Of a DNA stretch of 64,000 bases, positions 1-64,000 are shown piece after piece. This DNA comes from a virus. The position numbers and the translations under genes were made by a program. The notes under the pieces are model-generated. The model was not told where the DNA came from. It ran no database searches and saw only the letters and a program-made list of their open reading frames with translations. Every line of letters begins with the position of its first letter. Within the stretch, counting starts at the first letter, position 1. The stretch is from IMG/VR virus record IMGVR_UViG_3300044609_000988, positions 1 through 64,000 of that record. One strand, given 5' to 3'.

Positions 1-141
1 GCCCGTGCTATGCCAGATGAATTTAAACTTGACACAAGCATTGACACTTTTACTGCTTACAAGATGTATATTTCGTCCAAACCTTGGGTTGCATCTAATT
101 ATCTTCGTATGCCAGAACGTAAGCCTGAGTGGGTAGCATAA
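1..141 (+). CDS. 3' end of a conserved cyanophage protein (partial)
   Basis: Frame 1 is open from base 1: ARAMPDEFKLDTSIDTFTAYKMYISSKPWVASNYLRMPERKPEWVA*. The AMPDE..AY..Y..K..W..R.PEW tail is typical of pyrimidine-dimer-glycosylase-like phage proteins; function uncertain. Confidence 0.7.
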   Translation, partial: ARAMPDEFKLDTSIDTFTAYKMYISSKPWVASNYLRMPERKPEWVA

Positions 142-143
142 TT

Positions 144-329
144 ATGTCAGAATACAATTTTGAATACGAATCTTTGTCTGAACGAATTTACCAGCTTGAG
201 CTGCTGGTGGATCGTCTCAAGGATGAGCAAATCGAGACTGACAATACTCTGTATGAGATCCTAAACAGACTTGACACGATGGATCAAAACGAGTATACTA
301 TTAAAAACTTCGACCCTGGAGACGCCTGA
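144..329 (+). CDS. acidic hypothetical protein
   Basis: ORF track 129..329; ATG at 144 directly follows the upstream stop; overlaps the next start (TGATG). Confidence 0.7.
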   Translation: MSEYNFEYESLSERIYQLELLVDRLKDEQIETDNTLYEILNRLDTMDQNEYTIKNFDPGDA

Positions 330-730
330 TGACCACATACAAAGAGATTTGGGATTCTTTGAATGAACTTGACATGATGACATCCAAGATTGGATATGTC
401 AAAGAAATGATCGATACTTCTCTCGAAGCTATTGATAATCGTGATTACAAAAAAGCAGAATCCTTGCTGTATATCACATCTGATTATGTCAAGTATTTTC
501 TTGATCAGTATGATACTAACTTTCAAATTGCTTGGTCAACAGCAATCAATGCTGGCAAAGAACTTGATGATGTGAGGGCAAAACTCTCTCGCCTTGAAAA
601 TCCAGAGAATCCTCAGTATACTGAAGAAGAAATGGAAGCTATGTGCAACAAAGAACAACATTCTCCGACATATTATTTGTATGACAGAAATGATCCAACT
701 CGTAAAAATCCGTTTGATGTAGAATTATGA
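329..730 (+). CDS. hypothetical helical protein
   Basis: 133-aa ORF translationally coupled on both sides. Confidence 0.8.
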   Translation: MTTYKEIWDSLNELDMMTSKIGYVKEMIDTSLEAIDNRDYKKAESLLYITSDYVKYFLDQYDTNFQIAWSTAINAGKELDDVRAKLSRLENPENPQYTEEEMEAMCNKEQHSPTYYLYDRNDPTRKNPFDVEL

Positions 731-999
731 AAGAAATACATTTGTTTGTACAAGAAGGGTGCCGCCCCTGTCTGTATGCAGAAACACAACTCAAGAAAGT
801 TAGTGGCTGGGAGGATGTTGTAAACATTACTCCTGCCAAAGAAAATGGTGAGTGGTCACAGTTTGCTAAGGATTGTGGTGTTCAAGCAACTCCAACTCTT
901 GTGGCATTGATTGATGGTAACGTTGTTGCTCGTATGGCAGGATCCCGTGACATGACCAGCACATTTTGGGAAACTACAATTTATAATCATGGAAAGTAA
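727..999 (+). CDS. thioredoxin/glutaredoxin-like protein
   Basis: N-terminal CRPC (CxxC) after a beta strand and GVQATPTLV cis-Pro motif of the thioredoxin fold. Confidence 0.8.
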   Translation: MKEIHLFVQEGCRPCLYAETQLKKVSGWEDVVNITPAKENGEWSQFAKDCGVQATPTLVALIDGNVVARMAGSRDMTSTFWETTIYNHGK

Positions 1000-1264
1000 T
1001 ACACTTTTTGTTTGTGAATGTGGTGATGTGAGCCACCAGCTAATCATTTCTTATGATTCGGATCCATTCCTAAATGATAGTATTTGGTTTCAAATACATC
1101 TAGGTGATGTGGGTCTATTGAGACGAATTAAATATGCTTTCTTCTATATTCTTGGTAAGAAATCCAAGTATGGTTGTGGAGCATTTTCTGAGGTTCTATT
1201 TGATAAAAGTAAAACCAAACAACTGATTGATACACTTATTAAACACTATGAGGTGATGGTTTAA
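989..1264 (+). CDS. hypothetical protein (CxC...H motif)
   Basis: 91-aa ORF overlapping both neighbours. Confidence 0.75.
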   Translation: MESNTLFVCECGDVSHQLIISYDSDPFLNDSIWFQIHLGDVGLLRRIKYAFFYILGKKSKYGCGAFSEVLFDKSKTKQLIDTLIKHYEVMV

Positions 1265-1482
1265 TGGCACTATCCGAATCTGTAGCTACCAGTTTAAAAG
1301 AAGCCGAAGCATCACTTCGTAATGCTCTAGCATATGCTGCTCGCCAAGAGCGTCCACTTGTATGTAAAACTATCTCTTCGATGATTGGTGATATTGATCA
1401 ACTCATGAAGATTGATGATTTTATTGACAAGCTGGAAGAGCGTATGGGTGGAGACAAAGGAATGTTTGGTCCATTCACATAA
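1264..1482 (+). CDS. conserved cyanophage hypothetical protein
   Basis: MALSESV..SL.EA...LRNALAYAARQERP pattern, recurrent in T4-like cyanophages. Confidence 0.8.
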   Translation: MALSESVATSLKEAEASLRNALAYAARQERPLVCKTISSMIGDIDQLMKIDDFIDKLEERMGGDKGMFGPFT

Positions 1483-1574
1483 CTTTACACAAATATAAAA
1501 ACAATCTTAAGAACCATTGTTTTTTGGTTAAATACATGTATAATGTGTTGAAATGCTGACACTAAGGAGCAACT

Positions 1575-1745
1575 ATGACACTAAGTAACGAAGAATGGAA
1601 TGAACTTGATTCTCTTAGGAAAGCAATCAACGAATATCCAGCATCAGTACACTGGGACAAGATGCAACGATTTGGTGATCTCATGGTAAGGTCACTGGAA
1701 GGTAAAGGAGACACATTTACGCCAACGCTCCGAGTGGACAGTTGA
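1575..1745 (+). CDS. small hypothetical protein (56 aa, not in ORF track)
   Basis: AAGGAG Shine-Dalgarno then ATG at 1575: MTLSNEEWNELDSLRKAINEYPASVHWDKMQRFGDLMVRSLEGKGDTFTPTLRVDS*; TATAAT at 1539-1544. Confidence 0.8.
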   Translation: MTLSNEEWNELDSLRKAINEYPASVHWDKMQRFGDLMVRSLEGKGDTFTPTLRVDS

Positions 1746-1792
1746 GCAAGTGGCACAGGGGGCTTGACGCCCCCTTTGTTTTGCCCTATATT
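1735..1792 (+). promoter_or_regulatory. early promoter: palindrome + -35/-10, overlapping a terminator-like hairpin
   Basis: TGGACAGT-tgagca-AGTGGCAC (1735-1756); TTGACG 1764, 17 bp, TATATT 1787; AGGGGGC-ttgac-GCCCCCT followed by a T-rich tail. Confidence 0.85.
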
Positions 1793-1817
1793 AAGTGAGT
1801 CAACAACAGAGGACCAC

Positions 1818-2231
1818 ATGGCAACCCGCTCACGAATCGGCATCATGCTTCCTGACGAGTCTGTGCTGTCGGTGTACCACCACTTGGATGGCTATCCCGA
1901 GTGGCTGGGTCGTATTCTCAAGACCCACTATAACAGTAAAGAACTTGCTGTTATACTGATTGACGGTGGTGATATGTCTTCCTGTTGGACTGATCTGCCT
2001 ATGGATCAGGATGGTAATCCATCTGAGTATGGTCCGAACTACTATTCTCAACGTGGCGAAGATTGTCCTCCTCGCCTCGATGATAACAAGTATGACTATC
2101 TTGCTGATGGCGAAGAGTATGCCTACCTGTTCACCCTCGATGGTGAGTGGATCTGCTATGATCGCCACCAGTTTGAGGAGAACACTATGCCCACCGTTGC
2201 CGAGATTCCTTCTGGAGCACTGGCAGTCTGA
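1818..2231 (+). CDS. conserved phage hypothetical protein (TRSRIG / Y.H.DGYP family)
   Basis: MATRSRIG...SVYHHLDGYPEWLG...EYAYLF; start reassigned to ATG 1818 after GAGGA. Confidence 0.85.
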   Translation: MATRSRIGIMLPDESVLSVYHHLDGYPEWLGRILKTHYNSKELAVILIDGGDMSSCWTDLPMDQDGNPSEYGPNYYSQRGEDCPPRLDDNKYDYLADGEEYAYLFTLDGEWICYDRHQFEENTMPTVAEIPSGALAV

Positions 2232-2278
2232 CAACTGGCACACACCACCCCACAACGGGGTGGTTCCACCCCTATAAT
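2220..2278 (+). promoter_or_regulatory. early promoter: palindrome + -10
   Basis: CTGGCAGT-ctgaca-ACTGGCAC (2220-2241), hairpin ACCACCCC-acaac-GGGGTGGT, TATAAT 2273. Confidence 0.8.
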
Positions 2279-2328
2279 GAGTACATGCTCAGAAGAGAGC
2301 ATTTCGTAAACCTTATCATTTTATTACC

Positions 2329-2472
2329 ATGAGCAAGCAACTTCTGATTCAAATGCTTCGTAAGGGCGCCAATGGAGAGCAAATCCTGAGCATTCTTGAT
2401 GTTATTGCTGGCGATACTGTGATTGAAGAAATCGCCACGACTCAGCCCACTCTCGACGAGATTCCTTTCTGA
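2329..2472 (+). CDS. 47-aa protein ending in an SSB-like acidic tip (DEIPF)
   Basis: MSKQLLIQMLRKGANGEQILSILDVIAGDTVIEEIATTQPTLDEIPF*; first ORF after the promoter at 2273. Confidence 0.75.
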   Translation: MSKQLLIQMLRKGANGEQILSILDVIAGDTVIEEIATTQPTLDEIPF

Positions 2473-2474
2473 TT

Positions 2475-2759
2475 ATGATTTCGCTTCCTGTGATCGACCA
2501 CCCCATCATTGAAGACACTAATGATGATGCTCATGTTGATCAGAATGATCTAAGTATCACACTGACATATGCTGAGCATGAAATGCTGTGTGATGTGCTG
2601 CTTCAAGCAGTCAACATGATGGAGTTTGCTTGTCCTTATGGGTATTTTAATCTGCCCATGGATAGTGAACTGATTCAACGATTCTCTATGATTGAGAATC
2701 TTCGTGAACGATTTAACACTGCCTGGTCCGACCGCTTTGATGATCATGAAATTTATTGA
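2475..2759 (+). CDS. acidic hypothetical protein
   Basis: 94-aa ORF in operon packing. Confidence 0.75.
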   Translation: MISLPVIDHPIIEDTNDDAHVDQNDLSITLTYAEHEMLCDVLLQAVNMMEFACPYGYFNLPMDSELIQRFSMIENLRERFNTAWSDRFDDHEIY

Positions 2760-3021
2760 TCTTGAATTTAAACAGCATCCTGTCCTCGGTGGTGGTGATG
2801 CTGTACAAGCACTACACTTCTTTCCTAATGGTTATGGTGTAAGTGTGGTACGATTCCCTGGATCGTATGGTTATGCTGAAGGACTGTATGAAGTAGCAGT
2901 TCTTGAAGGTAGCATAGATGACTATGAACTATGCTATGATACTCCAATCACCGATGATATTCTTGGTCATCGTGATGAGACTGATGTAGAAAACATTATT
3001 CAAGAAGTTCAATCACTCTGA
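2746..3021 (+). CDS. conserved phage hypothetical protein (F.NGYG.SVV...GLYEVAVL)
   Basis: Motif widespread in phage hypotheticals; start reassigned to ATG 2746. Confidence 0.8.
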   Translation: MKFIDLEFKQHPVLGGGDAVQALHFFPNGYGVSVVRFPGSYGYAEGLYEVAVLEGSIDDYELCYDTPITDDILGHRDETDVENIIQEVQSL

Positions 3022-3029
3022 GGTAAATT

Positions 3030-3437
3030 ATGACTCGTTACAATGATCCCAACACCCCTGTTGCTATTGTTATTGGTGGTGGATTTGTAGTTGTTGTTGC
3101 TCTGCTATTCTTTGGTGGACCACTCTACAATGTGTGGCAACAATCTCTTGCTGGTAAAGCAGAACTACAGAAGGCAGAATATACTCGTCAGGTAGCAGTT
3201 CTGGAAGCACAAGCAAAGAAAGATTCGGCACAACAACTTGCTGATGCTGAAATCATTCGTGCCACTGGTGTTGCTAAGGCGAACCAAATCATTGGTGATT
3301 CGCTGAAGGACAACCGTGAGTATCTTCAGTATCTGTATATCACTGGTCTGGAAGAAGGTTCCAACAAAGGTAACGTGACCATCTATGTTCCGACTGAAGG
3401 TGGTATGCCCGTCCCTACTCTCCAAATGAACAAATGA
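3030..3437 (+). CDS. membrane-anchored coiled-coil protein, stomatin/prohibitin-like C-terminal part
   Basis: N-terminal TM segment, Ala/Glu/Gln coiled coil, A.G.A.AN.II..SL....YLQY...IYVP tail. Confidence 0.7.
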   Translation: MTRYNDPNTPVAIVIGGGFVVVVALLFFGGPLYNVWQQSLAGKAELQKAEYTRQVAVLEAQAKKDSAQQLADAEIIRATGVAKANQIIGDSLKDNREYLQYLYITGLEEGSNKGNVTIYVPTEGGMPVPTLQMNK

Positions 3438-3601
3438 TTGAACTCCTCGCCAGTGCTCTTATTGCTTCAAGCAATCAATCTGAAGACATTAACAAGTTCT
3501 GTGCTTATGTTGTGGGCATCCCATATGCTAGCGATAATTTCACTGACGAGGAATGGGAACGGTTTAAATATTGTAGAGAGCAATTAGGATATGATAACTA
3601 A
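3434..3601 (+). CDS. small hypothetical protein (55 aa)
   Basis: MIELLASALIASSNQSEDINKFCAYVVGIPYASDNFTDEEWERFKYCREQLGYDN*; ATGA overlap with upstream gene. Confidence 0.7.
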   Translation: MIELLASALIASSNQSEDINKFCAYVVGIPYASDNFTDEEWERFKYCREQLGYDN

Positions 3602-3800
3602 CGATGGATATGCTACGGTTCCCTGGGGGAACCGTTTTGTTTTAATATACAATGGACAACAGCTCAGTGATCACAAGACAGATGATCAAGCAATCGAAGC
3701 ACTGAAAAAACATAGAGAGAAAAACAAACCGAAGCCACCCAAGGGTGCCAGTAAGAAAACTGGCACACGCCGCAAGTCAAAAGGCAAACTTGACCTATAA
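3591..3800 (+). CDS. hypothetical protein with basic tail
   Basis: 69-aa ORF; its C-terminus is encoded across the next promoter element. Confidence 0.7.
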   Translation: MITNDGYATVPWGNRFVLIYNGQQLSDHKTDDQAIEALKKHREKNKPKPPKGASKKTGTRRKSKGKLDL

Positions 3801-3801
3801 T
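3745..3801 (+). promoter_or_regulatory. early promoter: perfect palindrome + -10
   Basis: GTGCCAGT-aagaaa-ACTGGCAC (3745-3766), TATAAT 3796. Confidence 0.85.
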
Positions 3802-3822
3802 ACATGTAGTTGAGGAACCACT

Positions 3823-3966
3823 ATGTACAACGTCACTGAAGATCAAGTCAATGATGCAGTTGAACTTGTATTCGACACGCTTCAATTGCCACCTAGGTTA
3901 GCAGATGATTTTTACATGCTGCTTGTCAACTGGCTAGACATGAAAGATGTTGAAATCATTGAATAA
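3823..3966 (+). CDS. small acidic protein (47 aa)
   Basis: GAGGA SD; MYNVTEDQVNDAVELVFDTLQLPPRLADDFYMLLVNWLDMKDVEIIE*. Confidence 0.7.
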   Translation: MYNVTEDQVNDAVELVFDTLQLPPRLADDFYMLLVNWLDMKDVEIIE

Positions 3967-3996
3967 AAAATAAATATAGGTAAATGGCAAGATAAG

Positions 3997-5586
3997 ATGG
4001 CAGCAACTAATCTAAAAGAGAGTCTACAATGCCTTGCTTTTGCTTATTTTGCCGATAATACTAAAGTAGACAGTACACACGAAGAAGAATGGTATAATAT
4101 ATTTGCTCCAGACACATCAACGACACCAAAGAGTCTGAGAGCACAATACAAACAATACCTAAGTTCTTTGTACAGTGAAAAGATATTTGAACAAGTAATA
4201 GAAAAATACCACAGCACAGTAACACCAAAATCAGGTAAAGTGAGTATTGATGCTGCTGTGAAGAAAGTATATTTGGTAGTAAAAAAAGTAGTAGATTCAA
4301 ACCTATTCACATCTGGTCTGAAGAATTATATGTTCTTAGATCAGATGGATCCTTTCACTATTGCTGTGAAAGATGATTCTTTGAAAAGAATAGCGAGAGC
4401 ATTTAATCTATCAGGCAAAGCAGATTTATTCTCTCCAGCAGATATTTTTATTGTTAAAAGAGATAAGATCACTGAGATATTATCTGAATATAGTAAGCAT
4501 GTATTAAATGCTGATGATAATGAATTGCTTGGCAACATGTCATGGGGAACAACTGGCAAGAACACATACAGAACAATATCAAATAATTTCTTCAAGAAAA
4601 GATATTTGGTTGCTGTGTCATTAAAACTACCAGAAACTATATCTGGTGCTGGTGTGTTGAAGATTGTGGGCACAGAGAATGTAGAACCACATCTATTAGA
4701 TTTCATTGATCCTTATACTAAATTGATAGCAGCAATGCTAGCACACCCAGAAAAAACATCTAAACTAATCGACAAGGTAGTTGATATAGAGTTTGATAAC
4801 TTCAGAATCACTCCTGCTATTCTATCGTGGGAGTATCCAATCACATTTAGATATGCTGAAGTGATGGATCCACGTAATAGTAATCAAGCATTATACAAAA
4901 GAAATTTAAGATTTAAACTATTCACCTGGAGTAATGCTGGTTTCAATGCACAATGGTACAAAGGGCAGGGAGCACCTGGAAACTGGACTGGAGGTGCTGG
5001 CACCGAATCTCTTGGCGAACTTTTCGTAAAGTATAATGAATACCCACAAATACTCAAAGAATTAGTTGACATAAGAGAGAAAGCATTTTACTTTGCTATT
5101 CATAACTCAGAAAAAGCACCAAATATAGATGCTAAGTCCAAAGGACAATATAATAAAGCATTGGATGAAATTAGAAATCCAAAGATATTATCTGCCGACT
5201 TATCAAAGAATATCATTAAGTTCTTCAGTGAATACTCACCTAATTCAAAAGCATATCTAACATACCAAACAAAGGTTGTGAAAGATACCACTAAACAAAT
5301 GAAAAAAGCATCCACCACGGTGACAACAGATCCTAAGAGATTGAATGCACATTATGTTGCTTCTCAGTGTGCCTGGTTCTTATTCAGGGGTGGAGAAACA
5401 TTACACAAACATCTTAAGAAGAGAATGTTCTTATCATTGTTTGGATTGATTACTAAGAGTGGATATAAAATCTTCCAAGGTGAAGAAGAAACAGTCATGG
5501 AAGATTTTGTAATGAAAGTAATACAGAAGAACAAGAAAAATGTTGTGGCATACTTTAATTCATCACCACACATCGTCTTGTCATAG
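3997..5586 (+). CDS. 529-aa protein, possible PD-(D/E)xK-like nuclease fold
   Basis: Long AT-rich ORF preceded by late-promoter-like ATAAATA (3970-3976); N-terminal E plus SPADIF...VSLK motifs. ORF is secure; function is inference. Confidence 0.6.
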   Translation: MAATNLKESLQCLAFAYFADNTKVDSTHEEEWYNIFAPDTSTTPKSLRAQYKQYLSSLYSEKIFEQVIEKYHSTVTPKSGKVSIDAAVKKVYLVVKKVVDSNLFTSGLKNYMFLDQMDPFTIAVKDDSLKRIARAFNLSGKADLFSPADIFIVKRDKITEILSEYSKHVLNADDNELLGNMSWGTTGKNTYRTISNNFFKKRYLVAVSLKLPETISGAGVLKIVGTENVEPHLLDFIDPYTKLIAAMLAHPEKTSKLIDKVVDIEFDNFRITPAILSWEYPITFRYAEVMDPRNSNQALYKRNLRFKLFTWSNAGFNAQWYKGQGAPGNWTGGAGTESLGELFVKYNEYPQILKELVDIREKAFYFAIHNSEKAPNIDAKSKGQYNKALDEIRNPKILSADLSKNIIKFFSEYSPNSKAYLTYQTKVVKDTTKQMKKASTTVTTDPKRLNAHYVASQCAWFLFRGGETLHKHLKKRMFLSLFGLITKSGYKIFQGEEETVMEDFVMKVIQKNKKNVVAYFNSSPHIVLS

Positions 5587-5642
5587 TGGACAGTTTGCAA
5601 ACCGACACAGGGGCTTGACCAGCCCCTTTTTCATGCTATGAT
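5587..5642 (+). promoter_or_regulatory. early promoter: degenerate palindrome + -35/-10 overlapping a terminator
   Basis: TGGACAGT-ttgcaa-ACCGACAC (5587-5608); AGGGGCT-tgacc-AGCCCCT-TTTT; TTGACC 5615, TGcTATGAT with -10 at 5637. Confidence 0.8.
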
Positions 5643-5668
5643 ACGAGGGTAGTCAAGGGAGAACCCCT

Positions 5669-5860
5669 ATGAGCATCACCGCCAAAAAGCCCTATCCCCT
5701 GGGCATTGACAATCCTTTCCTGATTCGTGGTCGTTACGGCACCAGCAAGTGGGAGATCATTGATCGTGAATCACAGCAATGCCTTGGCGTGTATCCTAGC
5801 GAACTGATTGCCTACGATTGCCGTCGTGCCATGCTACGATATGCTGGTTACGATGCCTGA
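5669..5860 (+). CDS. hypothetical protein
   Basis: 63-aa ORF with GGGAG SD after the promoter. Confidence 0.75.
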   Translation: MSITAKKPYPLGIDNPFLIRGRYGTSKWEIIDRESQQCLGVYPSELIAYDCRRAMLRYAGYDA

Positions 5861-6005
5861 TAAAATTAAATACGCTGCCAGTGCTGCTGTGGTGCTGGCA
5901 GTTTTCATCGGTTACAATATGTTTCTGATCAATCGTGATCAGCAACTGTTCAAGGCATACGATGCCTGCTCTCACAATCACCCATCCTGCGTTTATTACA
6001 AATGA
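5853..6005 (+). CDS. small membrane protein
   Basis: MPDKIKYAASAAVVLAVFIGYNMFL...; one TM segment, two Cys in the tail. Confidence 0.7.
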   Translation: MPDKIKYAASAAVVLAVFIGYNMFLINRDQQLFKAYDACSHNHPSCVYYK

Positions 6006-6118
6006 CTGATCAACAAAAAGAAGAGATCATGATTGATGAACTGCTCATGATGGCAATTGAAGAAAAGGCAGCAGAACTTGAAATTACTGTTGATTACTAC
6101 ATGGAGGAGTTCATGTGA
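6002..6118 (+). CDS. small acidic protein (38 aa)
   Basis: MTDQQKEEIMIDELLMMAIEEKAAELEITVDYYMEEFM*; overlapping start/stop on both sides. Confidence 0.7.
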   Translation: MTDQQKEEIMIDELLMMAIEEKAAELEITVDYYMEEFM

Positions 6119-6366
6119 TGAAAGTTTCCGTAAAAGATTTGTTGAATTGTCCTGAATGCGGAACTGAATGGATCACATCAGTAATTCCTGCGGAACGTCG
6201 AGAGAATTATGCTTGGCCATATTTCTATTCCCGCATCAATGCTTGCTACAGCATAGAAACTGACCGCACAGAATACTATCAATGCCCAGACTGTAAGGCA
6301 ACCTTCCCTCGCTTTGGTCCCGATGTCAAGACATATGAGGTTGACAGAAAGACCTATCCTACATAG
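6118..6366 (+). CDS. zinc-ribbon protein
   Basis: CPEC and CPDC pairs. Confidence 0.75.
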   Translation: MKVSVKDLLNCPECGTEWITSVIPAERRENYAWPYFYSRINACYSIETDRTEYYQCPDCKATFPRFGPDVKTYEVDRKTYPT

Positions 6367-6369
6367 AAT
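6341..6369 (+). promoter_or_regulatory. host-like sigma70 promoter (no palindrome)
   Basis: TTGACA-17-TAGAAT. Confidence 0.8.
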
Positions 6370-6393
6370 GTATCAGTACAACACTAAACTCGT

Positions 6394-6567
6394 ATGACTG
6401 CTAATCTAGAACAAGCAAATGCTCTTATTCAAGAGTATGCTGAACTGATCAGTAATCTTCAAACTGAAGTCGCTGGTCTTCACAAAGAAAATCAATTCCT
6501 TCGTGAGGAACTGGAAGAACTACAATTTGAAATGAACTCTCAATCAAACAGAGAATATGATTGCTGA
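6394..6567 (+). CDS. small coiled-coil protein (57 aa)
   Basis: MTANLEQANALIQEYAELISNLQTEVAGLHKENQFLREELEELQFEMNSQSNREYDC*. Confidence 0.7.
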   Translation: MTANLEQANALIQEYAELISNLQTEVAGLHKENQFLREELEELQFEMNSQSNREYDC

Positions 6568-6820
6568 TCTTGTTATTGATTTTGAATCACACCTTAAACA
6601 TAATAAGGTGTGGTTAGTTCAAATTGATTTGCCTCTCCAGGACGCTCCAGAAGACGTTCCTAGCTCCATTACAGCTGATGTCTATGTCATTGCCTCAAAT
6701 CGAAACCAAGCAGTCTACATCGCCCAAAGCATGTACCCAGACTGCTTCGACACATGCATTGGAGAACGACCAGTTACAGAATACGAATATGCTGCCAGAA
6801 GGAACAGAAGTATATTATAA
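6557..6820 (+). CDS. hypothetical protein
   Basis: 87-aa ORF in operon packing. Confidence 0.75.
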   Translation: MIADLVIDFESHLKHNKVWLVQIDLPLQDAPEDVPSSITADVYVIASNRNQAVYIAQSMYPDCFDTCIGERPVTEYEYAARRNRSIL

Positions 6821-6980
6821 TGGAATGTATGGAGTAGTTAGGTTTGCTTGCGAACATTACATGACAGTGTGTGTTCGTAAATTTCCTAATGAACATGTGA
6901 GGGATGTATGTATTCTTGTATATCCCAATCAGACTGACAGAATCACTCTCGTAAACGGAAACCACTCGCACGATTCATGA
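6789..6980 (+). CDS. small beta-rich (SH3-like) hypothetical protein
   Basis: MLPEGTEVYYNGMYGVVRFACEHYMTVCV...; 3' part of ORF-track 6624..6980. Confidence 0.65.
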   Translation: MLPEGTEVYYNGMYGVVRFACEHYMTVCVRKFPNEHVRDVCILVYPNQTDRITLVNGNHSHDS

Positions 6981-7141
6981 CTTATTTTTCTGATTTTGAC
7001 ACAACTGAATATTTCTACGATGATGAACAACTGCGACGGAATGCTATCCGCAGTTTTGAAAACAAATTTCTCGCTCCAGCCAGTTACGAAACCGTCCCTG
7101 AGGCACTGCTGATGGACCTTGAGATCGACTATGATCAGTGA
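6977..7141 (+). CDS. small acidic protein (54 aa)
   Basis: MTYFSDFDTTEYFYDDEQLRRNAIRSFENKFLAPASYETVPEALLMDLEIDYDQ*; ATGA/GTGA overlaps. Confidence 0.7.
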   Translation: MTYFSDFDTTEYFYDDEQLRRNAIRSFENKFLAPASYETVPEALLMDLEIDYDQ

Positions 7142-7350
7142 GTAGTCAACCAAAGCACATGGACACCATCGCCGTTCCCAAGCACATCCTAGAGAGCATT
7201 CTAGAGAGTCTTGAGCAATCGATGAAAGTATGTGAAAGCAAGAAGAATGAAGATGAATATGCTTATGCTTACATGTATGGTTATTTGAATACCACTGTCG
7301 AGCATAGTGTGTATCAACTTAAAGCTTTGGTCAACGAACAACTTTGGTGA
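7138..7350 (+). CDS. hypothetical protein
   Basis: 70-aa ORF; start may be the internal ATG (MDTIAV). Confidence 0.7.
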   Translation: MSSQPKHMDTIAVPKHILESILESLEQSMKVCESKKNEDEYAYAYMYGYLNTTVEHSVYQLKALVNEQLW

Positions 7351-7357
7351 AAACTAA

Positions 7358-7645
7358 ATGAGTAAGTTTCAATCGACTGTCTCCACAGTAGCAGCACTGG
7401 CTAGTATTTTTGCTGCTGGTGCTGCTGGTTATAAACTGGCACAGAATCAACCAGACTATGATCCAACAGAACCACCGCCTGCTATTGAGCAGAAACTGAC
7501 ACAGTTAGAGGAGAAGCTAGAACAAAAGCTCTCCACACCCCTCCAGCAGCCCCAACAGCAGGCTCCTGTTGTACCACAGCTGCCACCCACGCCACAAGTG
7601 CCACCAGCCCCTCCAGAGCCACCTACACAAGAGGTACAACCATGA
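7358..7645 (+). CDS. membrane-anchored Pro/Gln-rich protein
   Basis: Hydrophobic N-terminus, short coiled coil, Pro-rich tail. Confidence 0.75.
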   Translation: MSKFQSTVSTVAALASIFAAGAAGYKLAQNQPDYDPTEPPPAIEQKLTQLEEKLEQKLSTPLQQPQQQAPVVPQLPPTPQVPPAPPEPPTQEVQP

Positions 7646-7899
7646 AAATGAGAATTATTCAAAAGCCATCCTTAACAAATAATCCTGATATTCACTGGTA
7701 TCATGCTCAAGTACGACGATTTGGTATTTGGGTAGAATGTCGTGATGATTTGTTCATGTTTCTGAAGTATACGAGTGAGATGATGTCACAATCACATGAT
7801 ACTAGTCTCGAACGGGTGGAGCGTTTCGTAGAGTATGCCATGAGAGGGGAAGATATGTTCCCTAAATCAAGGAACAAAGTTGTTGCTGAGTATGAGTAA
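7642..7899 (+). CDS. hypothetical protein
   Basis: 85-aa ORF, ATGA overlap. Confidence 0.7.
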   Translation: MKMRIIQKPSLTNNPDIHWYHAQVRRFGIWVECRDDLFMFLKYTSEMMSQSHDTSLERVERFVEYAMRGEDMFPKSRNKVVAEYE

Positions 7900-8308
7900 G
7901 TTCTTAGGAGTCTACGAACTTATTCATGCAGTTTCACCTGTCTATCACAATTTAACTGATACTGATGCTCGTAGTGTAATTGAAACCACTGTGGGTGCAG
8001 CTATTTTCTATTTGCCAAAAAGCAAAGAAAAATTGTGGACTGGAATGATTTCTGAGGCAGCCTTACAACAAAATAAACGTTGTGAGGATCATATTTACCC
8101 ACGAAAGATTACTGCAATTGAATTACTGACACATGTTCCGCAATCATTACCACAATTTGAGCAATTGTATTGGAACAAATATGGTAAGTATCATTACGTT
8201 ACATCAGAAGAGAACCGTATGCTGGTTAAATATCAGAAAACAGGTGAGTTTACATCACCAGAGGAGGCATACGAATCATGTGGAATAAAGCTGATACGGC
8301 TAGGGTGA
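7892..8308 (+). CDS. possible His-Me-finger (HNH-like) nuclease
   Basis: EDHIYPRK ... YVTSEEN motif pair; start reassigned to ATG 7892. Confidence 0.55.
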   Translation: MSKFLGVYELIHAVSPVYHNLTDTDARSVIETTVGAAIFYLPKSKEKLWTGMISEAALQQNKRCEDHIYPRKITAIELLTHVPQSLPQFEQLYWNKYGKYHYVTSEENRMLVKYQKTGEFTSPEEAYESCGIKLIRLG

Positions 8309-8499
8309 TCTCATCAGTATTGGTGATCACTGCTTATTACATTACCATGTATCATGACACCGTGATAGGTGCTAAGATCTATATGGTAGCAAACTCACTG
8401 GCAATACCGTATATGGTAAAGGCTCGCTGCTGGGATGTGGTAGTTCTACTGGCATTCCTGATCATCGTAGGTCTTCCCAAGGTGTTGACAGCAACCTGA
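8278..8499 (+). CDS. small multi-pass membrane protein
   Basis: 73 aa with about three hydrophobic segments. Confidence 0.7.
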   Translation: MWNKADTARVISSVLVITAYYITMYHDTVIGAKIYMVANSLAIPYMVKARCWDVVVLLAFLIIVGLPKVLTAT

Positions 8500-8513
8500 T
8501 TACCTGCTACACT
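8485..8513 (+). promoter_or_regulatory. host-like sigma70 promoter (no palindrome)
   Basis: TTGACA-17-TACACT with extended TG. Confidence 0.8.
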
Positions 8514-8536
8514 GTCCTCATACACAACGGAGAATC

Positions 8537-8758
8537 ATGGAACACGACGAAATGTACTTTGTGATCGACGGCAACGCCATTACTCTCGATGAAATGGGTG
8601 CTGCAGTGATCTGTAATGTCAACCAAGATGGTCAAGTTGACTGGGATTCTTTTGATCTGATTGATTGGATGGATCTCTCTCCTGACCAGTATCAATTGTA
8701 CAAAGCAGTAGTTGATTTCCTTCAAGATCATTCCACTCATCCCATGTACGTCAAATGA
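8537..8758 (+). CDS. acidic hypothetical protein
   Basis: 73-aa ORF, GGAG SD. Confidence 0.8.
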   Translation: MEHDEMYFVIDGNAITLDEMGAAVICNVNQDGQVDWDSFDLIDWMDLSPDQYQLYKAVVDFLQDHSTHPMYVK

Positions 8759-8991
8759 ACATTGTAGCAGATCATCTCAAGGAATTACTGTTGCTGATTC
8801 CTGTATCACAAACTGAATACCAACCAACACCAAGAGAATCTCTTACACCAGAGCAGGAAAGATTGTTCTGGAGGTATCACGGTCATTTCCCCAATGACTT
8901 TGCTAAAGCAGTTGCAGATGCTCTCCCAGAAACACACAAGTTTGTTTCCTATGACCATTTAAGTAATCGTGTCACTGTGGAGGCAGTATGA
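8755..8991 (+). CDS. hypothetical protein
   Basis: 78-aa ORF, ATGA overlaps. Confidence 0.75.
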   Translation: MNIVADHLKELLLLIPVSQTEYQPTPRESLTPEQERLFWRYHGHFPNDFAKAVADALPETHKFVSYDHLSNRVTVEAV

Positions 8992-9230
8992 ATCCAGACC
9001 AAGAACAAGCACAACAAGAAAAAGAATATGAGTCTGTATCTGAGCAATCAGATCAGATTCTATTGTATATGCAGGATCGGTTTCAAGAACTGATGTCCGA
9101 GAATCGTATGGATGATGCCATTGCCATAGGTGATGAGTACATTGAATGGATTGGACAGTATCCTGATGAAGTATTTCTTTACTTCAATGAAAACGAACTT
9201 AAACAAGATTATGAGGCTAGAAAAGCATGA
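8988..9230 (+). CDS. acidic hypothetical protein
   Basis: 80-aa ORF, GGAGG SD, ATGA overlaps. Confidence 0.8.
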   Translation: MNPDQEQAQQEKEYESVSEQSDQILLYMQDRFQELMSENRMDDAIAIGDEYIEWIGQYPDEVFLYFNENELKQDYEARKA

Positions 9231-9778
9231 GCAACCCCGTTGATAAATTTCAAACATTTGTTTCCAAGTATCCTAACATATATCAGGATTACCGACAGAA
9301 TGCAATCAAAATTATTGATGCTGCAATCAATGAACAAAACAAACGCAATCGTTTCTCAGCCAAAATGACTACATTCGGTGATGTAATTGGTGATTACATT
9401 CCATATGCTGCTGAAGATAAAGATCTTGAACTTAACAAGTACATTCGAGAAAGAGCATCTGAACTGTTTCGTGATTACATGGGTCATTGGAAAGATCGTA
9501 AAGATGATCTCCCTATTATCATCACAAAAGCTAACTATAGTAAAAAAACTGGAAAAATCCCTAGTTACTACAGTTTGAATACTGATACTACTACAGAGAA
9601 TACTGTTCTTTCTAATTTCATTGAACCAGTGACACAAGAAGTAACAACACAATCATCTGAAGAAAAGAATATTGTACAATTTAATTTGAAAGAACTTCAT
9701 GTACATATCAATGGTGATAGTACAAAGTCAATGAAACTTCAATTGATTGAGAATGGAGTGATTGTTTGTCCTCTGTAG
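9227..9778 (+). CDS. hypothetical protein
   Basis: 183-aa ORF, ATGA overlap. Confidence 0.8.
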   Translation: MSNPVDKFQTFVSKYPNIYQDYRQNAIKIIDAAINEQNKRNRFSAKMTTFGDVIGDYIPYAAEDKDLELNKYIRERASELFRDYMGHWKDRKDDLPIIITKANYSKKTGKIPSYYSLNTDTTTENTVLSNFIEPVTQEVTTQSSEEKNIVQFNLKELHVHINGDSTKSMKLQLIENGVIVCPL

Positions 9779-9963
9779 ATCCATTAAAGGTTGGGTTCTA
9801 TCAAGTAGAATATGTCTATCAAAATAGAACCCAATATGCTTGTTATTTCCAATTGGAATCAGCACAAGAAGCAATGATGAAGATGATTTCGAAAGGAATA
9901 CAAGTGAATGGTCTTAGTGAGTATAAACCAAACCCTAGTATAATATCTTATCAAAAGAGATAG
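9766..9963 (+). CDS. hypothetical protein
   Basis: 65-aa ORF with TTG start and GGAG upstream. Confidence 0.6.
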   Translation: MSSVDPLKVGFYQVEYVYQNRTQYACYFQLESAQEAMMKMISKGIQVNGLSEYKPNPSIISYQKR

Positions 9964-10030
9964 GTATTCCCCAATGTTCCGCAAGTATAGAAGCATTGGT
10001 ATAACTAGGATGTTCTCAATGATACCTTTG

Positions 10031-10068
10031 AGTTTTCCACAGCCCTGCGGAAAAACCTGTGGAAAACT
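10031..10068. repeat. 12-bp inverted repeat built from DnaA-box-like nonamers
   Basis: AGTTTTCCACAG ... CTGTGGAAAACT; TTTTCCACA at 10033 (+) and 10058 (-), TTTTCCGCA at 10046 (-). Confidence 0.75.
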
Positions 10069-10177
10069 ACTATGTTAATAAATGGTTAAAAAAATATAGG
10101 TAGTGTGCGGTATTGTTCGAGAACCTTCGAGGTCGTTGGGGGCTAAGCCCGCCACCTCTCGAAAGTCAAGGAGTTAT

Positions 10178-10346
10178 GTGACAGTTTTCAAAGTGGCACA
10201 CAGGGGCTTGACAAATAGCCTCACATATGCTTCGAGCCACTTCGAGGACTGGCACAGCCCCCCTTGACAACCATCTGTCAAGTCCTCCTAGGACACTTCG
10301 AGGACTGGCACAGGGGCTTGACAGCCCCAGAAAAACCTGCTATAGT
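10178..10346 (+). promoter_or_regulatory. three tandem palindromes (56-bp period) ending in a consensus promoter
   Basis: Palindromes start at 10178, 10234, 10290, each followed by CTTGACA; the last has TTGACA 10318-17-TATAGT 10341. Confidence 0.85.
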
Positions 10347-10478
10347 GTATTCATGAAGTTGAGGAATTTCAAAAAAGCAGAAATCCCAGAAACTCAAAAA
10401 ACCCAAAAACTTAGATTTTAAGTTTTTTGAGATTTCTCAGAACTTCAATTTTAAACTTTAATCATTAATTGATAAAAC

Positions 10479-10706
10479 ATGAAAACTATCAACAACATTG
10501 AATCGAAAGCCATCAGTGCAGTGAGTGCTGGCGACGACAACATCGTGACCATTACATTCAACAGCGGCAAGAGCTATGATTACCGTGATATCACTGGTAA
10601 TTTTGTAGATTCTGTTGCAAATGCAATTGAAAACAGCCAGAGCGTCGGTCGTTTGTTCAACCGAGCCCTGAAAGAAGATCAGACGCTGCAAATTGTAGCT
10701 GTTTGA
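10479..10706 (+). CDS. KTSC-domain-like protein
   Basis: ES.AI..V......V.ITFNSG..YDY......S.GR.FN pattern. Confidence 0.65.
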   Translation: MKTINNIESKAISAVSAGDDNIVTITFNSGKSYDYRDITGNFVDSVANAIENSQSVGRLFNRALKEDQTLQIVAV

Positions 10707-10756
10707 CCTGTTAAATAACAACAAACAACCCCAACTAGGAGTAATTTGAGTTAAAA

Positions 10757-10924
10757 ATGGCAAAAAACAATCGTAAGTACCAGAATCCCATGTCTGACAT
10801 CAAAAATCTACCGATTGAAGATGAATTCGAGGATTATGGTTATGATGTCCAGAATGCTAAACGTTATTCCGTCAGGAGCAAACGTCAAACTAAATTCAAG
10901 GACTACGATGATTATGCAGATTGA
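10757..10924 (+). CDS. small hypothetical protein (55 aa)
   Basis: MAKNNRKYQNPMSDIKNLPIEDEFEDYGYDVQNAKRYSVRSKRQTKFKDYDDYAD*; followed by a terminator. Confidence 0.7.
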   Translation: MAKNNRKYQNPMSDIKNLPIEDEFEDYGYDVQNAKRYSVRSKRQTKFKDYDDYAD

Positions 10925-10940
10925 GTGAGAATAATTATAC

Positions 10941-10962
10941 GGGGCTTTCGAGCCCCTTTTTT
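10941..10962 (+). terminator. rho-independent terminator
   Basis: GGGGCT-TTCG-AGCCCC-TTTTTT. Confidence 0.9.
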
Positions 10963-11008
10963 ATTCCCTTTGAAACGTACAGCATCATGTCCCTGGTGGT
11001 CTGACACC

Positions 11009-11067
11009 TAGACAGTTTCAGAAGTGGCACACAGGGGCTTGTAGGGGGCTCTCAGAGGTGACATACT
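11009..11067 (+). promoter_or_regulatory. early promoter: palindrome + -10
   Basis: TAGACAGT-ttcaga-AGTGGCAC (11009-11030), TGaCATACT with -10 at 11062. Confidence 0.8.
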
Positions 11068-11114
11068 ATGTTCATCGGGGGAACACCCCGACCAAACACT
11101 ACCGAGGTTCTCAA

Positions 11115-11294
11115 ATGACTTCCCAGCAACTCCTGCAGACCGCTCGTAACGTGCTGATGGGCACTGGCACCGATGCCAACCGTAAGCAGCTCCAGAGCTA
11201 TGCACTGCAGCAGGGTCGCACCCAGGCTCAGATTGCCAAGGCTAGCACCATGCGTCTGGCACTGTGGAGCCGTGGTTTCAAGTCCGCCATCTGA
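11115..11294 (+). CDS. small basic protein (59 aa)
   Basis: GAGG SD; MTSQQLLQTARNVL...RGFKSAI*. Confidence 0.75.
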   Translation: MTSQQLLQTARNVLMGTGTDANRKQLQSYALQQGRTQAQIAKASTMRLALWSRGFKSAI

Positions 11295-11338
11295 AGTGGC
11301 ACAAGGGGGTTGACACCAGCCCCCACCCATGTTATTCT
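11295..11338 (+). promoter_or_regulatory. early promoter: half-palindrome + -35/-10
   Basis: AGTGGCAC 11295-11302 (left arm lost), TTGACA 11310-17-TATTCT 11333. Confidence 0.75.
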
Positions 11339-11364
11339 TGATCTGTACCTGAGGGATTCACCCC

Positions 11365-11547
11365 ATGGCAATGATTTGTGACAACGCCCACTTCTACAAC
11401 CGAGTGGTGGCACACGAAAGCATTATGTCAGCCTGTGCCCGTTGGGTTGACCACTATAACTTCATGGCATCTATTCCCTGGAATACAGATGCTGAGACTG
11501 AAATGTTCCTTCACGAAAAGTCCGAGTACCTTTGCTATGATGTATGA
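11365..11547 (+). CDS. hypothetical protein
   Basis: 60-aa ORF directly after the promoter. Confidence 0.65.
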   Translation: MAMICDNAHFYNRVVAHESIMSACARWVDHYNFMASIPWNTDAETEMFLHEKSEYLCYDV

Positions 11548-11672
11548 TGGTTGAGACCCTTGATTTTACTGGTGATGCTGTAACAGTTCTAGGACTGGTC
11601 GGTATCATCTCCACTGGCATCATCCTGGTGCTATGCTTCACTCGTTACTACAACTCCCCCCTAAGGAAATGA
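11547..11672 (+). CDS. small single-pass membrane protein (41 aa)
   Basis: MVETLDFTGDAVTVLGLVGIISTGIILVLCFTRYYNSPLRK*. Confidence 0.7.
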   Translation: MVETLDFTGDAVTVLGLVGIISTGIILVLCFTRYYNSPLRK

Positions 11673-11851
11673 TCACCATCAATCGTGAACAACTCATCGA
11701 AGACTATGCCCAACTCATTGTAGAGGGTATGGACATGGACACTTTGGTATCTTTTGCATATGATACGTTGGTTGGTAATCTTGAAGCATACAGTGATGAA
11801 GAATTGCTAAAAGAAGTAAAAAAGTATAATCCTGAATTGTTGGAAAGCTGA
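11669..11851 (+). CDS. conserved acidic cyanophage protein
   Basis: MITINREQLIEDYAQLIVEGMDMDTL...YSDEELL.EV..Y.PELL; start reassigned to ATG 11669. Confidence 0.8.
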   Translation: MITINREQLIEDYAQLIVEGMDMDTLVSFAYDTLVGNLEAYSDEELLKEVKKYNPELLES

Positions 11852-11862
11852 AAATCCTAAAA

Positions 11863-11936
11863 ATTGAGAAATCTTAATAAATCAAAAATTAAGATTTCTC
11901 AATAATCTTAAATCTTTACAAATTAAGATTTAAGAT
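11863..11936. repeat. two adjacent AT-rich perfect inverted repeats
   Basis: ATTGAGAAATCTTAAT-9-ATTAAGATTTCTCAAT (11863-11903) and ATCTTAAATCTT-8-AAGATTTAAGAT (11905-11936). Confidence 0.9.
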
Positions 11937-11972
11937 ATAAAATATAACTGTAACAATTAATCTTTAATTCTT

Positions 11973-12098
11973 ATGTCTTATCTAACATTTGATCAGTATA
12001 TTATAGAAGAGATGAAAGAATATGATATAAAGAATAAAGATGTAGAATATGATGATTATAGTATAGTAGTAGATATAGATTATACTACTCAAGAATAG
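11973..12098 (+). CDS. possible small acidic protein (41 aa)
   Basis: MSYLTFDQYIIEEMKEYDIKNKDVEYDDYSIVVDIDYTTQE*; open across very AT-rich DNA, no clear SD. Confidence 0.5.
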   Translation: MSYLTFDQYIIEEMKEYDIKNKDVEYDDYSIVVDIDYTTQE

Positions 12099-12133
12099 TA
12101 TAATAGGGATAGTTTCTTTATACCCTCTAGTGT

Positions 12134-12162
12134 ATTCTAGGGGGTATTTTATTGTTTGTCAA
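12134..12162 (-). promoter_or_regulatory. minus-strand sigma70 promoter divergent from the 12171 palindrome
   Basis: Reverse complement reads TTGACA-17-TAGAAT. Confidence 0.7.
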
Positions 12163-12170
12163 GTGACCCT

Positions 12171-12229
12171 GTGACACTTTGGGAACTGGCACAGTGGGGG
12201 TTGCATCCTGGTGGTTGCTCTGCCATACT
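12171..12229 (+). promoter_or_regulatory. early promoter: palindrome + -35/-10
   Basis: GTGACACT-ttggga-ACTGGCAC, TTGCAT 12201-17-CATACT 12224. Confidence 0.8.
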
Positions 12230-12277
12230 GTGTGCATGGCTGAGGGATCAGCCACCACTGTTCAATTCTCTACAACA

Positions 12278-12571
12278 ATGAACACCGCAATTCTTCTCAA
12301 CAACCCCATCGTCGAAAAGTATAATGAACTGATGGATGAGGTTGCTAACAACGAGACCATCCAACAGATTCTTTATACAATCGCCACGGTGGTTGGATTC
12401 ATCGTCGGCGTCACGGTTTGGGTTGCTAACCGTGTCAGCGATTGGTATAATGAAGGTGGGCGTGAAACCCTGCTTCGTTATACACAACGTGTTCTGCTGT
12501 TCCTTAATTCTATCACAGAGAAAGCCTACTATCGGGTGTGTGATGTGACACTTTCTGAACTGGCACAGTAA
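12278..12571 (+). CDS. membrane protein (97 aa)
   Basis: Start reassigned to ATG 12278; central TM segment. Confidence 0.75.
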   Translation: MNTAILLNNPIVEKYNELMDEVANNETIQQILYTIATVVGFIVGVTVWVANRVSDWYNEGGRETLLRYTQRVLLFLNSITEKAYYRVCDVTLSELAQ

Positions 12572-12603
12572 CACCCACAGGGGGGCTGGATGCCCCCTAT
12601 ACT
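12545..12603 (+). promoter_or_regulatory. early promoter: palindrome + -10
   Basis: GTGACACT-ttctga-ACTGGCAC, hairpin GGGGGC-tggat-GCCCCC, TATACT 12598. Confidence 0.8.
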
Positions 12604-12626
12604 AACCTCAGTTCAAACAAACAACC

Positions 12627-12806
12627 ATGAATCGCTCCAAAGCTATTCAAACCATCATCAATTTTCTTCGGGTTGACAACAACTGTTCCACTGCTGAATA
12701 TACCTGGGTGAACAGGTATTCTAATCAGCAACTGCAACAGATGCTGAACGGTTGGCAACAGAATCGACCCCAATTGTTTGCTGCTCAAGGTTACTACGTT
12801 CTGTGA
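12627..12806 (+). CDS. small hypothetical protein (59 aa)
   Basis: MNRSKAIQTIINFLRVDNNCSTAEYTWVNRYSNQQLQQMLNGWQQNRPQLFAAQGYYVL*; A/C-rich leader. Confidence 0.7.
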   Translation: MNRSKAIQTIINFLRVDNNCSTAEYTWVNRYSNQQLQQMLNGWQQNRPQLFAAQGYYVL

Positions 12807-12815
12807 GTTTGCATC

Positions 12816-13007
12816 ATGTTCGACCTCGCATTTGTCACACCTAAGTCTAAGAAAGCGAAGAACAGATTCGCTAACATGATGAATAGCAACCCCGAGTGTA
12901 TTGTAGAACAGATTAAAGAGAACCGTGTGTTCCTTCGTTCTACTAATGGCAAATACTTTTTTTGGGTTGCTGTAAAGAATGACACAGACTGGAGTGTAGA
13001 CTTCTGA
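12816..13007 (+). CDS. conserved cyanophage hypothetical protein
   Basis: V.PKS.KAKNRF.N.M.....C.VEQ......FL.S.N..Y.FWV pattern. Confidence 0.8.
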   Translation: MFDLAFVTPKSKKAKNRFANMMNSNPECIVEQIKENRVFLRSTNGKYFFWVAVKNDTDWSVDF

Positions 13008-13011
13008 CCCT

Positions 13012-13069
13012 GTGCCAGTTGGGGCACTGTCCACCAACTGACCCCAGACCCCTCAGGGGGTGCCATACT
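13012..13069 (+). promoter_or_regulatory. early promoter: palindrome + -10
   Basis: GTGCCAGT-tggggc-ACTGTCCA, TGcCATACT with -10 at 13064. Confidence 0.8.
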
Positions 13070-13112
13070 ATGTTCATCGGGGGCAAGAGAGCCCCCACCA
13101 CCACACAGAGCC

Positions 13113-13859
13113 ATGCTTCACTTCTCCAAGGGTAACGCTAAGCTTAACAAAGGCACCCTGATTTTCAGCCTGCCTGCAGGTTCTACCTGCCCTGGTGCTC
13201 TGCAATGCTTCTCTATGGCAGTTGCAGATGAGAACGGCAAGCGTTCTATTGTTGATGGTAAGCACACCGAGTTTCGTTGCTTCGCTGCATCCTCCGAGGT
13301 GCAATATGATGCAGTTTTCCACAACCGCCAACACAACTTTAAAACAATTGTTGAAGCTCTCAAGTCTGGCAATTGTGCTGATCTTATCAACACTGAATTG
13401 CAAAAAGCTCGCAAAAAGTCTACTAAACTCGTCCGAATTCATGAGTCGGGGGACTTCTTCAACGCAGCTTACCTTCAGGCGTGGGTTATGGTTGCTATGC
13501 ACAATCCTGATCTGAAGTTCTACTGCTACAGCAAGAATCTGCCACTGTTTGTTGGTTTGGAGTTGCCCTCTAACTTCTACATGACGGCAAGCTATGGTGG
13601 CAAGTTCGACTACCTGATCGATGAAGGTGTGTTCACTCGCTATAGCAAAGTGTTCATGACAGAAGCAGATGCTAACGCTGCTGGTTTGATTGTTGATCAC
13701 GACGACAGCCACTGTTTCGAGGCTGCACCGTTCGCCCTGCTGGTGCATGGCACCCAACCCAAGGGCAGCGACTGGGGCAAGGCGATCCGCCAGCGTCGGC
13801 AGGCTGGGCAGTTTGGAGGGTATCGCAAGGCGACCGCCAGCCAGCCTGTGACAGTCTGA
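13113..13859 (+). CDS. GP88-like (radical-SAM-related) Fe-S protein
   Basis: GN.KL...FSLPAG.TCPGA..C ... CFA ... RIHESGDF ... FY.Y.K motifs of the phage gene-product-88 family. Confidence 0.75.
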   Translation: MLHFSKGNAKLNKGTLIFSLPAGSTCPGALQCFSMAVADENGKRSIVDGKHTEFRCFAASSEVQYDAVFHNRQHNFKTIVEALKSGNCADLINTELQKARKKSTKLVRIHESGDFFNAAYLQAWVMVAMHNPDLKFYCYSKNLPLFVGLELPSNFYMTASYGGKFDYLIDEGVFTRYSKVFMTEADANAAGLIVDHDDSHCFEAAPFALLVHGTQPKGSDWGKAIRQRRQAGQFGGYRKATASQPVTV

Positions 13860-13907
13860 CAGGTGGCACACAGGGGGCACCGCTGCCCCCACCCCTGCCT
13901 GTAGACT
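13848..13907 (+). promoter_or_regulatory. early promoter: palindrome + -10
   Basis: GTGACAGT-ctgaca-GGTGGCAC, hairpin GGGGGCA-ccgc-TGCCCCC, TAGACT 13902. Confidence 0.8.
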
Positions 13908-13931
13908 GATCGAGTCAACCACAGACGACCC

Positions 13932-14108
13932 ATGAAAACCGCCGAGCGCCTGTCTGCTGCCATCCTCGCTGCTGCTGCCCTGGGAATCGTGGTGGGGCTG
14001 CCGCTGTTCGCTTCCCTGAGGGATGCCAAGGCTCTCCAGAGCACCGCCCCCCTGTGCCACCCCACAGAGCGGCTGAGCGACTGCCTGGATCAGCTGCCCA
14101 CCGTCTAG
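13932..14108 (+). CDS. small membrane-anchored protein (58 aa)
   Basis: MKTAERLSAAILAAAALGIVVGLPLFASLRDAKALQSTAPLCHPTERLSDCLDQLPTV*. Confidence 0.7.
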   Translation: MKTAERLSAAILAAAALGIVVGLPLFASLRDAKALQSTAPLCHPTERLSDCLDQLPTV

Positions 14109-14133
14109 ACTAACCACAACGACACCCACCCCC

Positions 14134-14310
14134 ATGCTCAAGACCATCGCCCTGCTCTCCATCGGTGCTGCTCTCTATGCTCCCATCGGGGCTGTGGGTG
14201 CCGCTGCCATCGGGTTCGCTGCTGACACTGTGGGGGCTGTGAACGCCGCCACCGAGCGCCGCTGTGCCACTTACAACAGTGTCCTACCTGGCAGCTGCCA
14301 GCTCCCCTGA
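14134..14310 (+). CDS. small hydrophobic protein (58 aa)
   Basis: MLKTIALLSIGAALYAPIGAVGAAAIGFAADTVGAVNAATERRCATYNSVLPGSCQLP*. Confidence 0.7.
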   Translation: MLKTIALLSIGAALYAPIGAVGAAAIGFAADTVGAVNAATERRCATYNSVLPGSCQLP

Positions 14311-14321
14311 CCCTGTAGACT
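14264..14321 (+). promoter_or_regulatory. early promoter: palindrome + -10
   Basis: GTGCCACT-tacaac-AGTGTCCT, TAGACT 14316; leader nearly identical to that after 13902. Confidence 0.8.
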
Positions 14322-14348
14322 GATCAAGTCAACCACAGACACCCAACC

Positions 14349-14522
14349 ATGACCCTCGAAGAAGCAAACCAGATCTGGAATGATTGCTACAACAGCAGCG
14401 ATTATTCTCTCTGGGATAAGTACACTTCCCAACAGCGTCTGGATGCAATCGACACCCGCCAACTTGAGCACGAACGTGTAACTGGTGGCTGGGGAGTTTT
14501 CAACATCTCCGACCGTCACTGA
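14349..14522 (+). CDS. small hypothetical protein (57 aa)
   Basis: MTLEEANQIWNDCYNSSDYSLWDKYTSQQRLDAIDTRQLEHERVTGGWGVFNISDRH*. Confidence 0.7.
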   Translation: MTLEEANQIWNDCYNSSDYSLWDKYTSQQRLDAIDTRQLEHERVTGGWGVFNISDRH

Positions 14523-14546
14523 TTCACCCACTAACTAACACGAACC

Positions 14547-14696
14547 ATGACCAGCCTCGCTTACACTGACGAGCAACAGATCGACGAGTTGGTATCACAA
14601 ATTATCGAGGATTTTGAAAATCTCGATGATAACGAATCTGAGGAAATCTTGGGAGAATTGGATTCTCTCATAGCACAAATTCTCCAAGATTCGTGA
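14547..14696 (+). CDS. extremely acidic small protein (49 aa)
   Basis: MTSLAYTDEQQIDELVSQIIEDFENLDDNESEEILGELDSLIAQILQDS*. Confidence 0.65.
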   Translation: MTSLAYTDEQQIDELVSQIIEDFENLDDNESEEILGELDSLIAQILQDS

Positions 14697-14702
14697 TACC
14701 GT

Positions 14703-14760
14703 GTGCCACTAATCAAAGTGGCACAGTAAATCACCATTCCCCCCTCAGCTGTGCCATACT
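14703..14760 (+). promoter_or_regulatory. early promoter: perfect palindrome + -10
   Basis: TGTGCCACT-aatcaa-AGTGGCACA, TGcCATACT with -10 at 14755. Confidence 0.85.
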
Positions 14761-14812
14761 ATAGGCATCGAGGGGGGAAACGAGTTACCCCACCCCTCGC
14801 ACTTCCAGGACA

Positions 14813-15106
14813 ATGTTCAACAGCACCCGCCTCGCAGTTCTGTTCAACAACCCCACCGATCTTGCGTCCATTCTCATCAACAACCCCCGCAAGATCGGTC
14901 CCCGTCGTGCCACCATCCTGTTCGATCTTGCCACCAGTGGTGATCACAAATCCAACCGCAAGTTGGGTCGGGATGCACTCAAGCAGTGTGCCAAATCTGT
15001 GAACCGTCATCTCAACGTTGATGGCAACATTTGCGACCGAGTGTTCAACAAAGCAAGCAACGCTCGTCTACGCAATTGGGCACAGGATAAGAACACCACG
15101 GTGTAA
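14813..15106 (+). CDS. basic hypothetical protein
   Basis: 97-aa ORF, AGGA SD, first gene after the promoter. Confidence 0.75.
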   Translation: MFNSTRLAVLFNNPTDLASILINNPRKIGPRRATILFDLATSGDHKSNRKLGRDALKQCAKSVNRHLNVDGNICDRVFNKASNARLRNWAQDKNTTV

Positions 15107-15171
15107 CAAACCCCACGGGGGAGTGAATATAGCTAACTCCCCCATTCCAGTTCTTCTCACTTTTCCTGAAA

Positions 15172-15444
15172 ATGTCCATTTCCTTCAGCATCACCGACTC
15201 CATGCTTTATCGGGAGTTCAGTGTAGATGAATCCTCGGCAATCTACTGCATCTCGGTGTTAGGCAACCACATCACAATCGCCTTCCAGAGTAACACTGAG
15301 AAGCAGTACATCTTCGAGGGCACAGATAGATTCACTGCCCACATTCGTGCCATCCTCACTGACTGGAACCCCGACGAAATTAGCATCGGCTCAGTTATAG
15401 CTAAAGCACGCAAATCTGGAGATCTCAGTATTCTTGAAATCTAA
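15172..15444 (+). CDS. KTSC-like protein (divergent)
   Basis: ESSAI..I......I.I.FQS....Y.F ... SIG; similar layout to 10479..10706. Confidence 0.55.
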   Translation: MSISFSITDSMLYREFSVDESSAIYCISVLGNHITIAFQSNTEKQYIFEGTDRFTAHIRAILTDWNPDEISIGSVIAKARKSGDLSILEI

Positions 15445-15478
15445 CAGTTTCTATTATTAATAGAATTACAGATTTTTT

Positions 15479-15508
15479 AGAGAGTGATAATTATCACTCT
15501 CTTTTTTT
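15479..15508 (+). terminator. terminator closing the early region
   Basis: Perfect palindrome AGAGAGTGATAATTATCACTCTCT followed by a T run. Confidence 0.75.
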
Positions 15509-15761
15509 ATTTGCAGAATATAATTATATTTTGTAAATCATATTTGCAGTGTATTAGAATAACAGTGTAATCGTATGTGTGAGTATAAAGAATAAACAGG
15601 TAATTACGATTCAAAGTATAAAGAATTGACAGTTAATCGTAATCGTTCGTTAATTATAATTAACGTATAGCGAAAGGGGACCCATCGTTCTAAGCTATAA
15701 ACGTTTCCCAGAGCCCTCGAATTATTCCTTTCATTAAAAAAAATTTCCCCCAGAAAAAATC

Positions 15762-16043
15762 ATGAAAAAAGGTCAAAAGTTATCAAATGCCACAACTCGT
15801 TCCCAACAACTCCAAGTTCGCAAAGTCATCAAAGAACAAGCAAAGAAAGAACGTCAAAGAATACGGGAATCTGCTAAGCCACGTAAGCCCTCGAATTCGA
15901 CCACTAGGCGTACCGCATCAAGATCTTCGAATAAATACACATATAGACCAAGCTCCCCAGATATCTTTGATAAGATGCTAGAGGGAATTTGGGATTTCAT
16001 TTTCAATATTGTCCAAAAAATTTCCCAGAAAATTTTCAGCTAA
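15762..16043 (+). CDS. highly basic hypothetical protein
   Basis: 93 aa, Lys/Arg/Ser-rich with an amphipathic C-terminus. Confidence 0.65.
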   Translation: MKKGQKLSNATTRSQQLQVRKVIKEQAKKERQRIRESAKPRKPSNSTTRRTASRSSNKYTYRPSSPDIFDKMLEGIWDFIFNIVQKISQKIFS

Positions 16044-16053
16044 AAAAGTCGCC

Positions 16054-16278
16054 ATGGAACACAAAGTAACTTTCAAAACCAAAGATGGTACTATAAAAGA
16101 GCAACGCTTTGATGACTTCAATCAATTCGCAGACACCATCGAGACACTTGCAACAGACTACTATGCTGGCATTCGCCCAGAGATTGAAGTAGAAACAATT
16201 TACCAAGATATGATTAAAAAGGAGAGAGTAACTGAGAATGGAAGAGTTGAACCAGAGGCTGAGTTTATTAGAGACTAA
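16054..16278 (+). CDS. hypothetical protein
   Basis: Start reassigned to ATG 16054 (MEHKVTF). Confidence 0.7.
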   Translation: MEHKVTFKTKDGTIKEQRFDDFNQFADTIETLATDYYAGIRPEIEVETIYQDMIKKERVTENGRVEPEAEFIRD

Positions 16279-16423
16279 GGTAGCACGAATCGAAGAGAAA
16301 TTGAATCAACTACCAATTCCTTTTAGATTAATGTACCGTCCTCCAGAAAAAACCGAACATGTAAACATAGTTCAGTACCTGGATGAGGTAGACAAAAGAT
16401 TAAAAGACCTAGAAAAAAATTAA
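16238..16423 (+). CDS. conserved small coiled-coil protein
   Basis: 61 aa with LMYRPP motif, usual position upstream of the PAAR-like gene and gp25. Confidence 0.75.
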   Translation: MEELNQRLSLLETKVARIEEKLNQLPIPFRLMYRPPEKTEHVNIVQYLDEVDKRLKDLEKN

Positions 16424-16424
16424 A

Positions 16425-16787
16425 ATGCCTTTAGTTGCAGGACCAGAAACATTTGATACTACATCAACAGTACCAGGAGCATGTACGTACCCTGCCCAGG
16501 CACTTGGAGTATTTCAGCCAGGTGCTGCACTATTCTATGCAGGTGCCCCATTGAAGTTTGCACATGCTGCTTTGCCTCCAACTACAGTGCCTGGGGTTCC
16601 AAATACACCTAATGCTGTATGTGCTCCAGGTGTTCGAGTGTCTGTGAACAAAGTAAATAAATCTGTGTTCTTCAATAGCTTCCCACCGCTGGTCCAGGGG
16701 GACCTGTGCCAAGCTCTAGGGACTGAGAGACCTCTGGTAGGACCATTTACATACCCCAACCTCTTTGTTGCCAATTCGGGCAAATAG
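16425..16787 (+). CDS. PAAR-like tail spike tip protein (gp5.4-like)
   Basis: 120 aa, Pro/Gly/Cys-rich, N.SVFFN..P..VQGD repeat-like motif; lies just upstream of gp25. Confidence 0.6.
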   Translation: MPLVAGPETFDTTSTVPGACTYPAQALGVFQPGAALFYAGAPLKFAHAALPPTTVPGVPNTPNAVCAPGVRVSVNKVNKSVFFNSFPPLVQGDLCQALGTERPLVGPFTYPNLFVANSGK

Positions 16788-16796
16788 TGCTATGAT
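16768..16796 (+). promoter_or_regulatory. host-like sigma70 promoter
   Basis: TTGCCA-17-TATGAT with extended TG. Confidence 0.65.
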
Positions 16797-16822
16797 AGGG
16801 GGGTAGTTCACTAGTACATCAT

Positions 16823-16969
16823 ATGGCAAAGCGTCCTTCTTTTTCTGGCGGTCCCCAAATCGAGTCCAAGCCCAAGTCTACTCGCCAGGGTATGGGCAAG
16901 CACACGAAGTATGCTGCCAGCAGCCGTAACAAGGCTAGGAAGCGTTACCGTGGTCAAGGTCGAGGTTAA
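16823..16969 (+). CDS. conserved small basic cyanophage protein (48 aa)
   Basis: MAKRPSFSGGPQIESKPKSTRQGMGKHTKYAASSRNKARKRYRGQGRG*; has its own promoter and terminator. Confidence 0.8.
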   Translation: MAKRPSFSGGPQIESKPKSTRQGMGKHTKYAASSRNKARKRYRGQGRG

Positions 16970-16976
16970 TAATATT

Positions 16977-16997
16977 AGCGGCGAGAGCCGCTTTTTT
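16977..16997 (+). terminator. rho-independent terminator
   Basis: AGCGGC-GAGA-GCCGCT-TTTTT (GNRA loop). Confidence 0.85.
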
Positions 16998-17083
16998 ATT
17001 GTCAATTTTGATGCTGTGTAAATAGTAACGAAGGGATAGCAACCCCTTTAAAAGTTCTGTTTGTACCTTCATGGAGTAAACAG

Positions 17084-17275
17084 ATGGCAAATTCACCAGT
17101 AGATAGAAGTGAGGACTTTATTCAATCAGGTATGACTCTGATTTCAGACCTTTCTTCCGAAAAATACCTTAAGAAAATTCATAAAAATCAATATAAAGTT
17201 CCTGAGAACCGACTTTCTCGCCAGTGTGGTGGGGCTGGTGGCTTCGATGATTTTGTAGAAAGGTTCGAAGAATAG
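17084..17275 (+). CDS. conserved hypothetical protein upstream of gp25
   Basis: MANSPVDRS...GMTLI...S..YL; GGAG SD; TAAATA late-promoter core at 17018. Confidence 0.75.
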   Translation: MANSPVDRSEDFIQSGMTLISDLSSEKYLKKIHKNQYKVPENRLSRQCGGAGGFDDFVERFEE

Positions 17276-17304
17276 AACATAAATAACAATAAACATTTAT
17301 TTGT

Positions 17305-17697
17305 GTGGCTAAGACTCTTACCTTTAAAGATCTGAATATCACATTTAAGCCTCATCCTATCACTGGCGATCTAATCGTCACCAAGGATGAGGCTGCCATC
17401 AAGCAGTCTGTTGTTAACCTATTGTTAACCAACAGAGGTGAGAGATTTTTCAACGCAAATTTAGGTTCTTCTATTTCTTCATTATTGTTCGAACCTCTTG
17501 ATTATGGTACTGCTGGTATGGTATCAGCAGAGATTGAAAATACTCTGAAAGCATATGAGCCAAGAATTAAAGTTCTTGCAGTGAATACAGTACCTGATTT
17601 TGATCAAAATGGTTTTGATATTGAATTAATCTTCGAAATTATTGGTAGAGAAGACGTTCCACTTAATGTAGCATTTTTCCTAGAGAGAACACGATAA
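17305..17697 (+). CDS. gp25: baseplate wedge subunit gp25
   Basis: FKDL..F..HP.T.D....D..AIKQSV.NL.LT..GER.F...G...LFEP...YEPRI; late promoter ATAAATA 17279. Confidence 0.95.
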   Translation: MAKTLTFKDLNITFKPHPITGDLIVTKDEAAIKQSVVNLLLTNRGERFFNANLGSSISSLLFEPLDYGTAGMVSAEIENTLKAYEPRIKVLAVNTVPDFDQNGFDIELIFEIIGREDVPLNVAFFLERTR

Positions 17698-19497
17698 ATG
17701 CCATACGCTCAGGTATCTAATTTAGATTTCACACAAATTAAGACTGCACTCAAAGAATATTTGAGAGCGCAGACTAGTTTTACTGATTATGACTTTGAAG
17801 GGTCGGTATGGAGTAATCTGCTTGACGTACTTGCCTATAATACCTACTACACGGCGTTTAACACCAATCTGGTAGTCAATGAGCTATTCCTAGATTCAGC
17901 CACCCTCAGGGACAACGTAGTAGCCTTAGCGAAGCAATTAGGCTACCGTCCCAAGTCAATCACAGCCCCCAAGGCTTTAGTTAGTTTTAATGTCGAATTT
18001 AGTGGCACAGCACCCAAAGAGATTATCCTAAAGAAAGGAACTGGGTTTGTAACATCATTTGACGACAATTTATACCAGTATGTTGCAACTGAAGATCACA
18101 CTGCTTCTGTAGTTAATGGTGAAGCTTCGTTTTCTCAAGTTGCAATTTACGAAGGATCATTAATCACAAATACTTTTACAGTTAATACTGGATTACAAAG
18201 TCAGCGTTTTATTCTCCAAAACCCTGCAATTGATACCACTAGCATTAGAGTTAAAGTATACCCATCAGCTAACGCTACTTCATACAAGATTTACCAACTT
18301 GCTGATAACATTTTAAATATTGACCCATCATCAAATGTTTTCTTTATTGAAGAAATTGAAGATGAAAAATACGAAGTTTTCTTTGGTGATGGTATTTTAG
18401 GTAGAAAATTAGAGAACGGTGAGTATATTGAGATTAGTTATCTCACCACAAACGGTTCTGATACGAATGGAGCTAGATCTTTCACCTTCAGTGGTGTTTT
18501 AGAAGACTTAGAAGAAAATTCAGACTACCCGCTAAGCATTGTTAATGTAACTACTAATGCTGCTGCTAGTGGTGGCGAAGAAGTAGAAAGCATTTCGAAG
18601 ATCAAATTTAATGCTCCGAAGTATTATGGCACTCAAGATCGTGCAGTTACAGCCGCTGATTATGCTGCTATTGTCAGGAATATTTACCCAGCGGTCGCTG
18701 ATATCATTATTTACGGTGGCGAAGAAGCAGAACCACCTGAATATGGTAAAGTAAAGATTTCAATCAAGCCAAATAACTCAGCTGCACTATCTTCATATAC
18801 AAAACAAGAAATTGTACGTGAATTGAAGAAGTATATGGTTGCCTCGGTAACTCCTGAAATTATTAATCCATCTATATTGTATGTTGAGTTATCATCTAAA
18901 ATTTTCTACAACAGACAGATCACAACATTAGTTCCTGAAGAAATTCGTTCAAAAGTAATTTCTGGACTACAAAATTATATTGATACATCTGACGTTGAAA
19001 AATTCAATGGTAAATTTAGATACAGTAAAGCAGTTGGCGTAATTGATGACGCAGACAGGTCAATTAATTCCAACCAAACAACCGTAATGATGAGAAAGGA
19101 TTTTTATCCTTCTATCAACTCAACCTTCTTTTATGAGGTTTGTTTCCAGAACCAATTCTACATTGATTGTGAAGAGCCTGTGATGCAATCATCTGGGTTT
19201 GTTGTTAGCGAATATCCCAATTATACAGTGTATTTGGAAGATAGGGCTGCCAAAATTGTCCTATATAGAATAGACTCTTTAACTGGTGATAAGATTGTTT
19301 TGAACGATTTTGTTGGAGACATAAATTATGAAAAGGGAGAGATTATGCTGTATGATTTAACTATCATAAAAGGTAGTTATTTTGACAATCGAATCGAGAT
19401 TCGTGTAAAACCAGCGTCCAATGATATCAATGCTTTGAGAAATGTATACCTTGACATTGATATTGCAAACAGTAAGTTCATCGCATATCAAGAGTAA
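17698..19497 (+). CDS. gp6: baseplate wedge subunit gp6
   Basis: LDF.QIK..L...L......DYDFEGS....LLDVLAYNTYY...NE.FLDSATLR; QDRAVT..DY. Confidence 0.95.
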   Translation: MPYAQVSNLDFTQIKTALKEYLRAQTSFTDYDFEGSVWSNLLDVLAYNTYYTAFNTNLVVNELFLDSATLRDNVVALAKQLGYRPKSITAPKALVSFNVEFSGTAPKEIILKKGTGFVTSFDDNLYQYVATEDHTASVVNGEASFSQVAIYEGSLITNTFTVNTGLQSQRFILQNPAIDTTSIRVKVYPSANATSYKIYQLADNILNIDPSSNVFFIEEIEDEKYEVFFGDGILGRKLENGEYIEISYLTTNGSDTNGARSFTFSGVLEDLEENSDYPLSIVNVTTNAAASGGEEVESISKIKFNAPKYYGTQDRAVTAADYAAIVRNIYPAVADIIIYGGEEAEPPEYGKVKISIKPNNSAALSSYTKQEIVRELKKYMVASVTPEIINPSILYVELSSKIFYNRQITTLVPEEIRSKVISGLQNYIDTSDVEKFNGKFRYSKAVGVIDDADRSINSNQTTVMMRKDFYPSINSTFFYEVCFQNQFYIDCEEPVMQSSGFVVSEYPNYTVYLEDRAAKIVLYRIDSLTGDKIVLNDFVGDINYEKGEIMLYDLTIIKGSYFDNRIEIRVKPASNDINALRNVYLDIDIANSKFIAYQE

Positions 19498-19502
19498 TCT
19501 AG

Positions 19503-22500
19503 ATGGCTCCAAAAACTAGAAAAATTTCAACCCTCGTCGAACAACAGTTACCAGGGTTCATATCTTCCGAATACGTAAATTTTTCTAAGTTCGTAGAAAA
19601 GTACTACGAGCAGTTAGAGTCGCAGGGTCAACCCATCGATATTATTAGTAATATCACAAAATATCGTGATATTGACTTCTATGAAGAGAATCTTTTAAAT
19701 CAATATACCACACTAGTATCTAATATTAGTGATAATGCTGCTAGTATTACTGTATTAGATGCAACATCATTCCCTAAAGAGAATGGTTATATTCGCATCA
19801 ATAATGAAATCTGTTTCTACAAATCTAGAACAGATACAGAATTTTTAGATGTTTCTAGAGGAGTTAGTGGAAATACTACTCTAGGAGACCTTTATTCAGA
19901 AACTACATTTGTATCTACAGAATCAGCCTCCCATGAAGCGGGGCAGTTAGTTTATAATGTAAGTAATCTGTTTTTATATGCATTCATTAAAAACTTCGAG
20001 TCTCAGTACTTAGGAGCTTTCCCAGAAAAGTATTTGAAGGGTCAGGTTGATAAAAGAACCCTGATCAAAAATATCAGTAAATTTTATAAAGCAAAAGGTA
20101 CTGATAAGTCAATTAAATTTATTTTTAATTCTATTGTATCCAGAGATGCAGGAGATATCCCTGAAGTATACAATCCAAAAGATTCCACAATCAAAGCATC
20201 TACTTCTGATTGGGTATCAACATACTCTTTAAAAGTAAAGTTTCTGTCTGGAGATCCTTTATCAATAATTGGAGAACGTCTAACTCAAGCACTAGACGAA
20301 ACAAAGCCAGATATGCTGTATGCATCGGCTATTGTTGATAACGTTGTATTCAAAGGATCTACAGAAGAAGGTGACATATACGAAATTATATTAGATCCAG
20401 CTACAATTAATGGAACATTTGAGATTGCTTCCAAAACAACATTAAGAAAATCAATCACCACAGGATTATCCACAGGACAAAAAATTAATGTAGGTTCCAC
20501 CATGGGTTGGAAGTCTACTGGAAAAATTTTGATTGGCAATGAAGTTATCAAATATAATGCAAAAAATGCAACTCAATTTGTAGTAGATCAACGAGGAACA
20601 CCGCCTTCTACACATTTTGCAGGAGATAATGTATATTCATTCTCGACAGTAACTTGCAAAGAAACATCTTTACTAACTTTAGGAATTTTATACAACTTAA
20701 ATGTTGCTCAAGCAGCACCTTATTCCGAAGAAAAAGATGCTATCCAAATTTCAGATTCTGGTTTTGAAACCAGAGATCCAATAATTTTTAATAAGACAAC
20801 AAATAATGTTAGGTGGATTATTAACGAATCCAATCTTTCACCAAGTATTCAATCTAATGTAGCACTTCAAAATGCTGTTTCTGAAGAACTCGCTAATGTT
20901 TCAGCAATTTACGAAGATGACCAGTATTATTACATCTGTTCTTCTGGTTATCCATCACATGATATTTTGTCGAGTGAAGTTGACGTAAACTTAGTTGGTC
21001 AGAATTTACTTCGTTTAATCAGAAAAAATCCCACCACAACAACAGAAGTATACTCAACTGGCAATAGAGACGTTGGTATTTTTGTTGATGGTACACTAGT
21101 TTTAAACCACAAAGACAGTGAATTTGTCAATTTTGGCAAAATTACTAAAATAACAGTAACAAAAAATGGCACAGGGTACAAGAACCCTCCATTTGTATTA
21201 ATTAACGATCAACCAAAGAAAGCCAATGCATCTTTATCAGGTGAAGTTTTAGAATCAATTGCGATCAATACTACCGAATCATTTACAAGAATTCCTTCAA
21301 TAACTATAACTTCTGGTAGAGGAGCCAAAGTAGATGCTGTAGTTACTAGTGGCAAGATAACTAGTTTAATTATTAGAAATCCAGGTGAATACTATTCATC
21401 TCCACCTGTTATTAGAATCACTGATTTGGCAGGTAGAGGCAAATTTGCAGATTATACAGCTGTAATATCACCAAAAGGTCAACTTGTAGATTTTGTCAAA
21501 GTAGACGAAGGGAAGTTTTACACCAAAGAAAATGTTGTAGTTGAAGTAATAGAAGATGCTAGAGGAACAGAAGCAAGTGCATTTGCTGAAATCGAGAAGT
21601 GGTCTTTTGATAGATTAAAGAAAAATGAATTAAAAGTTGATGACAGCTATGGTTATGTTGTCGAAACTTATGATAGTATCAATAGACAAGATAAAGATTA
21701 TGTTTACGGCAGAATAGCAAACCCAACCAGATTGAGAATACTGCTCAATGATAATTTAAATTCTGCATTTAACGAGCCATCATATAAAACTCATTCACCA
21801 ATACTTGGTTTTGCTTATGATGGTGTGCCAATTTATGGTCCATTTGGATACCAAAATCCAACAGATCCTTCTTCTTTGGTAGTAAGGTTATCTTCTGGTT
21901 ATCAATTAAAATCTTCTCGTCTAAATGGTCCTTCGGTAAACACATATCCATTAGGTACTTTTATTGAAGACTATGAATGGAAACCATCTGTCAACACAGG
22001 AAAAACAGAGCTAGACGAAAATAATGGTAGATTTTGTGTTACTCCTGATTATCCAAATGGTGTTTATGCGTATTTCTTGACAGTCAATTCAAGTAATGTT
22101 CCAGTTTTTCCTTATATTTTAGGTAAAAACTATTATTCTTTACCTGTAGACTCTAATTACAATTCAAATATTTCACAAAATGATCTTCCAGTAAAAGCTA
22201 GAAGATTAAGAACTCCTGAATTAGAAAATAATGGCTCTAGTGCATATGCTTATATTGAAAGTGTCAAAACTGGTGGAGTATCTGGTGCTACAGTAGAAGA
22301 TTCCCACAATAACTTTAAAGTTGGTTCTGTAGTAAGAATCAATAATTCGAATACTGAAGGAAGTGGGGCAGCAGCTTCAGTAGCCTCTGTTGTAGGCAAA
22401 AATGTTTTATCTCTGGAAACAAAACAAACAAAAGCTACAGAAATTAAAACGTTACAGACTGCATATTATTTTGAAGGTGATACTATCACCCAACCATCAA

Positions 22501-25500
22501 CTGGTGCTGTTGGTACATTAATTGGTAACGTAATTAATAACAATCAATTAGTTTTAAGAGATGTTAGTGGATCTTTTGAACCAAATGAAGAAATTGAATC
22601 CACTATTAATGTAATTAATTTAGTTTTAAGTCAAAACTCTTCATTTACTGCAGGTAGTGTCATATCTTTATCAAATGGCATTGATGATCCAGTAGCTACT
22701 GGATTGGTTTTAGAAACTACTAACAATCAAAATAGTTTAAAATTAAAAGTATTAACTGGTAATTTCTTAGTTGATAACACCTTATTCCTAAAGAGTGGTA
22801 ACTTAAATGATACTGTTGGTTCTAAAATTATTATTCTAAATTCATTAAGTATTGGCATCGTTGCTAACACAATTAATGACAATATTGCCATTGTAGAAAC
22901 AGATGAGAATCACAATCTAACTATTGGCGATAAAGTTATTATTGATGTAAATCCAGATGATTCTTTAACTGAAACAGAATATTATGTCAGAAAAAGATAT
23001 TATCAAAAAGTAACATTAAAAGCTCCTAGAGTAATCAAAAAGATTAATGACCTTGGTTTAGGTCGTTATGATCTATTAAATAGTGGCGTAGATTACTCTG
23101 TCGGCACTTATACCAACGTAGAATTAGTTTTTCAAAATAATACTACAGCAAGAAATGAAATTGGTCTTCCTGGCGATCCTGGTAACGCTAGAGCTACTAT
23201 AATCGTTTCTGGTGCAAATGGTTCTAATTATGGTGGAGTTGTACAGGTAATAATCACAAATAAAGGTACTGGTTACAGAAAAGGAGATATTTTAACTGTA
23301 GCCGATGATGATCTGAATAGATTAGTATCGAGTGTTTCTACACAAAGACTTACTTTATTAGTTGATCATGTTGGATTTGCTAAAGAAAATACAGAATTGA
23401 AATTGAATTCTATTGTTAGTGTTTCTAATGATGACCTTTTACAGATAGGTGACGAAATTGTTAAAGTTACTTCTGTAAACGAAATCAATAAATCTGTCTT
23501 TGTTGTTCGTGGTCAAAATCAAACTCGTATTGTAGATCATTATAATGGCAAAGAAATATCTTCATTGAATGCAAGATACAGATTTACTGAAGAACAAAGA
23601 ATTAAAGGTGATGGATTAAATGATCCATATGTATCTTCTTATGACGAAAAAACACAAGAACTAACATTGGTGTTTGATTACTCTTCATCATCTCCAAATC
23701 AACTACTAAGAAGTAATACTTTTTATGATGCAAGCAGCCCAAGAAAATTAGTAACTATTTCTTCCACGGATTCTTCTGAATATAGACTAGAATTTTCCAA
23801 AGATAACACAAATTTTGCTGCCAATCCAGTTGTACAAATCCAAAAATACTACAAATACAGATTTGATGTAAGTCATTTTTCAATGACTGATACTTATTTG
23901 GACTTTTCTTCCAGTTCAAATTATAATGTATTTACAGAAGAAAAGTTTGTAAGTAGCATTTCTCCTGGCAACCCTGGATCTTATTTGTCGATTAAATTGG
24001 GATTTGGACCAAATATTTCAACAAATACATTTGAGCAGAAAAAACCAATCAATTTCACCAATTATTTTTATTTTATTAAAGTATCTGATGTAAATACACA
24101 AAATTCGTATCTACAAGTAGTAGATGATCCACTGACAGGAGAAAAGGAAGTAGTTTATTCCACAGATACTAAATTTGTTTACAATCTATCTGGCGTTCCA
24201 GAATATGATGGTACAGGTACAATCGATTACACAACATCATCTAAATTTGCTATCGGCAAAATAAACAGTATATTAATTGAAAATTTTGGAGATGATTATC
24301 GTCGTGTTCCTACTGTGTATGGAATTGATGTTGCCGAAGAGTATGAAGCTAAAATTGATGTGATTTATGATGCTGTAGAGAAAAAAATTAAATCTATTGC
24401 TATTATTGATGGTGGGTCAAATTATTCCAAACCAAAAGCAATTGTTGTAGATGGAGATGGATCTGATGCTCAATTTGAAGTATCAGTAGATTCGGGCGCA
24501 ATTAATAGAGTTACTGTTCGCAACGAAGGAAGAAATTACTCATATCTCCCAACAATAAAGATTATAGAAACTGATGTAAAAGTATATTTTTCTAGTAATA
24601 ATATTGGCATTCCCCAAACAGTTAGTATTGTCGAAAATGGTTATGCCTTCCATAACGACAAAACATTATATCCCGAATTTAAATCTCCAACAACACTACT
24701 TCTTGAAGATGTAGTAGACAATGCTTTTGCTATAGGCGAAAAGGTAGTTCAATATGATAACGGAAATATTATTTTTTCTGCTGTTGTTGCCAAAAATGGA
24801 TTTAGACCAGGAAGCAATATTCTTAGACTTGAAAAAATTAATGGTGTAATTGATAAATCATTACCAATCAAAGGCACGGTCAAAAATAATACTGCGACGA
24901 TTAAGGCAGTATTATCAACTGTATTTGCTCCAGATATCAGAACCTTCTTTGACAATCAAGGAAGATTTGCTTCGGATAAAGGAAAGATTGGTGTTTCTTC
25001 GCAAAAGATCACTGATTCATTCTTTTATCAAGATTACTCTTATGTAATTAAATCAAAAACTCCAATTTCTGTTTGGAGAGATTTAATTAAAGAAACTGTA
25101 CACCCAGCTGGTTTTAAACTGTTTGGCGAAGTTGCGGTAGAATCTGATGGCAATACTTCTATGCCATCAGAAATAGAAGCAAATAAAACAGAGTCAGTTA
25201 CATTTATAAATCTTGGAGCAAAAAATATTTCCGTAATTGGAACTAGAAGATATGTAACCGAATCATTTGTAAACTTAAATGCTTTTAAAGTCGAAAGAGG
25301 TCTTGGATCTATTTCGGTAGATACTTTTGATAATTCAGAAACTATCGCTGGCGAATTTATTCTTTCCACTCCGTTTAATGGTAGATTAGATTCTTATGAT
25401 GGTCAGCCAATTGGAGATACTGTTTTTACATTAATTGATAAAAAATCTGGATTGCCAATTGCTCCATATAATGAGCAACAATTAATAATTACTTTAGATG

Positions 25501-28500
25501 GAGTTTTACAAGAACCTGGCGAAGCATACACTGTAAGCGGCACACAGATTACTTTTAGTTATCCTCCGTTTGGATCAAACACAACAGAAGGTCAATATGT
25601 TACTGGCCAGAAATTTTATGGTAGATATTTTAAATTCAAGACAGATGATTTAAATTTTGAATACTTAAGAAAATTAAGATCAATTGAGTCTGAATTTGAT
25701 GGCGTAAATATGCAATTTGATTTGTATTATGACAATAATGATATAGTAAAGACAGATAAAAATGAGAATTTAATCATAACATTAAACTCAATTGTTCAAA
25801 AAGCAAAATCATCTGTTATTGATACTTCAACTGAAGAGTTAAATTATTTACCAGAAAAAAATTCATATTATATCTTAAGATCAGATGATCCTGATGTTAC
25901 TGATAAAATTGTATTTTCTGATCCACCGATCAAACATTCTGACATAGATGAAAATACCGAGCCACAACTATCTGGCAGGGAGTCTTCATTTGGATATACA
26001 ATTGGTTCTTACTTGAGATTAAAAATTAATAATGATTTAATTGAGTATAGAAGAACTGGCCCATTTTTAATCATTGATGAAATTACTCAACGAGTAAAGA
26101 AAATTGATAATTCAAAATACGCTTTAGTTTTTATTGATGGTGTTCTACAAGTAGAAGGAGAATCATATAGAATAAGTGGTCCTACAATAACATTTACTAA
26201 ACCATTAAATTATTTTGTGTCAGAAAGTGGCGAAGCCATTTATCCTGATGTCAATATAATTCTATTATATGGTAGAGATATTGCTCAATCATTAACAGTT
26301 TATGATTTTGAAAAAGATACTTTCTACAATAAATTAACATTAACAATTACTGGTTCTGGTACATATACCCAGTTTATAAATTGGTATGGTCCTGTAGGAA
26401 CGAAAGAAATTTGGGTATATCAAAATAATAAAGCACTAGGAAAATTAAGAGCTTTTAGAAAAGCAACGGAAACCCAATGGAATATAACTTTATCATCACA
26501 AAACGTCTTATACAATTCTAATTACTCGCTCAAATTTTCTACCCATCCAGGTCTGAATGATCCTTCAGATCTGACCATTTCTGGCCCATATCAACTTTCT
26601 ACTTTATACGAACAGAATACTGATGGAGATAGATTATTAAGCAGATCTAGCAGCAGATACTTATATGGTTCTGAATTAGCTGACAAAGCTTGGTATGAAC
26701 AAACCAGATCATATGCTAATTTACATCCAGGTGATTTAATTAAAATTGATGGAGAAAAAGCATATCGTGAAGTTTCATCAATACCAGCTAAAGTAAAAAC
26801 AAAAGATTATCGTTATGATTCTTTTGTGAGTAATAATGTTTATAGCAAAATTTTTGCTACAAACTATAATGATATTGTTAGAGGCGAAGGACTAGCAGTT
26901 ATTGCAAATATCGCCAATGGAAAAGTTGTTTCTTTAGATTGGAATAAGAGAGAATTAGAATTATATTTTAAATATAACTTATTATTGCAACCAACTGCAT
27001 ATCAATATTATACACCACCAATTTTACAGTTTATTCCAAATGATAAAACTGGTGGTGGTGCTAGAGCTGAAGTTATTGTATATGATGGTCAAGTAATTGA
27101 TCTTAAATTACTTGACGGTGGTTCTGGATACATAGAAGCTCCTACAGTAGTAGTTTCTAGGGGTTATGATATTATCAAGGATCCTAATAGGAAAATTGAT
27201 AGCTTTACTGAGCTGAATTTAAATATAGAAATTACTGGATTTACATTAACTTTTTCTAGCTTTGTTGATGTACAAACTGCTAGAGTTGAAGGTAATGTAC
27301 TAGAAATTATTTCTTTTAATGGTCCTAATAATCTCAGTATTGAAGGAAATATCACTGCAATCATTCAAACAATTAATGATGTTGGATTAGAAAATAAAAA
27401 ATTATACACAGAACTTTATGTTTCTGCTGGATTTATTAGACCAATTGAATTCAGTAGTATTGTTTCTACTGATAGACAGATTACAAATATTATTGATGTT
27501 CCATTCGATGTAATTTCTCGTTCTACAGTAACTTCAACTGATAGACAAATCACAAAGAATATTACCAAAGTAGTTAATAATTCTATTATTGAAACTGCAC
27601 CATATTCTATTAATGATGTTGGAGCATTCTTGGATCTTCCCCTCACTGAAACTGATACTATTGTTTATATTCCTGATACAAGCAGATTCCCAGATTCTAG
27701 TAGATTACTTATTGGAAAAGAAATTGTAACTTATAACAAAAAGCTAAGTGATCGTTTCTTAGATGTTGCTCGTGGAACATTCGGAACTACTGCAACAACT
27801 CATAATGCAGGTGATTATCTTAGACACTTACCTGAACTTGTAACTGTAGTTTCTGCTGGGCCAACTACAGAAATTATTACCGAAGTTACTGTATCTCAAA
27901 TCAGTACTACTTATTTTGAATCGGTAAGAAGCACTCAGGTTTTATATGATGATACTCCTGTAGTAACTATACAAGATACAGCTACAAATATTATATCAAT
28001 TGAGCAAATTGACATACAAAATGCAAATAGCCGTATAGTTACTGAAATTGTTATTGCTCCACCAGATTCTAAGATCACTAGTTTTGTTACTACGATACAG
28101 CAAAATGGCACTGAGTACGTAACTGGTATTAATTCTGTAATTGATACTTATCAACAAATTTATTCTTCATCAATACAAACGATACTTGCTAATTCTATTG
28201 AGACAATAAGTTCTGCCACAAACACAATTGTTAATACCGACATTGAAATTCTAAAAGAAACAGCAGAACTAATAAGTCAATTTAATAATGTAATTTCTTC
28301 TTCAATTGTATCGGAAATTGATGTTCCTGTTTCTGCATACACATTTAGTAAAGTAATTACAACTAATGTAGCTAAAAATGCAGATATTGAAATATTCCGC
28401 AAGTTTGGAGTTCTAGATTATTTTGAAGAGTCTGTAGTATTGTTTAACCCAATTAAGACTAGAACAGGAGAAATTACATTAGAAGATCCAGAAAATGAAG

Positions 28501-29009
28501 TTGTATTGAGAAATTTAAGTACAATAAATGTTATTAATAAAACCATATTCCGTGAAGAGTTTTATACTTCATATCAAGTAGGAAACGTTGGATTAACTTT
28601 AAAATCTTTCCAAGATAATATGTTTATTGATACTGGAACATTTAACTCTGGCATGTCATTACTAGAGTTATCTTTAGCGTATCCATCATTGACAATTAAT
28701 GATTTTACGGAAAGACCAACTTCTGCAATTACATTGACAGGAGAAAGATTTAATATGGGAATTCCTTCTATTCAAAATCCTGTAGTCTATGCAGTCGGAT
28801 CTAATTTATCTTCTTCAAGTATAATTGGTGTTGTGGGAAATATTTCTGCATTCCCAACTACAGGTTACTTATTACAGGCTTCTTCTACTGGACAGTATAC
28901 TGTTGTTCAATATACTGGAAAAACTACATCAACATTCACTGGTTGTACTATTATTAATGGATCAAATATTATTAATTCAGGAAATCAAATTATACCATAT
29001 TCCGTCTGA
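19503..29009 (+). CDS. gp7: baseplate wedge initiator gp7-like giant protein with YHYH-like domain
   Basis: Between gp6 and gp8; QLP.FI..EY..F, LIKNI..FYKAKGT and DS.FYQDYSYVIKS...W...VHPAG.K.FG motifs; HSPILGFAYDG.PIYGP...LDE.NGRF..TP.YP (about 21790-22130). Confidence 0.85.
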   Translation: MAPKTRKISTLVEQQLPGFISSEYVNFSKFVEKYYEQLESQGQPIDIISNITKYRDIDFYEENLLNQYTTLVSNISDNAASITVLDATSFPKENGYIRINNEICFYKSRTDTEFLDVSRGVSGNTTLGDLYSETTFVSTESASHEAGQLVYNVSNLFLYAFIKNFESQYLGAFPEKYLKGQVDKRTLIKNISKFYKAKGTDKSIKFIFNSIVSRDAGDIPEVYNPKDSTIKASTSDWVSTYSLKVKFLSGDPLSIIGERLTQALDETKPDMLYASAIVDNVVFKGSTEEGDIYEIILDPATINGTFEIASKTTLRKSITTGLSTGQKINVGSTMGWKSTGKILIGNEVIKYNAKNATQFVVDQRGTPPSTHFAGDNVYSFSTVTCKETSLLTLGILYNLNVAQAAPYSEEKDAIQISDSGFETRDPIIFNKTTNNVRWIINESNLSPSIQSNVALQNAVSEELANVSAIYEDDQYYYICSSGYPSHDILSSEVDVNLVGQNLLRLIRKNPTTTTEVYSTGNRDVGIFVDGTLVLNHKDSEFVNFGKITKITVTKNGTGYKNPPFVLINDQPKKANASLSGEVLESIAINTTESFTRIPSITITSGRGAKVDAVVTSGKITSLIIRNPGEYYSSPPVIRITDLAGRGKFADYTAVISPKGQLVDFVKVDEGKFYTKENVVVEVIEDARGTEASAFAEIEKWSFDRLKKNELKVDDSYGYVVETYDSINRQDKDYVYGRIANPTRLRILLNDNLNSAFNEPSYKTHSPILGFAYDGVPIYGPFGYQNPTDPSSLVVRLSSGYQLKSSRLNGPSVNTYPLGTFIEDYEWKPSVNTGKTELDENNGRFCVTPDYPNGVYAYFLTVNSSNVPVFPYILGKNYYSLPVDSNYNSNISQNDLPVKARRLRTPELENNGSSAYAYIESVKTGGVSGATVEDSHNNFKVGSVVRINNSNTEGSGAAASVASVVGKNVLSLETKQTKATEIKTLQTAYYFEGDTITQPSTGAVGTLIGNVINNNQLVLRDVSGSFEPNEEIESTINVINLVLSQNSSFTAGSVISLSNGIDDPVATGLVLETTNNQNSLKLKVLTGNFLVDNTLFLKSGNLNDTVGSKIIILNSLSIGIVANTINDNIAIVETDENHNLTIGDKVIIDVNPDDSLTETEYYVRKRYYQKVTLKAPRVIKKINDLGLGRYDLLNSGVDYSVGTYTNVELVFQNNTTARNEIGLPGDPGNARATIIVSGANGSNYGGVVQVIITNKGTGYRKGDILTVADDDLNRLVSSVSTQRLTLLVDHVGFAKENTELKLNSIVSVSNDDLLQIGDEIVKVTSVNEINKSVFVVRGQNQTRIVDHYNGKEISSLNARYRFTEEQRIKGDGLNDPYVSSYDEKTQELTLVFDYSSSSPNQLLRSNTFYDASSPRKLVTISSTDSSEYRLEFSKDNTNFAANPVVQIQKYYKYRFDVSHFSMTDTYLDFSSSSNYNVFTEEKFVSSISPGNPGSYLSIKLGFGPNISTNTFEQKKPINFTNYFYFIKVSDVNTQNSYLQVVDDPLTGEKEVVYSTDTKFVYNLSGVPEYDGTGTIDYTTSSKFAIGKINSILIENFGDDYRRVPTVYGIDVAEEYEAKIDVIYDAVEKKIKSIAIIDGGSNYSKPKAIVVDGDGSDAQFEVSVDSGAINRVTVRNEGRNYSYLPTIKIIETDVKVYFSSNNIGIPQTVSIVENGYAFHNDKTLYPEFKSPTTLLLEDVVDNAFAIGEKVVQYDNGNIIFSAVVAKNGFRPGSNILRLEKINGVIDKSLPIKGTVKNNTATIKAVLSTVFAPDIRTFFDNQGRFASDKGKIGVSSQKITDSFFYQDYSYVIKSKTPISVWRDLIKETVHPAGFKLFGEVAVESDGNTSMPSEIEANKTESVTFINLGAKNISVIGTRRYVTESFVNLNAFKVERGLGSISVDTFDNSETIAGEFILSTPFNGRLDSYDGQPIGDTVFTLIDKKSGLPIAPYNEQQLIITLDGVLQEPGEAYTVSGTQITFSYPPFGSNTTEGQYVTGQKFYGRYFKFKTDDLNFEYLRKLRSIESEFDGVNMQFDLYYDNNDIVKTDKNENLIITLNSIVQKAKSSVIDTSTEELNYLPEKNSYYILRSDDPDVTDKIVFSDPPIKHSDIDENTEPQLSGRESSFGYTIGSYLRLKINNDLIEYRRTGPFLIIDEITQRVKKIDNSKYALVFIDGVLQVEGESYRISGPTITFTKPLNYFVSESGEAIYPDVNIILLYGRDIAQSLTVYDFEKDTFYNKLTLTITGSGTYTQFINWYGPVGTKEIWVYQNNKALGKLRAFRKATETQWNITLSSQNVLYNSNYSLKFSTHPGLNDPSDLTISGPYQLSTLYEQNTDGDRLLSRSSSRYLYGSELADKAWYEQTRSYANLHPGDLIKIDGEKAYREVSSIPAKVKTKDYRYDSFVSNNVYSKIFATNYNDIVRGEGLAVIANIANGKVVSLDWNKRELELYFKYNLLLQPTAYQYYTPPILQFIPNDKTGGGARAEVIVYDGQVIDLKLLDGGSGYIEAPTVVVSRGYDIIKDPNRKIDSFTELNLNIEITGFTLTFSSFVDVQTARVEGNVLEIISFNGPNNLSIEGNITAIIQTINDVGLENKKLYTELYVSAGFIRPIEFSSIVSTDRQITNIIDVPFDVISRSTVTSTDRQITKNITKVVNNSIIETAPYSINDVGAFLDLPLTETDTIVYIPDTSRFPDSSRLLIGKEIVTYNKKLSDRFLDVARGTFGTTATTHNAGDYLRHLPELVTVVSAGPTTEIITEVTVSQISTTYFESVRSTQVLYDDTPVVTIQDTATNIISIEQIDIQNANSRIVTEIVIAPPDSKITSFVTTIQQNGTEYVTGINSVIDTYQQIYSSSIQTILANSIETISSATNTIVNTDIEILKETAELISQFNNVISSSIVSEIDVPVSAYTFSKVITTNVAKNADIEIFRKFGVLDYFEESVVLFNPIKTRTGEITLEDPENEVVLRNLSTINVINKTIFREEFYTSYQVGNVGLTLKSFQDNMFIDTGTFNSGMSLLELSLAYPSLTINDFTERPTSAITLTGERFNMGIPSIQNPVVYAVGSNLSSSSIIGVVGNISAFPTTGYLLQASSTGQYTVVQYTGKTTSTFTGCTIINGSNIINSGNQIIPYSV

Positions 29010-29063
29010 TCTGTATAAATATAAATACATCAGACATAAAAATTCACTAGAGAGTTCAAGTAA

Positions 29064-30893
29064 ATGGCTGCTATTATTTCAGATAAATTCAGGATTTTTA
29101 ATGCTGGACAATTTCTAGAATCTCTTTCGGAAGGTTCTACCGATACTGGCGTAGAGCGCACCAGAATGTACTTTTTTGTTGGTCGTTCTCAGAGATGGGA
29201 TTCGTACTTAGAAATTTACAGCAAAAATGCTACTGCATTTGTAGCGGGCCAAGAAGTTTACGTTGGCTCTTCTTATGCAAGTGCTACATTTAAAGCAAAA
29301 ATCCGTGTAGTAAATGCGGATAGCTTACTTCTTTATGATGTTCTTCCTAGCTCAACAGCTTCACCAAACGTTGGTTCAACTCTAAAAGGCTGGAACGGAA
29401 CTTCAGATACTGGTGCTCAGGCATTAACAGGTGTATATCGTTACGCTACCGAAGATGTTCCACCTGTTCCCCTAGATAACCAAGCAGAAAAATATGATAT
29501 CTATGATGATATTATTGCTGCTAAGAGAGTAACTTCAACATATGCAAGAACAGTAATCAGAAGATACAATTGGGATCTGGTTGCTAACCCTAAATTTGAC
29601 ATGTGGAAGCCTGATTACTCGGCTACCCCTGGCGGTGGTGGTCAAATCGGCAAATCTGGTGCAACTGGAGCATCGTCAATTTCTGATGCTAAGTTCTATG
29701 TTGTAAACTCAAATTATGAAGTATTCAAGTGTCTTTATAATGGCCAGTCTCCTGCAAACCCAACAGGAACAAATGCTACATATGAGCCAAAAACAACTCC
29801 AGCTGCTGGACAAGGAACCTATGCAAGTGGCATTTATTCAGAACCTTCTGGCACATATATCTGGAAATATTTGTTCACCATCCCAACCGATGATGTATTA
29901 AGATTCCTATCAACTGACTTTATGCCAATTGTTGATAGCACAAATGCTACTCGTGTCGCAACTGAAGCTGCTGCTGTAGATGGCGAAGTACGTGTAGTTT
30001 TAGTTGAGGCTGCTGGAGCAAACTTACCTAATGGCACTCACTATGCCCCTATTACTGGTGATGGTACTGGTGGTAAAGTACAAATTGTTGTTTCTGGTGG
30101 TGCAATTACTTCAGTTTCTGTAACTGCTGCTGGTAGTGGTTACACTTATGCAACTGTTGCTTTAGCAACTGGCACAGGTTCTGGAGCTACTGCATATGGT
30201 TTATTCAGTGACAGTGCATTAACTGCTGCTGTAACTGTTGCTTCAAACGCAACTGGAGCATTAGAGCCAATCATTTCTCCTCAAGGTGGTCATGGTGCTA
30301 ACCTAGAAGAAGAGCTAAATGGTAAGCGAGTAATGCTTAACATCCGTTTAACTTATGCTGAAGGTTCTGGCGACTTCCCAGTTGATAACGATTTCCGCAG
30401 AATTGGTATTTTAAGAAACCCACTTCTAAATGGAACTACTGATTATGCAACAGTAGATACACTTAATGGTTTATATTCCGTAAAAATCACTGGTGCTACT
30501 GCTGGTTTTGTTCCTGACGAAACTATTACTCAAACTGTAACTGGCGGAACTGCTCTAGGAACCGTTGTTTCATGGACTTTAGATTCTGGCAGCACAACTG
30601 CTGGCGTATTGAAGTATATCCAATCACCACAACTTCACAAGAATAATGGTGTTGTTCGTGCATTTGAATCAAATGCTTCTAATGCAATTACTGGCGGCAT
30701 TTCACTAGCTTCTGGTGCAGTTGACACCACTTTTGCTGATGGCACGGTTCTTCTTGGTTCTACTTTCACTGATGGCTTAGCTCTTCCAGAAATCAAAAAT
30801 AACTCTGGAGAAGTAATATACATAGAGAATAGAAGACTAATCACCAGAGCCCCTGACCAAATCGAAGATATCAAACTGGTTATTGAGTTCTGA
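29064..30893 (+). CDS. gp8: baseplate wedge subunit gp8
   Basis: MAAII...FRI.NA..F, FYV.N..Y.V.KCLYN, YIWKYL.TI, SGE.IYIENR..I.R..DQ.EDIK.VIEF; TATAAATA late promoters 29014-29027. Confidence 0.92.
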   Translation: MAAIISDKFRIFNAGQFLESLSEGSTDTGVERTRMYFFVGRSQRWDSYLEIYSKNATAFVAGQEVYVGSSYASATFKAKIRVVNADSLLLYDVLPSSTASPNVGSTLKGWNGTSDTGAQALTGVYRYATEDVPPVPLDNQAEKYDIYDDIIAAKRVTSTYARTVIRRYNWDLVANPKFDMWKPDYSATPGGGGQIGKSGATGASSISDAKFYVVNSNYEVFKCLYNGQSPANPTGTNATYEPKTTPAAGQGTYASGIYSEPSGTYIWKYLFTIPTDDVLRFLSTDFMPIVDSTNATRVATEAAAVDGEVRVVLVEAAGANLPNGTHYAPITGDGTGGKVQIVVSGGAITSVSVTAAGSGYTYATVALATGTGSGATAYGLFSDSALTAAVTVASNATGALEPIISPQGGHGANLEEELNGKRVMLNIRLTYAEGSGDFPVDNDFRRIGILRNPLLNGTTDYATVDTLNGLYSVKITGATAGFVPDETITQTVTGGTALGTVVSWTLDSGSTTAGVLKYIQSPQLHKNNGVVRAFESNASNAITGGISLASGAVDTTFADGTVLLGSTFTDGLALPEIKNNSGEVIYIENRRLITRAPDQIEDIKLVIEF

Positions 30894-30932
30894 TCATTAG
30901 ATTAGTAAGAAATTCTCTAGAACTTATTTACA

Positions 30933-33900
30933 ATGCCACAGAAGACAAATCTTAATGTATCCCCATACTATGATGATTTTGACGCTAAAAAGAATTTCTA
31001 CAAAGTTCTTTTTAGACCAGGATATTCAATTCAGACGAGGGAGTTAACCTCCCTCCAGTCTATTCTCCAAAATCAAATTGAAAGCTACGGTAAATTTCAA
31101 TTTAAACAAGGAGATTTAGTAGTACCTGGAGAAGTCGGGTTAAATACTCGATTGGATTACGTTAAGCTGTCTTCTGTTTCAGAAGTAGCAGTGAATGTAG
31201 ATGGAAATATTGTTTTCCAAAAATATGATATTAAGAAGCTAATAGGTCAACAAGTTCAGGGAATTACATCTGGTGTTGTTGCTAATGTCTTAGCTGCAGA
31301 ATATAGCTCATCAACAGAATCCGATACACTATTTGTTAAATATACAACTAGTGGCAATTCTGGGGATGAGCTAACTTTTCGTCAAGGCGAAACTTTAGAA
31401 ATTATTAATGGTGTTAATACACCCCTACTTGTTGTTGGTACTGATGGAAGCGCCTTACCAACAAGTATTAAAATTACTGATCCAGATACAAATCAATCAT
31501 CATTCAAAGAAAGCCCCGCAATGGGATTTGCTTCTGCTGTTAAAGTAGAAGAAGGAATTTATTTTATTAATGGATATTTTGTAAGAAATAACGAACAGTT
31601 ATTAGTAATCAATAAGTATTATAACGAACCATCATTGATTGTTGGTTTTGATATTGAAGAGAATATCATTGCTCCTGAGCAAGATGCATCTTTATATGAT
31701 AATTCAAAAGGATTTTCAAATTCAACTGCTCCAGGAGCCCACAGATTAACTATTAATCTGAAGTTGAAAACTTATGAATATGGAGCACAGACTGATAAAA
31801 ATTTCATTCAGCTGTTATCAATTAAATCTGGTGTAGTTCAAAAGCAGATTAAGCAAGCTGATTATACTCTTTTAGAAAGCACTTTAGCTCGCAGAACATA
31901 TGATGAATCTGGTGATTACGTTGTAGATAATTTTTCTTTAGAAGTTAGAGAATATTATCAAAAAAATAATAATTTTGGTATCTTTACCAAAGATTCAAAT
32001 AATTTAGTTAATGGTCTTTCTGAATCAGAAGCTTCTTCCAAACTTCTTGCTAGTGTAGGTCCAGGCAAAGCTTATGTAAGAGGCTACGAAATTGTTAATG
32101 GAGAAACCAAATATCTACCAATTAACAAATCCAGAGATACTATTACTCGTGATAACATTACTTTAAAGACTCAAGGATTAGCTGAATTTAAAGTTACTAA
32201 CGTATATGGAACTATACCATTAAATGATGAAGGTGCTGATGCAACTGCATACCCAACTGTATTTTTAAATTCAGTATTTAATGATGGCACTATTGGTCTA
32301 AATGATCTAGAGTCGGCATCCAATCAAAAGCAAACTATTAGCAGAAGAAGCGAAGGGTTTGAAATTGGTTATGGTATTAAAACTATCTATATCTCAGTAT
32401 CTAGTTTAACCAATCCAATCCAAACTATCAATGATAGCAACTTTGATTCTGTATTAAATGATCTTTGGTTTATTAAGACAAGAACTGGCACAACACCATC
32501 AACTATTGATAGTGTAAGACCAATTGCATATTCCAAAGTAAATCGCCCAGATCTTGCTGCAGATGTTGCTTTATTAGAGCTTACTATATACGGTAAAAAG
32601 GATTTACTATCATTATTCCTCAAGGAATATGATGAACAATCTGCATCTAAATTACGTGATGTATTTTTATCTCAAGCAGATGCTTTCGCAAACCAAAATA
32701 AATTTGGTTCTGTAGTAGATTATAGTGAAGTTATTACTCCTGTTATTGGTCTAGCTAAACCAAAGAATTTTAGCCTAGTAGAAAGAGGCAATGGTTTTAA
32801 TCAAGATACTGATATTGTTATTTCTCGTGGCAGATTGAATGATGGTACTGCATCATACAACAGTACTTTCAAATTTAATTATTTCAATCCAGTATTTTTC
32901 ACCAGACTATTATTGGATAGTACTGTTCCTGAAAGTAACATCAGTAGCCAACAATTCACCCCAGGCAAGTACATCAAGGGTCTCCAGAGCGGTGCCTACG
33001 GGGTCGTAGAAGGCTCCTTAACCGAGTTTTACTCATATGGTAACACCCTTTTCGTAAAGACGCTCTCAGGCACCTTCCAGCCTGGCGAGAGCATCACTGA
33101 CGAAAATGGAAACATTTTGCGTATTGCTAAAGAAAATACAATATCCCACTTTATTGTTGCCAAGCGTGGTGCTGGATTTGTTAATCCAACTGTAACCATT
33201 GATGGCGTTTCATATGACAACTCGAAAGTAAAAGTATTTACGGAAGGAAGTTCAGTTTACAGAATTGATGTTTTAGATAGAGATTCAGTATCAGCAGAAT
33301 ATTCCACTCCACCTATTGTTGTTGTAAATTCAGCCGAAGCAACAGTTTCTACTTGTATAGTGGAACCAGTTTTATATAGAGATACAGTATACACTTACTC
33401 ACCACAAAATGTAAAGTCATTCTTTGCTGAGTATGGTTCTGCAAAGAATAATAAATTTACTGCTGATATCGAAGTAAATAAGACAGCTTATACAGATACA
33501 ACTCCCATAACTGATTTCAGTTTTACTGGATTTGCTGGAGACAAGTATATTGAATGCAATGGTTTTGGTGGAGATCCAACTAAGCTATTGACGCAAGGTG
33601 ATTTAATTCTATTTGCTGATGATGAAGGAAGAACGAATAGAATGATCGTTCAATATACTACTAAGCCAGAAGGATCAAAGAAAGCACGTATTTACTTAGA
33701 TTATGCATTGCCAGCAAATGCAATTAATGTTTCTGTCGTTAGATTAAGACCACAAATTTCAAATTTCAATACAAGTCTAATCTTCCCAACAGGTAGTAGC
33801 CAAGTAAGTTCACTAATCAAGGATAGTGCAGATAGTAAGTTCAAATATTATGTAAGAAGAGATTTTATCACTACAGGTTCTTCAAGTGGTGGTAGTGTTA

Positions 33901-36900
33901 CATTTGCTGCTCAACTACCATTTGGCACACAAAGATTTACTTCTTACTCAGAACAAAACTTCCTAATTACAGTTATTGATAGAGGAAGTTCAACTCTAGT
34001 TTCTAATGGAGATATTCTTTATATTGATCCAAGCTATGTTAATGTCGAAACTTCATCAGATACTACAAGTGGCTTGACTGCTGGTAGTGTTATAATTACA
34101 TTACCAAATAATTTCTTTGGCAATTTAACTTCAAACTTCCCTAAGTTAAAACTGTCGGCAACTATTGAAGTTACCAAAGCCAAGCCAAGATTAAAGACAG
34201 CAATCAAAAATAAGAGAATTGTAGTTACATCTAGTGGCGATAGAGTTATTCCTCTGCGTGGTCAGGATTATGATACAGAAGAAGTAGAAATTTTCTCTTA
34301 TTCTGATGCATATAAGCTAAAATATGTTTATGAAGGATCTTCAACAAATCCACCAAAAGTAGATACAAATGGCAATTTGATCTCTGGAACAGATGTAACA
34401 AATAGATTTACATTCGATGATGGTCAACGTGACACTCATTATGATGTATCCAGAATAATTTTAAAGCCTGGATTTGAAGCTCCAGTAGGTCAACTAGTTA
34501 TTGGTTTTGACTATTTTGAGCATTCCCAAGGTGATTTCTGCACAGTAGATTCTTATCTACACGAAGCTGGTGTTGGTTCGGAAGAAATTCCATCATTCAA
34601 TTCTTCTGTGTATGGAATTACTTCTCTAAAAGATGTAATTGATTTTAGACCAAAAGCTGATAACGATACTATTATTTCTGGATTCCAAGATAAGACTTTA
34701 CTTTCGCAACAAGATTATATTAAATTCTCTGGTCCTGGTGGCATTATAGCAGGATCTCCTGCATCAGATTTTAACTTAGAATACACATTCTCTTTCAGTG
34801 AAACACAATATCTCGATAGAATTGACGGAGTATTTTTAGATAAGAAAGGACAATTTATTATCAAAGAAGGTAATTCTTCATTAAATCCATCTAAGCCAGA
34901 AATTATTGATGACGCTATTGCTTTATACTATCTCTATATTCCTGCATATACAGACAGCAATAAAGATGTGAGAATTATTCCTGTCGATAACAAGCGTTAC
35001 ACTATGCGTGATATCGGCAAATTAGAAAAGCGTATTGAAAGATTAGAATATTATACTCTTCTCAGCGTATTGGAGCAACAAGCTTTAAATATGCAAATTA
35101 AGGATGAAATTGGTCTTGATAGATTTAAGAGCGGTTTTGTTGTAGATAATTTCGAAACTCATCGCATTGGTAATCTTCAATCTATTGATTATAAGTGCTC
35201 TATTGATACACAACAATCAGTACTAAGACCACAGGTAAAAGAAGACAACTTTACTCTCAAGGAAGTTTATACCAGAGTAGATGAAAGACAAAATGCTGGT
35301 TATCAAAAAACTGGCGATGTTGTCACACTACCATACACTAATGTAAGATTGCTGGGCAATAATTTTGCAACCAAGACTGTTAGCCCAAATCCATTTGTTG
35401 TTCTACAATATGTTGGTGATGCTAATATTAGCCCATCAGTAGATCAATGGTACAACACTGATGTAGTTCCTTTAATTACTGACACAAATACAAATTTATT
35501 CACTATTTTCCTGGCTAAAGCAGATTCCAGAGATTCATTTGCTAGTTTCTACAATTCATTTGTAGTTAACTGGGTAGGTTATAATAGAAATTTCTACAAT
35601 ATTGCTTCTCTATCAAATATTAATTCACAACAAGCATCTTCTAATGTAGAAATTGCTTCTGTTGCTAGTACTTCTAACATCAGCCCTTTCAATAACGAAA
35701 CTGCTAAAGGAGTAACAACAAAAACTACGAATGATAACTCAGTCATTTCTTCTATTCAATTCTTTGCTAGAAGTATTCCCGTTAAATTTAATCTAACCAG
35801 ATTAAAGCCACAGACACAAATTTATGTGTTTATGGAAGGAATTGATATTAACCGTTGGGCGATTCCTGATATTAGATATACTGGTATTGCTGGTAATTCA
35901 CCATCATCTTTCAATGCTCCAATTGTTACAGATGAAAATGGTAACGCAAGTGGCATTATTCTAATTCCTGCTGGCAAGCCACCAAGAGAAAATACTTCTT
36001 GGACAGGTAATGTTCAGACAGTAATTTATGATGATACTGCTTCTGATGTTTATATCACTTCAGGTATAAAAACTATTAGATTTACTTCCAGTTCAACCAA
36101 TGAAGTAAAAGATAAGGTAGATACTTACACAGAAACTAAATTCTATTCTTCTGGAACACTACCCGAAAATCCAGCTAGTATCATTTCAACTCTACCAGCA
36201 TACTTTAAAGCTAATGAAGGTGTTCAATTAGTAGATCAATCAACTAGCAATAAAGAAAAACCAAATCCATTAACACAAACATTTACTGTAGAAAATTTCG
36301 ATGGTGGTGTTTTTGTAACTGGTCTTGATTTGTACTTCAATAAAAAGAGTGACAATATCCCAGTTAGAGTTTACTTGACTAATGTTGATGTTGGAAAGCC
36401 TGGCAAATATATTATTCCAGGAACAGAATCAGCACTATTACCAAATACATACTTAAAAGTTTTTGCTAGTGGTAATTTGACTATCACTGTTGGCGAAAAA
36501 GTAAAAGGCAAGAGTTCTGGTGCCGAAGGTCCAATTTTAAAGGTATACGATAAAAATAATATTGAAGTTCTAGCTTCAACGATTGGAGAAATTTCTCTCA
36601 GCAATGAACAAGTATATACTCTTGTTTTAAGTAATCACAATGGCATTTCTTTCCAACAAAATGAAGCATTAGAAGTTCCTTCGGTTATTTTATACAATAA
36701 TAAAACTGCTCAAAATCTAGGACTAACAATTGCCAAAGATTCTGGAAAGGTCGTAGATCTTAAAATTAAGAACGTTGGTATCAATTATCAAAGTGCTATT
36801 CTCACGATTGAAAGTCCTCAACTACCTGGCGGCAGTACTGCTACAGGAACAGTTGATGTATCAAACGGCAAGATTTACAACACCGAAATTTCTATTGGTG

Positions 36901-39029
36901 GAAATGGATATACAGAACCACCTTCAGTAGTTATTCGTGGAACAGGAACTGGTGCAAGTGGAGCAGTAATTGAGTCTGTTATAGAAATTGATACCCCAGC
37001 AGTTCGCATGGGTATTGCAATCGATACTGCTGGAACTACGGCATCAACAATCCCAACTAGATTTAATTTTGAACATCCTGTATATTTACAGAATGATACT
37101 GAATATGCTTTAGCTATCGAAACAGATTCAACTGATTATAAGTTATGGGCATCTAGATTAACTGAAACTGAAGTAGCTACAGGAGCTGCAGTTACTGCAC
37201 AACCTTTACTCGGTTCCGTTTACAAATCACAGAATACTGATAACTGGACACAAGATTTATTTGAAGATATTAAATTTACTTTATATCGTGCTGAGTTTGA
37301 TATTAGCAGAAGTGCAGAACTTTTACTCACCAACGAAAATCCTGGTTATGAAAAATTAGAATTGGATCCGATTGAAACGTATGCTTTAGCCAATACTAAT
37401 GCAACTTCCCCATTATTCAAGAATAATAATTCCATCGTCAAAGTAAGACATAGAGATAATGGTTTTGAAACTTCGGGCAAATCATATGTATTCTTCAAAT
37501 CACTGAAGAATGTTGGTGGATTTAATGGTAGTGTTTTAAATTCTACTTTATTCAAAGTTTCTAACACAGGTCTAGACTATTACAATATTGTTGGTCCTAC
37601 TAGAGCAAGTTCCAACTCTGTTGGTGGCGGAGAAGAAGGATTGGTTTCTTATAATAGAAAGTTTGAAAAATTATATGCTCATATCAATTATATCCAAGCA
37701 CCAAATACCAAGATTGATAGTTTTGTAAAAACAACTAATATCATCCCAATTGATTCAAATACCCTAAATTATACTTCTTATTCACAATCTAATTTTGAAA
37801 AGACATTTATTAACGAAGAGCAATTCTTCACAAATCAAAAAATAATTGCTTCCCGCATCAATGAAATTTTAAATTCTGTAGATAGATCACTAACATACAA
37901 GATGCAGTTATCATCAACTGTATCATATCTATCACCTGTAATTGATCTTCGTGTTGCCTCAGTCAAAACCTCAACAAATCGAGTAGAAAATGCTGCTGGC
38001 AAAGAGCCTAGATTTGGCAAGAGATATCAAATTTTATCTTTCTTACCAATCTATCGTTTTACAATTAATGGAACTAGCCAGAATATTGAAATAAATCAAA
38101 CTATTGAAGGACTAACATCTGGTGCTAAAGGTAAAATAGTTAGAACTGAAGGTCAATCTGTTTGGGTAAAAGTTACTTCGCCATCAACCTTTACACAGCA
38201 AGAGTATGTATTCCTTTCTACTCAGTCGCAAGAAGGTGGTATTCTAGAAGGAATTGATATTTCAATTGCTAACAATAGCATTGTTCAGCAATCATTTAGT
38301 TTTGATATTGGTTCTACCGTTGTTGCATTTAATCCAAGTGCTACAAACGAAAAATATGACAACAAAATTAGTGGCAAAGTTGTTAATTGGGATTCTGCTT
38401 CCAGACAGTTAATTATAGAAAATGACAAAGCTCCAATCAATGCTGATTATGTAAGCAAGATTACTTTGGGTAGTGACTTCTCAAGAGAGCCTGATTCTGA
38501 TAATCAATCCCCAGATATTTTCCGTATTGGTGATATTCTTTATTATGATGGAATTGCTTTCGGAACAGAAGAATTTGTTGAGGTAGGTTCTATGGAATTT
38601 ACTAATGGCATTGATTTTGTTTCTGAAAGGGCATCAAACAATAGTTCTTCAGTTGCAAAATATGTAACTAAAGAAATCGCAATTAATCAACCAGGAACAT
38701 CTGTTGATGTGAGATTAACTTTAAATATCAAAGATATAGAAAATATTAAAGTTCTATACAAGATAAAGGAATCTTCCAGTCAAGTTAATTTCACTGATAT
38801 TGAATGGAATTACTTTAATATTGATGGCAATCCAGATAATAATGATTTGGCAACTTATTCAAACTCTATATCAGGTCAAATTGAAAATCAATCTGCATAT
38901 CAAGAATTGAAATATAGTGCCGCCAATTTATCTGAATTTAATTCATTTGCAATTAAAATTGTTATGAAGACAGATGATCCAGCTTATGTTCCGAAGATTC
39001 AAGATGTTCGTGCAGTTGCTTCTTATTGA
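30933..39029 (+). CDS. large virion structural protein (DUF4815/VrlC-like)
   Basis: MPQKTNLNVSPYYDDF...FY.VLF.PG..IQ.RELT.LQSILQNQIE; APGA.R; LARRTYDESGDY; RYTMRDIG.LEKRI..LEYYT. Confidence 0.88.
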   Translation: MPQKTNLNVSPYYDDFDAKKNFYKVLFRPGYSIQTRELTSLQSILQNQIESYGKFQFKQGDLVVPGEVGLNTRLDYVKLSSVSEVAVNVDGNIVFQKYDIKKLIGQQVQGITSGVVANVLAAEYSSSTESDTLFVKYTTSGNSGDELTFRQGETLEIINGVNTPLLVVGTDGSALPTSIKITDPDTNQSSFKESPAMGFASAVKVEEGIYFINGYFVRNNEQLLVINKYYNEPSLIVGFDIEENIIAPEQDASLYDNSKGFSNSTAPGAHRLTINLKLKTYEYGAQTDKNFIQLLSIKSGVVQKQIKQADYTLLESTLARRTYDESGDYVVDNFSLEVREYYQKNNNFGIFTKDSNNLVNGLSESEASSKLLASVGPGKAYVRGYEIVNGETKYLPINKSRDTITRDNITLKTQGLAEFKVTNVYGTIPLNDEGADATAYPTVFLNSVFNDGTIGLNDLESASNQKQTISRRSEGFEIGYGIKTIYISVSSLTNPIQTINDSNFDSVLNDLWFIKTRTGTTPSTIDSVRPIAYSKVNRPDLAADVALLELTIYGKKDLLSLFLKEYDEQSASKLRDVFLSQADAFANQNKFGSVVDYSEVITPVIGLAKPKNFSLVERGNGFNQDTDIVISRGRLNDGTASYNSTFKFNYFNPVFFTRLLLDSTVPESNISSQQFTPGKYIKGLQSGAYGVVEGSLTEFYSYGNTLFVKTLSGTFQPGESITDENGNILRIAKENTISHFIVAKRGAGFVNPTVTIDGVSYDNSKVKVFTEGSSVYRIDVLDRDSVSAEYSTPPIVVVNSAEATVSTCIVEPVLYRDTVYTYSPQNVKSFFAEYGSAKNNKFTADIEVNKTAYTDTTPITDFSFTGFAGDKYIECNGFGGDPTKLLTQGDLILFADDEGRTNRMIVQYTTKPEGSKKARIYLDYALPANAINVSVVRLRPQISNFNTSLIFPTGSSQVSSLIKDSADSKFKYYVRRDFITTGSSSGGSVTFAAQLPFGTQRFTSYSEQNFLITVIDRGSSTLVSNGDILYIDPSYVNVETSSDTTSGLTAGSVIITLPNNFFGNLTSNFPKLKLSATIEVTKAKPRLKTAIKNKRIVVTSSGDRVIPLRGQDYDTEEVEIFSYSDAYKLKYVYEGSSTNPPKVDTNGNLISGTDVTNRFTFDDGQRDTHYDVSRIILKPGFEAPVGQLVIGFDYFEHSQGDFCTVDSYLHEAGVGSEEIPSFNSSVYGITSLKDVIDFRPKADNDTIISGFQDKTLLSQQDYIKFSGPGGIIAGSPASDFNLEYTFSFSETQYLDRIDGVFLDKKGQFIIKEGNSSLNPSKPEIIDDAIALYYLYIPAYTDSNKDVRIIPVDNKRYTMRDIGKLEKRIERLEYYTLLSVLEQQALNMQIKDEIGLDRFKSGFVVDNFETHRIGNLQSIDYKCSIDTQQSVLRPQVKEDNFTLKEVYTRVDERQNAGYQKTGDVVTLPYTNVRLLGNNFATKTVSPNPFVVLQYVGDANISPSVDQWYNTDVVPLITDTNTNLFTIFLAKADSRDSFASFYNSFVVNWVGYNRNFYNIASLSNINSQQASSNVEIASVASTSNISPFNNETAKGVTTKTTNDNSVISSIQFFARSIPVKFNLTRLKPQTQIYVFMEGIDINRWAIPDIRYTGIAGNSPSSFNAPIVTDENGNASGIILIPAGKPPRENTSWTGNVQTVIYDDTASDVYITSGIKTIRFTSSSTNEVKDKVDTYTETKFYSSGTLPENPASIISTLPAYFKANEGVQLVDQSTSNKEKPNPLTQTFTVENFDGGVFVTGLDLYFNKKSDNIPVRVYLTNVDVGKPGKYIIPGTESALLPNTYLKVFASGNLTITVGEKVKGKSSGAEGPILKVYDKNNIEVLASTIGEISLSNEQVYTLVLSNHNGISFQQNEALEVPSVILYNNKTAQNLGLTIAKDSGKVVDLKIKNVGINYQSAILTIESPQLPGGSTATGTVDVSNGKIYNTEISIGGNGYTEPPSVVIRGTGTGASGAVIESVIEIDTPAVRMGIAIDTAGTTASTIPTRFNFEHPVYLQNDTEYALAIETDSTDYKLWASRLTETEVATGAAVTAQPLLGSVYKSQNTDNWTQDLFEDIKFTLYRAEFDISRSAELLLTNENPGYEKLELDPIETYALANTNATSPLFKNNNSIVKVRHRDNGFETSGKSYVFFKSLKNVGGFNGSVLNSTLFKVSNTGLDYYNIVGPTRASSNSVGGGEEGLVSYNRKFEKLYAHINYIQAPNTKIDSFVKTTNIIPIDSNTLNYTSYSQSNFEKTFINEEQFFTNQKIIASRINEILNSVDRSLTYKMQLSSTVSYLSPVIDLRVASVKTSTNRVENAAGKEPRFGKRYQILSFLPIYRFTINGTSQNIEINQTIEGLTSGAKGKIVRTEGQSVWVKVTSPSTFTQQEYVFLSTQSQEGGILEGIDISIANNSIVQQSFSFDIGSTVVAFNPSATNEKYDNKISGKVVNWDSASRQLIIENDKAPINADYVSKITLGSDFSREPDSDNQSPDIFRIGDILYYDGIAFGTEEFVEVGSMEFTNGIDFVSERASNNSSSVAKYVTKEIAINQPGTSVDVRLTLNIKDIENIKVLYKIKESSSQVNFTDIEWNYFNIDGNPDNNDLATYSNSISGQIENQSAYQELKYSAANLSEFNSFAIKIVMKTDDPAYVPKIQDVRAVASY

Positions 39030-39235
39030 TGGACAATCGTTATTTAAAAGTTGAAGGCCACGAAAATTTGTATAGAGATTCATCAACGGGGGCTATTGTC
39101 AATACAGACAAACCAGCTCCCAAAAATTTTTCTAAACAATTTACAAATGCTATTGATGACATAAATAGTTTGAAGGAAGAAATATCTGAAATCAAAAGAC
39201 TTCTTAGAGAGATAGTAAGAAATGGCAGTTCTTAG
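39029..39235 (+). CDS. conserved small protein
   Basis: KVEGH..L.RD..TGAIVN plus coiled-coil tail; usual partner of the preceding gene. Confidence 0.85.
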   Translation: MDNRYLKVEGHENLYRDSSTGAIVNTDKPAPKNFSKQFTNAIDDINSLKEEISEIKRLLREIVRNGSS

Positions 39236-42200
39236 ATCCGTTGCTAAAACAGATACATTTGAAATTTTTAGGCAAAAAGTAAACGAAATTGCTGGCGATG
39301 TTTTTAGCATTTCTTCTGGCGGTAGTGACCTATCTACAGGAAATCTTAAGTTGGGAGATGGCACAAGAACTGCCCCAGCATTAGCTTTTGTATCAGATGG
39401 TAGCTTAGGAATTTACAAACCAGCAGCAAAAACTTTTGGATTTGTGAGTGGTGGCAAGAAAATTGCTGATTATTCAGAAGCATCAGTATATACTTTCAAA
39501 GATTTAATTTTACAACAAAATATTTTAAATAATACGGGTATTTCTATAACAAATATTGGTAATAATTATGATGCTGGGGAATATTCTGATGTTAAATTAA
39601 TTGGTGGCACTGGAGATAATGCTACTGCAGATATCACGGTTACTGAATTTTCGGGGAGTATTAATTCAGTTGGAGCAAATTATATTGAAGGTAATTATAG
39701 TGGTATACCAATATCTGGTGGATCTGGCACAGGAGCTGTAGTATCATTTGATATTAATGGAATAGTTGGGAATATTACAGAAGGAGGAACTGGTTATATT
39801 CCAGGAACTTACGACAATATCGAATTAATTAATGGATCTGGCACAGGAGCAGAAGCTAGTATTGTTGTTACTGGAGATACTGTTCTTAGTGGTTCTATCA
39901 CAAATCCTGGTTCTGGATATACTGAAGGAGTATATAATTTTGTCGGAATTTTAAATAAACCACTCGATACTTTTGCAGTAACTTCAATATCAAATCCAGG
40001 AACTCCCCCACCAAATAATGTTTATCAAATTGACGGAGTAACCCAAGATACATTAACTTTAATTAGAGGAAATACTTATAGATTTGATGTATCAAATTCT
40101 TCTCTTTCTTCATATCCATTAATTTTTAGAGCAATTACTGATGAATTTTTGGCATCTGAAGATTATAATGTAGTCTCAAAAGGAACTATTGGAACTACAG
40201 GAGCATTTATAGATCTTATTATAAAACCAACAGCTTCATTAGGTAATATCAAATATGATTGTTCATCTGATCCAGGAATGGGATCGACAATTACTATTAT
40301 TGATGGAGCTTTAGGACAGTATGGAAGTATTGCAACTGCCACGGCAACAGTAAATTCTTCTGGTTTAGTATCTGATTTTGAAATTACTTCTTTTGGTTCT
40401 GATTACAAACAAACTGACGTATTACAAGTTTATTTTGGTGAAGTTGGAGGGACTGGTTCTGGGTTTGAATATACAATAGGATCTCCTTCTTATACTGGCG
40501 TAGTATCTGAAATTACTATCACAAATAACGGCATTAATTATTTAAAAAATAATGTTTTATCAATAAATTCTCTAGATGTTGGTGGCGAAGGATCTGGATT
40601 TGAATTTACAATAACGTCAGATCCTGGAATAGTATCAAATCTACAATTCAGCTCTAAAGGCTCTGGGTATCAAATCGAAGATATTCTTGAATTACCAGAA
40701 GAAATAACAAATATACAAACAAATTTAAATTCTCAAGTTTCGGGATTATCTACTACACTAAGTAATTCATCTACATTAGTTACCGTATCATCCACAAATG
40801 GTATTGTTGCTGGGATGACTGTTTTAACAGATATTTTAACCAGTGTTGGCGAACTTCCTATAGGAACAACTGTTCTTTCAGTAAATAGTTTAACTCAAAT
40901 AACATTATCCCAATTGCCTTCCACTTCAGGAACAGCAACTTTAAATTTTGTTTCGCCAGGACAACTTGACGAAATACAATTAGTTTCGGTTGAAAATATT
41001 ATAGTTGGTTCTACTGTAACACAAACAGCTGGTTCGGGACAATTAGATATAGATACCACAGTAACAGAAATTGACACAGAAACAAATATAATTACTCTAT
41101 CATCTCAGCCAGTAAAAGCAGGATCAGCAACTTTAACTTTTTCGCCTCCATTTGGAATTCCTGCAAATAAATTTGAATACGAAATTTCAAATTTAGGTAG
41201 TATTGAAGAATTTACTATTACTGCTGGAGGAAATGGATATTCGTTGGGAGATGTATTAACTGTAAACAACAAAGATTTAACACAGCCAATTGTATTTTCA
41301 GTAATTAATAAAAATTTACAAACAATTACTTTTGTTAATTCTATTTCAAGTGCAGTTTTTTCTGTTGGAGATACTATTACATTAACGGGAGGATCTTTAA
41401 TTCCTGTTATTTCCACAATTTATAGTATAAAATCTTCTGGGGGATTTATACAAAGTATATTAGTAGATTCTGGAAATTATGAATCAGGAGATATTATAAC
41501 TGGAGAATCAATAACAACTTCAAATTATGAAATAAATACTGCTTCTTCTACACAATATAGATATTTTATTGATACTGGTTCTGGTTACGAATTAACTCCA
41601 AATTTAACTCTATATGTAGGAAACACTTATAACTTTAATTTATCTGATAGTTCAAATTCTTCTCATATATTTTCATTAAGTAAATTTAGAGATGGCATTT
41701 GGGGACCTAGTTTAATTGAAAATATAACAACTACATTATCTACATCTTCTGCAACAATTATCGTAAATGATACTACTGGCATTTTGCCAGGAATGGAAGT
41801 TTCAGTTACTGATGGTGATGGGGTATTGGAGCTAGCAACTAAAGTATTGCAAGTTAATAATGTATCAAACTCAATACTGTTAGATAAAGCGCCAAGTTTC
41901 TCTGGTGCAGTAACATTAACATTTAGGGGAACACAATATACCGATGGAGTCGAAAGAGGACAATCCATCTTATCAATTAATGTAACAGAAAATACTCCAA
42001 ATCTTTACTATTATTGTGCTGCTCAAAATAGCACCCATGTTAATGAAGGTGGAGAAGATAACCAAGAAGCTGTTATCACGATCAACCCAAATAATCCAAA
42101 AGTATTTGGTAGTGATTTTTTACTCAGTGTAGATGAATTAACCACAGAAGATGTAATTAGTGGTAATATCGAAACTGGAGAATTTATAGCAGTTTCTTTT

Positions 42201-44081
42201 ACTGGCAATGAAGCAACCTTTGGATCTGCTTCGGTGACAGGAACTTTATCTGCACCATCAATTACAGGAAATGATATTACTGCTACTACAATTACATCTA
42301 CAGGTAATTTAGAATTATCTGGAACGGAAGTAAATGTGACAGGAGATTTTAATATTGGTTCCAATATTCAAGTAGTTTCTTCTAATGGTAATATTACAAC
42401 GTCAGGTATTCTCCAAACCAATGGCAGTTTAAACGTTAATAATATTTTAACGGTTATTGATAATACTATTTCTACTATTACTGGCAGTGATATTGTATTA
42501 GAACCGCCTACAGGAAGAGTAGCAAAAGTAAACACAACAACTGCTATTATAATTCCTTCGGGTAATTCTGCTCAACGACCAGCAGGAGCAGTTGCTCAGA
42601 ATGGAGCAATACGTTTCAATACAGAAACTGGACAATACGAAGGTTACAGTGCTGCTACAACTTCATGGTCATCTCTTGGTGGTGTCAGAGATCTTGATGG
42701 AAATACTTATATTGCTGCCGAAGCATTTACTGGTGCTAATGATAATATTTTATACTTTTTTAATGATACTAATAATACATTAAAACTAACAACATCGTAT
42801 CTTGATTTTAATACGGTAAAGAAACTTCGTTCTTTGAATATTTCTTTACCTACCTTCACTAATTGGTCAGCAAATACTCCAGTTACTCTCGGTTCTTATG
42901 TAAAGTATAGAAATAATCTTTACGAAGTAACTCAAGCAGGCACTACAGGAACTTCGGGTAACGAACCAGTTCATACAACTGGAGTTCAACCAAATGGCAC
43001 AGCACAATTAACTTGGTATATTTCTGCTGTTGCTCCATTAACATTTGAAGAAATTTCGGAACTTCAAGTTGGACCTCTTGGCAATCTCCCACTTATTGTT
43101 AATAGCGATTTAAGATTAGCAGATAATGTTTTATCAACAGATGTTAGTGACCTTATACTCAGACCAAATGCTGGTAAGAAAGTTACCATCGATGCTCAAA
43201 CATCTCTTGTAATTCCTGCTGGAGACAGCAATAATAGAGGTGTTGCTGCACAAGGTTCTATTCGTTATAGCACTACTTTATCTTCGTTTGAAGGTTATAA
43301 CGGAACTAATTGGACAAGTTTAGGTGGCGTAAAAGACGTTGACGGAAATACATATATTATTCCAGAAACTGCTCCTGGTGCTAATGAAAATATTTTATAC
43401 TTCTATAATGATGGCGAAAATACTTTACGCTTATCAAAAACAGCTTTAACTTTCCAGACAATTTCTACAATCTCATCAAATTCAAATACTTTAGCTATCA
43501 ATGCTAATCTAATAACTTTTGATAATTTATCAGCATCAATTGATAACTCAGGAACATCCACATTTATTTCATCCACACAAACTAATTTAGATTTAGGTCT
43601 GTCAGTTGGTCTTACAAATAAACATCTATTGAGATTAAATACCTCTGGAGATATTATTATTAATAGAGGATTTGGTACATCGATAGAAAATAACCTAGTT
43701 GTACTTTCTAATGAATTAAAAGATTTTGAATTGGATGATACTAAACTTTCTACAGCTGATATTAACTTAACTAAAGGAACTACAAATACTGGTTCTACAG
43801 TTCTTTATTCTCCATCTTCTGCCTCAGGAATTAAAGTCGTAGTTTCTGCTGAAAATATCACCACAAATGATGTTGAAATGATCGAATTTACTGTTACTGA
43901 TAAAGGAAGTGATATTTACCATAGTGAATATGGAAATGTTATTACAAATGATAATTTAATTAATATTACTTTTGATTTTAATGCTTCTAATGATGTCAGA
44001 ATGAATTTTGCTTTAGATGCCTCTGTTCAAACTGGCGATGAGGTAAATATTACAGTAGTAAAAACCATTATCAAAAAATAA
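39222..44081 (+). CDS. large tail/baseplate-associated structural protein
   Basis: DTFE.FRQK.N N-terminus, many GxGY repeats, two cupredoxin-like modules, two IP.G....R...G.IR..GGV.D.DGNTYI repeats, one carbohydrate-binding-like motif. Confidence 0.8.
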   Translation: MAVLRSVAKTDTFEIFRQKVNEIAGDVFSISSGGSDLSTGNLKLGDGTRTAPALAFVSDGSLGIYKPAAKTFGFVSGGKKIADYSEASVYTFKDLILQQNILNNTGISITNIGNNYDAGEYSDVKLIGGTGDNATADITVTEFSGSINSVGANYIEGNYSGIPISGGSGTGAVVSFDINGIVGNITEGGTGYIPGTYDNIELINGSGTGAEASIVVTGDTVLSGSITNPGSGYTEGVYNFVGILNKPLDTFAVTSISNPGTPPPNNVYQIDGVTQDTLTLIRGNTYRFDVSNSSLSSYPLIFRAITDEFLASEDYNVVSKGTIGTTGAFIDLIIKPTASLGNIKYDCSSDPGMGSTITIIDGALGQYGSIATATATVNSSGLVSDFEITSFGSDYKQTDVLQVYFGEVGGTGSGFEYTIGSPSYTGVVSEITITNNGINYLKNNVLSINSLDVGGEGSGFEFTITSDPGIVSNLQFSSKGSGYQIEDILELPEEITNIQTNLNSQVSGLSTTLSNSSTLVTVSSTNGIVAGMTVLTDILTSVGELPIGTTVLSVNSLTQITLSQLPSTSGTATLNFVSPGQLDEIQLVSVENIIVGSTVTQTAGSGQLDIDTTVTEIDTETNIITLSSQPVKAGSATLTFSPPFGIPANKFEYEISNLGSIEEFTITAGGNGYSLGDVLTVNNKDLTQPIVFSVINKNLQTITFVNSISSAVFSVGDTITLTGGSLIPVISTIYSIKSSGGFIQSILVDSGNYESGDIITGESITTSNYEINTASSTQYRYFIDTGSGYELTPNLTLYVGNTYNFNLSDSSNSSHIFSLSKFRDGIWGPSLIENITTTLSTSSATIIVNDTTGILPGMEVSVTDGDGVLELATKVLQVNNVSNSILLDKAPSFSGAVTLTFRGTQYTDGVERGQSILSINVTENTPNLYYYCAAQNSTHVNEGGEDNQEAVITINPNNPKVFGSDFLLSVDELTTEDVISGNIETGEFIAVSFTGNEATFGSASVTGTLSAPSITGNDITATTITSTGNLELSGTEVNVTGDFNIGSNIQVVSSNGNITTSGILQTNGSLNVNNILTVIDNTISTITGSDIVLEPPTGRVAKVNTTTAIIIPSGNSAQRPAGAVAQNGAIRFNTETGQYEGYSAATTSWSSLGGVRDLDGNTYIAAEAFTGANDNILYFFNDTNNTLKLTTSYLDFNTVKKLRSLNISLPTFTNWSANTPVTLGSYVKYRNNLYEVTQAGTTGTSGNEPVHTTGVQPNGTAQLTWYISAVAPLTFEEISELQVGPLGNLPLIVNSDLRLADNVLSTDVSDLILRPNAGKKVTIDAQTSLVIPAGDSNNRGVAAQGSIRYSTTLSSFEGYNGTNWTSLGGVKDVDGNTYIIPETAPGANENILYFYNDGENTLRLSKTALTFQTISTISSNSNTLAINANLITFDNLSASIDNSGTSTFISSTQTNLDLGLSVGLTNKHLLRLNTSGDIIINRGFGTSIENNLVVLSNELKDFELDDTKLSTADINLTKGTTNTGSTVLYSPSSASGIKVVVSAENITTNDVEMIEFTVTDKGSDIYHSEYGNVITNDNLINITFDFNASNDVRMNFALDASVQTGDEVNITVVKTIIKK

Positions 44082-44084
44082 ACA

Positions 44085-44594
44085 ATGGCAACTAATTTAA
44101 AACAGTTTGATTCTGTAGGTGGATTTTCAGTAGATAATACTACTGTAATTAATAATTTAAAAGATGTTAAAAACGTCAACACATTAGAGTTAAAAAATAG
44201 CGAATTTTCTGATAGTACAAGAACTCAGTATATTTTACGTGGTACTAATACCGCTATATTAGGTACTGATGCTATTGGATCTCAAATTATTCTTCCATCA
44301 GAAACTATTAGTTTTATCACTGGTCATATTATTGGTGTTAATTCTAGTGGAGGAGGACACCATTCATCAAAAATTGAAAGTGTTGTATCATGTGATGTAG
44401 CTGGAAACGTTCAGGTTCTTTCTGAATTAACTACTATTGTAAAAGATAGTATTCCAGAAAGTCAAAATTGGACAGTAAATACTTATGATGGTGGGGCAGC
44501 TAATAGATTTAGCTATTCTGTTACCAGAGCAGGAACAACAGACACAATTAAGTGGATAGCTACAGTAGATGTGATAAGCATTCTGTGGTTATAA
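44085..44594 (+). CDS. virion structural protein
   Basis: 169-aa beta-rich ORF between large tail genes. Confidence 0.75.
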   Translation: MATNLKQFDSVGGFSVDNTTVINNLKDVKNVNTLELKNSEFSDSTRTQYILRGTNTAILGTDAIGSQIILPSETISFITGHIIGVNSSGGGHHSSKIESVVSCDVAGNVQVLSELTTIVKDSIPESQNWTVNTYDGGAANRFSYSVTRAGTTDTIKWIATVDVISILWL

Positions 44595-44647
44595 TAAACT
44601 AAATATACTAAGGAATAACATCTTCAGAAGCGGAGCAGCACAGCAAA

Positions 44648-47600
44648 ATGAGTTTTCAATTCAATTCTGATAAAGAAATAATTCAGGCAGTTAATCCAAA
44701 ACTCGTTGGTAGTAACGAACTTACTATTAGATCTGGAGAAGGCGCTTCTGAAAAAGAAATTTTTAGAGCACAATTAGATTCTCAAACTGGTTTACCAAGA
44801 GTTGGTATTAACAGAACTGGCAGACGAGTAGAAAGTATTAGGATTAATGAAGGTCAGGGAGGTACTGGTTACACACTAACTCCAAACGTAACTCTAACTG
44901 CACCAGATTTACCAAATGGTATTCAGGCTCTAGCTTCTGCTGTTGTTTTCAATGGCTCTGTTGTTGCTATTATTGTTGATAATTCTGGCGATGGATATTC
45001 GTTAGCTCCTGAAGTAACTATTACTGGAGGAAATGGTTCTGGCGCTGCTGCTACTGCTGTTTTGGACACAGTAGATTTTGAACTCGATATCAACGGTGCT
45101 ATCCGAACATCAACCTCAATTATTTCTGATACTGCTCGCATCTTAAACCTTGATATTGATAATTTTGTTACTCCCGATGCTAGTTTTAGAGCACCAAATT
45201 TAAAAACTTGGGCTAACGGCACTGGTACTCAATTTGTACCAAACGTAGTATTACAAAAAGATTCTTATAGATATGCTGCGGATAATATCTATCAGGCATT
45301 AAACACAGGAACAACAGGCTCTTCATTACCCATCCACAAAGATGGTATCGCTCTAAGTGGAGATGTTCAATTAAAGCATGTTGGTTATAGAGTAAATGAT
45401 GTAAATGCTCCGCACTATTTACAAACTGGAGAATCTGGTTTATTTCCAAGATCAATTACTCCTCTTCTTGGTGATAAATCAGATAAAATTGCTACCACAG
45501 AATATGTTCTGAACCTAGCTACTAATGACGTAGGTGGTCGTGTTTATGTTTCTGCCCAAATTGGTAATGATCAAAATGATGGTCGTTCTGCTGTTGCTCC
45601 AGTAAGAACTATTAAACGTGCTTGCCAAATTGCTTCGGCAACAGTAGGTGTTAAAGAAACTGTTATTATTTCGGGTGGCGACTATGTAGAAGATAACCCA
45701 ATTTCAATTCCAGCAGATTGTTCAATTGTTGGTGACAACTTACGTCTAGTAATTGTCAGACCAGCAAATCCCCGTAAACACATGTTTAAATTTGGGGATA
45801 AAAACTATCTAACAGGTCTTGTTTTCAGAGATCAAATTGATAGTAATGGGGATCCTGTGGCAACATGGGATTACGCCATGGTCTTTGATGACAAGCAAAG
45901 AATTTATTATGATTCTACTACTGGAGGAGATTTCGGAAGAAGCTTTCCGATTGGTCATCAAATTTTTGGACCACCTAGAATTAGAGTATCATTCCAAAAC
46001 CACACTGGCGGAACAGAATTAATTGCTGGGTTGAGCGTAAGTGGTATTAACACTGGCGCTTCGGGTTTAATTGCTGGCGTCACTTTTGAATCTACAACTG
46101 GCCCCGATGCTTATGTAAATGGTACAATTGATGTTGATATTACCAGTGGTTCGTTCAACAACGGAGAAACATTTGAATATACAGTAGGTATTGCTCCAGC
46201 ACAGCAAACATATGATTTCATTTCTACTGATATTACATCAATTAGAGCTGAAGGAGAAGTTGTATCTAATAACAAAGATTTAGCAATATCTTTACCAATT
46301 GTACGTATTGATTTTTCTCAACAAGGGACCGCAGAAACTTCCGAAGGGGGTTTCCAGTATGATCCAGCAGAGGATAATTCGGGTGGTATTGTTTTCTACA
46401 CCAACGCTCTAGTTGGTAGACAAAATACTCATGACTTTAAGGAAGGACAGCAAATTGAAATTCAAGGTCTCCCTATATCAGGACCAGATCTTTCTTATTT
46501 AAATGGCAAGCAAAGAATTTATAAAATTCTTCGTGATGCTGATGGAAGATCTAGAAGATTTGTTATTCAAAATAAACAAGATGAAAGTTTAACAGATTCT
46601 AATTTTATTCCAAATAATGCTTCTGTAAAATCATATGATTATTCTGTAACAGTATCTCTATTAAACTCACCAAACAAATTTGGGGTTGCTGAGTCAGTTT
46701 CCAGAAGATTTCAGGATGCTTGTATCTTAATTCGTAATAATATTCCTTTTATTGTTGATGAAGCTTATCTACAAATTAAAGATGAATTTGAGTATCTTGC
46801 TGTCCCAAATGAACAAAAATGTCGTAGAGATATTGGTCATTTTCTAAATGCTCTCATTCGTGACTTAGAATATGGAAGCAATTACCACACAATTGAAGCA
46901 GCTCAAACATATATTCAAAATGCTCAAATTGGATATTTGGGTAATGAAATTACCGAATCAGTAAGAGCATACGAGATCGCTAAAGATCTTGCTATCTTAG
47001 CGATGAGAAGATGGAGAACTGGCAATGGTCAACTTGCCAATTCATTATACACTCCACTATATTCATCGATTACTAGATATTTTGACCCAACTGTTATTCA
47101 AGACACTCTGGGAGCGGCCTGTGAGGACGTAGCAAGCGCCATCAATACCCTTGGGTATCTTTTTGTTGCAGTAATCACAAACAACGCTGTAGACCGTTAT
47201 CTAGACGCCTCAGAGCTGATTGCTCGTAATACTGATTTGATTGCCGAAGAAGCGGTAGGTTTTGTGCGAGCACAATATCCTGATCTTAATTTAAACCAAG
47301 ATAACTCAGAATCAAACAGATTTGTAGATGCAGCAAATTTAATTTTTGCTAACAAAGATGAAATTCAAGATAAAGCATTAGCACAAATTTCTGTAGAGTA
47401 TAGCGAAGCATCTTGGGGTACTGATTGGGTTATTCCTGGTGATACAATTAACCAAGACAATAAGAGAAACTTAGATTCTTATAGATTAATTCAAAAAAAT
47501 AGAACAGAAATTGTTAATAGTTCTTGGACACAATTAATTGCTCAATATCCAGGAGTAAGTACAACAGAAACTAAGTGCAAGAGAGACATTGGCTACTTTG

Positions 47601-50600
47601 TAGATGCTGTTTCGTTAGACGTATTTTTAGGTGGCAATAAGTATTCCAGAAAGTTTACTTTACAATATTTTAATAACGGAGCACCAATTTCAAATGGACT
47701 AGTTGGTGAGGAAACACAATCAGTATTTGCTTTTAATCAAGCCAGAGACTTGATGAAGTCGGCTATCACTAATCAGCTGACCTATAAAGATTTAACTATC
47801 ACAGCAGATTCTGCCACTGGTTCAAATACCTCCACATCATCTTGTTCTGACGTACAAACAAATATTACTAACCTTGTTTCCATAGTTACTGCAGTAATTT
47901 CTGCTGGAAATACAACTTCTCTGCCAGCAGAAAATGCTGGAACCATTTACAGCGGTTCATCGAAGTGCAGAAGAGATATTGGTTATTTTGCAACTGCTAT
48001 TGCAAACGATTTGGTCAGTGGAGGCAATTCAAATATTATCGAAGTTGCGAAATCATATTTCAATAACGGAACTCCAATTAGTAACGGTCTAGTGGGAGAA
48101 GAAGCTCAATCAGTTATTGCTTTCAACAAAGCAAAAGATCTAATGAAGTTGGCTATCACTAACCAACTTTACGCAAAAGATTTGACACTAACAGCTGATC
48201 CTCTTACCAATAACAACCAAGATCCAAATTCTTGTGCTAATGTCAAAACTGCTATTGATACCCTTGCCGCTATTGCTGTTACTTCTATTACCAATGGCAA
48301 TTTAACTTCTTTACCAACAGTAAACACTGGAAATACTGATATATGTAAGAGAGATATCAAGTATATTCTTTCTGCGGTAAGAAGAGATTTAACTCTTGGT
48401 GGAAATGCTGGTATGCTTACCGCTGCCGAAGCATACTTTACTGGAGCACAATTAACTGGAATACCAGAAGAAGAACTATCACCAACTCGTTATGCTTTTG
48501 AAAAAGTAAGAGATTTAGCCATTCTGGCAATGAGAAATTGGAAGACTGGTAACGGTACTGGAACTGTTTATATTCCAACATACACAATTAAGCAGCAATA
48601 TATTGATTCAACTATTGCTATTGATCCAGGAACTCCTATTTGTGCGAATGTTGCTTCATCTATTACAACATCATTTGCTTTACTGGATGATGTTCTTTCT
48701 GGGGAAATTCTTCCTGGTGCTACAGAAAAAACATACGGCACTTTATATGATACAACAAATATAGTATCTTTCCCAGACAATACTTTATACGATGCTAATA
48801 ATAAGGTAATTACTCCAAGAGCAACTTGGGATGATCTTCCTTATATTGAAGCTTCTCCATACACGCAAAACGCCTCAGTTATTTCATTCTTAGGCGGTGG
48901 TGGTGCTCTCATTGATGGTAGTAAAGTATCCCAGCCAAACTGCCCATTCCCAGGATTAGAATTAGACGGTTCGGCATCATTCCCAAATCAGGGTAAATCA
49001 ATGGTGGCGGCAGCGTTCACTATTGTGTCCTTCAATGGTGTTGGATATAAAATTATCAATGATGGATATGTACAGTTGGTTTCTGTATTCGTTCTATTTG
49101 CTGCTGATGGTGTACTTGCTGAGTCTGGTGGTTACGCTTCTATTACCAACTCAGCCACTAACTTCGGCATCTATGCTTTAAGAGCAAGAGGATACAATAA
49201 TTTTGCGTATAGTTTTGACGTTGGTACAATCACCAATGTATCCACAACCCCAACTGGAAGAACAATCTTTACAGTGGATGGTTTAGGTAGAGAACCACTA
49301 GAACATTATATTGTAAAAATTGATGGTTACAGCAACTTAAATCCAGAAATTGAATACTTTATCGATACTGTTTCTGGAGTTACAGTTGGTCCCCCATTCT
49401 CTGCTCAAATTACTTTAGAAAGTGGTTCTGGAGATCCAGCAGAATTTATTCGTGATTCCGACAATGTAGCTGTTAGCACAGGAATTGGGGAATTTTCTGG
49501 AAAAACTATAAGATTACACAGACCATCTATCGTTAACTCTTCATCGCACACATGGGAATTTGCTGGTTCTGGCACTAACTACAATGCTCTACCAGAAAAC
49601 GGTGGTGTTAAGATTGATGCTAACGAGCAAGTATCTCAGGATTATGGACGTGTTTACTGCTCGGGCACAGATGAACTTGGTGACTTTAAAGTAGGTACTT
49701 TTGCTAAGATCGAAAACAGAACTGGTAACATTACCTTTACAGGTACAGTTACAATTTCGGAAGTTGAATTCCTTAAATTGAAAGGTGGCGACGTTGTTGT
49801 TACTGGTTTTGATAACTCAAATACACTTGGCGGAGCTAATACAACCGACTCCAAACTACCAACTCAAAAGGCAGTTAGAGATTATATTACTAACAACCTC
49901 GGTCCTTATATTAATAAACCATATTCCACAAATGCTGTTCCTAGAGCACTTGTAGAATTAACAGATTCTGGTAAAATTTCTATTGATCAGATTCCTCCAC
50001 TACGTCCATTTAACGTATATACAATAGAGGATCAAGCAGAAAGACTTTCGATCGAAGGTGCTCTTGCTGGTGATATTGCTATTCAACAAGACACTGGCAC
50101 TTCATATATTTTAAATAATGATAATGATAGCCTATTTGTTTCCTTTGCTGTAGATACTGACTTAGTATTTACAATTGGAAATATTTTTACAGGTGATATT
50201 TCTGGCGGCCAAATTCAAGCTACAGAGTATCGCACTGGAGTAGTTTATCAAATTAGTCTTTCTAATGCTGGTTCTGGATATACAATTGCTCCAACAGTAA
50301 CTATTTCTGGAGGCAATCCTGGTGCTGGGGCTGTTCAAGCAAGTGCTATTGCTACAATTGCCAATGGTCAAGTTGTGACCGTACAAATTATAGAGTTCAA
50401 TGGGTTTGTTGGGGGCAAGGGATACACAACACCACCAACAATTACATTCTCTTCTCCTGGTGGTGCTGGAATTACTGCGACAGGTTCTTGCTTAATTGAA
50501 AGTAGATTATATGGCGATATCGTCAATAATGTTAAAATAACAGATACCGATACAATTCAGTCTAGCAATTCTCCCACAGATACAGTAAACATAAACAGAT

Positions 50601-53600
50601 CTGTAAATACCTCTGCTAATAATATTAATAATTGGGTATCACTTTCAACTACACAAATTTCTGCTACTGATATTACTTCTGGCGTTATTTCTACATCAAG
50701 ACTTGCTAATAACTCAGATGCTGCTAACTCATTTACTTTCTTAAGAGGAGATCAAAGCTATGCTCCTGTTCTTCAGTCGATTAAAGGAGCAGAAGTAAGA
50801 TACTTTGCTAAGCTAATTCAGCAAGCAAATACTGGATCTTCTCAGTTAGTATTCAGCACAAATTCCAATACATTACTTGGTCACTCAGTTATTGATAATG
50901 TATCTGGTATTGCTCCAAATACCAATATAACTGGCGTATTGAGTGCTGCTGGTATTACTACTGTATCGATCAATAATCCATTATCTCAAAATATTCCTTC
51001 AGGAACAATTATAGAATTTTTGAGAGGCGCTTCTCCACTTACTTTTGAATCATCTTTAACACAAGGTAATTTTGTTGATAACATTGTTGTTTCTAATGGA
51101 GGTTCTGGTTATACCAGTGGTCAATATTTTGATGTTCCATTAACAGGCGGTTCTGGAACAGGACTACGTTGTAATATTATTGTTTCTGGAGGTTCTGTTA
51201 CAGAAGTAACAACCACTAATAGTGGTCAAAATTACACAGGCGACTTTAATATCACTTCTTCTCCTGCTGCTATTGGTCCAGGATCTGGATTAGTTTTAGC
51301 AGCTAAAATTAGCACTGTTAATCGTCAATATGCCAATACTTCAATAGACATTCAAAGAGTTAGTGATCTAACAATTTCGGCAGACCCATTCGGTACGGTT
51401 GGTGTTTCTAGATTCCTTAAGTCACAATTTATTATTGGTCAAGCTGGAAACGGTTCCATTCAATTAAAAACTGGTCCTGATAGTGGTCTTGATGCTGACT
51501 TACTTGATGGTGCTCAGGGTGCTTTCTATCTAAATGCCAGTAACCTAAACTCTGGTACTGTATCAACAGATCGTCTATCTGGAACATACAACATAAGTAT
51601 TTCTGGACAATCTGGTAATACATTACGTCTAATTTCATCAACTTCAAACCCAACTTCAAACCCATCACCTAGCAATTTCGCTACTGGTGTTATCACTGAT
51701 ACAAAAAATAATAGCTCCGATGGTTTGAATGATGGTGGCTCAAGACACCTAGTAATGTCCATCAGAAATGGTGGTGCTGGATTTGACGCTACCTTCGGTG
51801 GTGTTAGACAACTAGCATTTACTGATAATGATAATATGTGGCTTCGTGGTTCTGGCACGGGGGTAAGTGAATTTGGCTCATGGGGTAAAGTTTGGACTTC
51901 ACTTAATGACGGTCCAGGAACTGATATGGATGCCGATAAACTTGATAACCGTCAAGGTACATGGTATCAAAATGCTTTAAATATTAACTTCGGAACTCTC
52001 AGTGATAATAGATTACCAACATATCAAACCACAAAGAGTTTCAACAGTTCCATTAAACTTTTAACAACTACAAATAATCCAAGATATAAAATTTATGTCA
52101 GCGGTTTATTATTAACAACTGCCCCATTCCTTGCTGGTTTAGAAGTTAATCTGTATAATGCCAATGCTCAAGGAACAGGAACAATTTTAATTACAAATAT
52201 TGAGACATTTGATGATGCTAATGATAACAATAATGATTACACTATCATTACTGGTTCTTTACAAACAGGCACATTTATCGGAGCCCTAACAATTGGTACA
52301 GCAAGTAACAGAATTACATTCCAAGATTTCAGTCTTGATGCAACTGGCACTTTCCAAACCGCTTCGCTTGATAGTGATGGTGGCATTGCTAGATTAAAAC
52401 TGGGTAGAAAAGATGGCACTGCTTCAGCTCCAGCTATTTACTTCAATTCTAGCCAATTAGCAGCTACAAATTATAATGCTGCTATTGTATCTTCTGGAGG
52501 AAATGCTACTGATGGTAGTGGTACATTAAATGTACTTGTAGCTAGTGCTAATGGATTAACAGTTAATAACAACACTGTTTGGAACGCTGGAAATGTAACG
52601 TTCAATAGCACTAATGTTTTAAGCACTGCAGTTATTCGTGATGCGTCTGGCAACTTTGCTGCTGGTACTATTACCGCTGCTTTAACTGGCGCTGCTTCGG
52701 CAAACGTCTTAAAGGCTGGCGATACCATGACTGGTTCGCTAACAATTAGCGGAGCAAGTAGTAATTTAAGTGTCGGCGGAACTCTTGGGGTTACAGGTAA
52801 TACTACTTTATCTGGTAGCTTGACGGTTGACACAAATACTTTATTTGTTGACTCTACGAATAATAGGGTTGGTATTGGAACAAATTCTCCTGTTGGTCCA
52901 TTATCACTTGATGTTAATGGAAAAGGAAGATTTATTGGCAATGCAGAAAATGGCAATGGTGGATATGCTTTATCTGTATGGGCTACAGGAGCATCTCAAA
53001 ATACAGGTATTTCGTTCTACCCAACATTTGATAATTTCCCTTCTGATACTGGCCCAAGAAGAGCAGTTGATTTAATTGCTGGATTTGATGGTGGAACATG
53101 GGAAACACAATATTTTGCCATTCACGTTGGTGGTTCTGGTGGAAATGATGTTCAAAATATCACAACAGAAAGATTAAGAATTATAAACACAGGTGAAGTT
53201 GGTATTGGAAGAACACCAGCAACTGGTTATTCATTAGATATTAATGGAAAGGCAAGAGTATCTACTGGATTTGAAATTGATAATAGTCTCGATAATTCAG
53301 GTGCTCCATTATTCTTCTTTGGTTCTTCGTCAGCAAGAAACTTTAGAATTGGTAACCAGTTACTTGTTAATGATGTATTTGAAATCACGCCATCAACTAC
53401 AGGTGGTGGTGCTACATTCACAACGCCAGCATTTTCTATTCGTGGTGCTGATGGTAATGTTGCTATTGGTTCAACTACATTTGCTAATCCAGGAAATACT
53501 ATTCAATATAAATTAAATGTTGCTGGTAATATTAACTTCACTGGAACTCTTTATCAAAATAATGAAGCTTTTGTAACTTCTAGATGGACTGCTTCATCGA

Positions 53601-53881
53601 ATGGAACTGATATTCATAGATTATCTAAGGTCGGAATTAATAAAGCAGATCCAGCATATACGTTAGATGTTGGCGGAGATGTTAATTTAACTGGCAAAAT
53701 ATATGTTTCTGGTAATGCTCAGTGGATAGATACTAAAGGTATTATTAGAACTTCGTCAAATTTAATTAGCGAAGATATAACTATTCCTACTAATACTAAT
53801 GCTGTAAGCACTGGACCACTAGTAATAAATACAAATAACATCATCACGATTTCTGAAGGTGCTGTTTGGACAATCGTGTAA
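44648..53881 (+). CDS. giant tail fibre/tailspike-like protein with beta-helix, phycobiliprotein-like inserts and fibre repeats
   Basis: YVS...GND..DG.S...P.RTI..A beta-helix cap, DAD.LDG and RVGIGT..P...LDV.G fibre motifs, four CxRDI modules. Confidence 0.8.
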   Translation: MSFQFNSDKEIIQAVNPKLVGSNELTIRSGEGASEKEIFRAQLDSQTGLPRVGINRTGRRVESIRINEGQGGTGYTLTPNVTLTAPDLPNGIQALASAVVFNGSVVAIIVDNSGDGYSLAPEVTITGGNGSGAAATAVLDTVDFELDINGAIRTSTSIISDTARILNLDIDNFVTPDASFRAPNLKTWANGTGTQFVPNVVLQKDSYRYAADNIYQALNTGTTGSSLPIHKDGIALSGDVQLKHVGYRVNDVNAPHYLQTGESGLFPRSITPLLGDKSDKIATTEYVLNLATNDVGGRVYVSAQIGNDQNDGRSAVAPVRTIKRACQIASATVGVKETVIISGGDYVEDNPISIPADCSIVGDNLRLVIVRPANPRKHMFKFGDKNYLTGLVFRDQIDSNGDPVATWDYAMVFDDKQRIYYDSTTGGDFGRSFPIGHQIFGPPRIRVSFQNHTGGTELIAGLSVSGINTGASGLIAGVTFESTTGPDAYVNGTIDVDITSGSFNNGETFEYTVGIAPAQQTYDFISTDITSIRAEGEVVSNNKDLAISLPIVRIDFSQQGTAETSEGGFQYDPAEDNSGGIVFYTNALVGRQNTHDFKEGQQIEIQGLPISGPDLSYLNGKQRIYKILRDADGRSRRFVIQNKQDESLTDSNFIPNNASVKSYDYSVTVSLLNSPNKFGVAESVSRRFQDACILIRNNIPFIVDEAYLQIKDEFEYLAVPNEQKCRRDIGHFLNALIRDLEYGSNYHTIEAAQTYIQNAQIGYLGNEITESVRAYEIAKDLAILAMRRWRTGNGQLANSLYTPLYSSITRYFDPTVIQDTLGAACEDVASAINTLGYLFVAVITNNAVDRYLDASELIARNTDLIAEEAVGFVRAQYPDLNLNQDNSESNRFVDAANLIFANKDEIQDKALAQISVEYSEASWGTDWVIPGDTINQDNKRNLDSYRLIQKNRTEIVNSSWTQLIAQYPGVSTTETKCKRDIGYFVDAVSLDVFLGGNKYSRKFTLQYFNNGAPISNGLVGEETQSVFAFNQARDLMKSAITNQLTYKDLTITADSATGSNTSTSSCSDVQTNITNLVSIVTAVISAGNTTSLPAENAGTIYSGSSKCRRDIGYFATAIANDLVSGGNSNIIEVAKSYFNNGTPISNGLVGEEAQSVIAFNKAKDLMKLAITNQLYAKDLTLTADPLTNNNQDPNSCANVKTAIDTLAAIAVTSITNGNLTSLPTVNTGNTDICKRDIKYILSAVRRDLTLGGNAGMLTAAEAYFTGAQLTGIPEEELSPTRYAFEKVRDLAILAMRNWKTGNGTGTVYIPTYTIKQQYIDSTIAIDPGTPICANVASSITTSFALLDDVLSGEILPGATEKTYGTLYDTTNIVSFPDNTLYDANNKVITPRATWDDLPYIEASPYTQNASVISFLGGGGALIDGSKVSQPNCPFPGLELDGSASFPNQGKSMVAAAFTIVSFNGVGYKIINDGYVQLVSVFVLFAADGVLAESGGYASITNSATNFGIYALRARGYNNFAYSFDVGTITNVSTTPTGRTIFTVDGLGREPLEHYIVKIDGYSNLNPEIEYFIDTVSGVTVGPPFSAQITLESGSGDPAEFIRDSDNVAVSTGIGEFSGKTIRLHRPSIVNSSSHTWEFAGSGTNYNALPENGGVKIDANEQVSQDYGRVYCSGTDELGDFKVGTFAKIENRTGNITFTGTVTISEVEFLKLKGGDVVVTGFDNSNTLGGANTTDSKLPTQKAVRDYITNNLGPYINKPYSTNAVPRALVELTDSGKISIDQIPPLRPFNVYTIEDQAERLSIEGALAGDIAIQQDTGTSYILNNDNDSLFVSFAVDTDLVFTIGNIFTGDISGGQIQATEYRTGVVYQISLSNAGSGYTIAPTVTISGGNPGAGAVQASAIATIANGQVVTVQIIEFNGFVGGKGYTTPPTITFSSPGGAGITATGSCLIESRLYGDIVNNVKITDTDTIQSSNSPTDTVNINRSVNTSANNINNWVSLSTTQISATDITSGVISTSRLANNSDAANSFTFLRGDQSYAPVLQSIKGAEVRYFAKLIQQANTGSSQLVFSTNSNTLLGHSVIDNVSGIAPNTNITGVLSAAGITTVSINNPLSQNIPSGTIIEFLRGASPLTFESSLTQGNFVDNIVVSNGGSGYTSGQYFDVPLTGGSGTGLRCNIIVSGGSVTEVTTTNSGQNYTGDFNITSSPAAIGPGSGLVLAAKISTVNRQYANTSIDIQRVSDLTISADPFGTVGVSRFLKSQFIIGQAGNGSIQLKTGPDSGLDADLLDGAQGAFYLNASNLNSGTVSTDRLSGTYNISISGQSGNTLRLISSTSNPTSNPSPSNFATGVITDTKNNSSDGLNDGGSRHLVMSIRNGGAGFDATFGGVRQLAFTDNDNMWLRGSGTGVSEFGSWGKVWTSLNDGPGTDMDADKLDNRQGTWYQNALNINFGTLSDNRLPTYQTTKSFNSSIKLLTTTNNPRYKIYVSGLLLTTAPFLAGLEVNLYNANAQGTGTILITNIETFDDANDNNNDYTIITGSLQTGTFIGALTIGTASNRITFQDFSLDATGTFQTASLDSDGGIARLKLGRKDGTASAPAIYFNSSQLAATNYNAAIVSSGGNATDGSGTLNVLVASANGLTVNNNTVWNAGNVTFNSTNVLSTAVIRDASGNFAAGTITAALTGAASANVLKAGDTMTGSLTISGASSNLSVGGTLGVTGNTTLSGSLTVDTNTLFVDSTNNRVGIGTNSPVGPLSLDVNGKGRFIGNAENGNGGYALSVWATGASQNTGISFYPTFDNFPSDTGPRRAVDLIAGFDGGTWETQYFAIHVGGSGGNDVQNITTERLRIINTGEVGIGRTPATGYSLDINGKARVSTGFEIDNSLDNSGAPLFFFGSSSARNFRIGNQLLVNDVFEITPSTTGGGATFTTPAFSIRGADGNVAIGSTTFANPGNTIQYKLNVAGNINFTGTLYQNNEAFVTSRWTASSNGTDIHRLSKVGINKADPAYTLDVGGDVNLTGKIYVSGNAQWIDTKGIIRTSSNLISEDITIPTNTNAVSTGPLVINTNNIITISEGAVWTIV

Positions 53882-53895
53882 TAAAAAATAATTAA

Positions 53896-54777
53896 ATGGA
53901 TCCAATTTCTTCAAAATTAACATCTAATAACATTAATATCTCCAGGGGATTAATTTTACCTGTTTACACCAATGACCCTGGGGATGGCAACCCAGGGGAG
54001 ATTATTTATGTTAATGGACAATTAAAATATTATAGAGAAGGAAAATGGTTATTCATAACTGATGGAAAGAAAGATGGATTGACAGAAGCCACTGCTGTTG
54101 ACAAATCAACAGATATTCTTGTAGCAAATCCATCTGCTCCCAGTGGTTGGTATTGGATAAAAACAAATAATGTAGCTAGACAATATTGGGTAGATAATAC
54201 CTATGATGGTGGTGGATGGGTTTTGGTTGGCAGTCACCCAATTAATGTTTCAATTCAAGCTTTAACATATGCTCAAGCGGCAGAATCTTATTCAGGAAAT
54301 GCTTCTTCTACATATGGAACAGGAGATCCAAAATCATATTCTGTTTGGGTTGGATTAAATGGATGGGATGCTATTGCTACAGCAAACGCTGCTGGCAGAA
54401 ATTTTGTTTATTACACCGCTAATTCTCAAGTTTCTTTGGGATCTACTGCTTCGCATGTTAGAAGAAGTAGATGGAAGTGGAGCGGATGGAATTCTTTATA
54501 TTCTTGGAATAATGCCAACACTTTAATTAATGAAGTTGGTGCTTCTACTCCAGGTTTATGGTATTATCATATGTCATATAATTTCACTACATATGACAGA
54601 GACCAAGATGCTTATAGTGCTAATTGTGCTACTCTTTATAATAATGCTCCTTGGTGGTATGGAGCTTGTTGGGATGGCAATTTTTGGGGAGGAAATGGAA
54701 GTGGATATGCTAACGCTGCTTTCTGGACAGGTTCTGGAGGAGATTATTACAACTATGGAGCAATGTACGTAAAATGA
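53896..54777 (+). CDS. fibre-tip/adhesin with fibrinogen C-terminal-like domain
   Basis: SGWYWI...DGGGWVLV...FTTYDRDQD....NCA......WWY..C...N matches the fibrinogen-related domain pattern. Confidence 0.75.
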   Translation: MDPISSKLTSNNINISRGLILPVYTNDPGDGNPGEIIYVNGQLKYYREGKWLFITDGKKDGLTEATAVDKSTDILVANPSAPSGWYWIKTNNVARQYWVDNTYDGGGWVLVGSHPINVSIQALTYAQAAESYSGNASSTYGTGDPKSYSVWVGLNGWDAIATANAAGRNFVYYTANSQVSLGSTASHVRRSRWKWSGWNSLYSWNNANTLINEVGASTPGLWYYHMSYNFTTYDRDQDAYSANCATLYNNAPWWYGACWDGNFWGGNGSGYANAAFWTGSGGDYYNYGAMYVK

Positions 54778-55019
54778 AAAAACCCTGTAATAGACTTAAA
54801 ATAGCAAAAAACAAAATTGATGTTGATTCTGAAGGAATGTTTACTTATATCTTTGAATGGTATAATAATGAAAAATTAATGATACAAGAACCATACAAAA
54901 TTCAATCAGATAATTATGGATTACCAATTGAAAATTATAATATTAATGAAATGATCGAACATAAACAATATTGTTGTTTAGAAATAGATTCAAATACTCT
55001 AAAAATAGAAGAAATTTAA
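54774..55019 (+). CDS. hypothetical protein
   Basis: 81-aa ORF overlapping the upstream stop. Confidence 0.65.
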   Translation: MKKPCNRLKIAKNKIDVDSEGMFTYIFEWYNNEKLMIQEPYKIQSDNYGLPIENYNINEMIEHKQYCCLEIDSNTLKIEEI

Positions 55020-55023
55020 TCCA

Positions 55024-55947
55024 ATGGCAGCCAATTCAAAATTAACATCCAACAACATTAATATCACCAAGGGATTAATTTTACCTGTATATGACGTAGA
55101 TCCTGGTGATGGCAATGCGGGAGAGATTGCTTATGTTAATGGACAATTAAAATATTATGTCGGTGGAAAATGGACATTCATAACAGAAGGCAAAGATGGG
55201 TCTACTGCTGATAGAGCAGCTGAGTCAGCATCGGCAATTCTCGCAATAAATCCCTCTGCTTCTGATGGCGTTTATTGGATTAATTTACCTACGGCTGGAC
55301 CAACACAAGTCTATTGTATTATGAATAATTCATATAATGGAGGTGGATGGATGATGGCAATGAAAGCAACTAGAGGAACAACTTTCAATTTCAACGCAAA
55401 TTATTGGACAACAACAAATACATTAAATCCAACTCAAACAAATATTAATGATGGGGATGCAAAATTTGAAACCTTCAACAGATTTGAAGCAAAAGATATT
55501 TTAGCAGTTTGGCCAGATTTAACAGCAAACTCAGGTTGTTTTAATGTTTCTAGGGGGCATATTTGGTTGGAAAATAGTTTTTGGCAGGGAGGAACTAAAA
55601 TTACTTTAACAAATCTGTTTAATACAGCTAATGAATATTTTATTCGGGATGCTAATAATTTCTGTGGCATCAACCAATTTTCTCGCCAAACTGATGTTAG
55701 ATTTTATGGATTTAATTATTCAAATGATCAAAATTTAGCTAGGACTAGGTGGGGATTTGGTTGGAATGAAAATGGAGGTGGCCTTTGGCCGAATGGAAAT
55801 CAAGGAAGTGATGATGTATCGGGTGGTATTGGTATGACAGGAACTCAACAAGGACAGGTCAATTATTCTGCTGGAGATTTTATTGGTTGCTGTCAAAGTG
55901 TCACGGGATTTAATAGATCAGCAAGAGTAGAGATTTATGTCAGATAA
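55024..55947 (+). CDS. fibre-tip/adhesin, fibrinogen/intelectin-like
   Basis: Shared N-module then DGVYWI......QVYC.M....GGGWM. Confidence 0.7.
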   Translation: MAANSKLTSNNINITKGLILPVYDVDPGDGNAGEIAYVNGQLKYYVGGKWTFITEGKDGSTADRAAESASAILAINPSASDGVYWINLPTAGPTQVYCIMNNSYNGGGWMMAMKATRGTTFNFNANYWTTTNTLNPTQTNINDGDAKFETFNRFEAKDILAVWPDLTANSGCFNVSRGHIWLENSFWQGGTKITLTNLFNTANEYFIRDANNFCGINQFSRQTDVRFYGFNYSNDQNLARTRWGFGWNENGGGLWPNGNQGSDDVSGGIGMTGTQQGQVNYSAGDFIGCCQSVTGFNRSARVEIYVR

Positions 55948-56002
55948 TATGAATCTTTCAAATTACAAAATATCGTTGATTAATTAAAAATTAATAATTT
56001 TA

Positions 56003-56848
56003 ATGGATAATTCAAAATTAACATCTAACAACATTAATATCACCAAGGGATTAATTTTACCTGTGTATGACGTAGATCCTGGTGACGGTACTATGGGGGA
56101 AATTGTTTATGTCAATGGACAATTAAAATATTATGTGGGTGGAAAATGGACATTCATAACTGATGGAAAAATAGGAACATCAGCTAGTTCACCTGCATTA
56201 AACGCAGCTCAAATTAGAGCTGCTGGGATAAGTGCTGATGGTGATTACTGGTATCAACCAACAGGGGCATCGTCACCGATTCAGTTGTATACAAATTTTT
56301 CAAATGCTCCAGCAGGAAAAGGTTATGTTCTCGTTGCTAGAGGAAGAGAATCTACTGATTGGTGGAATACTAACGGACAAAATACTTCCGCTTTAACATC
56401 ATCTTCATTAGATACAAATACACCAATTGCTGTTCTTCCAAACACATTTGTGAATGGTTTAATTAATAATCAGTGGAATGGAATGAGATTCATAACAAAT
56501 AGAAGAAATGGAGCAGATTCTTGGTTATTTGTTGGAACCCAAAGCACTACTTTTAGTTGGACTTATTTTCAGCAATCTGGATCTAGCGTTTCAGCTACTG
56601 CTCAACAATTTAATGGAGTATTTTTATCTGGTGGAGCACGAATAACATATGGATCTGGAATATATTGGACAGATACTTTAAATTATGGAAATGGTAATAA
56701 CTGCGATAGAACATTTACTTGGTCATGGGGAGGTCATGGATCTTGGCAAGGGTGGTCTGGTGGATCTTCATGTACTCCAACTGGATCTTTCCAACTTGGA
56801 GGTGAAGGTCACGCACTTCAATTAGTAAATTGCTACGTAGAGTGCTAA
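56003..56848 (+). CDS. fibre-tip/adhesin, divergent fibrinogen-like
   Basis: Shared N-module then DGDYW..P.......LY......GYVLVAR. Confidence 0.65.
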   Translation: MDNSKLTSNNINITKGLILPVYDVDPGDGTMGEIVYVNGQLKYYVGGKWTFITDGKIGTSASSPALNAAQIRAAGISADGDYWYQPTGASSPIQLYTNFSNAPAGKGYVLVARGRESTDWWNTNGQNTSALTSSSLDTNTPIAVLPNTFVNGLINNQWNGMRFITNRRNGADSWLFVGTQSTTFSWTYFQQSGSSVSATAQQFNGVFLSGGARITYGSGIYWTDTLNYGNGNNCDRTFTWSWGGHGSWQGWSGGSSCTPTGSFQLGGEGHALQLVNCYVEC

Positions 56849-56901
56849 ATTATAATTATAATTATAATTAATAAATATTTTAACGGAATAGAGTGTCATT
56901 T

Positions 56902-57957
56902 ATGTCTACATTAAATGTCGGTATTTTAAATGCCAGTAACAGAATAAAACTTCCTATACTCACAACTACCCAAAGAAATTCTTTGGCGCTTGAAGTGGGA
57001 TTGATGATTTTTAATTCTACTGCCAGTGAAGTTCAATTTTATAATGGAACTGAGTGGATAAATCCAGGCAAAGGTAAACTTAGTGCTACTGGAGGAGTTA
57101 TTACTACAGCTGGATTATATAAAGTTCACACATTTACAGGTAATGGGTCTTTTGTACTTACGGGAAGTGGGTTGGTAGAATATTTAATCGTTGCTGGTGG
57201 TGGCGGCGGCGGTTCTGATATGGGTGGCGGCGGTGGAGCTGGTGGAGTAATTATTGGTTCTACAACTTTATCATCTGGAACATATCCAATAACAGTTGGT
57301 GGAGGAGGCAGTGGTGCTCCTGCAGGAGTAGGACAAGTTAGAGGAACTAACGGAAATCCCTCAACTTTTAATAATTTAACAGCTATTGGTGGTGGTGGCG
57401 GTGCTAGTTGCCATGATAGATCAACAAGCCCAGCAGGAAATGGTGGATCAGGAGGAGGAGCATCTGGCGGAGGAACTCTTCCTAGTGGAGGATCTGGAGG
57501 TGGTGGATACGGGGGAGGAATTAGAGGATTAGGAACTCCTGGTCAAGGAAATGATGGAGGGTCAGGAATATATGCTTGGTATCCTGGCGGCGGTGGTGGT
57601 GCTGGAGCTGCTGGAACAAACAACCCAGCAACTGGTGGCGTTGGAGTGCAAAGTTCTATTCTAGGTGTTTCTTACTTCTGGGGCGGCGGCGGCGGCGGAT
57701 CTGGATATTCTGCAGGCGGAGGAAATGGTGGTAATGGTGGCGGCGGCGGTGGAGCCGTAAACGTTACTTCTGGCGGTTCTGGATTAAATAATGGATCCCC
57801 TGGTGGTGGAGGAAGTCCAAATTCACAAACCAATAGGCCTGGAGGTAATGGTGGCGCCAACACTGGTGGCGGCGGTGGTGGTGGTAGTCACTACAGTGCT
57901 AATAATTTTGGCGGTACTGGTGGTTCTGGAATAGTTGTAGTAAGATACTTAGCATAA
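56902..57957 (+). CDS. glycine-rich tail adhesin-like protein
   Basis: LP..TT.QR..L..G..IFN module, ATGG...HTF...EYL.VAGGGGG...GGSGIVVVRY; late promoter ATAAATA about 56871. Confidence 0.8.
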   Translation: MSTLNVGILNASNRIKLPILTTTQRNSLALEVGLMIFNSTASEVQFYNGTEWINPGKGKLSATGGVITTAGLYKVHTFTGNGSFVLTGSGLVEYLIVAGGGGGGSDMGGGGGAGGVIIGSTTLSSGTYPITVGGGGSGAPAGVGQVRGTNGNPSTFNNLTAIGGGGGASCHDRSTSPAGNGGSGGGASGGGTLPSGGSGGGGYGGGIRGLGTPGQGNDGGSGIYAWYPGGGGGAGAAGTNNPATGGVGVQSSILGVSYFWGGGGGGSGYSAGGGNGGNGGGGGGAVNVTSGGSGLNNGSPGGGGSPNSQTNRPGGNGGANTGGGGGGGSHYSANNFGGTGGSGIVVVRYLA

Positions 57958-57996
57958 ATAATTATTAATGCAATACGATAATTTTGAGGATATTTC

Positions 57997-59079
57997 ATGT
58001 CTAGATTAAACGTAGGTATTATAGAAGCTGTATCTAAATTTAAAATCCCTACTTTTACTAAAGCACAAAGAGATGCTATGGTGCCAGAAACTGGCATGAT
58101 GATATATAATTCAACTGATCAAATACTTGAAATTTATTTCGGAAAATGGGTAGGTGCTGGAGAAAAAGTATCAGCTTCAGGATCTTCATTCACTGCAACT
58201 GGAGGTACTGTAACAACAGCTGGAGGATATAAAATACATACTTTTTTGGCAAATGATACTTTTGCTATATCTACAGGTACAACTTCAATTGAATATTTAA
58301 TCGTTGCTGGTGGCGGTGGCGGTGGTATGGATATGGGTGGTGGCGGTGGAGCTGGCGGAGTAATTATTGGCTCCACTTCTTTAGGTCCTGGTTCATATCC
58401 AGTAACAGTGGGTGCGGGAGGAAATGGTGCTCCAGCTGCTAGCACAAACGGACAACCAGGCGGTCACCAATATACTATTTCAGCTACCAATGGAATTAAT
58501 TCAACTTTTAACAATTTAACCGCTGTTGGTGGTGGATTTGGTGGTAGTTCTTATTATGGATATCTCCCAAATTATGGCAACGGCAACACTGGTGGTTCTG
58601 GTGGAGGAAATTCTGGCTACAGTGATGGTAATATACGTGGTCCCAAAGCAGGAACTCTTGGTCAAGGAAATAATGGAGGGCAAGGCGGAGGACAATATTA
58701 TTCTGGCGGTGGTGGTGGTGCTGGCGCTGCTGGATCTAATTCCCCAAGCCAAGCAAACGGTGGTATTGGAGTACAAAGTTCAATAACTGGCGTTAGTTAT
58801 TATTGGGGCGGCGGTGGCGGAGGAGCCGCTTATTCTTTAGGATCTGGTGGATCTGGTGGAAATGGTGGTGGCGGTGGTGGCGCTGGCAATAGTCCTGGAA
58901 TAGGTGGGGCTGGATTAAATTCTGGATCTAACGGTGGGCCATCAAATAGTAACCAACCAGGGGGAAATGCTGGCACAAACACTGGTGGCGGTGGTGGTGG
59001 CAGCGCTCATTACAACTCCAACAATAAAGGTGGTAATGGTGGTTCTGGAATAGTTGTAATTAGATACTTATCTACATAA
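57997..59079 (+). CDS. glycine-rich tail adhesin-like protein (paralogue of preceding gene)
   Basis: Same architecture; late promoter ATAAATA 57954. Confidence 0.8.
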   Translation: MSRLNVGIIEAVSKFKIPTFTKAQRDAMVPETGMMIYNSTDQILEIYFGKWVGAGEKVSASGSSFTATGGTVTTAGGYKIHTFLANDTFAISTGTTSIEYLIVAGGGGGGMDMGGGGGAGGVIIGSTSLGPGSYPVTVGAGGNGAPAASTNGQPGGHQYTISATNGINSTFNNLTAVGGGFGGSSYYGYLPNYGNGNTGGSGGGNSGYSDGNIRGPKAGTLGQGNNGGQGGGQYYSGGGGGAGAAGSNSPSQANGGIGVQSSITGVSYYWGGGGGGAAYSLGSGGSGGNGGGGGGAGNSPGIGGAGLNSGSNGGPSNSNQPGGNAGTNTGGGGGGSAHYNSNNKGGNGGSGIVVIRYLST

Positions 59080-59097
59080 TATAAAGGAGAATTAAAA

Positions 59098-59487
59098 ATG
59101 GCACATTTTGCTCAATTAGATGAAAATAACACAGTAACACAAGTAGTTGTAGTTTCTGATGTTGATACTTGTAATGAAGAAGGTTTTGAAGTAGAAGAAA
59201 TTGGACAACAATTTTTAAAAAATATGTATGGACAAGATACTAGGTGGGTGAAAACTTCATACAACGGAACTATAAGAAAAAATTATGCTGGAGTTGGTTA
59301 TACTTATAATGAAAAATTAGATGCTTTTATTCCACCAAAACCATACGAATCTTGGATATTTGACGAAAATTTATTTTATTATGTCGCTCCAGTTCCAAGA
59401 CCAGAAAAAGAAGGCAAAGTCTATTTTTGGGATGAAGAAACTCAAAAATGGAATGAACAAGATTTTATTTCACCATTAAATAATTGA
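59098..59487 (+). CDS. conserved tail-associated protein (MAHFA...W..TSYN...RKNYAG.GY.Y....DAFI.PKP..SW)
   Basis: Family commonly adjacent to glycine-rich fibre genes; AAGGAG SD. Confidence 0.8.
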   Translation: MAHFAQLDENNTVTQVVVVSDVDTCNEEGFEVEEIGQQFLKNMYGQDTRWVKTSYNGTIRKNYAGVGYTYNEKLDAFIPPKPYESWIFDENLFYYVAPVPRPEKEGKVYFWDEETQKWNEQDFISPLNN

Positions 59488-59496
59488 TTTAGTATT

Positions 59497-59694
59497 ATGA
59501 AAAAAACATATGTATTGGTAGGTGTTAATACTGCCATTTCTTTACTAAGACCAGGAGCACAATTTTGTCTATCAAACACAAATTTTATTGAGTGGAATGA
59601 TCCAAGACCAGCTCCATCTTGGGACGAAATAATGGAAACTGTATCAAAAATTAAAGAATTTGAAGATACAATACAATCCATAGAATTAGAATAA
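59497..59694 (+). CDS. small tail-associated protein (XkdW-like)
   Basis: AI..LRPGA.F......I.W.D.RP.PS..EI pattern. Confidence 0.6.
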   Translation: MKKTYVLVGVNTAISLLRPGAQFCLSNTNFIEWNDPRPAPSWDEIMETVSKIKEFEDTIQSIELE

Positions 59695-59726
59695 ATAATA
59701 CAGTCACATCATTTTACATTACGATT

Positions 59727-59909
59727 ATGGACACTGAACAACTCAAAAAGAACTTCGAAGAGCAACTTGCTACTGCCGAAAAGCAGATTATTGATCTCGA
59801 AGCAAATCTAGAAAAAGCAAAAGAGTATCGCCTTAAACTTCAAGGTGGTCTCGAAACTCTAGCTCTTCTTAATCCTCCAGAAGAAGCAGAAGAAGCTTCA
59901 GCAGAATAA
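59727..59909 (+). CDS. small coiled-coil protein
   Basis: 60 aa, heptads, KLQG.LE.L motif; late promoter ATAAATA 59691. Confidence 0.8.
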   Translation: MDTEQLKKNFEEQLATAEKQIIDLEANLEKAKEYRLKLQGGLETLALLNPPEEAEEASAE

Positions 59910-59916
59910 CCTCAAG

Positions 59917-59949
59917 TCCCTTCTTGATAAATACAAGAAGGGATTTTTT
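59917..59949 (+). terminator. terminator whose loop is a late promoter
   Basis: TCCCTTCTTG-ATAAATA-CAAGAAGGGA-TTTTTT. Confidence 0.85.
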
Positions 59950-59961
59950 GTATCTAATTAA

Positions 59962-60792
59962 ATGGCACAGCCATCATCAAGACAGGAATTGATTGACTAC
60001 TGTAAGAGACAGTTGGGTGCTCCTGTGCTGCAAATCAATATTGCAGATTCTCAGGTTGATGATATCATCGATACTGCTATACAGTATTATCAAGAATATC
60101 ATTATGATGGCATTGAAAAGATGTATCTAAAGCATGAATTTACTGAAGAAGATGTACTAAGATTTACCGAGACAGATGAGATTACTTCTACAGATGATCC
60201 AGACGGATCTGTATGGAAAAATAGAAAAAATTTCATAGAAGTTCCTGATCATGTAATTGGTATTGAAAAAGTATTTGGAGTTACTTCCAATCTTTCTTCG
60301 AATGAAATGTGGGGATTGAGTAACCAGTATTTCCTACTTGATATTTTTTCTTTCTCATCTGGTTATACTTTTGGCAACTTTGATATGTCATATTACTATA
60401 TGATCAAGCAGTATTTTGAAACTCTTGACATGGTAGTTAACGTTGGTGGATTAGTACAATACCGTTTCAACAAACGTCAAGATAGATTATACCTTGATAT
60501 TGACAGAACAAGAATTAAGGAAGGTAGATATTTAGTTATTGAATGCTACAGAGCATTAAACCCAGCAGAATGGAATCAAATCTGGAATGATAGTTTTATC
60601 AAACGTTATGTCACTGCTTTGATGAAACGCCAGTGGGGAATGAATTTAATTAAATATAACAATGTTCAGTTGCCTGGTGGCATTACATTAAATGGTCGTC
60701 AAATCTGGGAGGATGGCGATGCTGAAGTCAAAGATCTGGAATCAAGAATATTTACAGATTACTCCCTACCTCCAATGGATATGATCGGATAA
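59962..60792 (+). CDS. gp13: neck protein gp13
   Basis: P.SR.ELIDYC.R.LGAPVLQIN...Q.DD.ID.A.Q; K.Y.TAL.KRQWG.NL.KY...LPGG.TLNG. Confidence 0.95.
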   Translation: MAQPSSRQELIDYCKRQLGAPVLQINIADSQVDDIIDTAIQYYQEYHYDGIEKMYLKHEFTEEDVLRFTETDEITSTDDPDGSVWKNRKNFIEVPDHVIGIEKVFGVTSNLSSNEMWGLSNQYFLLDIFSFSSGYTFGNFDMSYYYMIKQYFETLDMVVNVGGLVQYRFNKRQDRLYLDIDRTRIKEGRYLVIECYRALNPAEWNQIWNDSFIKRYVTALMKRQWGMNLIKYNNVQLPGGITLNGRQIWEDGDAEVKDLESRIFTDYSLPPMDMIG

Positions 60793-60793
60793 G

Positions 60794-61666
60794 ATGCCTA
60801 CCAGTCCTTATTTTCCAAGCTACTACGATGGTTATCAAGGTGAACAAGACCTAGTTCAGGATCTTGTTGACGAGCAGATTAAGCTGTTCGGTTCTGATAT
60901 CTATTATCTACCAAGAACTCTTCTTAAAGATAATACTTTAGATGATTTAATTTACTCTAAATTTGAAGAGCAATTTCAAATTGAAATGCTATTGCAAAAT
61001 GTGAGTGGATTTGGTGAGTCAGAATTTATTAGTAAATTTGGTCTTAAGATAACACAAGAAATTAGATTTAATGTTTCTTCTCGGAGATGGAGACAAGAAG
61101 GTACTGCATTTGGTTTGGATGCCAGACCTTTGGAAGGAGATCTATTATTCTTTCCATTGACCAAAGACTTGTATGAAATTAAATTTGTGCAAGTAGAGGA
61201 AGTATTTTTCCAGTTTGGTCAATTGCCATTCTATTCTATTACTGCAGAAATTTATGAGATGGGCAATGAATCTATCGATACTGGAGTTGCTGATATTGAT
61301 CTAATCGAAAGCATTCTATCTCCAGCTATTGACATTGTTATGCTGGAAGATAGTGGTACAGAAAATTATATTGTTGGGGAAATTGTAACTGGATCTGTAT
61401 CCGACGTTACTGCAAAAGTTTCAAAATGGAATTCCCAAACAAGAACACTTACTGTTATTACTAGGACAGGAACGTTTGTTGAAGAAGAAAATATTGTTGG
61501 GGAAGATAGTGATGCTTCGTGGACAGTAGAATCATTCTCTACATTAGAGGACCCAAATAACAATTACGAAGAAAATAAATATATTGAAGACACTGCCGAT
61601 GATCTTTTAGATTTTTCTGAGGGTAATCCTTTCGGTGAGTATGGTAATTTTATGGATAGCTTCTAA
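60794..61666 (+). CDS. gp14: neck protein gp14
   Basis: EQ.L...LV.EQIK.FG....YLPR, SKFG, RP.EGDL..FP....L.EI.FV, DFSE.NPFG. Confidence 0.95.
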   Translation: MPTSPYFPSYYDGYQGEQDLVQDLVDEQIKLFGSDIYYLPRTLLKDNTLDDLIYSKFEEQFQIEMLLQNVSGFGESEFISKFGLKITQEIRFNVSSRRWRQEGTAFGLDARPLEGDLLFFPLTKDLYEIKFVQVEEVFFQFGQLPFYSITAEIYEMGNESIDTGVADIDLIESILSPAIDIVMLEDSGTENYIVGEIVTGSVSDVTAKVSKWNSQTRTLTVITRTGTFVEEENIVGEDSDASWTVESFSTLEDPNNNYEENKYIEDTADDLLDFSEGNPFGEYGNFMDSF

Positions 61667-62478
61667 TGTTAGGTACACATTTTTATAACGAGGCAATTAA
61701 AAAAACAGTTGTCGGATTCGGAACTCTTTTCAATAATTTAGAAGTTCAGCGTAAAGATCCCCAGACAGGGGAGATGCTTGAAGTTCAAAAGGTTCCTATT
61801 GGATATGGTCCAAAGGATAAGTTTGTTCGTAGAATTGAGGAGAACCCCGATCCTACTCCAGGTGCTCCTTATGAGTATATGAGGATTCCTCGTATCTATT
61901 TTGAAATGACTGGTATTAATTATGATGGCGGACGTAAAGTAAGTCCTATACAAAAATACAAAAATATTATTTCTGATAATGGAAACGAGGTGAGAGTTCA
62001 GTATGTTCCAGTACCTTATAACATTAGCTTTGAGCTTGGCGTTTTAGCAAAGTCACAAGATGATGGACTACAGATTGTAGAACAGATTTTACCATACTTC
62101 CAACCAAATTTCAACGTCACTATCAATTTTATTCCCGAGATGGATGAAAAGAAAGATGTTGCTATTGTATTGAATAGTGTTGATCTAGATGATTCGTGGG
62201 ATGGTGATTTTAAAAGTAGGAGACAAATTATTTGGACTTTTCAGTTCACTGCTAAGTCATATATTTACGGTCCCTTCAATCAGGCTGACATCATTCGTAA
62301 GGCAATTATTTACGAAACTGTTGGTGATCTTGATCAAAACAAACGTAATGCTAGATTTACCTACACACCAGAAGCACTTGAAGATAAAAATGATGATGGT
62401 GTTATCAATGCTTTAGATGATGCTTTATTAACAGCAGATGATGACTTTGGATTTAATGGAGAGATTGATCTACTATGA
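61666..62478 (+). CDS. gp15: tail sheath stabiliser/completion protein gp15
   Basis: FYNE.I...V..FGTLFN, KVP..YGP..KF, PVPYN..F.L......DD.LQIVEQILPYFQP. Confidence 0.95.
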   Translation: MLGTHFYNEAIKKTVVGFGTLFNNLEVQRKDPQTGEMLEVQKVPIGYGPKDKFVRRIEENPDPTPGAPYEYMRIPRIYFEMTGINYDGGRKVSPIQKYKNIISDNGNEVRVQYVPVPYNISFELGVLAKSQDDGLQIVEQILPYFQPNFNVTINFIPEMDEKKDVAIVLNSVDLDDSWDGDFKSRRQIIWTFQFTAKSYIYGPFNQADIIRKAIIYETVGDLDQNKRNARFTYTPEALEDKNDDGVINALDDALLTADDDFGFNGEIDLL

Positions 62479-62897
62479 ACGAATTTGAAAAGAATATGGA
62501 ACAAATATTTGACATTGAAGTTACATCAGAAGAAACAGAAATTATACAAGAAAAGCCAACTGCCCCAGTTAAAAAAGAAGATCCAGAAAAAGATTACGAA
62601 TATACCAGGGGTCAGCTCTACGACCTCATAGAGAAGGGCCAGGAGGCCGTACAAGGGGCCTTAGAGGTTGCTCAGGAGTCTGGGCACCCCCGAGCATTTG
62701 AAGTCGCTGTGAACGCTATGAAGCAGGTCTCAGACATGACTGATAAATTAATTGATCTTCAGAAGAAGATGAAGGATCTTGACGCTCCTATTAAAGGTAA
62801 AGGACCTACCACAGTTAACAACACAATGTTTGTTGGTAGCACCGCCGACCTGCAGAAAATGCTCAAGGATATGGGCAAAAACATGGCAGAAGAATAA
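62475..62897 (+). CDS. gp16: terminase small subunit gp16
   Basis: DYEY.R..L..LIEKG.EA....LEVA.ES.HPRAFEV; NN..FVGST.DLQK.L. Confidence 0.95.
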   Translation: MNEFEKNMEQIFDIEVTSEETEIIQEKPTAPVKKEDPEKDYEYTRGQLYDLIEKGQEAVQGALEVAQESGHPRAFEVAVNAMKQVSDMTDKLIDLQKKMKDLDAPIKGKGPTTVNNTMFVGSTADLQKMLKDMGKNMAEE

Positions 62898-62920
62898 ATA
62901 TCAAATAAAAGGAAAAAACA

Positions 62921-63190
62921 ATGAGAATTAAATTACTCGGAACTGTTGTAACTCTTTCAACTACTCCAAACGAAATCAGCACAACTGCTACTGATGTTTT
63001 ACTTGTTCACGATGCTGGTGGTAATGCTGGAAGAACTATCACCCTCTATGAAGCTGATGGAACTACAGTAGTTGGTTCCTTTTATTCCAATCCAGGAACA
63101 GAACTTGTGCTTCACAAAAAAGCAGGACAAAAATTAAAAGTAGATACTGGATCGGATGTTCGTGCTACACCAGTTGGTTATTTCTCGTAA
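62921..63190 (+). CDS. small beta-rich late protein
   Basis: 89 aa; ATAAATA overlaps the gp16 stop. Confidence 0.75.
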   Translation: MRIKLLGTVVTLSTTPNEISTTATDVLLVHDAGGNAGRTITLYEADGTTVVGSFYSNPGTELVLHKKAGQKLKVDTGSDVRATPVGYFS

Positions 63191-63669
63191 TGAAAAAAAG
63201 AGTTCCCACAGAAAGAGAGATAGCCAGAAAACATGGAGTCTCTGTCAAATATGTTATACGTCAAGCTGAAGTTGGTTCTACTGTAGAGCGTGAGCATGTT
63301 ACTGACCACAAAGCTGCCTATGAAATTGCTCTACAGCATTTAGATGAATTTCCAGATTACTACAAACATTTACTAGCAATGGAAAAGAAAATGAAAGCAG
63401 AATATAAAAAGAAAAAAACTTATAAAGAAATAAAAGAATCATTGGTGGCAGAAAACCACATTGATGTTGCCATGGGCAGAGAACTTGATGATGAAGGAGC
63501 AATGATCATGAATCAAATTGAAGAGATTAAACATTGTTGTGATCGTCTCAAAATGTCTATTAAGTCACCCACAATGCAGGTTCCTGGTTGGGTTCAATCC
63601 AAGGTAACTCTTGCTGCTGATTATATGGATTCTGTTGCGTCATACATGGACAACAAGCACGAAGGGTGA
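63190..63669 (+). CDS. late protein with DUF5661-like domain
   Basis: G..VE.EH......A.EIA..HL.E.PDYY motif; C-terminal WVQSK.T.A.DY motif. Confidence 0.7.
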   Translation: MKKRVPTEREIARKHGVSVKYVIRQAEVGSTVEREHVTDHKAAYEIALQHLDEFPDYYKHLLAMEKKMKAEYKKKKTYKEIKESLVAENHIDVAMGRELDDEGAMIMNQIEEIKHCCDRLKMSIKSPTMQVPGWVQSKVTLAADYMDSVASYMDNKHEG

Positions 63670-63756
63670 GCATTCCTTAACAAAACTTCGGTAACTATTG
63701 TAACACCATAAACATGGTATTCTAAATATAATATTGACCTTATACAGGTGAGAACT

Positions 63757-63993
63757 ATGAATACCAAAACATGCCCAAAGTGTGGTGCTCAATGGATTGA
63801 CAATCAGCACTTCTGGACTGGCACGAACAAGAAAGGTGACGAATCAGAACTTGCTTCTTTGGTTTGTGACAAGTTTGGTGATGCTACATGCATCAATCCC
63901 TGCAAAGGAACCACTGATGGAAAGGGTTGGGAAAATAGATTAAATAATATGGATGCTATTGATAAAGATATTGAGCGTAGTTTGAATGGCTGA
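63757..63993 (+). CDS. conserved Cys-rich cyanophage protein
   Basis: CPKCGA.W...QH.W.GT......LA.LVC.......CINPC.G. Confidence 0.8.
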   Translation: MNTKTCPKCGAQWIDNQHFWTGTNKKGDESELASLVCDKFGDATCINPCKGTTDGKGWENRLNNMDAIDKDIERSLNG

Positions 63994-64000
63994 TGACATT

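Follow-up and report, generated by a model that had tools for sequence, protein, structure and literature searches.

Phycobiliprotein-type globin domains in a giant cyanophage fibre protein and their possible role as bilin carriers

Residues 685–1350 of a giant fibre protein from a T4-like cyanomyovirus are globin domains of Pfam family PF00502 (Phycobilisome protein), of the β-subunit type and apparently without the X–Y hairpin. The protein is the 3077-amino-acid product of P0001, an open reading frame on the plus strand (44648..53881) of the window, by which we mean the whole stretch of 64 000 nucleotides analysed here (positions 1 to 64 000 of IMG/VR record IMGVR_UViG_3300044609_000988). 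The array very probably comprises one ordinary domain followed by three that are nested in each other in the manner of Russian dolls. We give slightly less than an even chance to the domains still being bilin binders.

P0001 is a predicted virion protein of the tail-fibre type, orthologous to S-PM2p088. It matches the PHROG family phrog_5342 ('tail fiber protein') over its full length (E = 0), with the best stretch at residues 1312–3077, and a tblastn search places S-WAM2 (53%) and S-PM2 (52%) at the top. The gene is sited among baseplate and fibre genes, with gp6 (17698–19497) and gp8 (29064–30893) upstream in the window. We regard P0001 as a fibre protein associated with the baseplate of a T4-like cyanomyovirus, a phage with a marine cyanobacterial host.

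Homology, fold and domain map

The PF00502 profile matches the whole of P0001 with E = 3.1e-8 (34.2 bits, cut-off 22.2) and residues 679–1361 alone with E = 1.7e-11 (44.8 bits, in three stretches). Run singly, module 1 gives a weak match (E = 0.06) and modules 3 and 4 give none. A profile built from 48 modules picks up 109 PDB sequences at E ≤ 1, and the 60 listed are all phycobiliprotein-family chains or engineered derivatives thereof. Allophycocyanin-derived smURFP and a 'bacterial fluorescent protein beta' are among the derivatives listed. Cys42 of the profile aligns on Cys84 of CpcA, together with Arg86 and Asp87, and equivalents of these three residues are present in all four units of the window; the hairpin aspartate aligns on β-Asp39. 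The original prediction gave an 11/21 identity to α-phycocyanin, and counting by eye between residues 1106–1126 and CpcA chain 8iml_A gives the same figure. The kinship that it proposed is borne out as homology by PF00502 and the PDB profile matches, in addition to the predicted fold.

In the split-profile search the array runs from 46700 to 48697, which fits the predicted interval 46700–48700. All parts are on the plus strand. A simple module comes first, consisting of hairpin h1 (helices A–B, residues 685–716, 46700..46795, E = 2.5e-13) and E–H unit 1 (residues 720–847, 46805..47188, E = 1.8e-31), in which Cys725 (motif KCRRD) and Cys825 are located. Three hairpins follow: h2, the outermost of the nested array (residues 850–879, 47195..47284, E = 2.7e-4 / 6.3e-4, helices 5–16 and 18–32 of the array model), the middle hairpin h3 (residues 888–920, 47309..47407, E = 1.6e-5 / 2.0e-4) and the innermost hairpin h4 (residues 937–970, 47456..47557, E = 6.6e-18, with a PF00502 match over 936–1009). 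The array is completed by E–H unit 2 (residues 972–1090, 47561..47917, E = 1.9e-60, Cys977 in KCKRD and Cys1066), which is backed by the AF2 model and fold matches given below, E–H unit 3 (residues 1104–1219, 47957..48304, E = 2.1e-46, matching profile positions 36–155 only, Cys1107 in KCRRD and Cys1196) and E–H unit 4 (residues 1231–1350, 48338..48697, E = 1.3e-14, Cys1233 in ICKRD and Cys1332). Each of the nine motif strings quoted beforehand occurs once in the translation, exactly at the residue given for it; the cysteine pairs 725/825, 977/1066, 1107/1196 and 1233/1332 are spaced by 100, 89, 89 and 99 residues, and the N-terminal-half hairpin RYLDAS... begins at residue 850. The 'four repeats' of the prediction hold as four E–H units but they are not equal: a complete module (685–847) is followed by three A–B hairpins and then by three E–H units.

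With h denoting an A–B hairpin and E an E–H unit, the order in the window is hEhhhEEE. It is hE hhh hE EEE in S-PM2p088 and hhEE in S-PM2p218, and hhhEEE or hhEE is found in many other loci; hairpins do not outnumber E–H units in any of 67 nested-class representatives. Hairpin h4 and E–H unit 2 are contiguous and form the innermost domain. We infer that unit 3, which has no hairpin of its own, pairs with h3 and that unit 4 pairs with h2. Each further domain would interrupt the preceding one after helix B and before helix E, and such nesting results in the gene order hairpin–hairpin–hairpin–EH–EH–EH. The array model has a pTM of 0.79, and in four of 50 rows of the VIA fold search a single globin spans model residues 1..508, in line with the pairing of unit 4. 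In the same model 5aqd_M 1..184 aligns to residues 61..241 with an r.m.s.d. of 4.7. Even if the domains are empty, globin domains inserted recursively into each other's B–E loops, to a depth of up to several levels, make an unusual protein architecture.

The AF2 model of one module (155 residues) has a pLDDT of 94.2 and a pTM of 0.90. All rows listed by Foldseek for this model are phycobiliprotein chains (TMq 0.61–0.75, identity 14–18%), and the eight best VIA rows belong to phycobiliproteins or ApcE (Z 12.9–16.5, r.m.s.d. of about 2 Å), so that phycobiliproteins alone stand at the top of both fold searches. The match to 5aqd_M has Z = 16.5 and an r.m.s.d. of 2.0 over 137 of 155 residues. Haem globins, globin-coupled sensors and RsbR were considered as nearer kin and rejected, since their Z scores (≤11.7) are below those of all phycobiliprotein rows and no Pfam globin match is found. 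The VIA alignment of the module starts at residue 30 of the phycobiliprotein chain, and the module therefore appears to have no X–Y hairpin of its own. Between helices F' and G the model shows a loop with short strands in place of helix F, and the pocket may consequently differ. Cys2 is the residue directly before helix H in every unit of the module and array models. If the last helix is ungapped, model residue 131 falls on residue 165 of 5aqd_M as judged from the alignment ranges, which suggests that Cys2 occupies the type of site that carries the second bilin of β subunits.

Conservation of the candidate attachment sites

If the domains do bind bilins, phycoerythrobilin or phycocyanobilin made by host or phage enzymes would be thioether-linked in the infected cell to the Cys84-type cysteine, where the conserved Arg and Asp would hold it. 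The cysteine before helix H would take up a second bilin, at a type of site served by T-type lyases such as, possibly, the phage CpeT. The released virion would then bear bilins on its fibres. Only a little less probable is that a captured host phycobiliprotein gene has lost bilin binding and now provides rigid helical spacers or fibre adhesin modules. The Cys, Arg and Asp would then be kept for folding, for metal binding or for disulfides between modules or chains that form in oxidising seawater after release.

The module family, which is large even if its domains are empty, comprises 1322 clusters at 50% identity with two to 35 modules per protein, and the phage records with matches (350 and 183) are all cyanophage or marine. 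Such numbers of modules in ordinary fibre or baseplate proteins resemble structural repeats and are in line with a loss of bilin binding. We distinguish a nested class (306 distinct E–H units) from a tandem class (1128 units with one Cys per module). In the nested class Cys1 is present in 255/258 units, Arg in 234/259 and Cys2 in 195/207, and the hairpin Asp that aligns on β-Asp39 is kept in 223/231. The Asp87 equivalent is invariant (259/259) against a mean column identity of 51%, which argues against empty domains, as does the tandem class, where 1099 of 1116 units retain the lone Cys and 1119 of 1124 the Asp: an odd cysteine is ill explained by disulfides within a module. P0001 itself has 15 cysteines in 3077 residues, eight of which are module cysteines.

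Where both cysteine positions of a nested-class unit are covered, both are present in 147 cases, only Cys1 in 12, only Cys2 in one and neither in none. An obligate disulfide pair, the alternative named in the original prediction, should lose its two cysteines together, which these counts do not show; the retention of Cys1 upon loss of Cys2 (12 cases versus one) speaks against empty domains. Other observations point towards empty domains. In 25/259 units Asp, Thr or Glu takes the place of the Arg86 equivalent, and the motif reads C-x-D-D or C-K-T-D in the majority of modules from Syn9, S-SM1 and the second P-HM2 protein; such residues would be unsuited to a propionate contact. Under nested pairing, loss of the hairpin Asp does not go along with loss of Cys2 either (both present in 165 units, only Asp in 11, only Cys2 in four, neither in none), so covariation lends no support to the second site. 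The missing helix F in the model favours the same side.

Phage lyases and light-dependent adsorption

In a set of 22 cyanomyoviruses, modules and CpeT occur together in 13 and are both missing from eight; one has modules without CpeT and none has CpeT without modules. In addition, long-form cpeT lies 0.5–2.1 kb upstream of a module gene on the same strand in 20 of 21 IMG/VR loci, and S-PM2 and Syn1 show the same arrangement. In the remaining locus the sequence stops 189 nt past cpeT. Both this physical linkage and the lack of CpeT without modules (0/13) favour bilin binding over empty domains. Conversely, cpeT may travel with the modules merely as an old shared feature of the same phage clades, and the co-occurrence is indeed phylogenetically clumped: the three phages of 16 that have neither modules nor cpeT form a single clade (99/96) and S-PM2 and Syn1 are sisters, so that co-occurrence and linkage rest on few independent events. 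DSL-LC03, which bears modules and in which neither CpeT nor CpeS was found, also fits domains that need no lyase.

P-SSM2 and S-SSM7 carry pebS and ho1 according to Table 3 of the genome comparison (Sullivan 2010), and a search of both phages for modules found none. Four cluster C phages encode an S-type lyase (three above the family cut-off, the fourth weak) and have no modules. Phage bilin genes hence have other uses as well. As predicted, no lyase gene was found in the window; with a record that is a fragment of 81 kb and is judged to be 42% complete, this absence is not informative. Phage lyases with unclear substrates, also invoked there, are on record, and the role of cpeT in cyanomyoviruses is called unresolved in the same genome comparison (Sullivan 2010).

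The light dependence of cyanophage adsorption that the prediction drew upon is likewise documented: P-HM1, P-HM2 and S-PM2 are described as adsorbing in the light only, whereas darkness does not prevent adsorption of P-SSM2 and P-SSP7 (Liu 2019). The first three have five, five and 11 module matches, respectively, and the latter two have none, a correlation that covers three or four lineages. Light absorbed by the bilins could trigger a conformational change in the fibre or baseplate that gates adsorption, which would explain the behaviour of S-PM2 and P-HM1/2. This step is more speculative and we consider it unlikely overall. The same low expectation applies to the full proposal that in most T4-like cyanophage virions bilins attached by CpeT to nested fibre/baseplate domains make up a photoreceptor on which light-dependent adsorption relies. 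We know of no precedent for a pigment-bearing, light-sensing virion. Cyanophage particles are not known to be coloured or fluorescent, which counts against bilin-carrying virions.

If true, the proposal would give one testable answer to three questions: why many cyanomyoviruses have cpeT without the remaining host operon, why phages of Prochlorococcus have bilin genes when this host lacks phycobilisomes (Sullivan 2010), and why adsorption is tied to light and yet independent of host photosynthesis (Liu 2019). New here are the nested domains, the Cys/Arg/Asp conservation, the link to cpeT and the light–adsorption correlate.

Other readings and known systems

That the globin-type pocket holds something other than a phycobilin, for instance biliverdin, haem or a metal bound via the cysteine, is very unlikely. 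The photocobilin globin domain and RsbR-type sensors are non-haem or bilin-binding globins that behave in this way, and the VIA rows below the phycobiliproteins are stressosome RsbR, photocobilin and globin-coupled sensors with Z of about 11. The sequence signal, however, is specific to PF00502 and the Cys-x-Arg-Asp bilin motif, and no His is conserved in the invariant or near-invariant module columns.

More doubtful still is a purely intracellular role, played before the virion is put together, in which the modules would soak up bilins or lyases or, by mimicry, disturb phycobilisome assembly, their presence in the virion being incidental. Phages do alter host pigment content, as a review states. 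The modules, however, are parts of giant structural proteins whose genes have baseplate genes as neighbours, and one module-bearing protein other than P0001, SSM1_102 of S-SM1 (T4-GC969), is reported from purified virions by mass spectrometry (Sullivan 2010). In the S-PM2 record p086, p087 and p089–091 are labelled as virion structural proteins and p088 lacks this label. Nothing supports the 'phycobilisome mimic' of the original prediction: the modules apparently lack the X–Y hairpin that is required for joining α–β units, and together with the fibre gene context this argues against assembly into (αβ)3 discs. Finally, a chance resemblance of a merely helical region has a negligible probability and is for practical purposes refuted by the Pfam score above its curated cut-off, the PDB profile matches and the exclusively phycobiliprotein top rows of Foldseek and VIA, even though modules 3 and 4 lack a Pfam match of their own and middling Z scores come easily for helical folds.

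Returning to the domains as possible bilin carriers, the closest relatives are the β subunits (CpeB, CpcB and cryptophyte β chains), which belong to the same PF00502 family and have the globin-type helices A, B, E, F', G and H. Shared features are Cys-x-Arg-Asp in helix E, the long G–H loop, the hairpin Asp (β-Asp39) and, probably, the second Cys before helix H. Unlike β subunits, the modules apparently lack the X–Y hairpin, have a predicted loop with short strands for helix F, are not free-standing 17–20 kDa subunits with an α partner, and are embedded, partly nested, in a virion protein of 3077 residues. As a fibre protein, P0001 belongs with the cyanophage giant fibre/baseplate proteins (phrog_5342, T4-GC 830/734/969), matching phrog_5342 end to end and following gp6, gp8 and VrlC-like genes just as S-PM2p088 does; our literature search found no paper describing phycobiliprotein-type domains in these proteins. 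Two bilin-binding folds outside antennae, compared by entry title, are 8u0f_C ('bacterial fluorescent protein', Foldseek TMq 0.75, r.m.s.d. 2.4) and 8j2w_B (photocobilin globin domain, VIA Z 11.7). Both are cellular proteins, not virion parts, with no nesting known. ApcE, the core–membrane linker (Z = 15.2, r.m.s.d. 1.9 Å over 117 residues), is likewise a large multidomain protein that incorporates a phycobiliprotein domain, and its PB-loop is inserted between helices B and E, at the same spot where the phage domains are split. In ApcE, which is part of the phycobilisome, this site holds a loop, whereas in the phage protein it would hold whole further domains.

Phycobiliprotein-type modules in the tail-fibre protein

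The original prediction placed four phycobiliprotein-like modules with bilin-attachment cysteines in the tail-fibre-type protein P0001 (44648–53881, plus strand; 3077 amino acids), and this observation is confirmed: the motifs that it quoted are all found at the residues to which it assigned them, and eight of the 15 cysteines of P0001 come as two per module. The homology of the modules to phycobiliproteins, including a shared fold, is established, and is sound because it draws on Pfam, PDB profile matches, an AlphaFold2 model and fold searches. The Pfam phycobilisome-protein family (PF00502) scores 34.2 bits against P0001, with a curated cut-off of 22.2, and gives E = 1.7e-11 against residues 679–1361 alone. 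In the NCBIfam search the CpcA and CpeA models match weakly and partially, far under their cut-offs. A profile was made from an alignment of 48 modules (A1) from 80 IMG/VR loci, fetched among 139 relatives of residues 847–1091. It matches 109 PDB sequences at E ≤ 1, CpcA being the top match (E = 0.0012), and each of the 60 matches listed is a phycobiliprotein-family chain or an engineered derivative, the allophycocyanin-derived smURFP and 'bacterial fluorescent protein beta' included. The module cysteine falls on Cys84 in these alignments and the hairpin aspartate on residue 39 of a beta chain.

The AlphaFold2 model obtained from A1 has a pLDDT of 94.2 and a pTM of 0.90. A check of the fold with AlphaFold and Foldseek had been proposed in the original prediction, and phycobiliprotein chains stand at the top of both fold searches made with the model. 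All rows listed by Foldseek are phycobiliprotein chains, mainly beta (TMq 0.61–0.75). In the second search (VIA; 48,161 chains) ranks 1–8 are phycobiliproteins and ApcE with Z-scores of 12.9–16.5, 5aqd_M aligning over 137 residues at 2.0 Å, and the next ranks are stressosome, photocobilin and sensor globins at a Z-score of about 11. Alignment of the model starts at chain residue 30, so that a module probably lacks an X–Y hairpin of its own. Helix F is also absent from the predicted model.

Baseplate and fibre genes stand in a plus-strand row within the window. A gp6-like gene (17698–19497) is followed by a 3168-amino-acid ORF with a YHYH domain (19503–29009; E = 3.3e-28), a gp8-like gene (29064–30893), the gene of a 2698-amino-acid DUF4815 protein (30933–39029; E = 9.1e-48), two genes, also on the plus strand, that match 'virion structural protein' PHROGs, and P0001 itself, whose match to phrog_5342 'tail fiber protein' extends along its entire length. 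Profile searches found no phycobiliprotein module in the YHYH and DUF4815 proteins. Directly 3' of P0001 lies a plus-strand gene with a Fibrinogen_C domain (53896–54777; E = 1.3e-5; 25.6 bits, the cut-off being 22), after which comes a paralogue-like ORF (55024–55947; phrog_1325), and these two may encode lectin-type receptor-binding tips. The nearest isolate relatives of P0001 are found in S-WAM2 (53%) and in S-PM2 (S-PM2p088, 52%).

The composition of the window is uneven. Positions 12001–16000 have a G+C content of 0.478, compared with 0.31–0.41 across the remaining window, and their longest ORF (13074–14162, minus strand; 362 amino acids) overlaps a plus-strand ORF at 13113–13859. The 362-amino-acid ORF was considered as psbA and dropped, as the Pfam search gave no match. 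The GC skew is 0.14–0.22 at 52001–64000 and −0.09 at 12001–16000, compared with about 0 to 0.07 over most of the window.

Among 50,697 phage records, 350 match the module region of the window and 183 match a protein of the tandem class described below, and all of these are cyanophage or marine. A scan of genome contigs with module 2, which is weak since it needs near-exact peptide words, found no cellular relative. Two module proteins (P0032 and P0086) lie on short contigs labelled as NCBI MAGs of Nanopelagicaceae and Minisyncoccia, which are probably misbinned phage DNA from fresh water. A literature search found no account of a phage particle that contains phycobiliprotein-type domains; it covered text outside supplementary domain tables, which could mention PF00502.

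Nested and tandem module arrays

The module profile was split into an A–B hairpin (h, positions 1–35) and an E–H unit (E, positions 36–156). By this split profile the order in P0001 is h E h h h E E E, and a search of the record with the whole profile agrees. S-PM2p088 reads hE hhh hE EEE, a second S-PM2 protein reads hhEE, and many IMG/VR loci give hhhEEE, hhEE or longer balanced strings, for example hhEhhhhEEEEEhE. Such strings cannot arise by tandem duplication of whole domains, but can do so when one domain is inserted into another, again and again, at the junction of helices B and E. We regard a nested architecture as probable, with domains that have likely been inserted into one another. 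In P0001 the fourth hairpin and unit 2 would then be innermost, the third hairpin and unit 3 in the middle and the second hairpin and unit 4 outermost.

The nested class accounts for 67 of the best 150 representatives in the library (1322 in all), and runs of at least two hairpins occur in 43 of the 67. The number of hairpins minus the number of E–H units is never positive: it is 0 in 11 of them, −1 in 25, −2 in 14 and still lower in the other 17. These deficits may reflect missed 30-residue hairpins or cut proteins.

An AlphaFold2 model of residues 845–1355 was obtained from 16 sequences (pTM 0.79, pLDDT 76.8). A single globin chain spans residues 1–508 of this array model in four of 50 VIA rows, for example 1ith_B (131 of 141 residues aligned, Z = 6.6) and 4uii_B (Z = 8.5), the Z-scores being modest. 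Because globin chains align over this entire range, the outermost hairpin joins unit 4 in one globin domain in the model. The middle pairing, of the third hairpin with unit 3, occurs in none of the 50 rows. A two-chain prediction of the outer hairpin (alignment A3) with E–H unit 4 (alignment A4) scores 0.26, the mark being 0.32, and covariation of the hairpin aspartate with the second cysteine under the nested pairing gave no signal and no joint loss. At the IMG/VR loci L102, L106–L108, L110–L115 and L117, all downstream of cpeT, the innermost E–H unit is itself split: the profile match ends after about 65 residues and picks up 0.8–0.9 kb further on, as if a further domain sits inside the unit.

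The other 83 of the best 150 representatives form a second class of giant proteins (P0009–P0013 and others) of up to 6382 amino acids with 14–35 tandem modules each. These modules have one Cys-x-Arg-Asp motif each and no second cysteine; 1099 of 1116 units retain the cysteine and 1119 of 1124 the aspartate. The nearest isolate protein is the 'baseplate wedge initiator' of DSL-LC03 (35%).

Putative bilin sites and the associated lyase gene

Conservation was counted over the non-gap positions of 306 distinct E–H units, those of the window included with those of the loci, which are drawn from related phages so that the counts are not independent: 255 of 258 have cysteine at the Cys84 position, 259 of 259 aspartate at the Asp87 position, 234 of 259 arginine at the Arg86 position and 195 of 207 the second cysteine. 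A minority of this sample has Asp, Thr or Glu at the Arg86 position, as do most modules of Syn9, of S-SM1 and of one P-HM2 protein. Where both cysteine positions are covered, both are cysteine in 147 units, only the first in 12, only the second in one and neither in none. Loss of one cysteine is thus not coupled to loss of the other, and this speaks against a disulfide that is obligate; an intramodule disulfide was rejected as the main reading on this ground and on that of the single cysteine per module in the tandem class. In phycobiliprotein beta subunits Cys84 and Cys155 are far apart. In the models of the phage units the second cysteine is predicted to precede helix H directly in every case. 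Bilin attachment to the modules is plausible; we consider these sites putative and put attachment at slightly less than an even chance, given real counter-indications, namely the substitutions at the Arg86 position, the lack of joint loss of the hairpin aspartate and the second cysteine, and the absence of helix F from the prediction.

Whole phage records were searched with the module profile and Pfam CpeT, the T-type bilin lyase family (PF06206). The co-occurrence with phage cpeT that the original prediction proposed to look for holds across 22 cyanomyovirus genomes (both in 13, neither in eight, cpeT only in none) with one exception, DSL-LC03, which has modules and in which searches for CpeT and for CpeS found no lyase. 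Modules occur in 13 of the 16 cyanomyoviruses that Sullivan 2010 covers and CpeT in the same 13, in 11 of them at E ≤ 1e-3 and in P-SSM7 and S-ShM2 via a summed score over the cut-off only. Table 3 of Sullivan 2010 (PMC3037559) enters Syn1 without cpeT; contrary to this, NC_015288 carries at 19938–20477 the gene Syn1_028, annotated cpeT, which matches PF06206 at E = 1.5e-35. Searches of the whole records found neither modules nor CpeT in P-SSM2, S-SM2 and S-SSM7, which form one clade in the portal tree (99/96) and so count as a single event. A second negative lineage is formed by the five cluster C phages (PMC10665884), in whose records neither was found. An S-type lyase is encoded by four of these five (above the cut-off of the family in three, weak in the fourth), and a search of the 16 Sullivan cyanomyoviruses for this lyase found none. 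In line with the remark in the original prediction that the window has no bilin-enzyme or CpeT-type lyase genes, the 81,108-base IMG/VR record that contains the window lacks CpeT, bilin reductase and haem oxygenase, an absence that is uninformative because the fragment is estimated to be 42% complete.

S-PM2 (AJ630128, 162500–178000; L098) and Syn1 (NC_015288, 18500–34500; L099) share the gene order GC730, cpeT, 2OG-Fe(II) oxygenase, giant module protein (GC734) and gp12. The oxygenase gene (T4-GC104), which lies between cpeT and the giant module gene at both loci, may encode an enzyme that modifies the giant module protein. In AJ630128, 16 tRNA features are annotated within the CDS S-PM2p218, apparently an error in the coordinates of that record. 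At 20 of 21 IMG/VR loci with a long-form CpeT, which are relatives with CpeT identities of 56–100%, a module array lies 0.5–2.1 kb downstream on the same strand; the remaining locus stops 189 nt past cpeT. In work of Gasper from 2017, PhiCpeT of P-HM1 reportedly binds phycoerythrobilin tightly without transferring it to host CpeB. T-type lyases are described as serving the beta-155-type site (PMC10452541).

Virions and light-dependent adsorption

The S-SM1 protein SSM1_102 (T4-GC969), the gene of which adjoins gp9, bears modules and was found in purified virions (Sullivan 2010, PMC3037559). A bold extension would be that the modules gate adsorption by light, which we consider unlikely. Darkness abolishes the adsorption of P-HM1 and P-HM2, lowers that of P-SSM2 below its level in light and permits that of the podoviruses P-SSP7 and P-GSP1 (Liu 2019, PMC6628666); adsorption of S-PM2 needs light, not photosynthesis (Jia 2010 as cited in Liu 2019, PMC6628666). 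Although very few lineages are represented, the correlation with the modules is perfect among five of these phages, with five module matches each in P-HM1 and P-HM2 and 11 in S-PM2, compared with none in P-SSM2 and P-SSP7.
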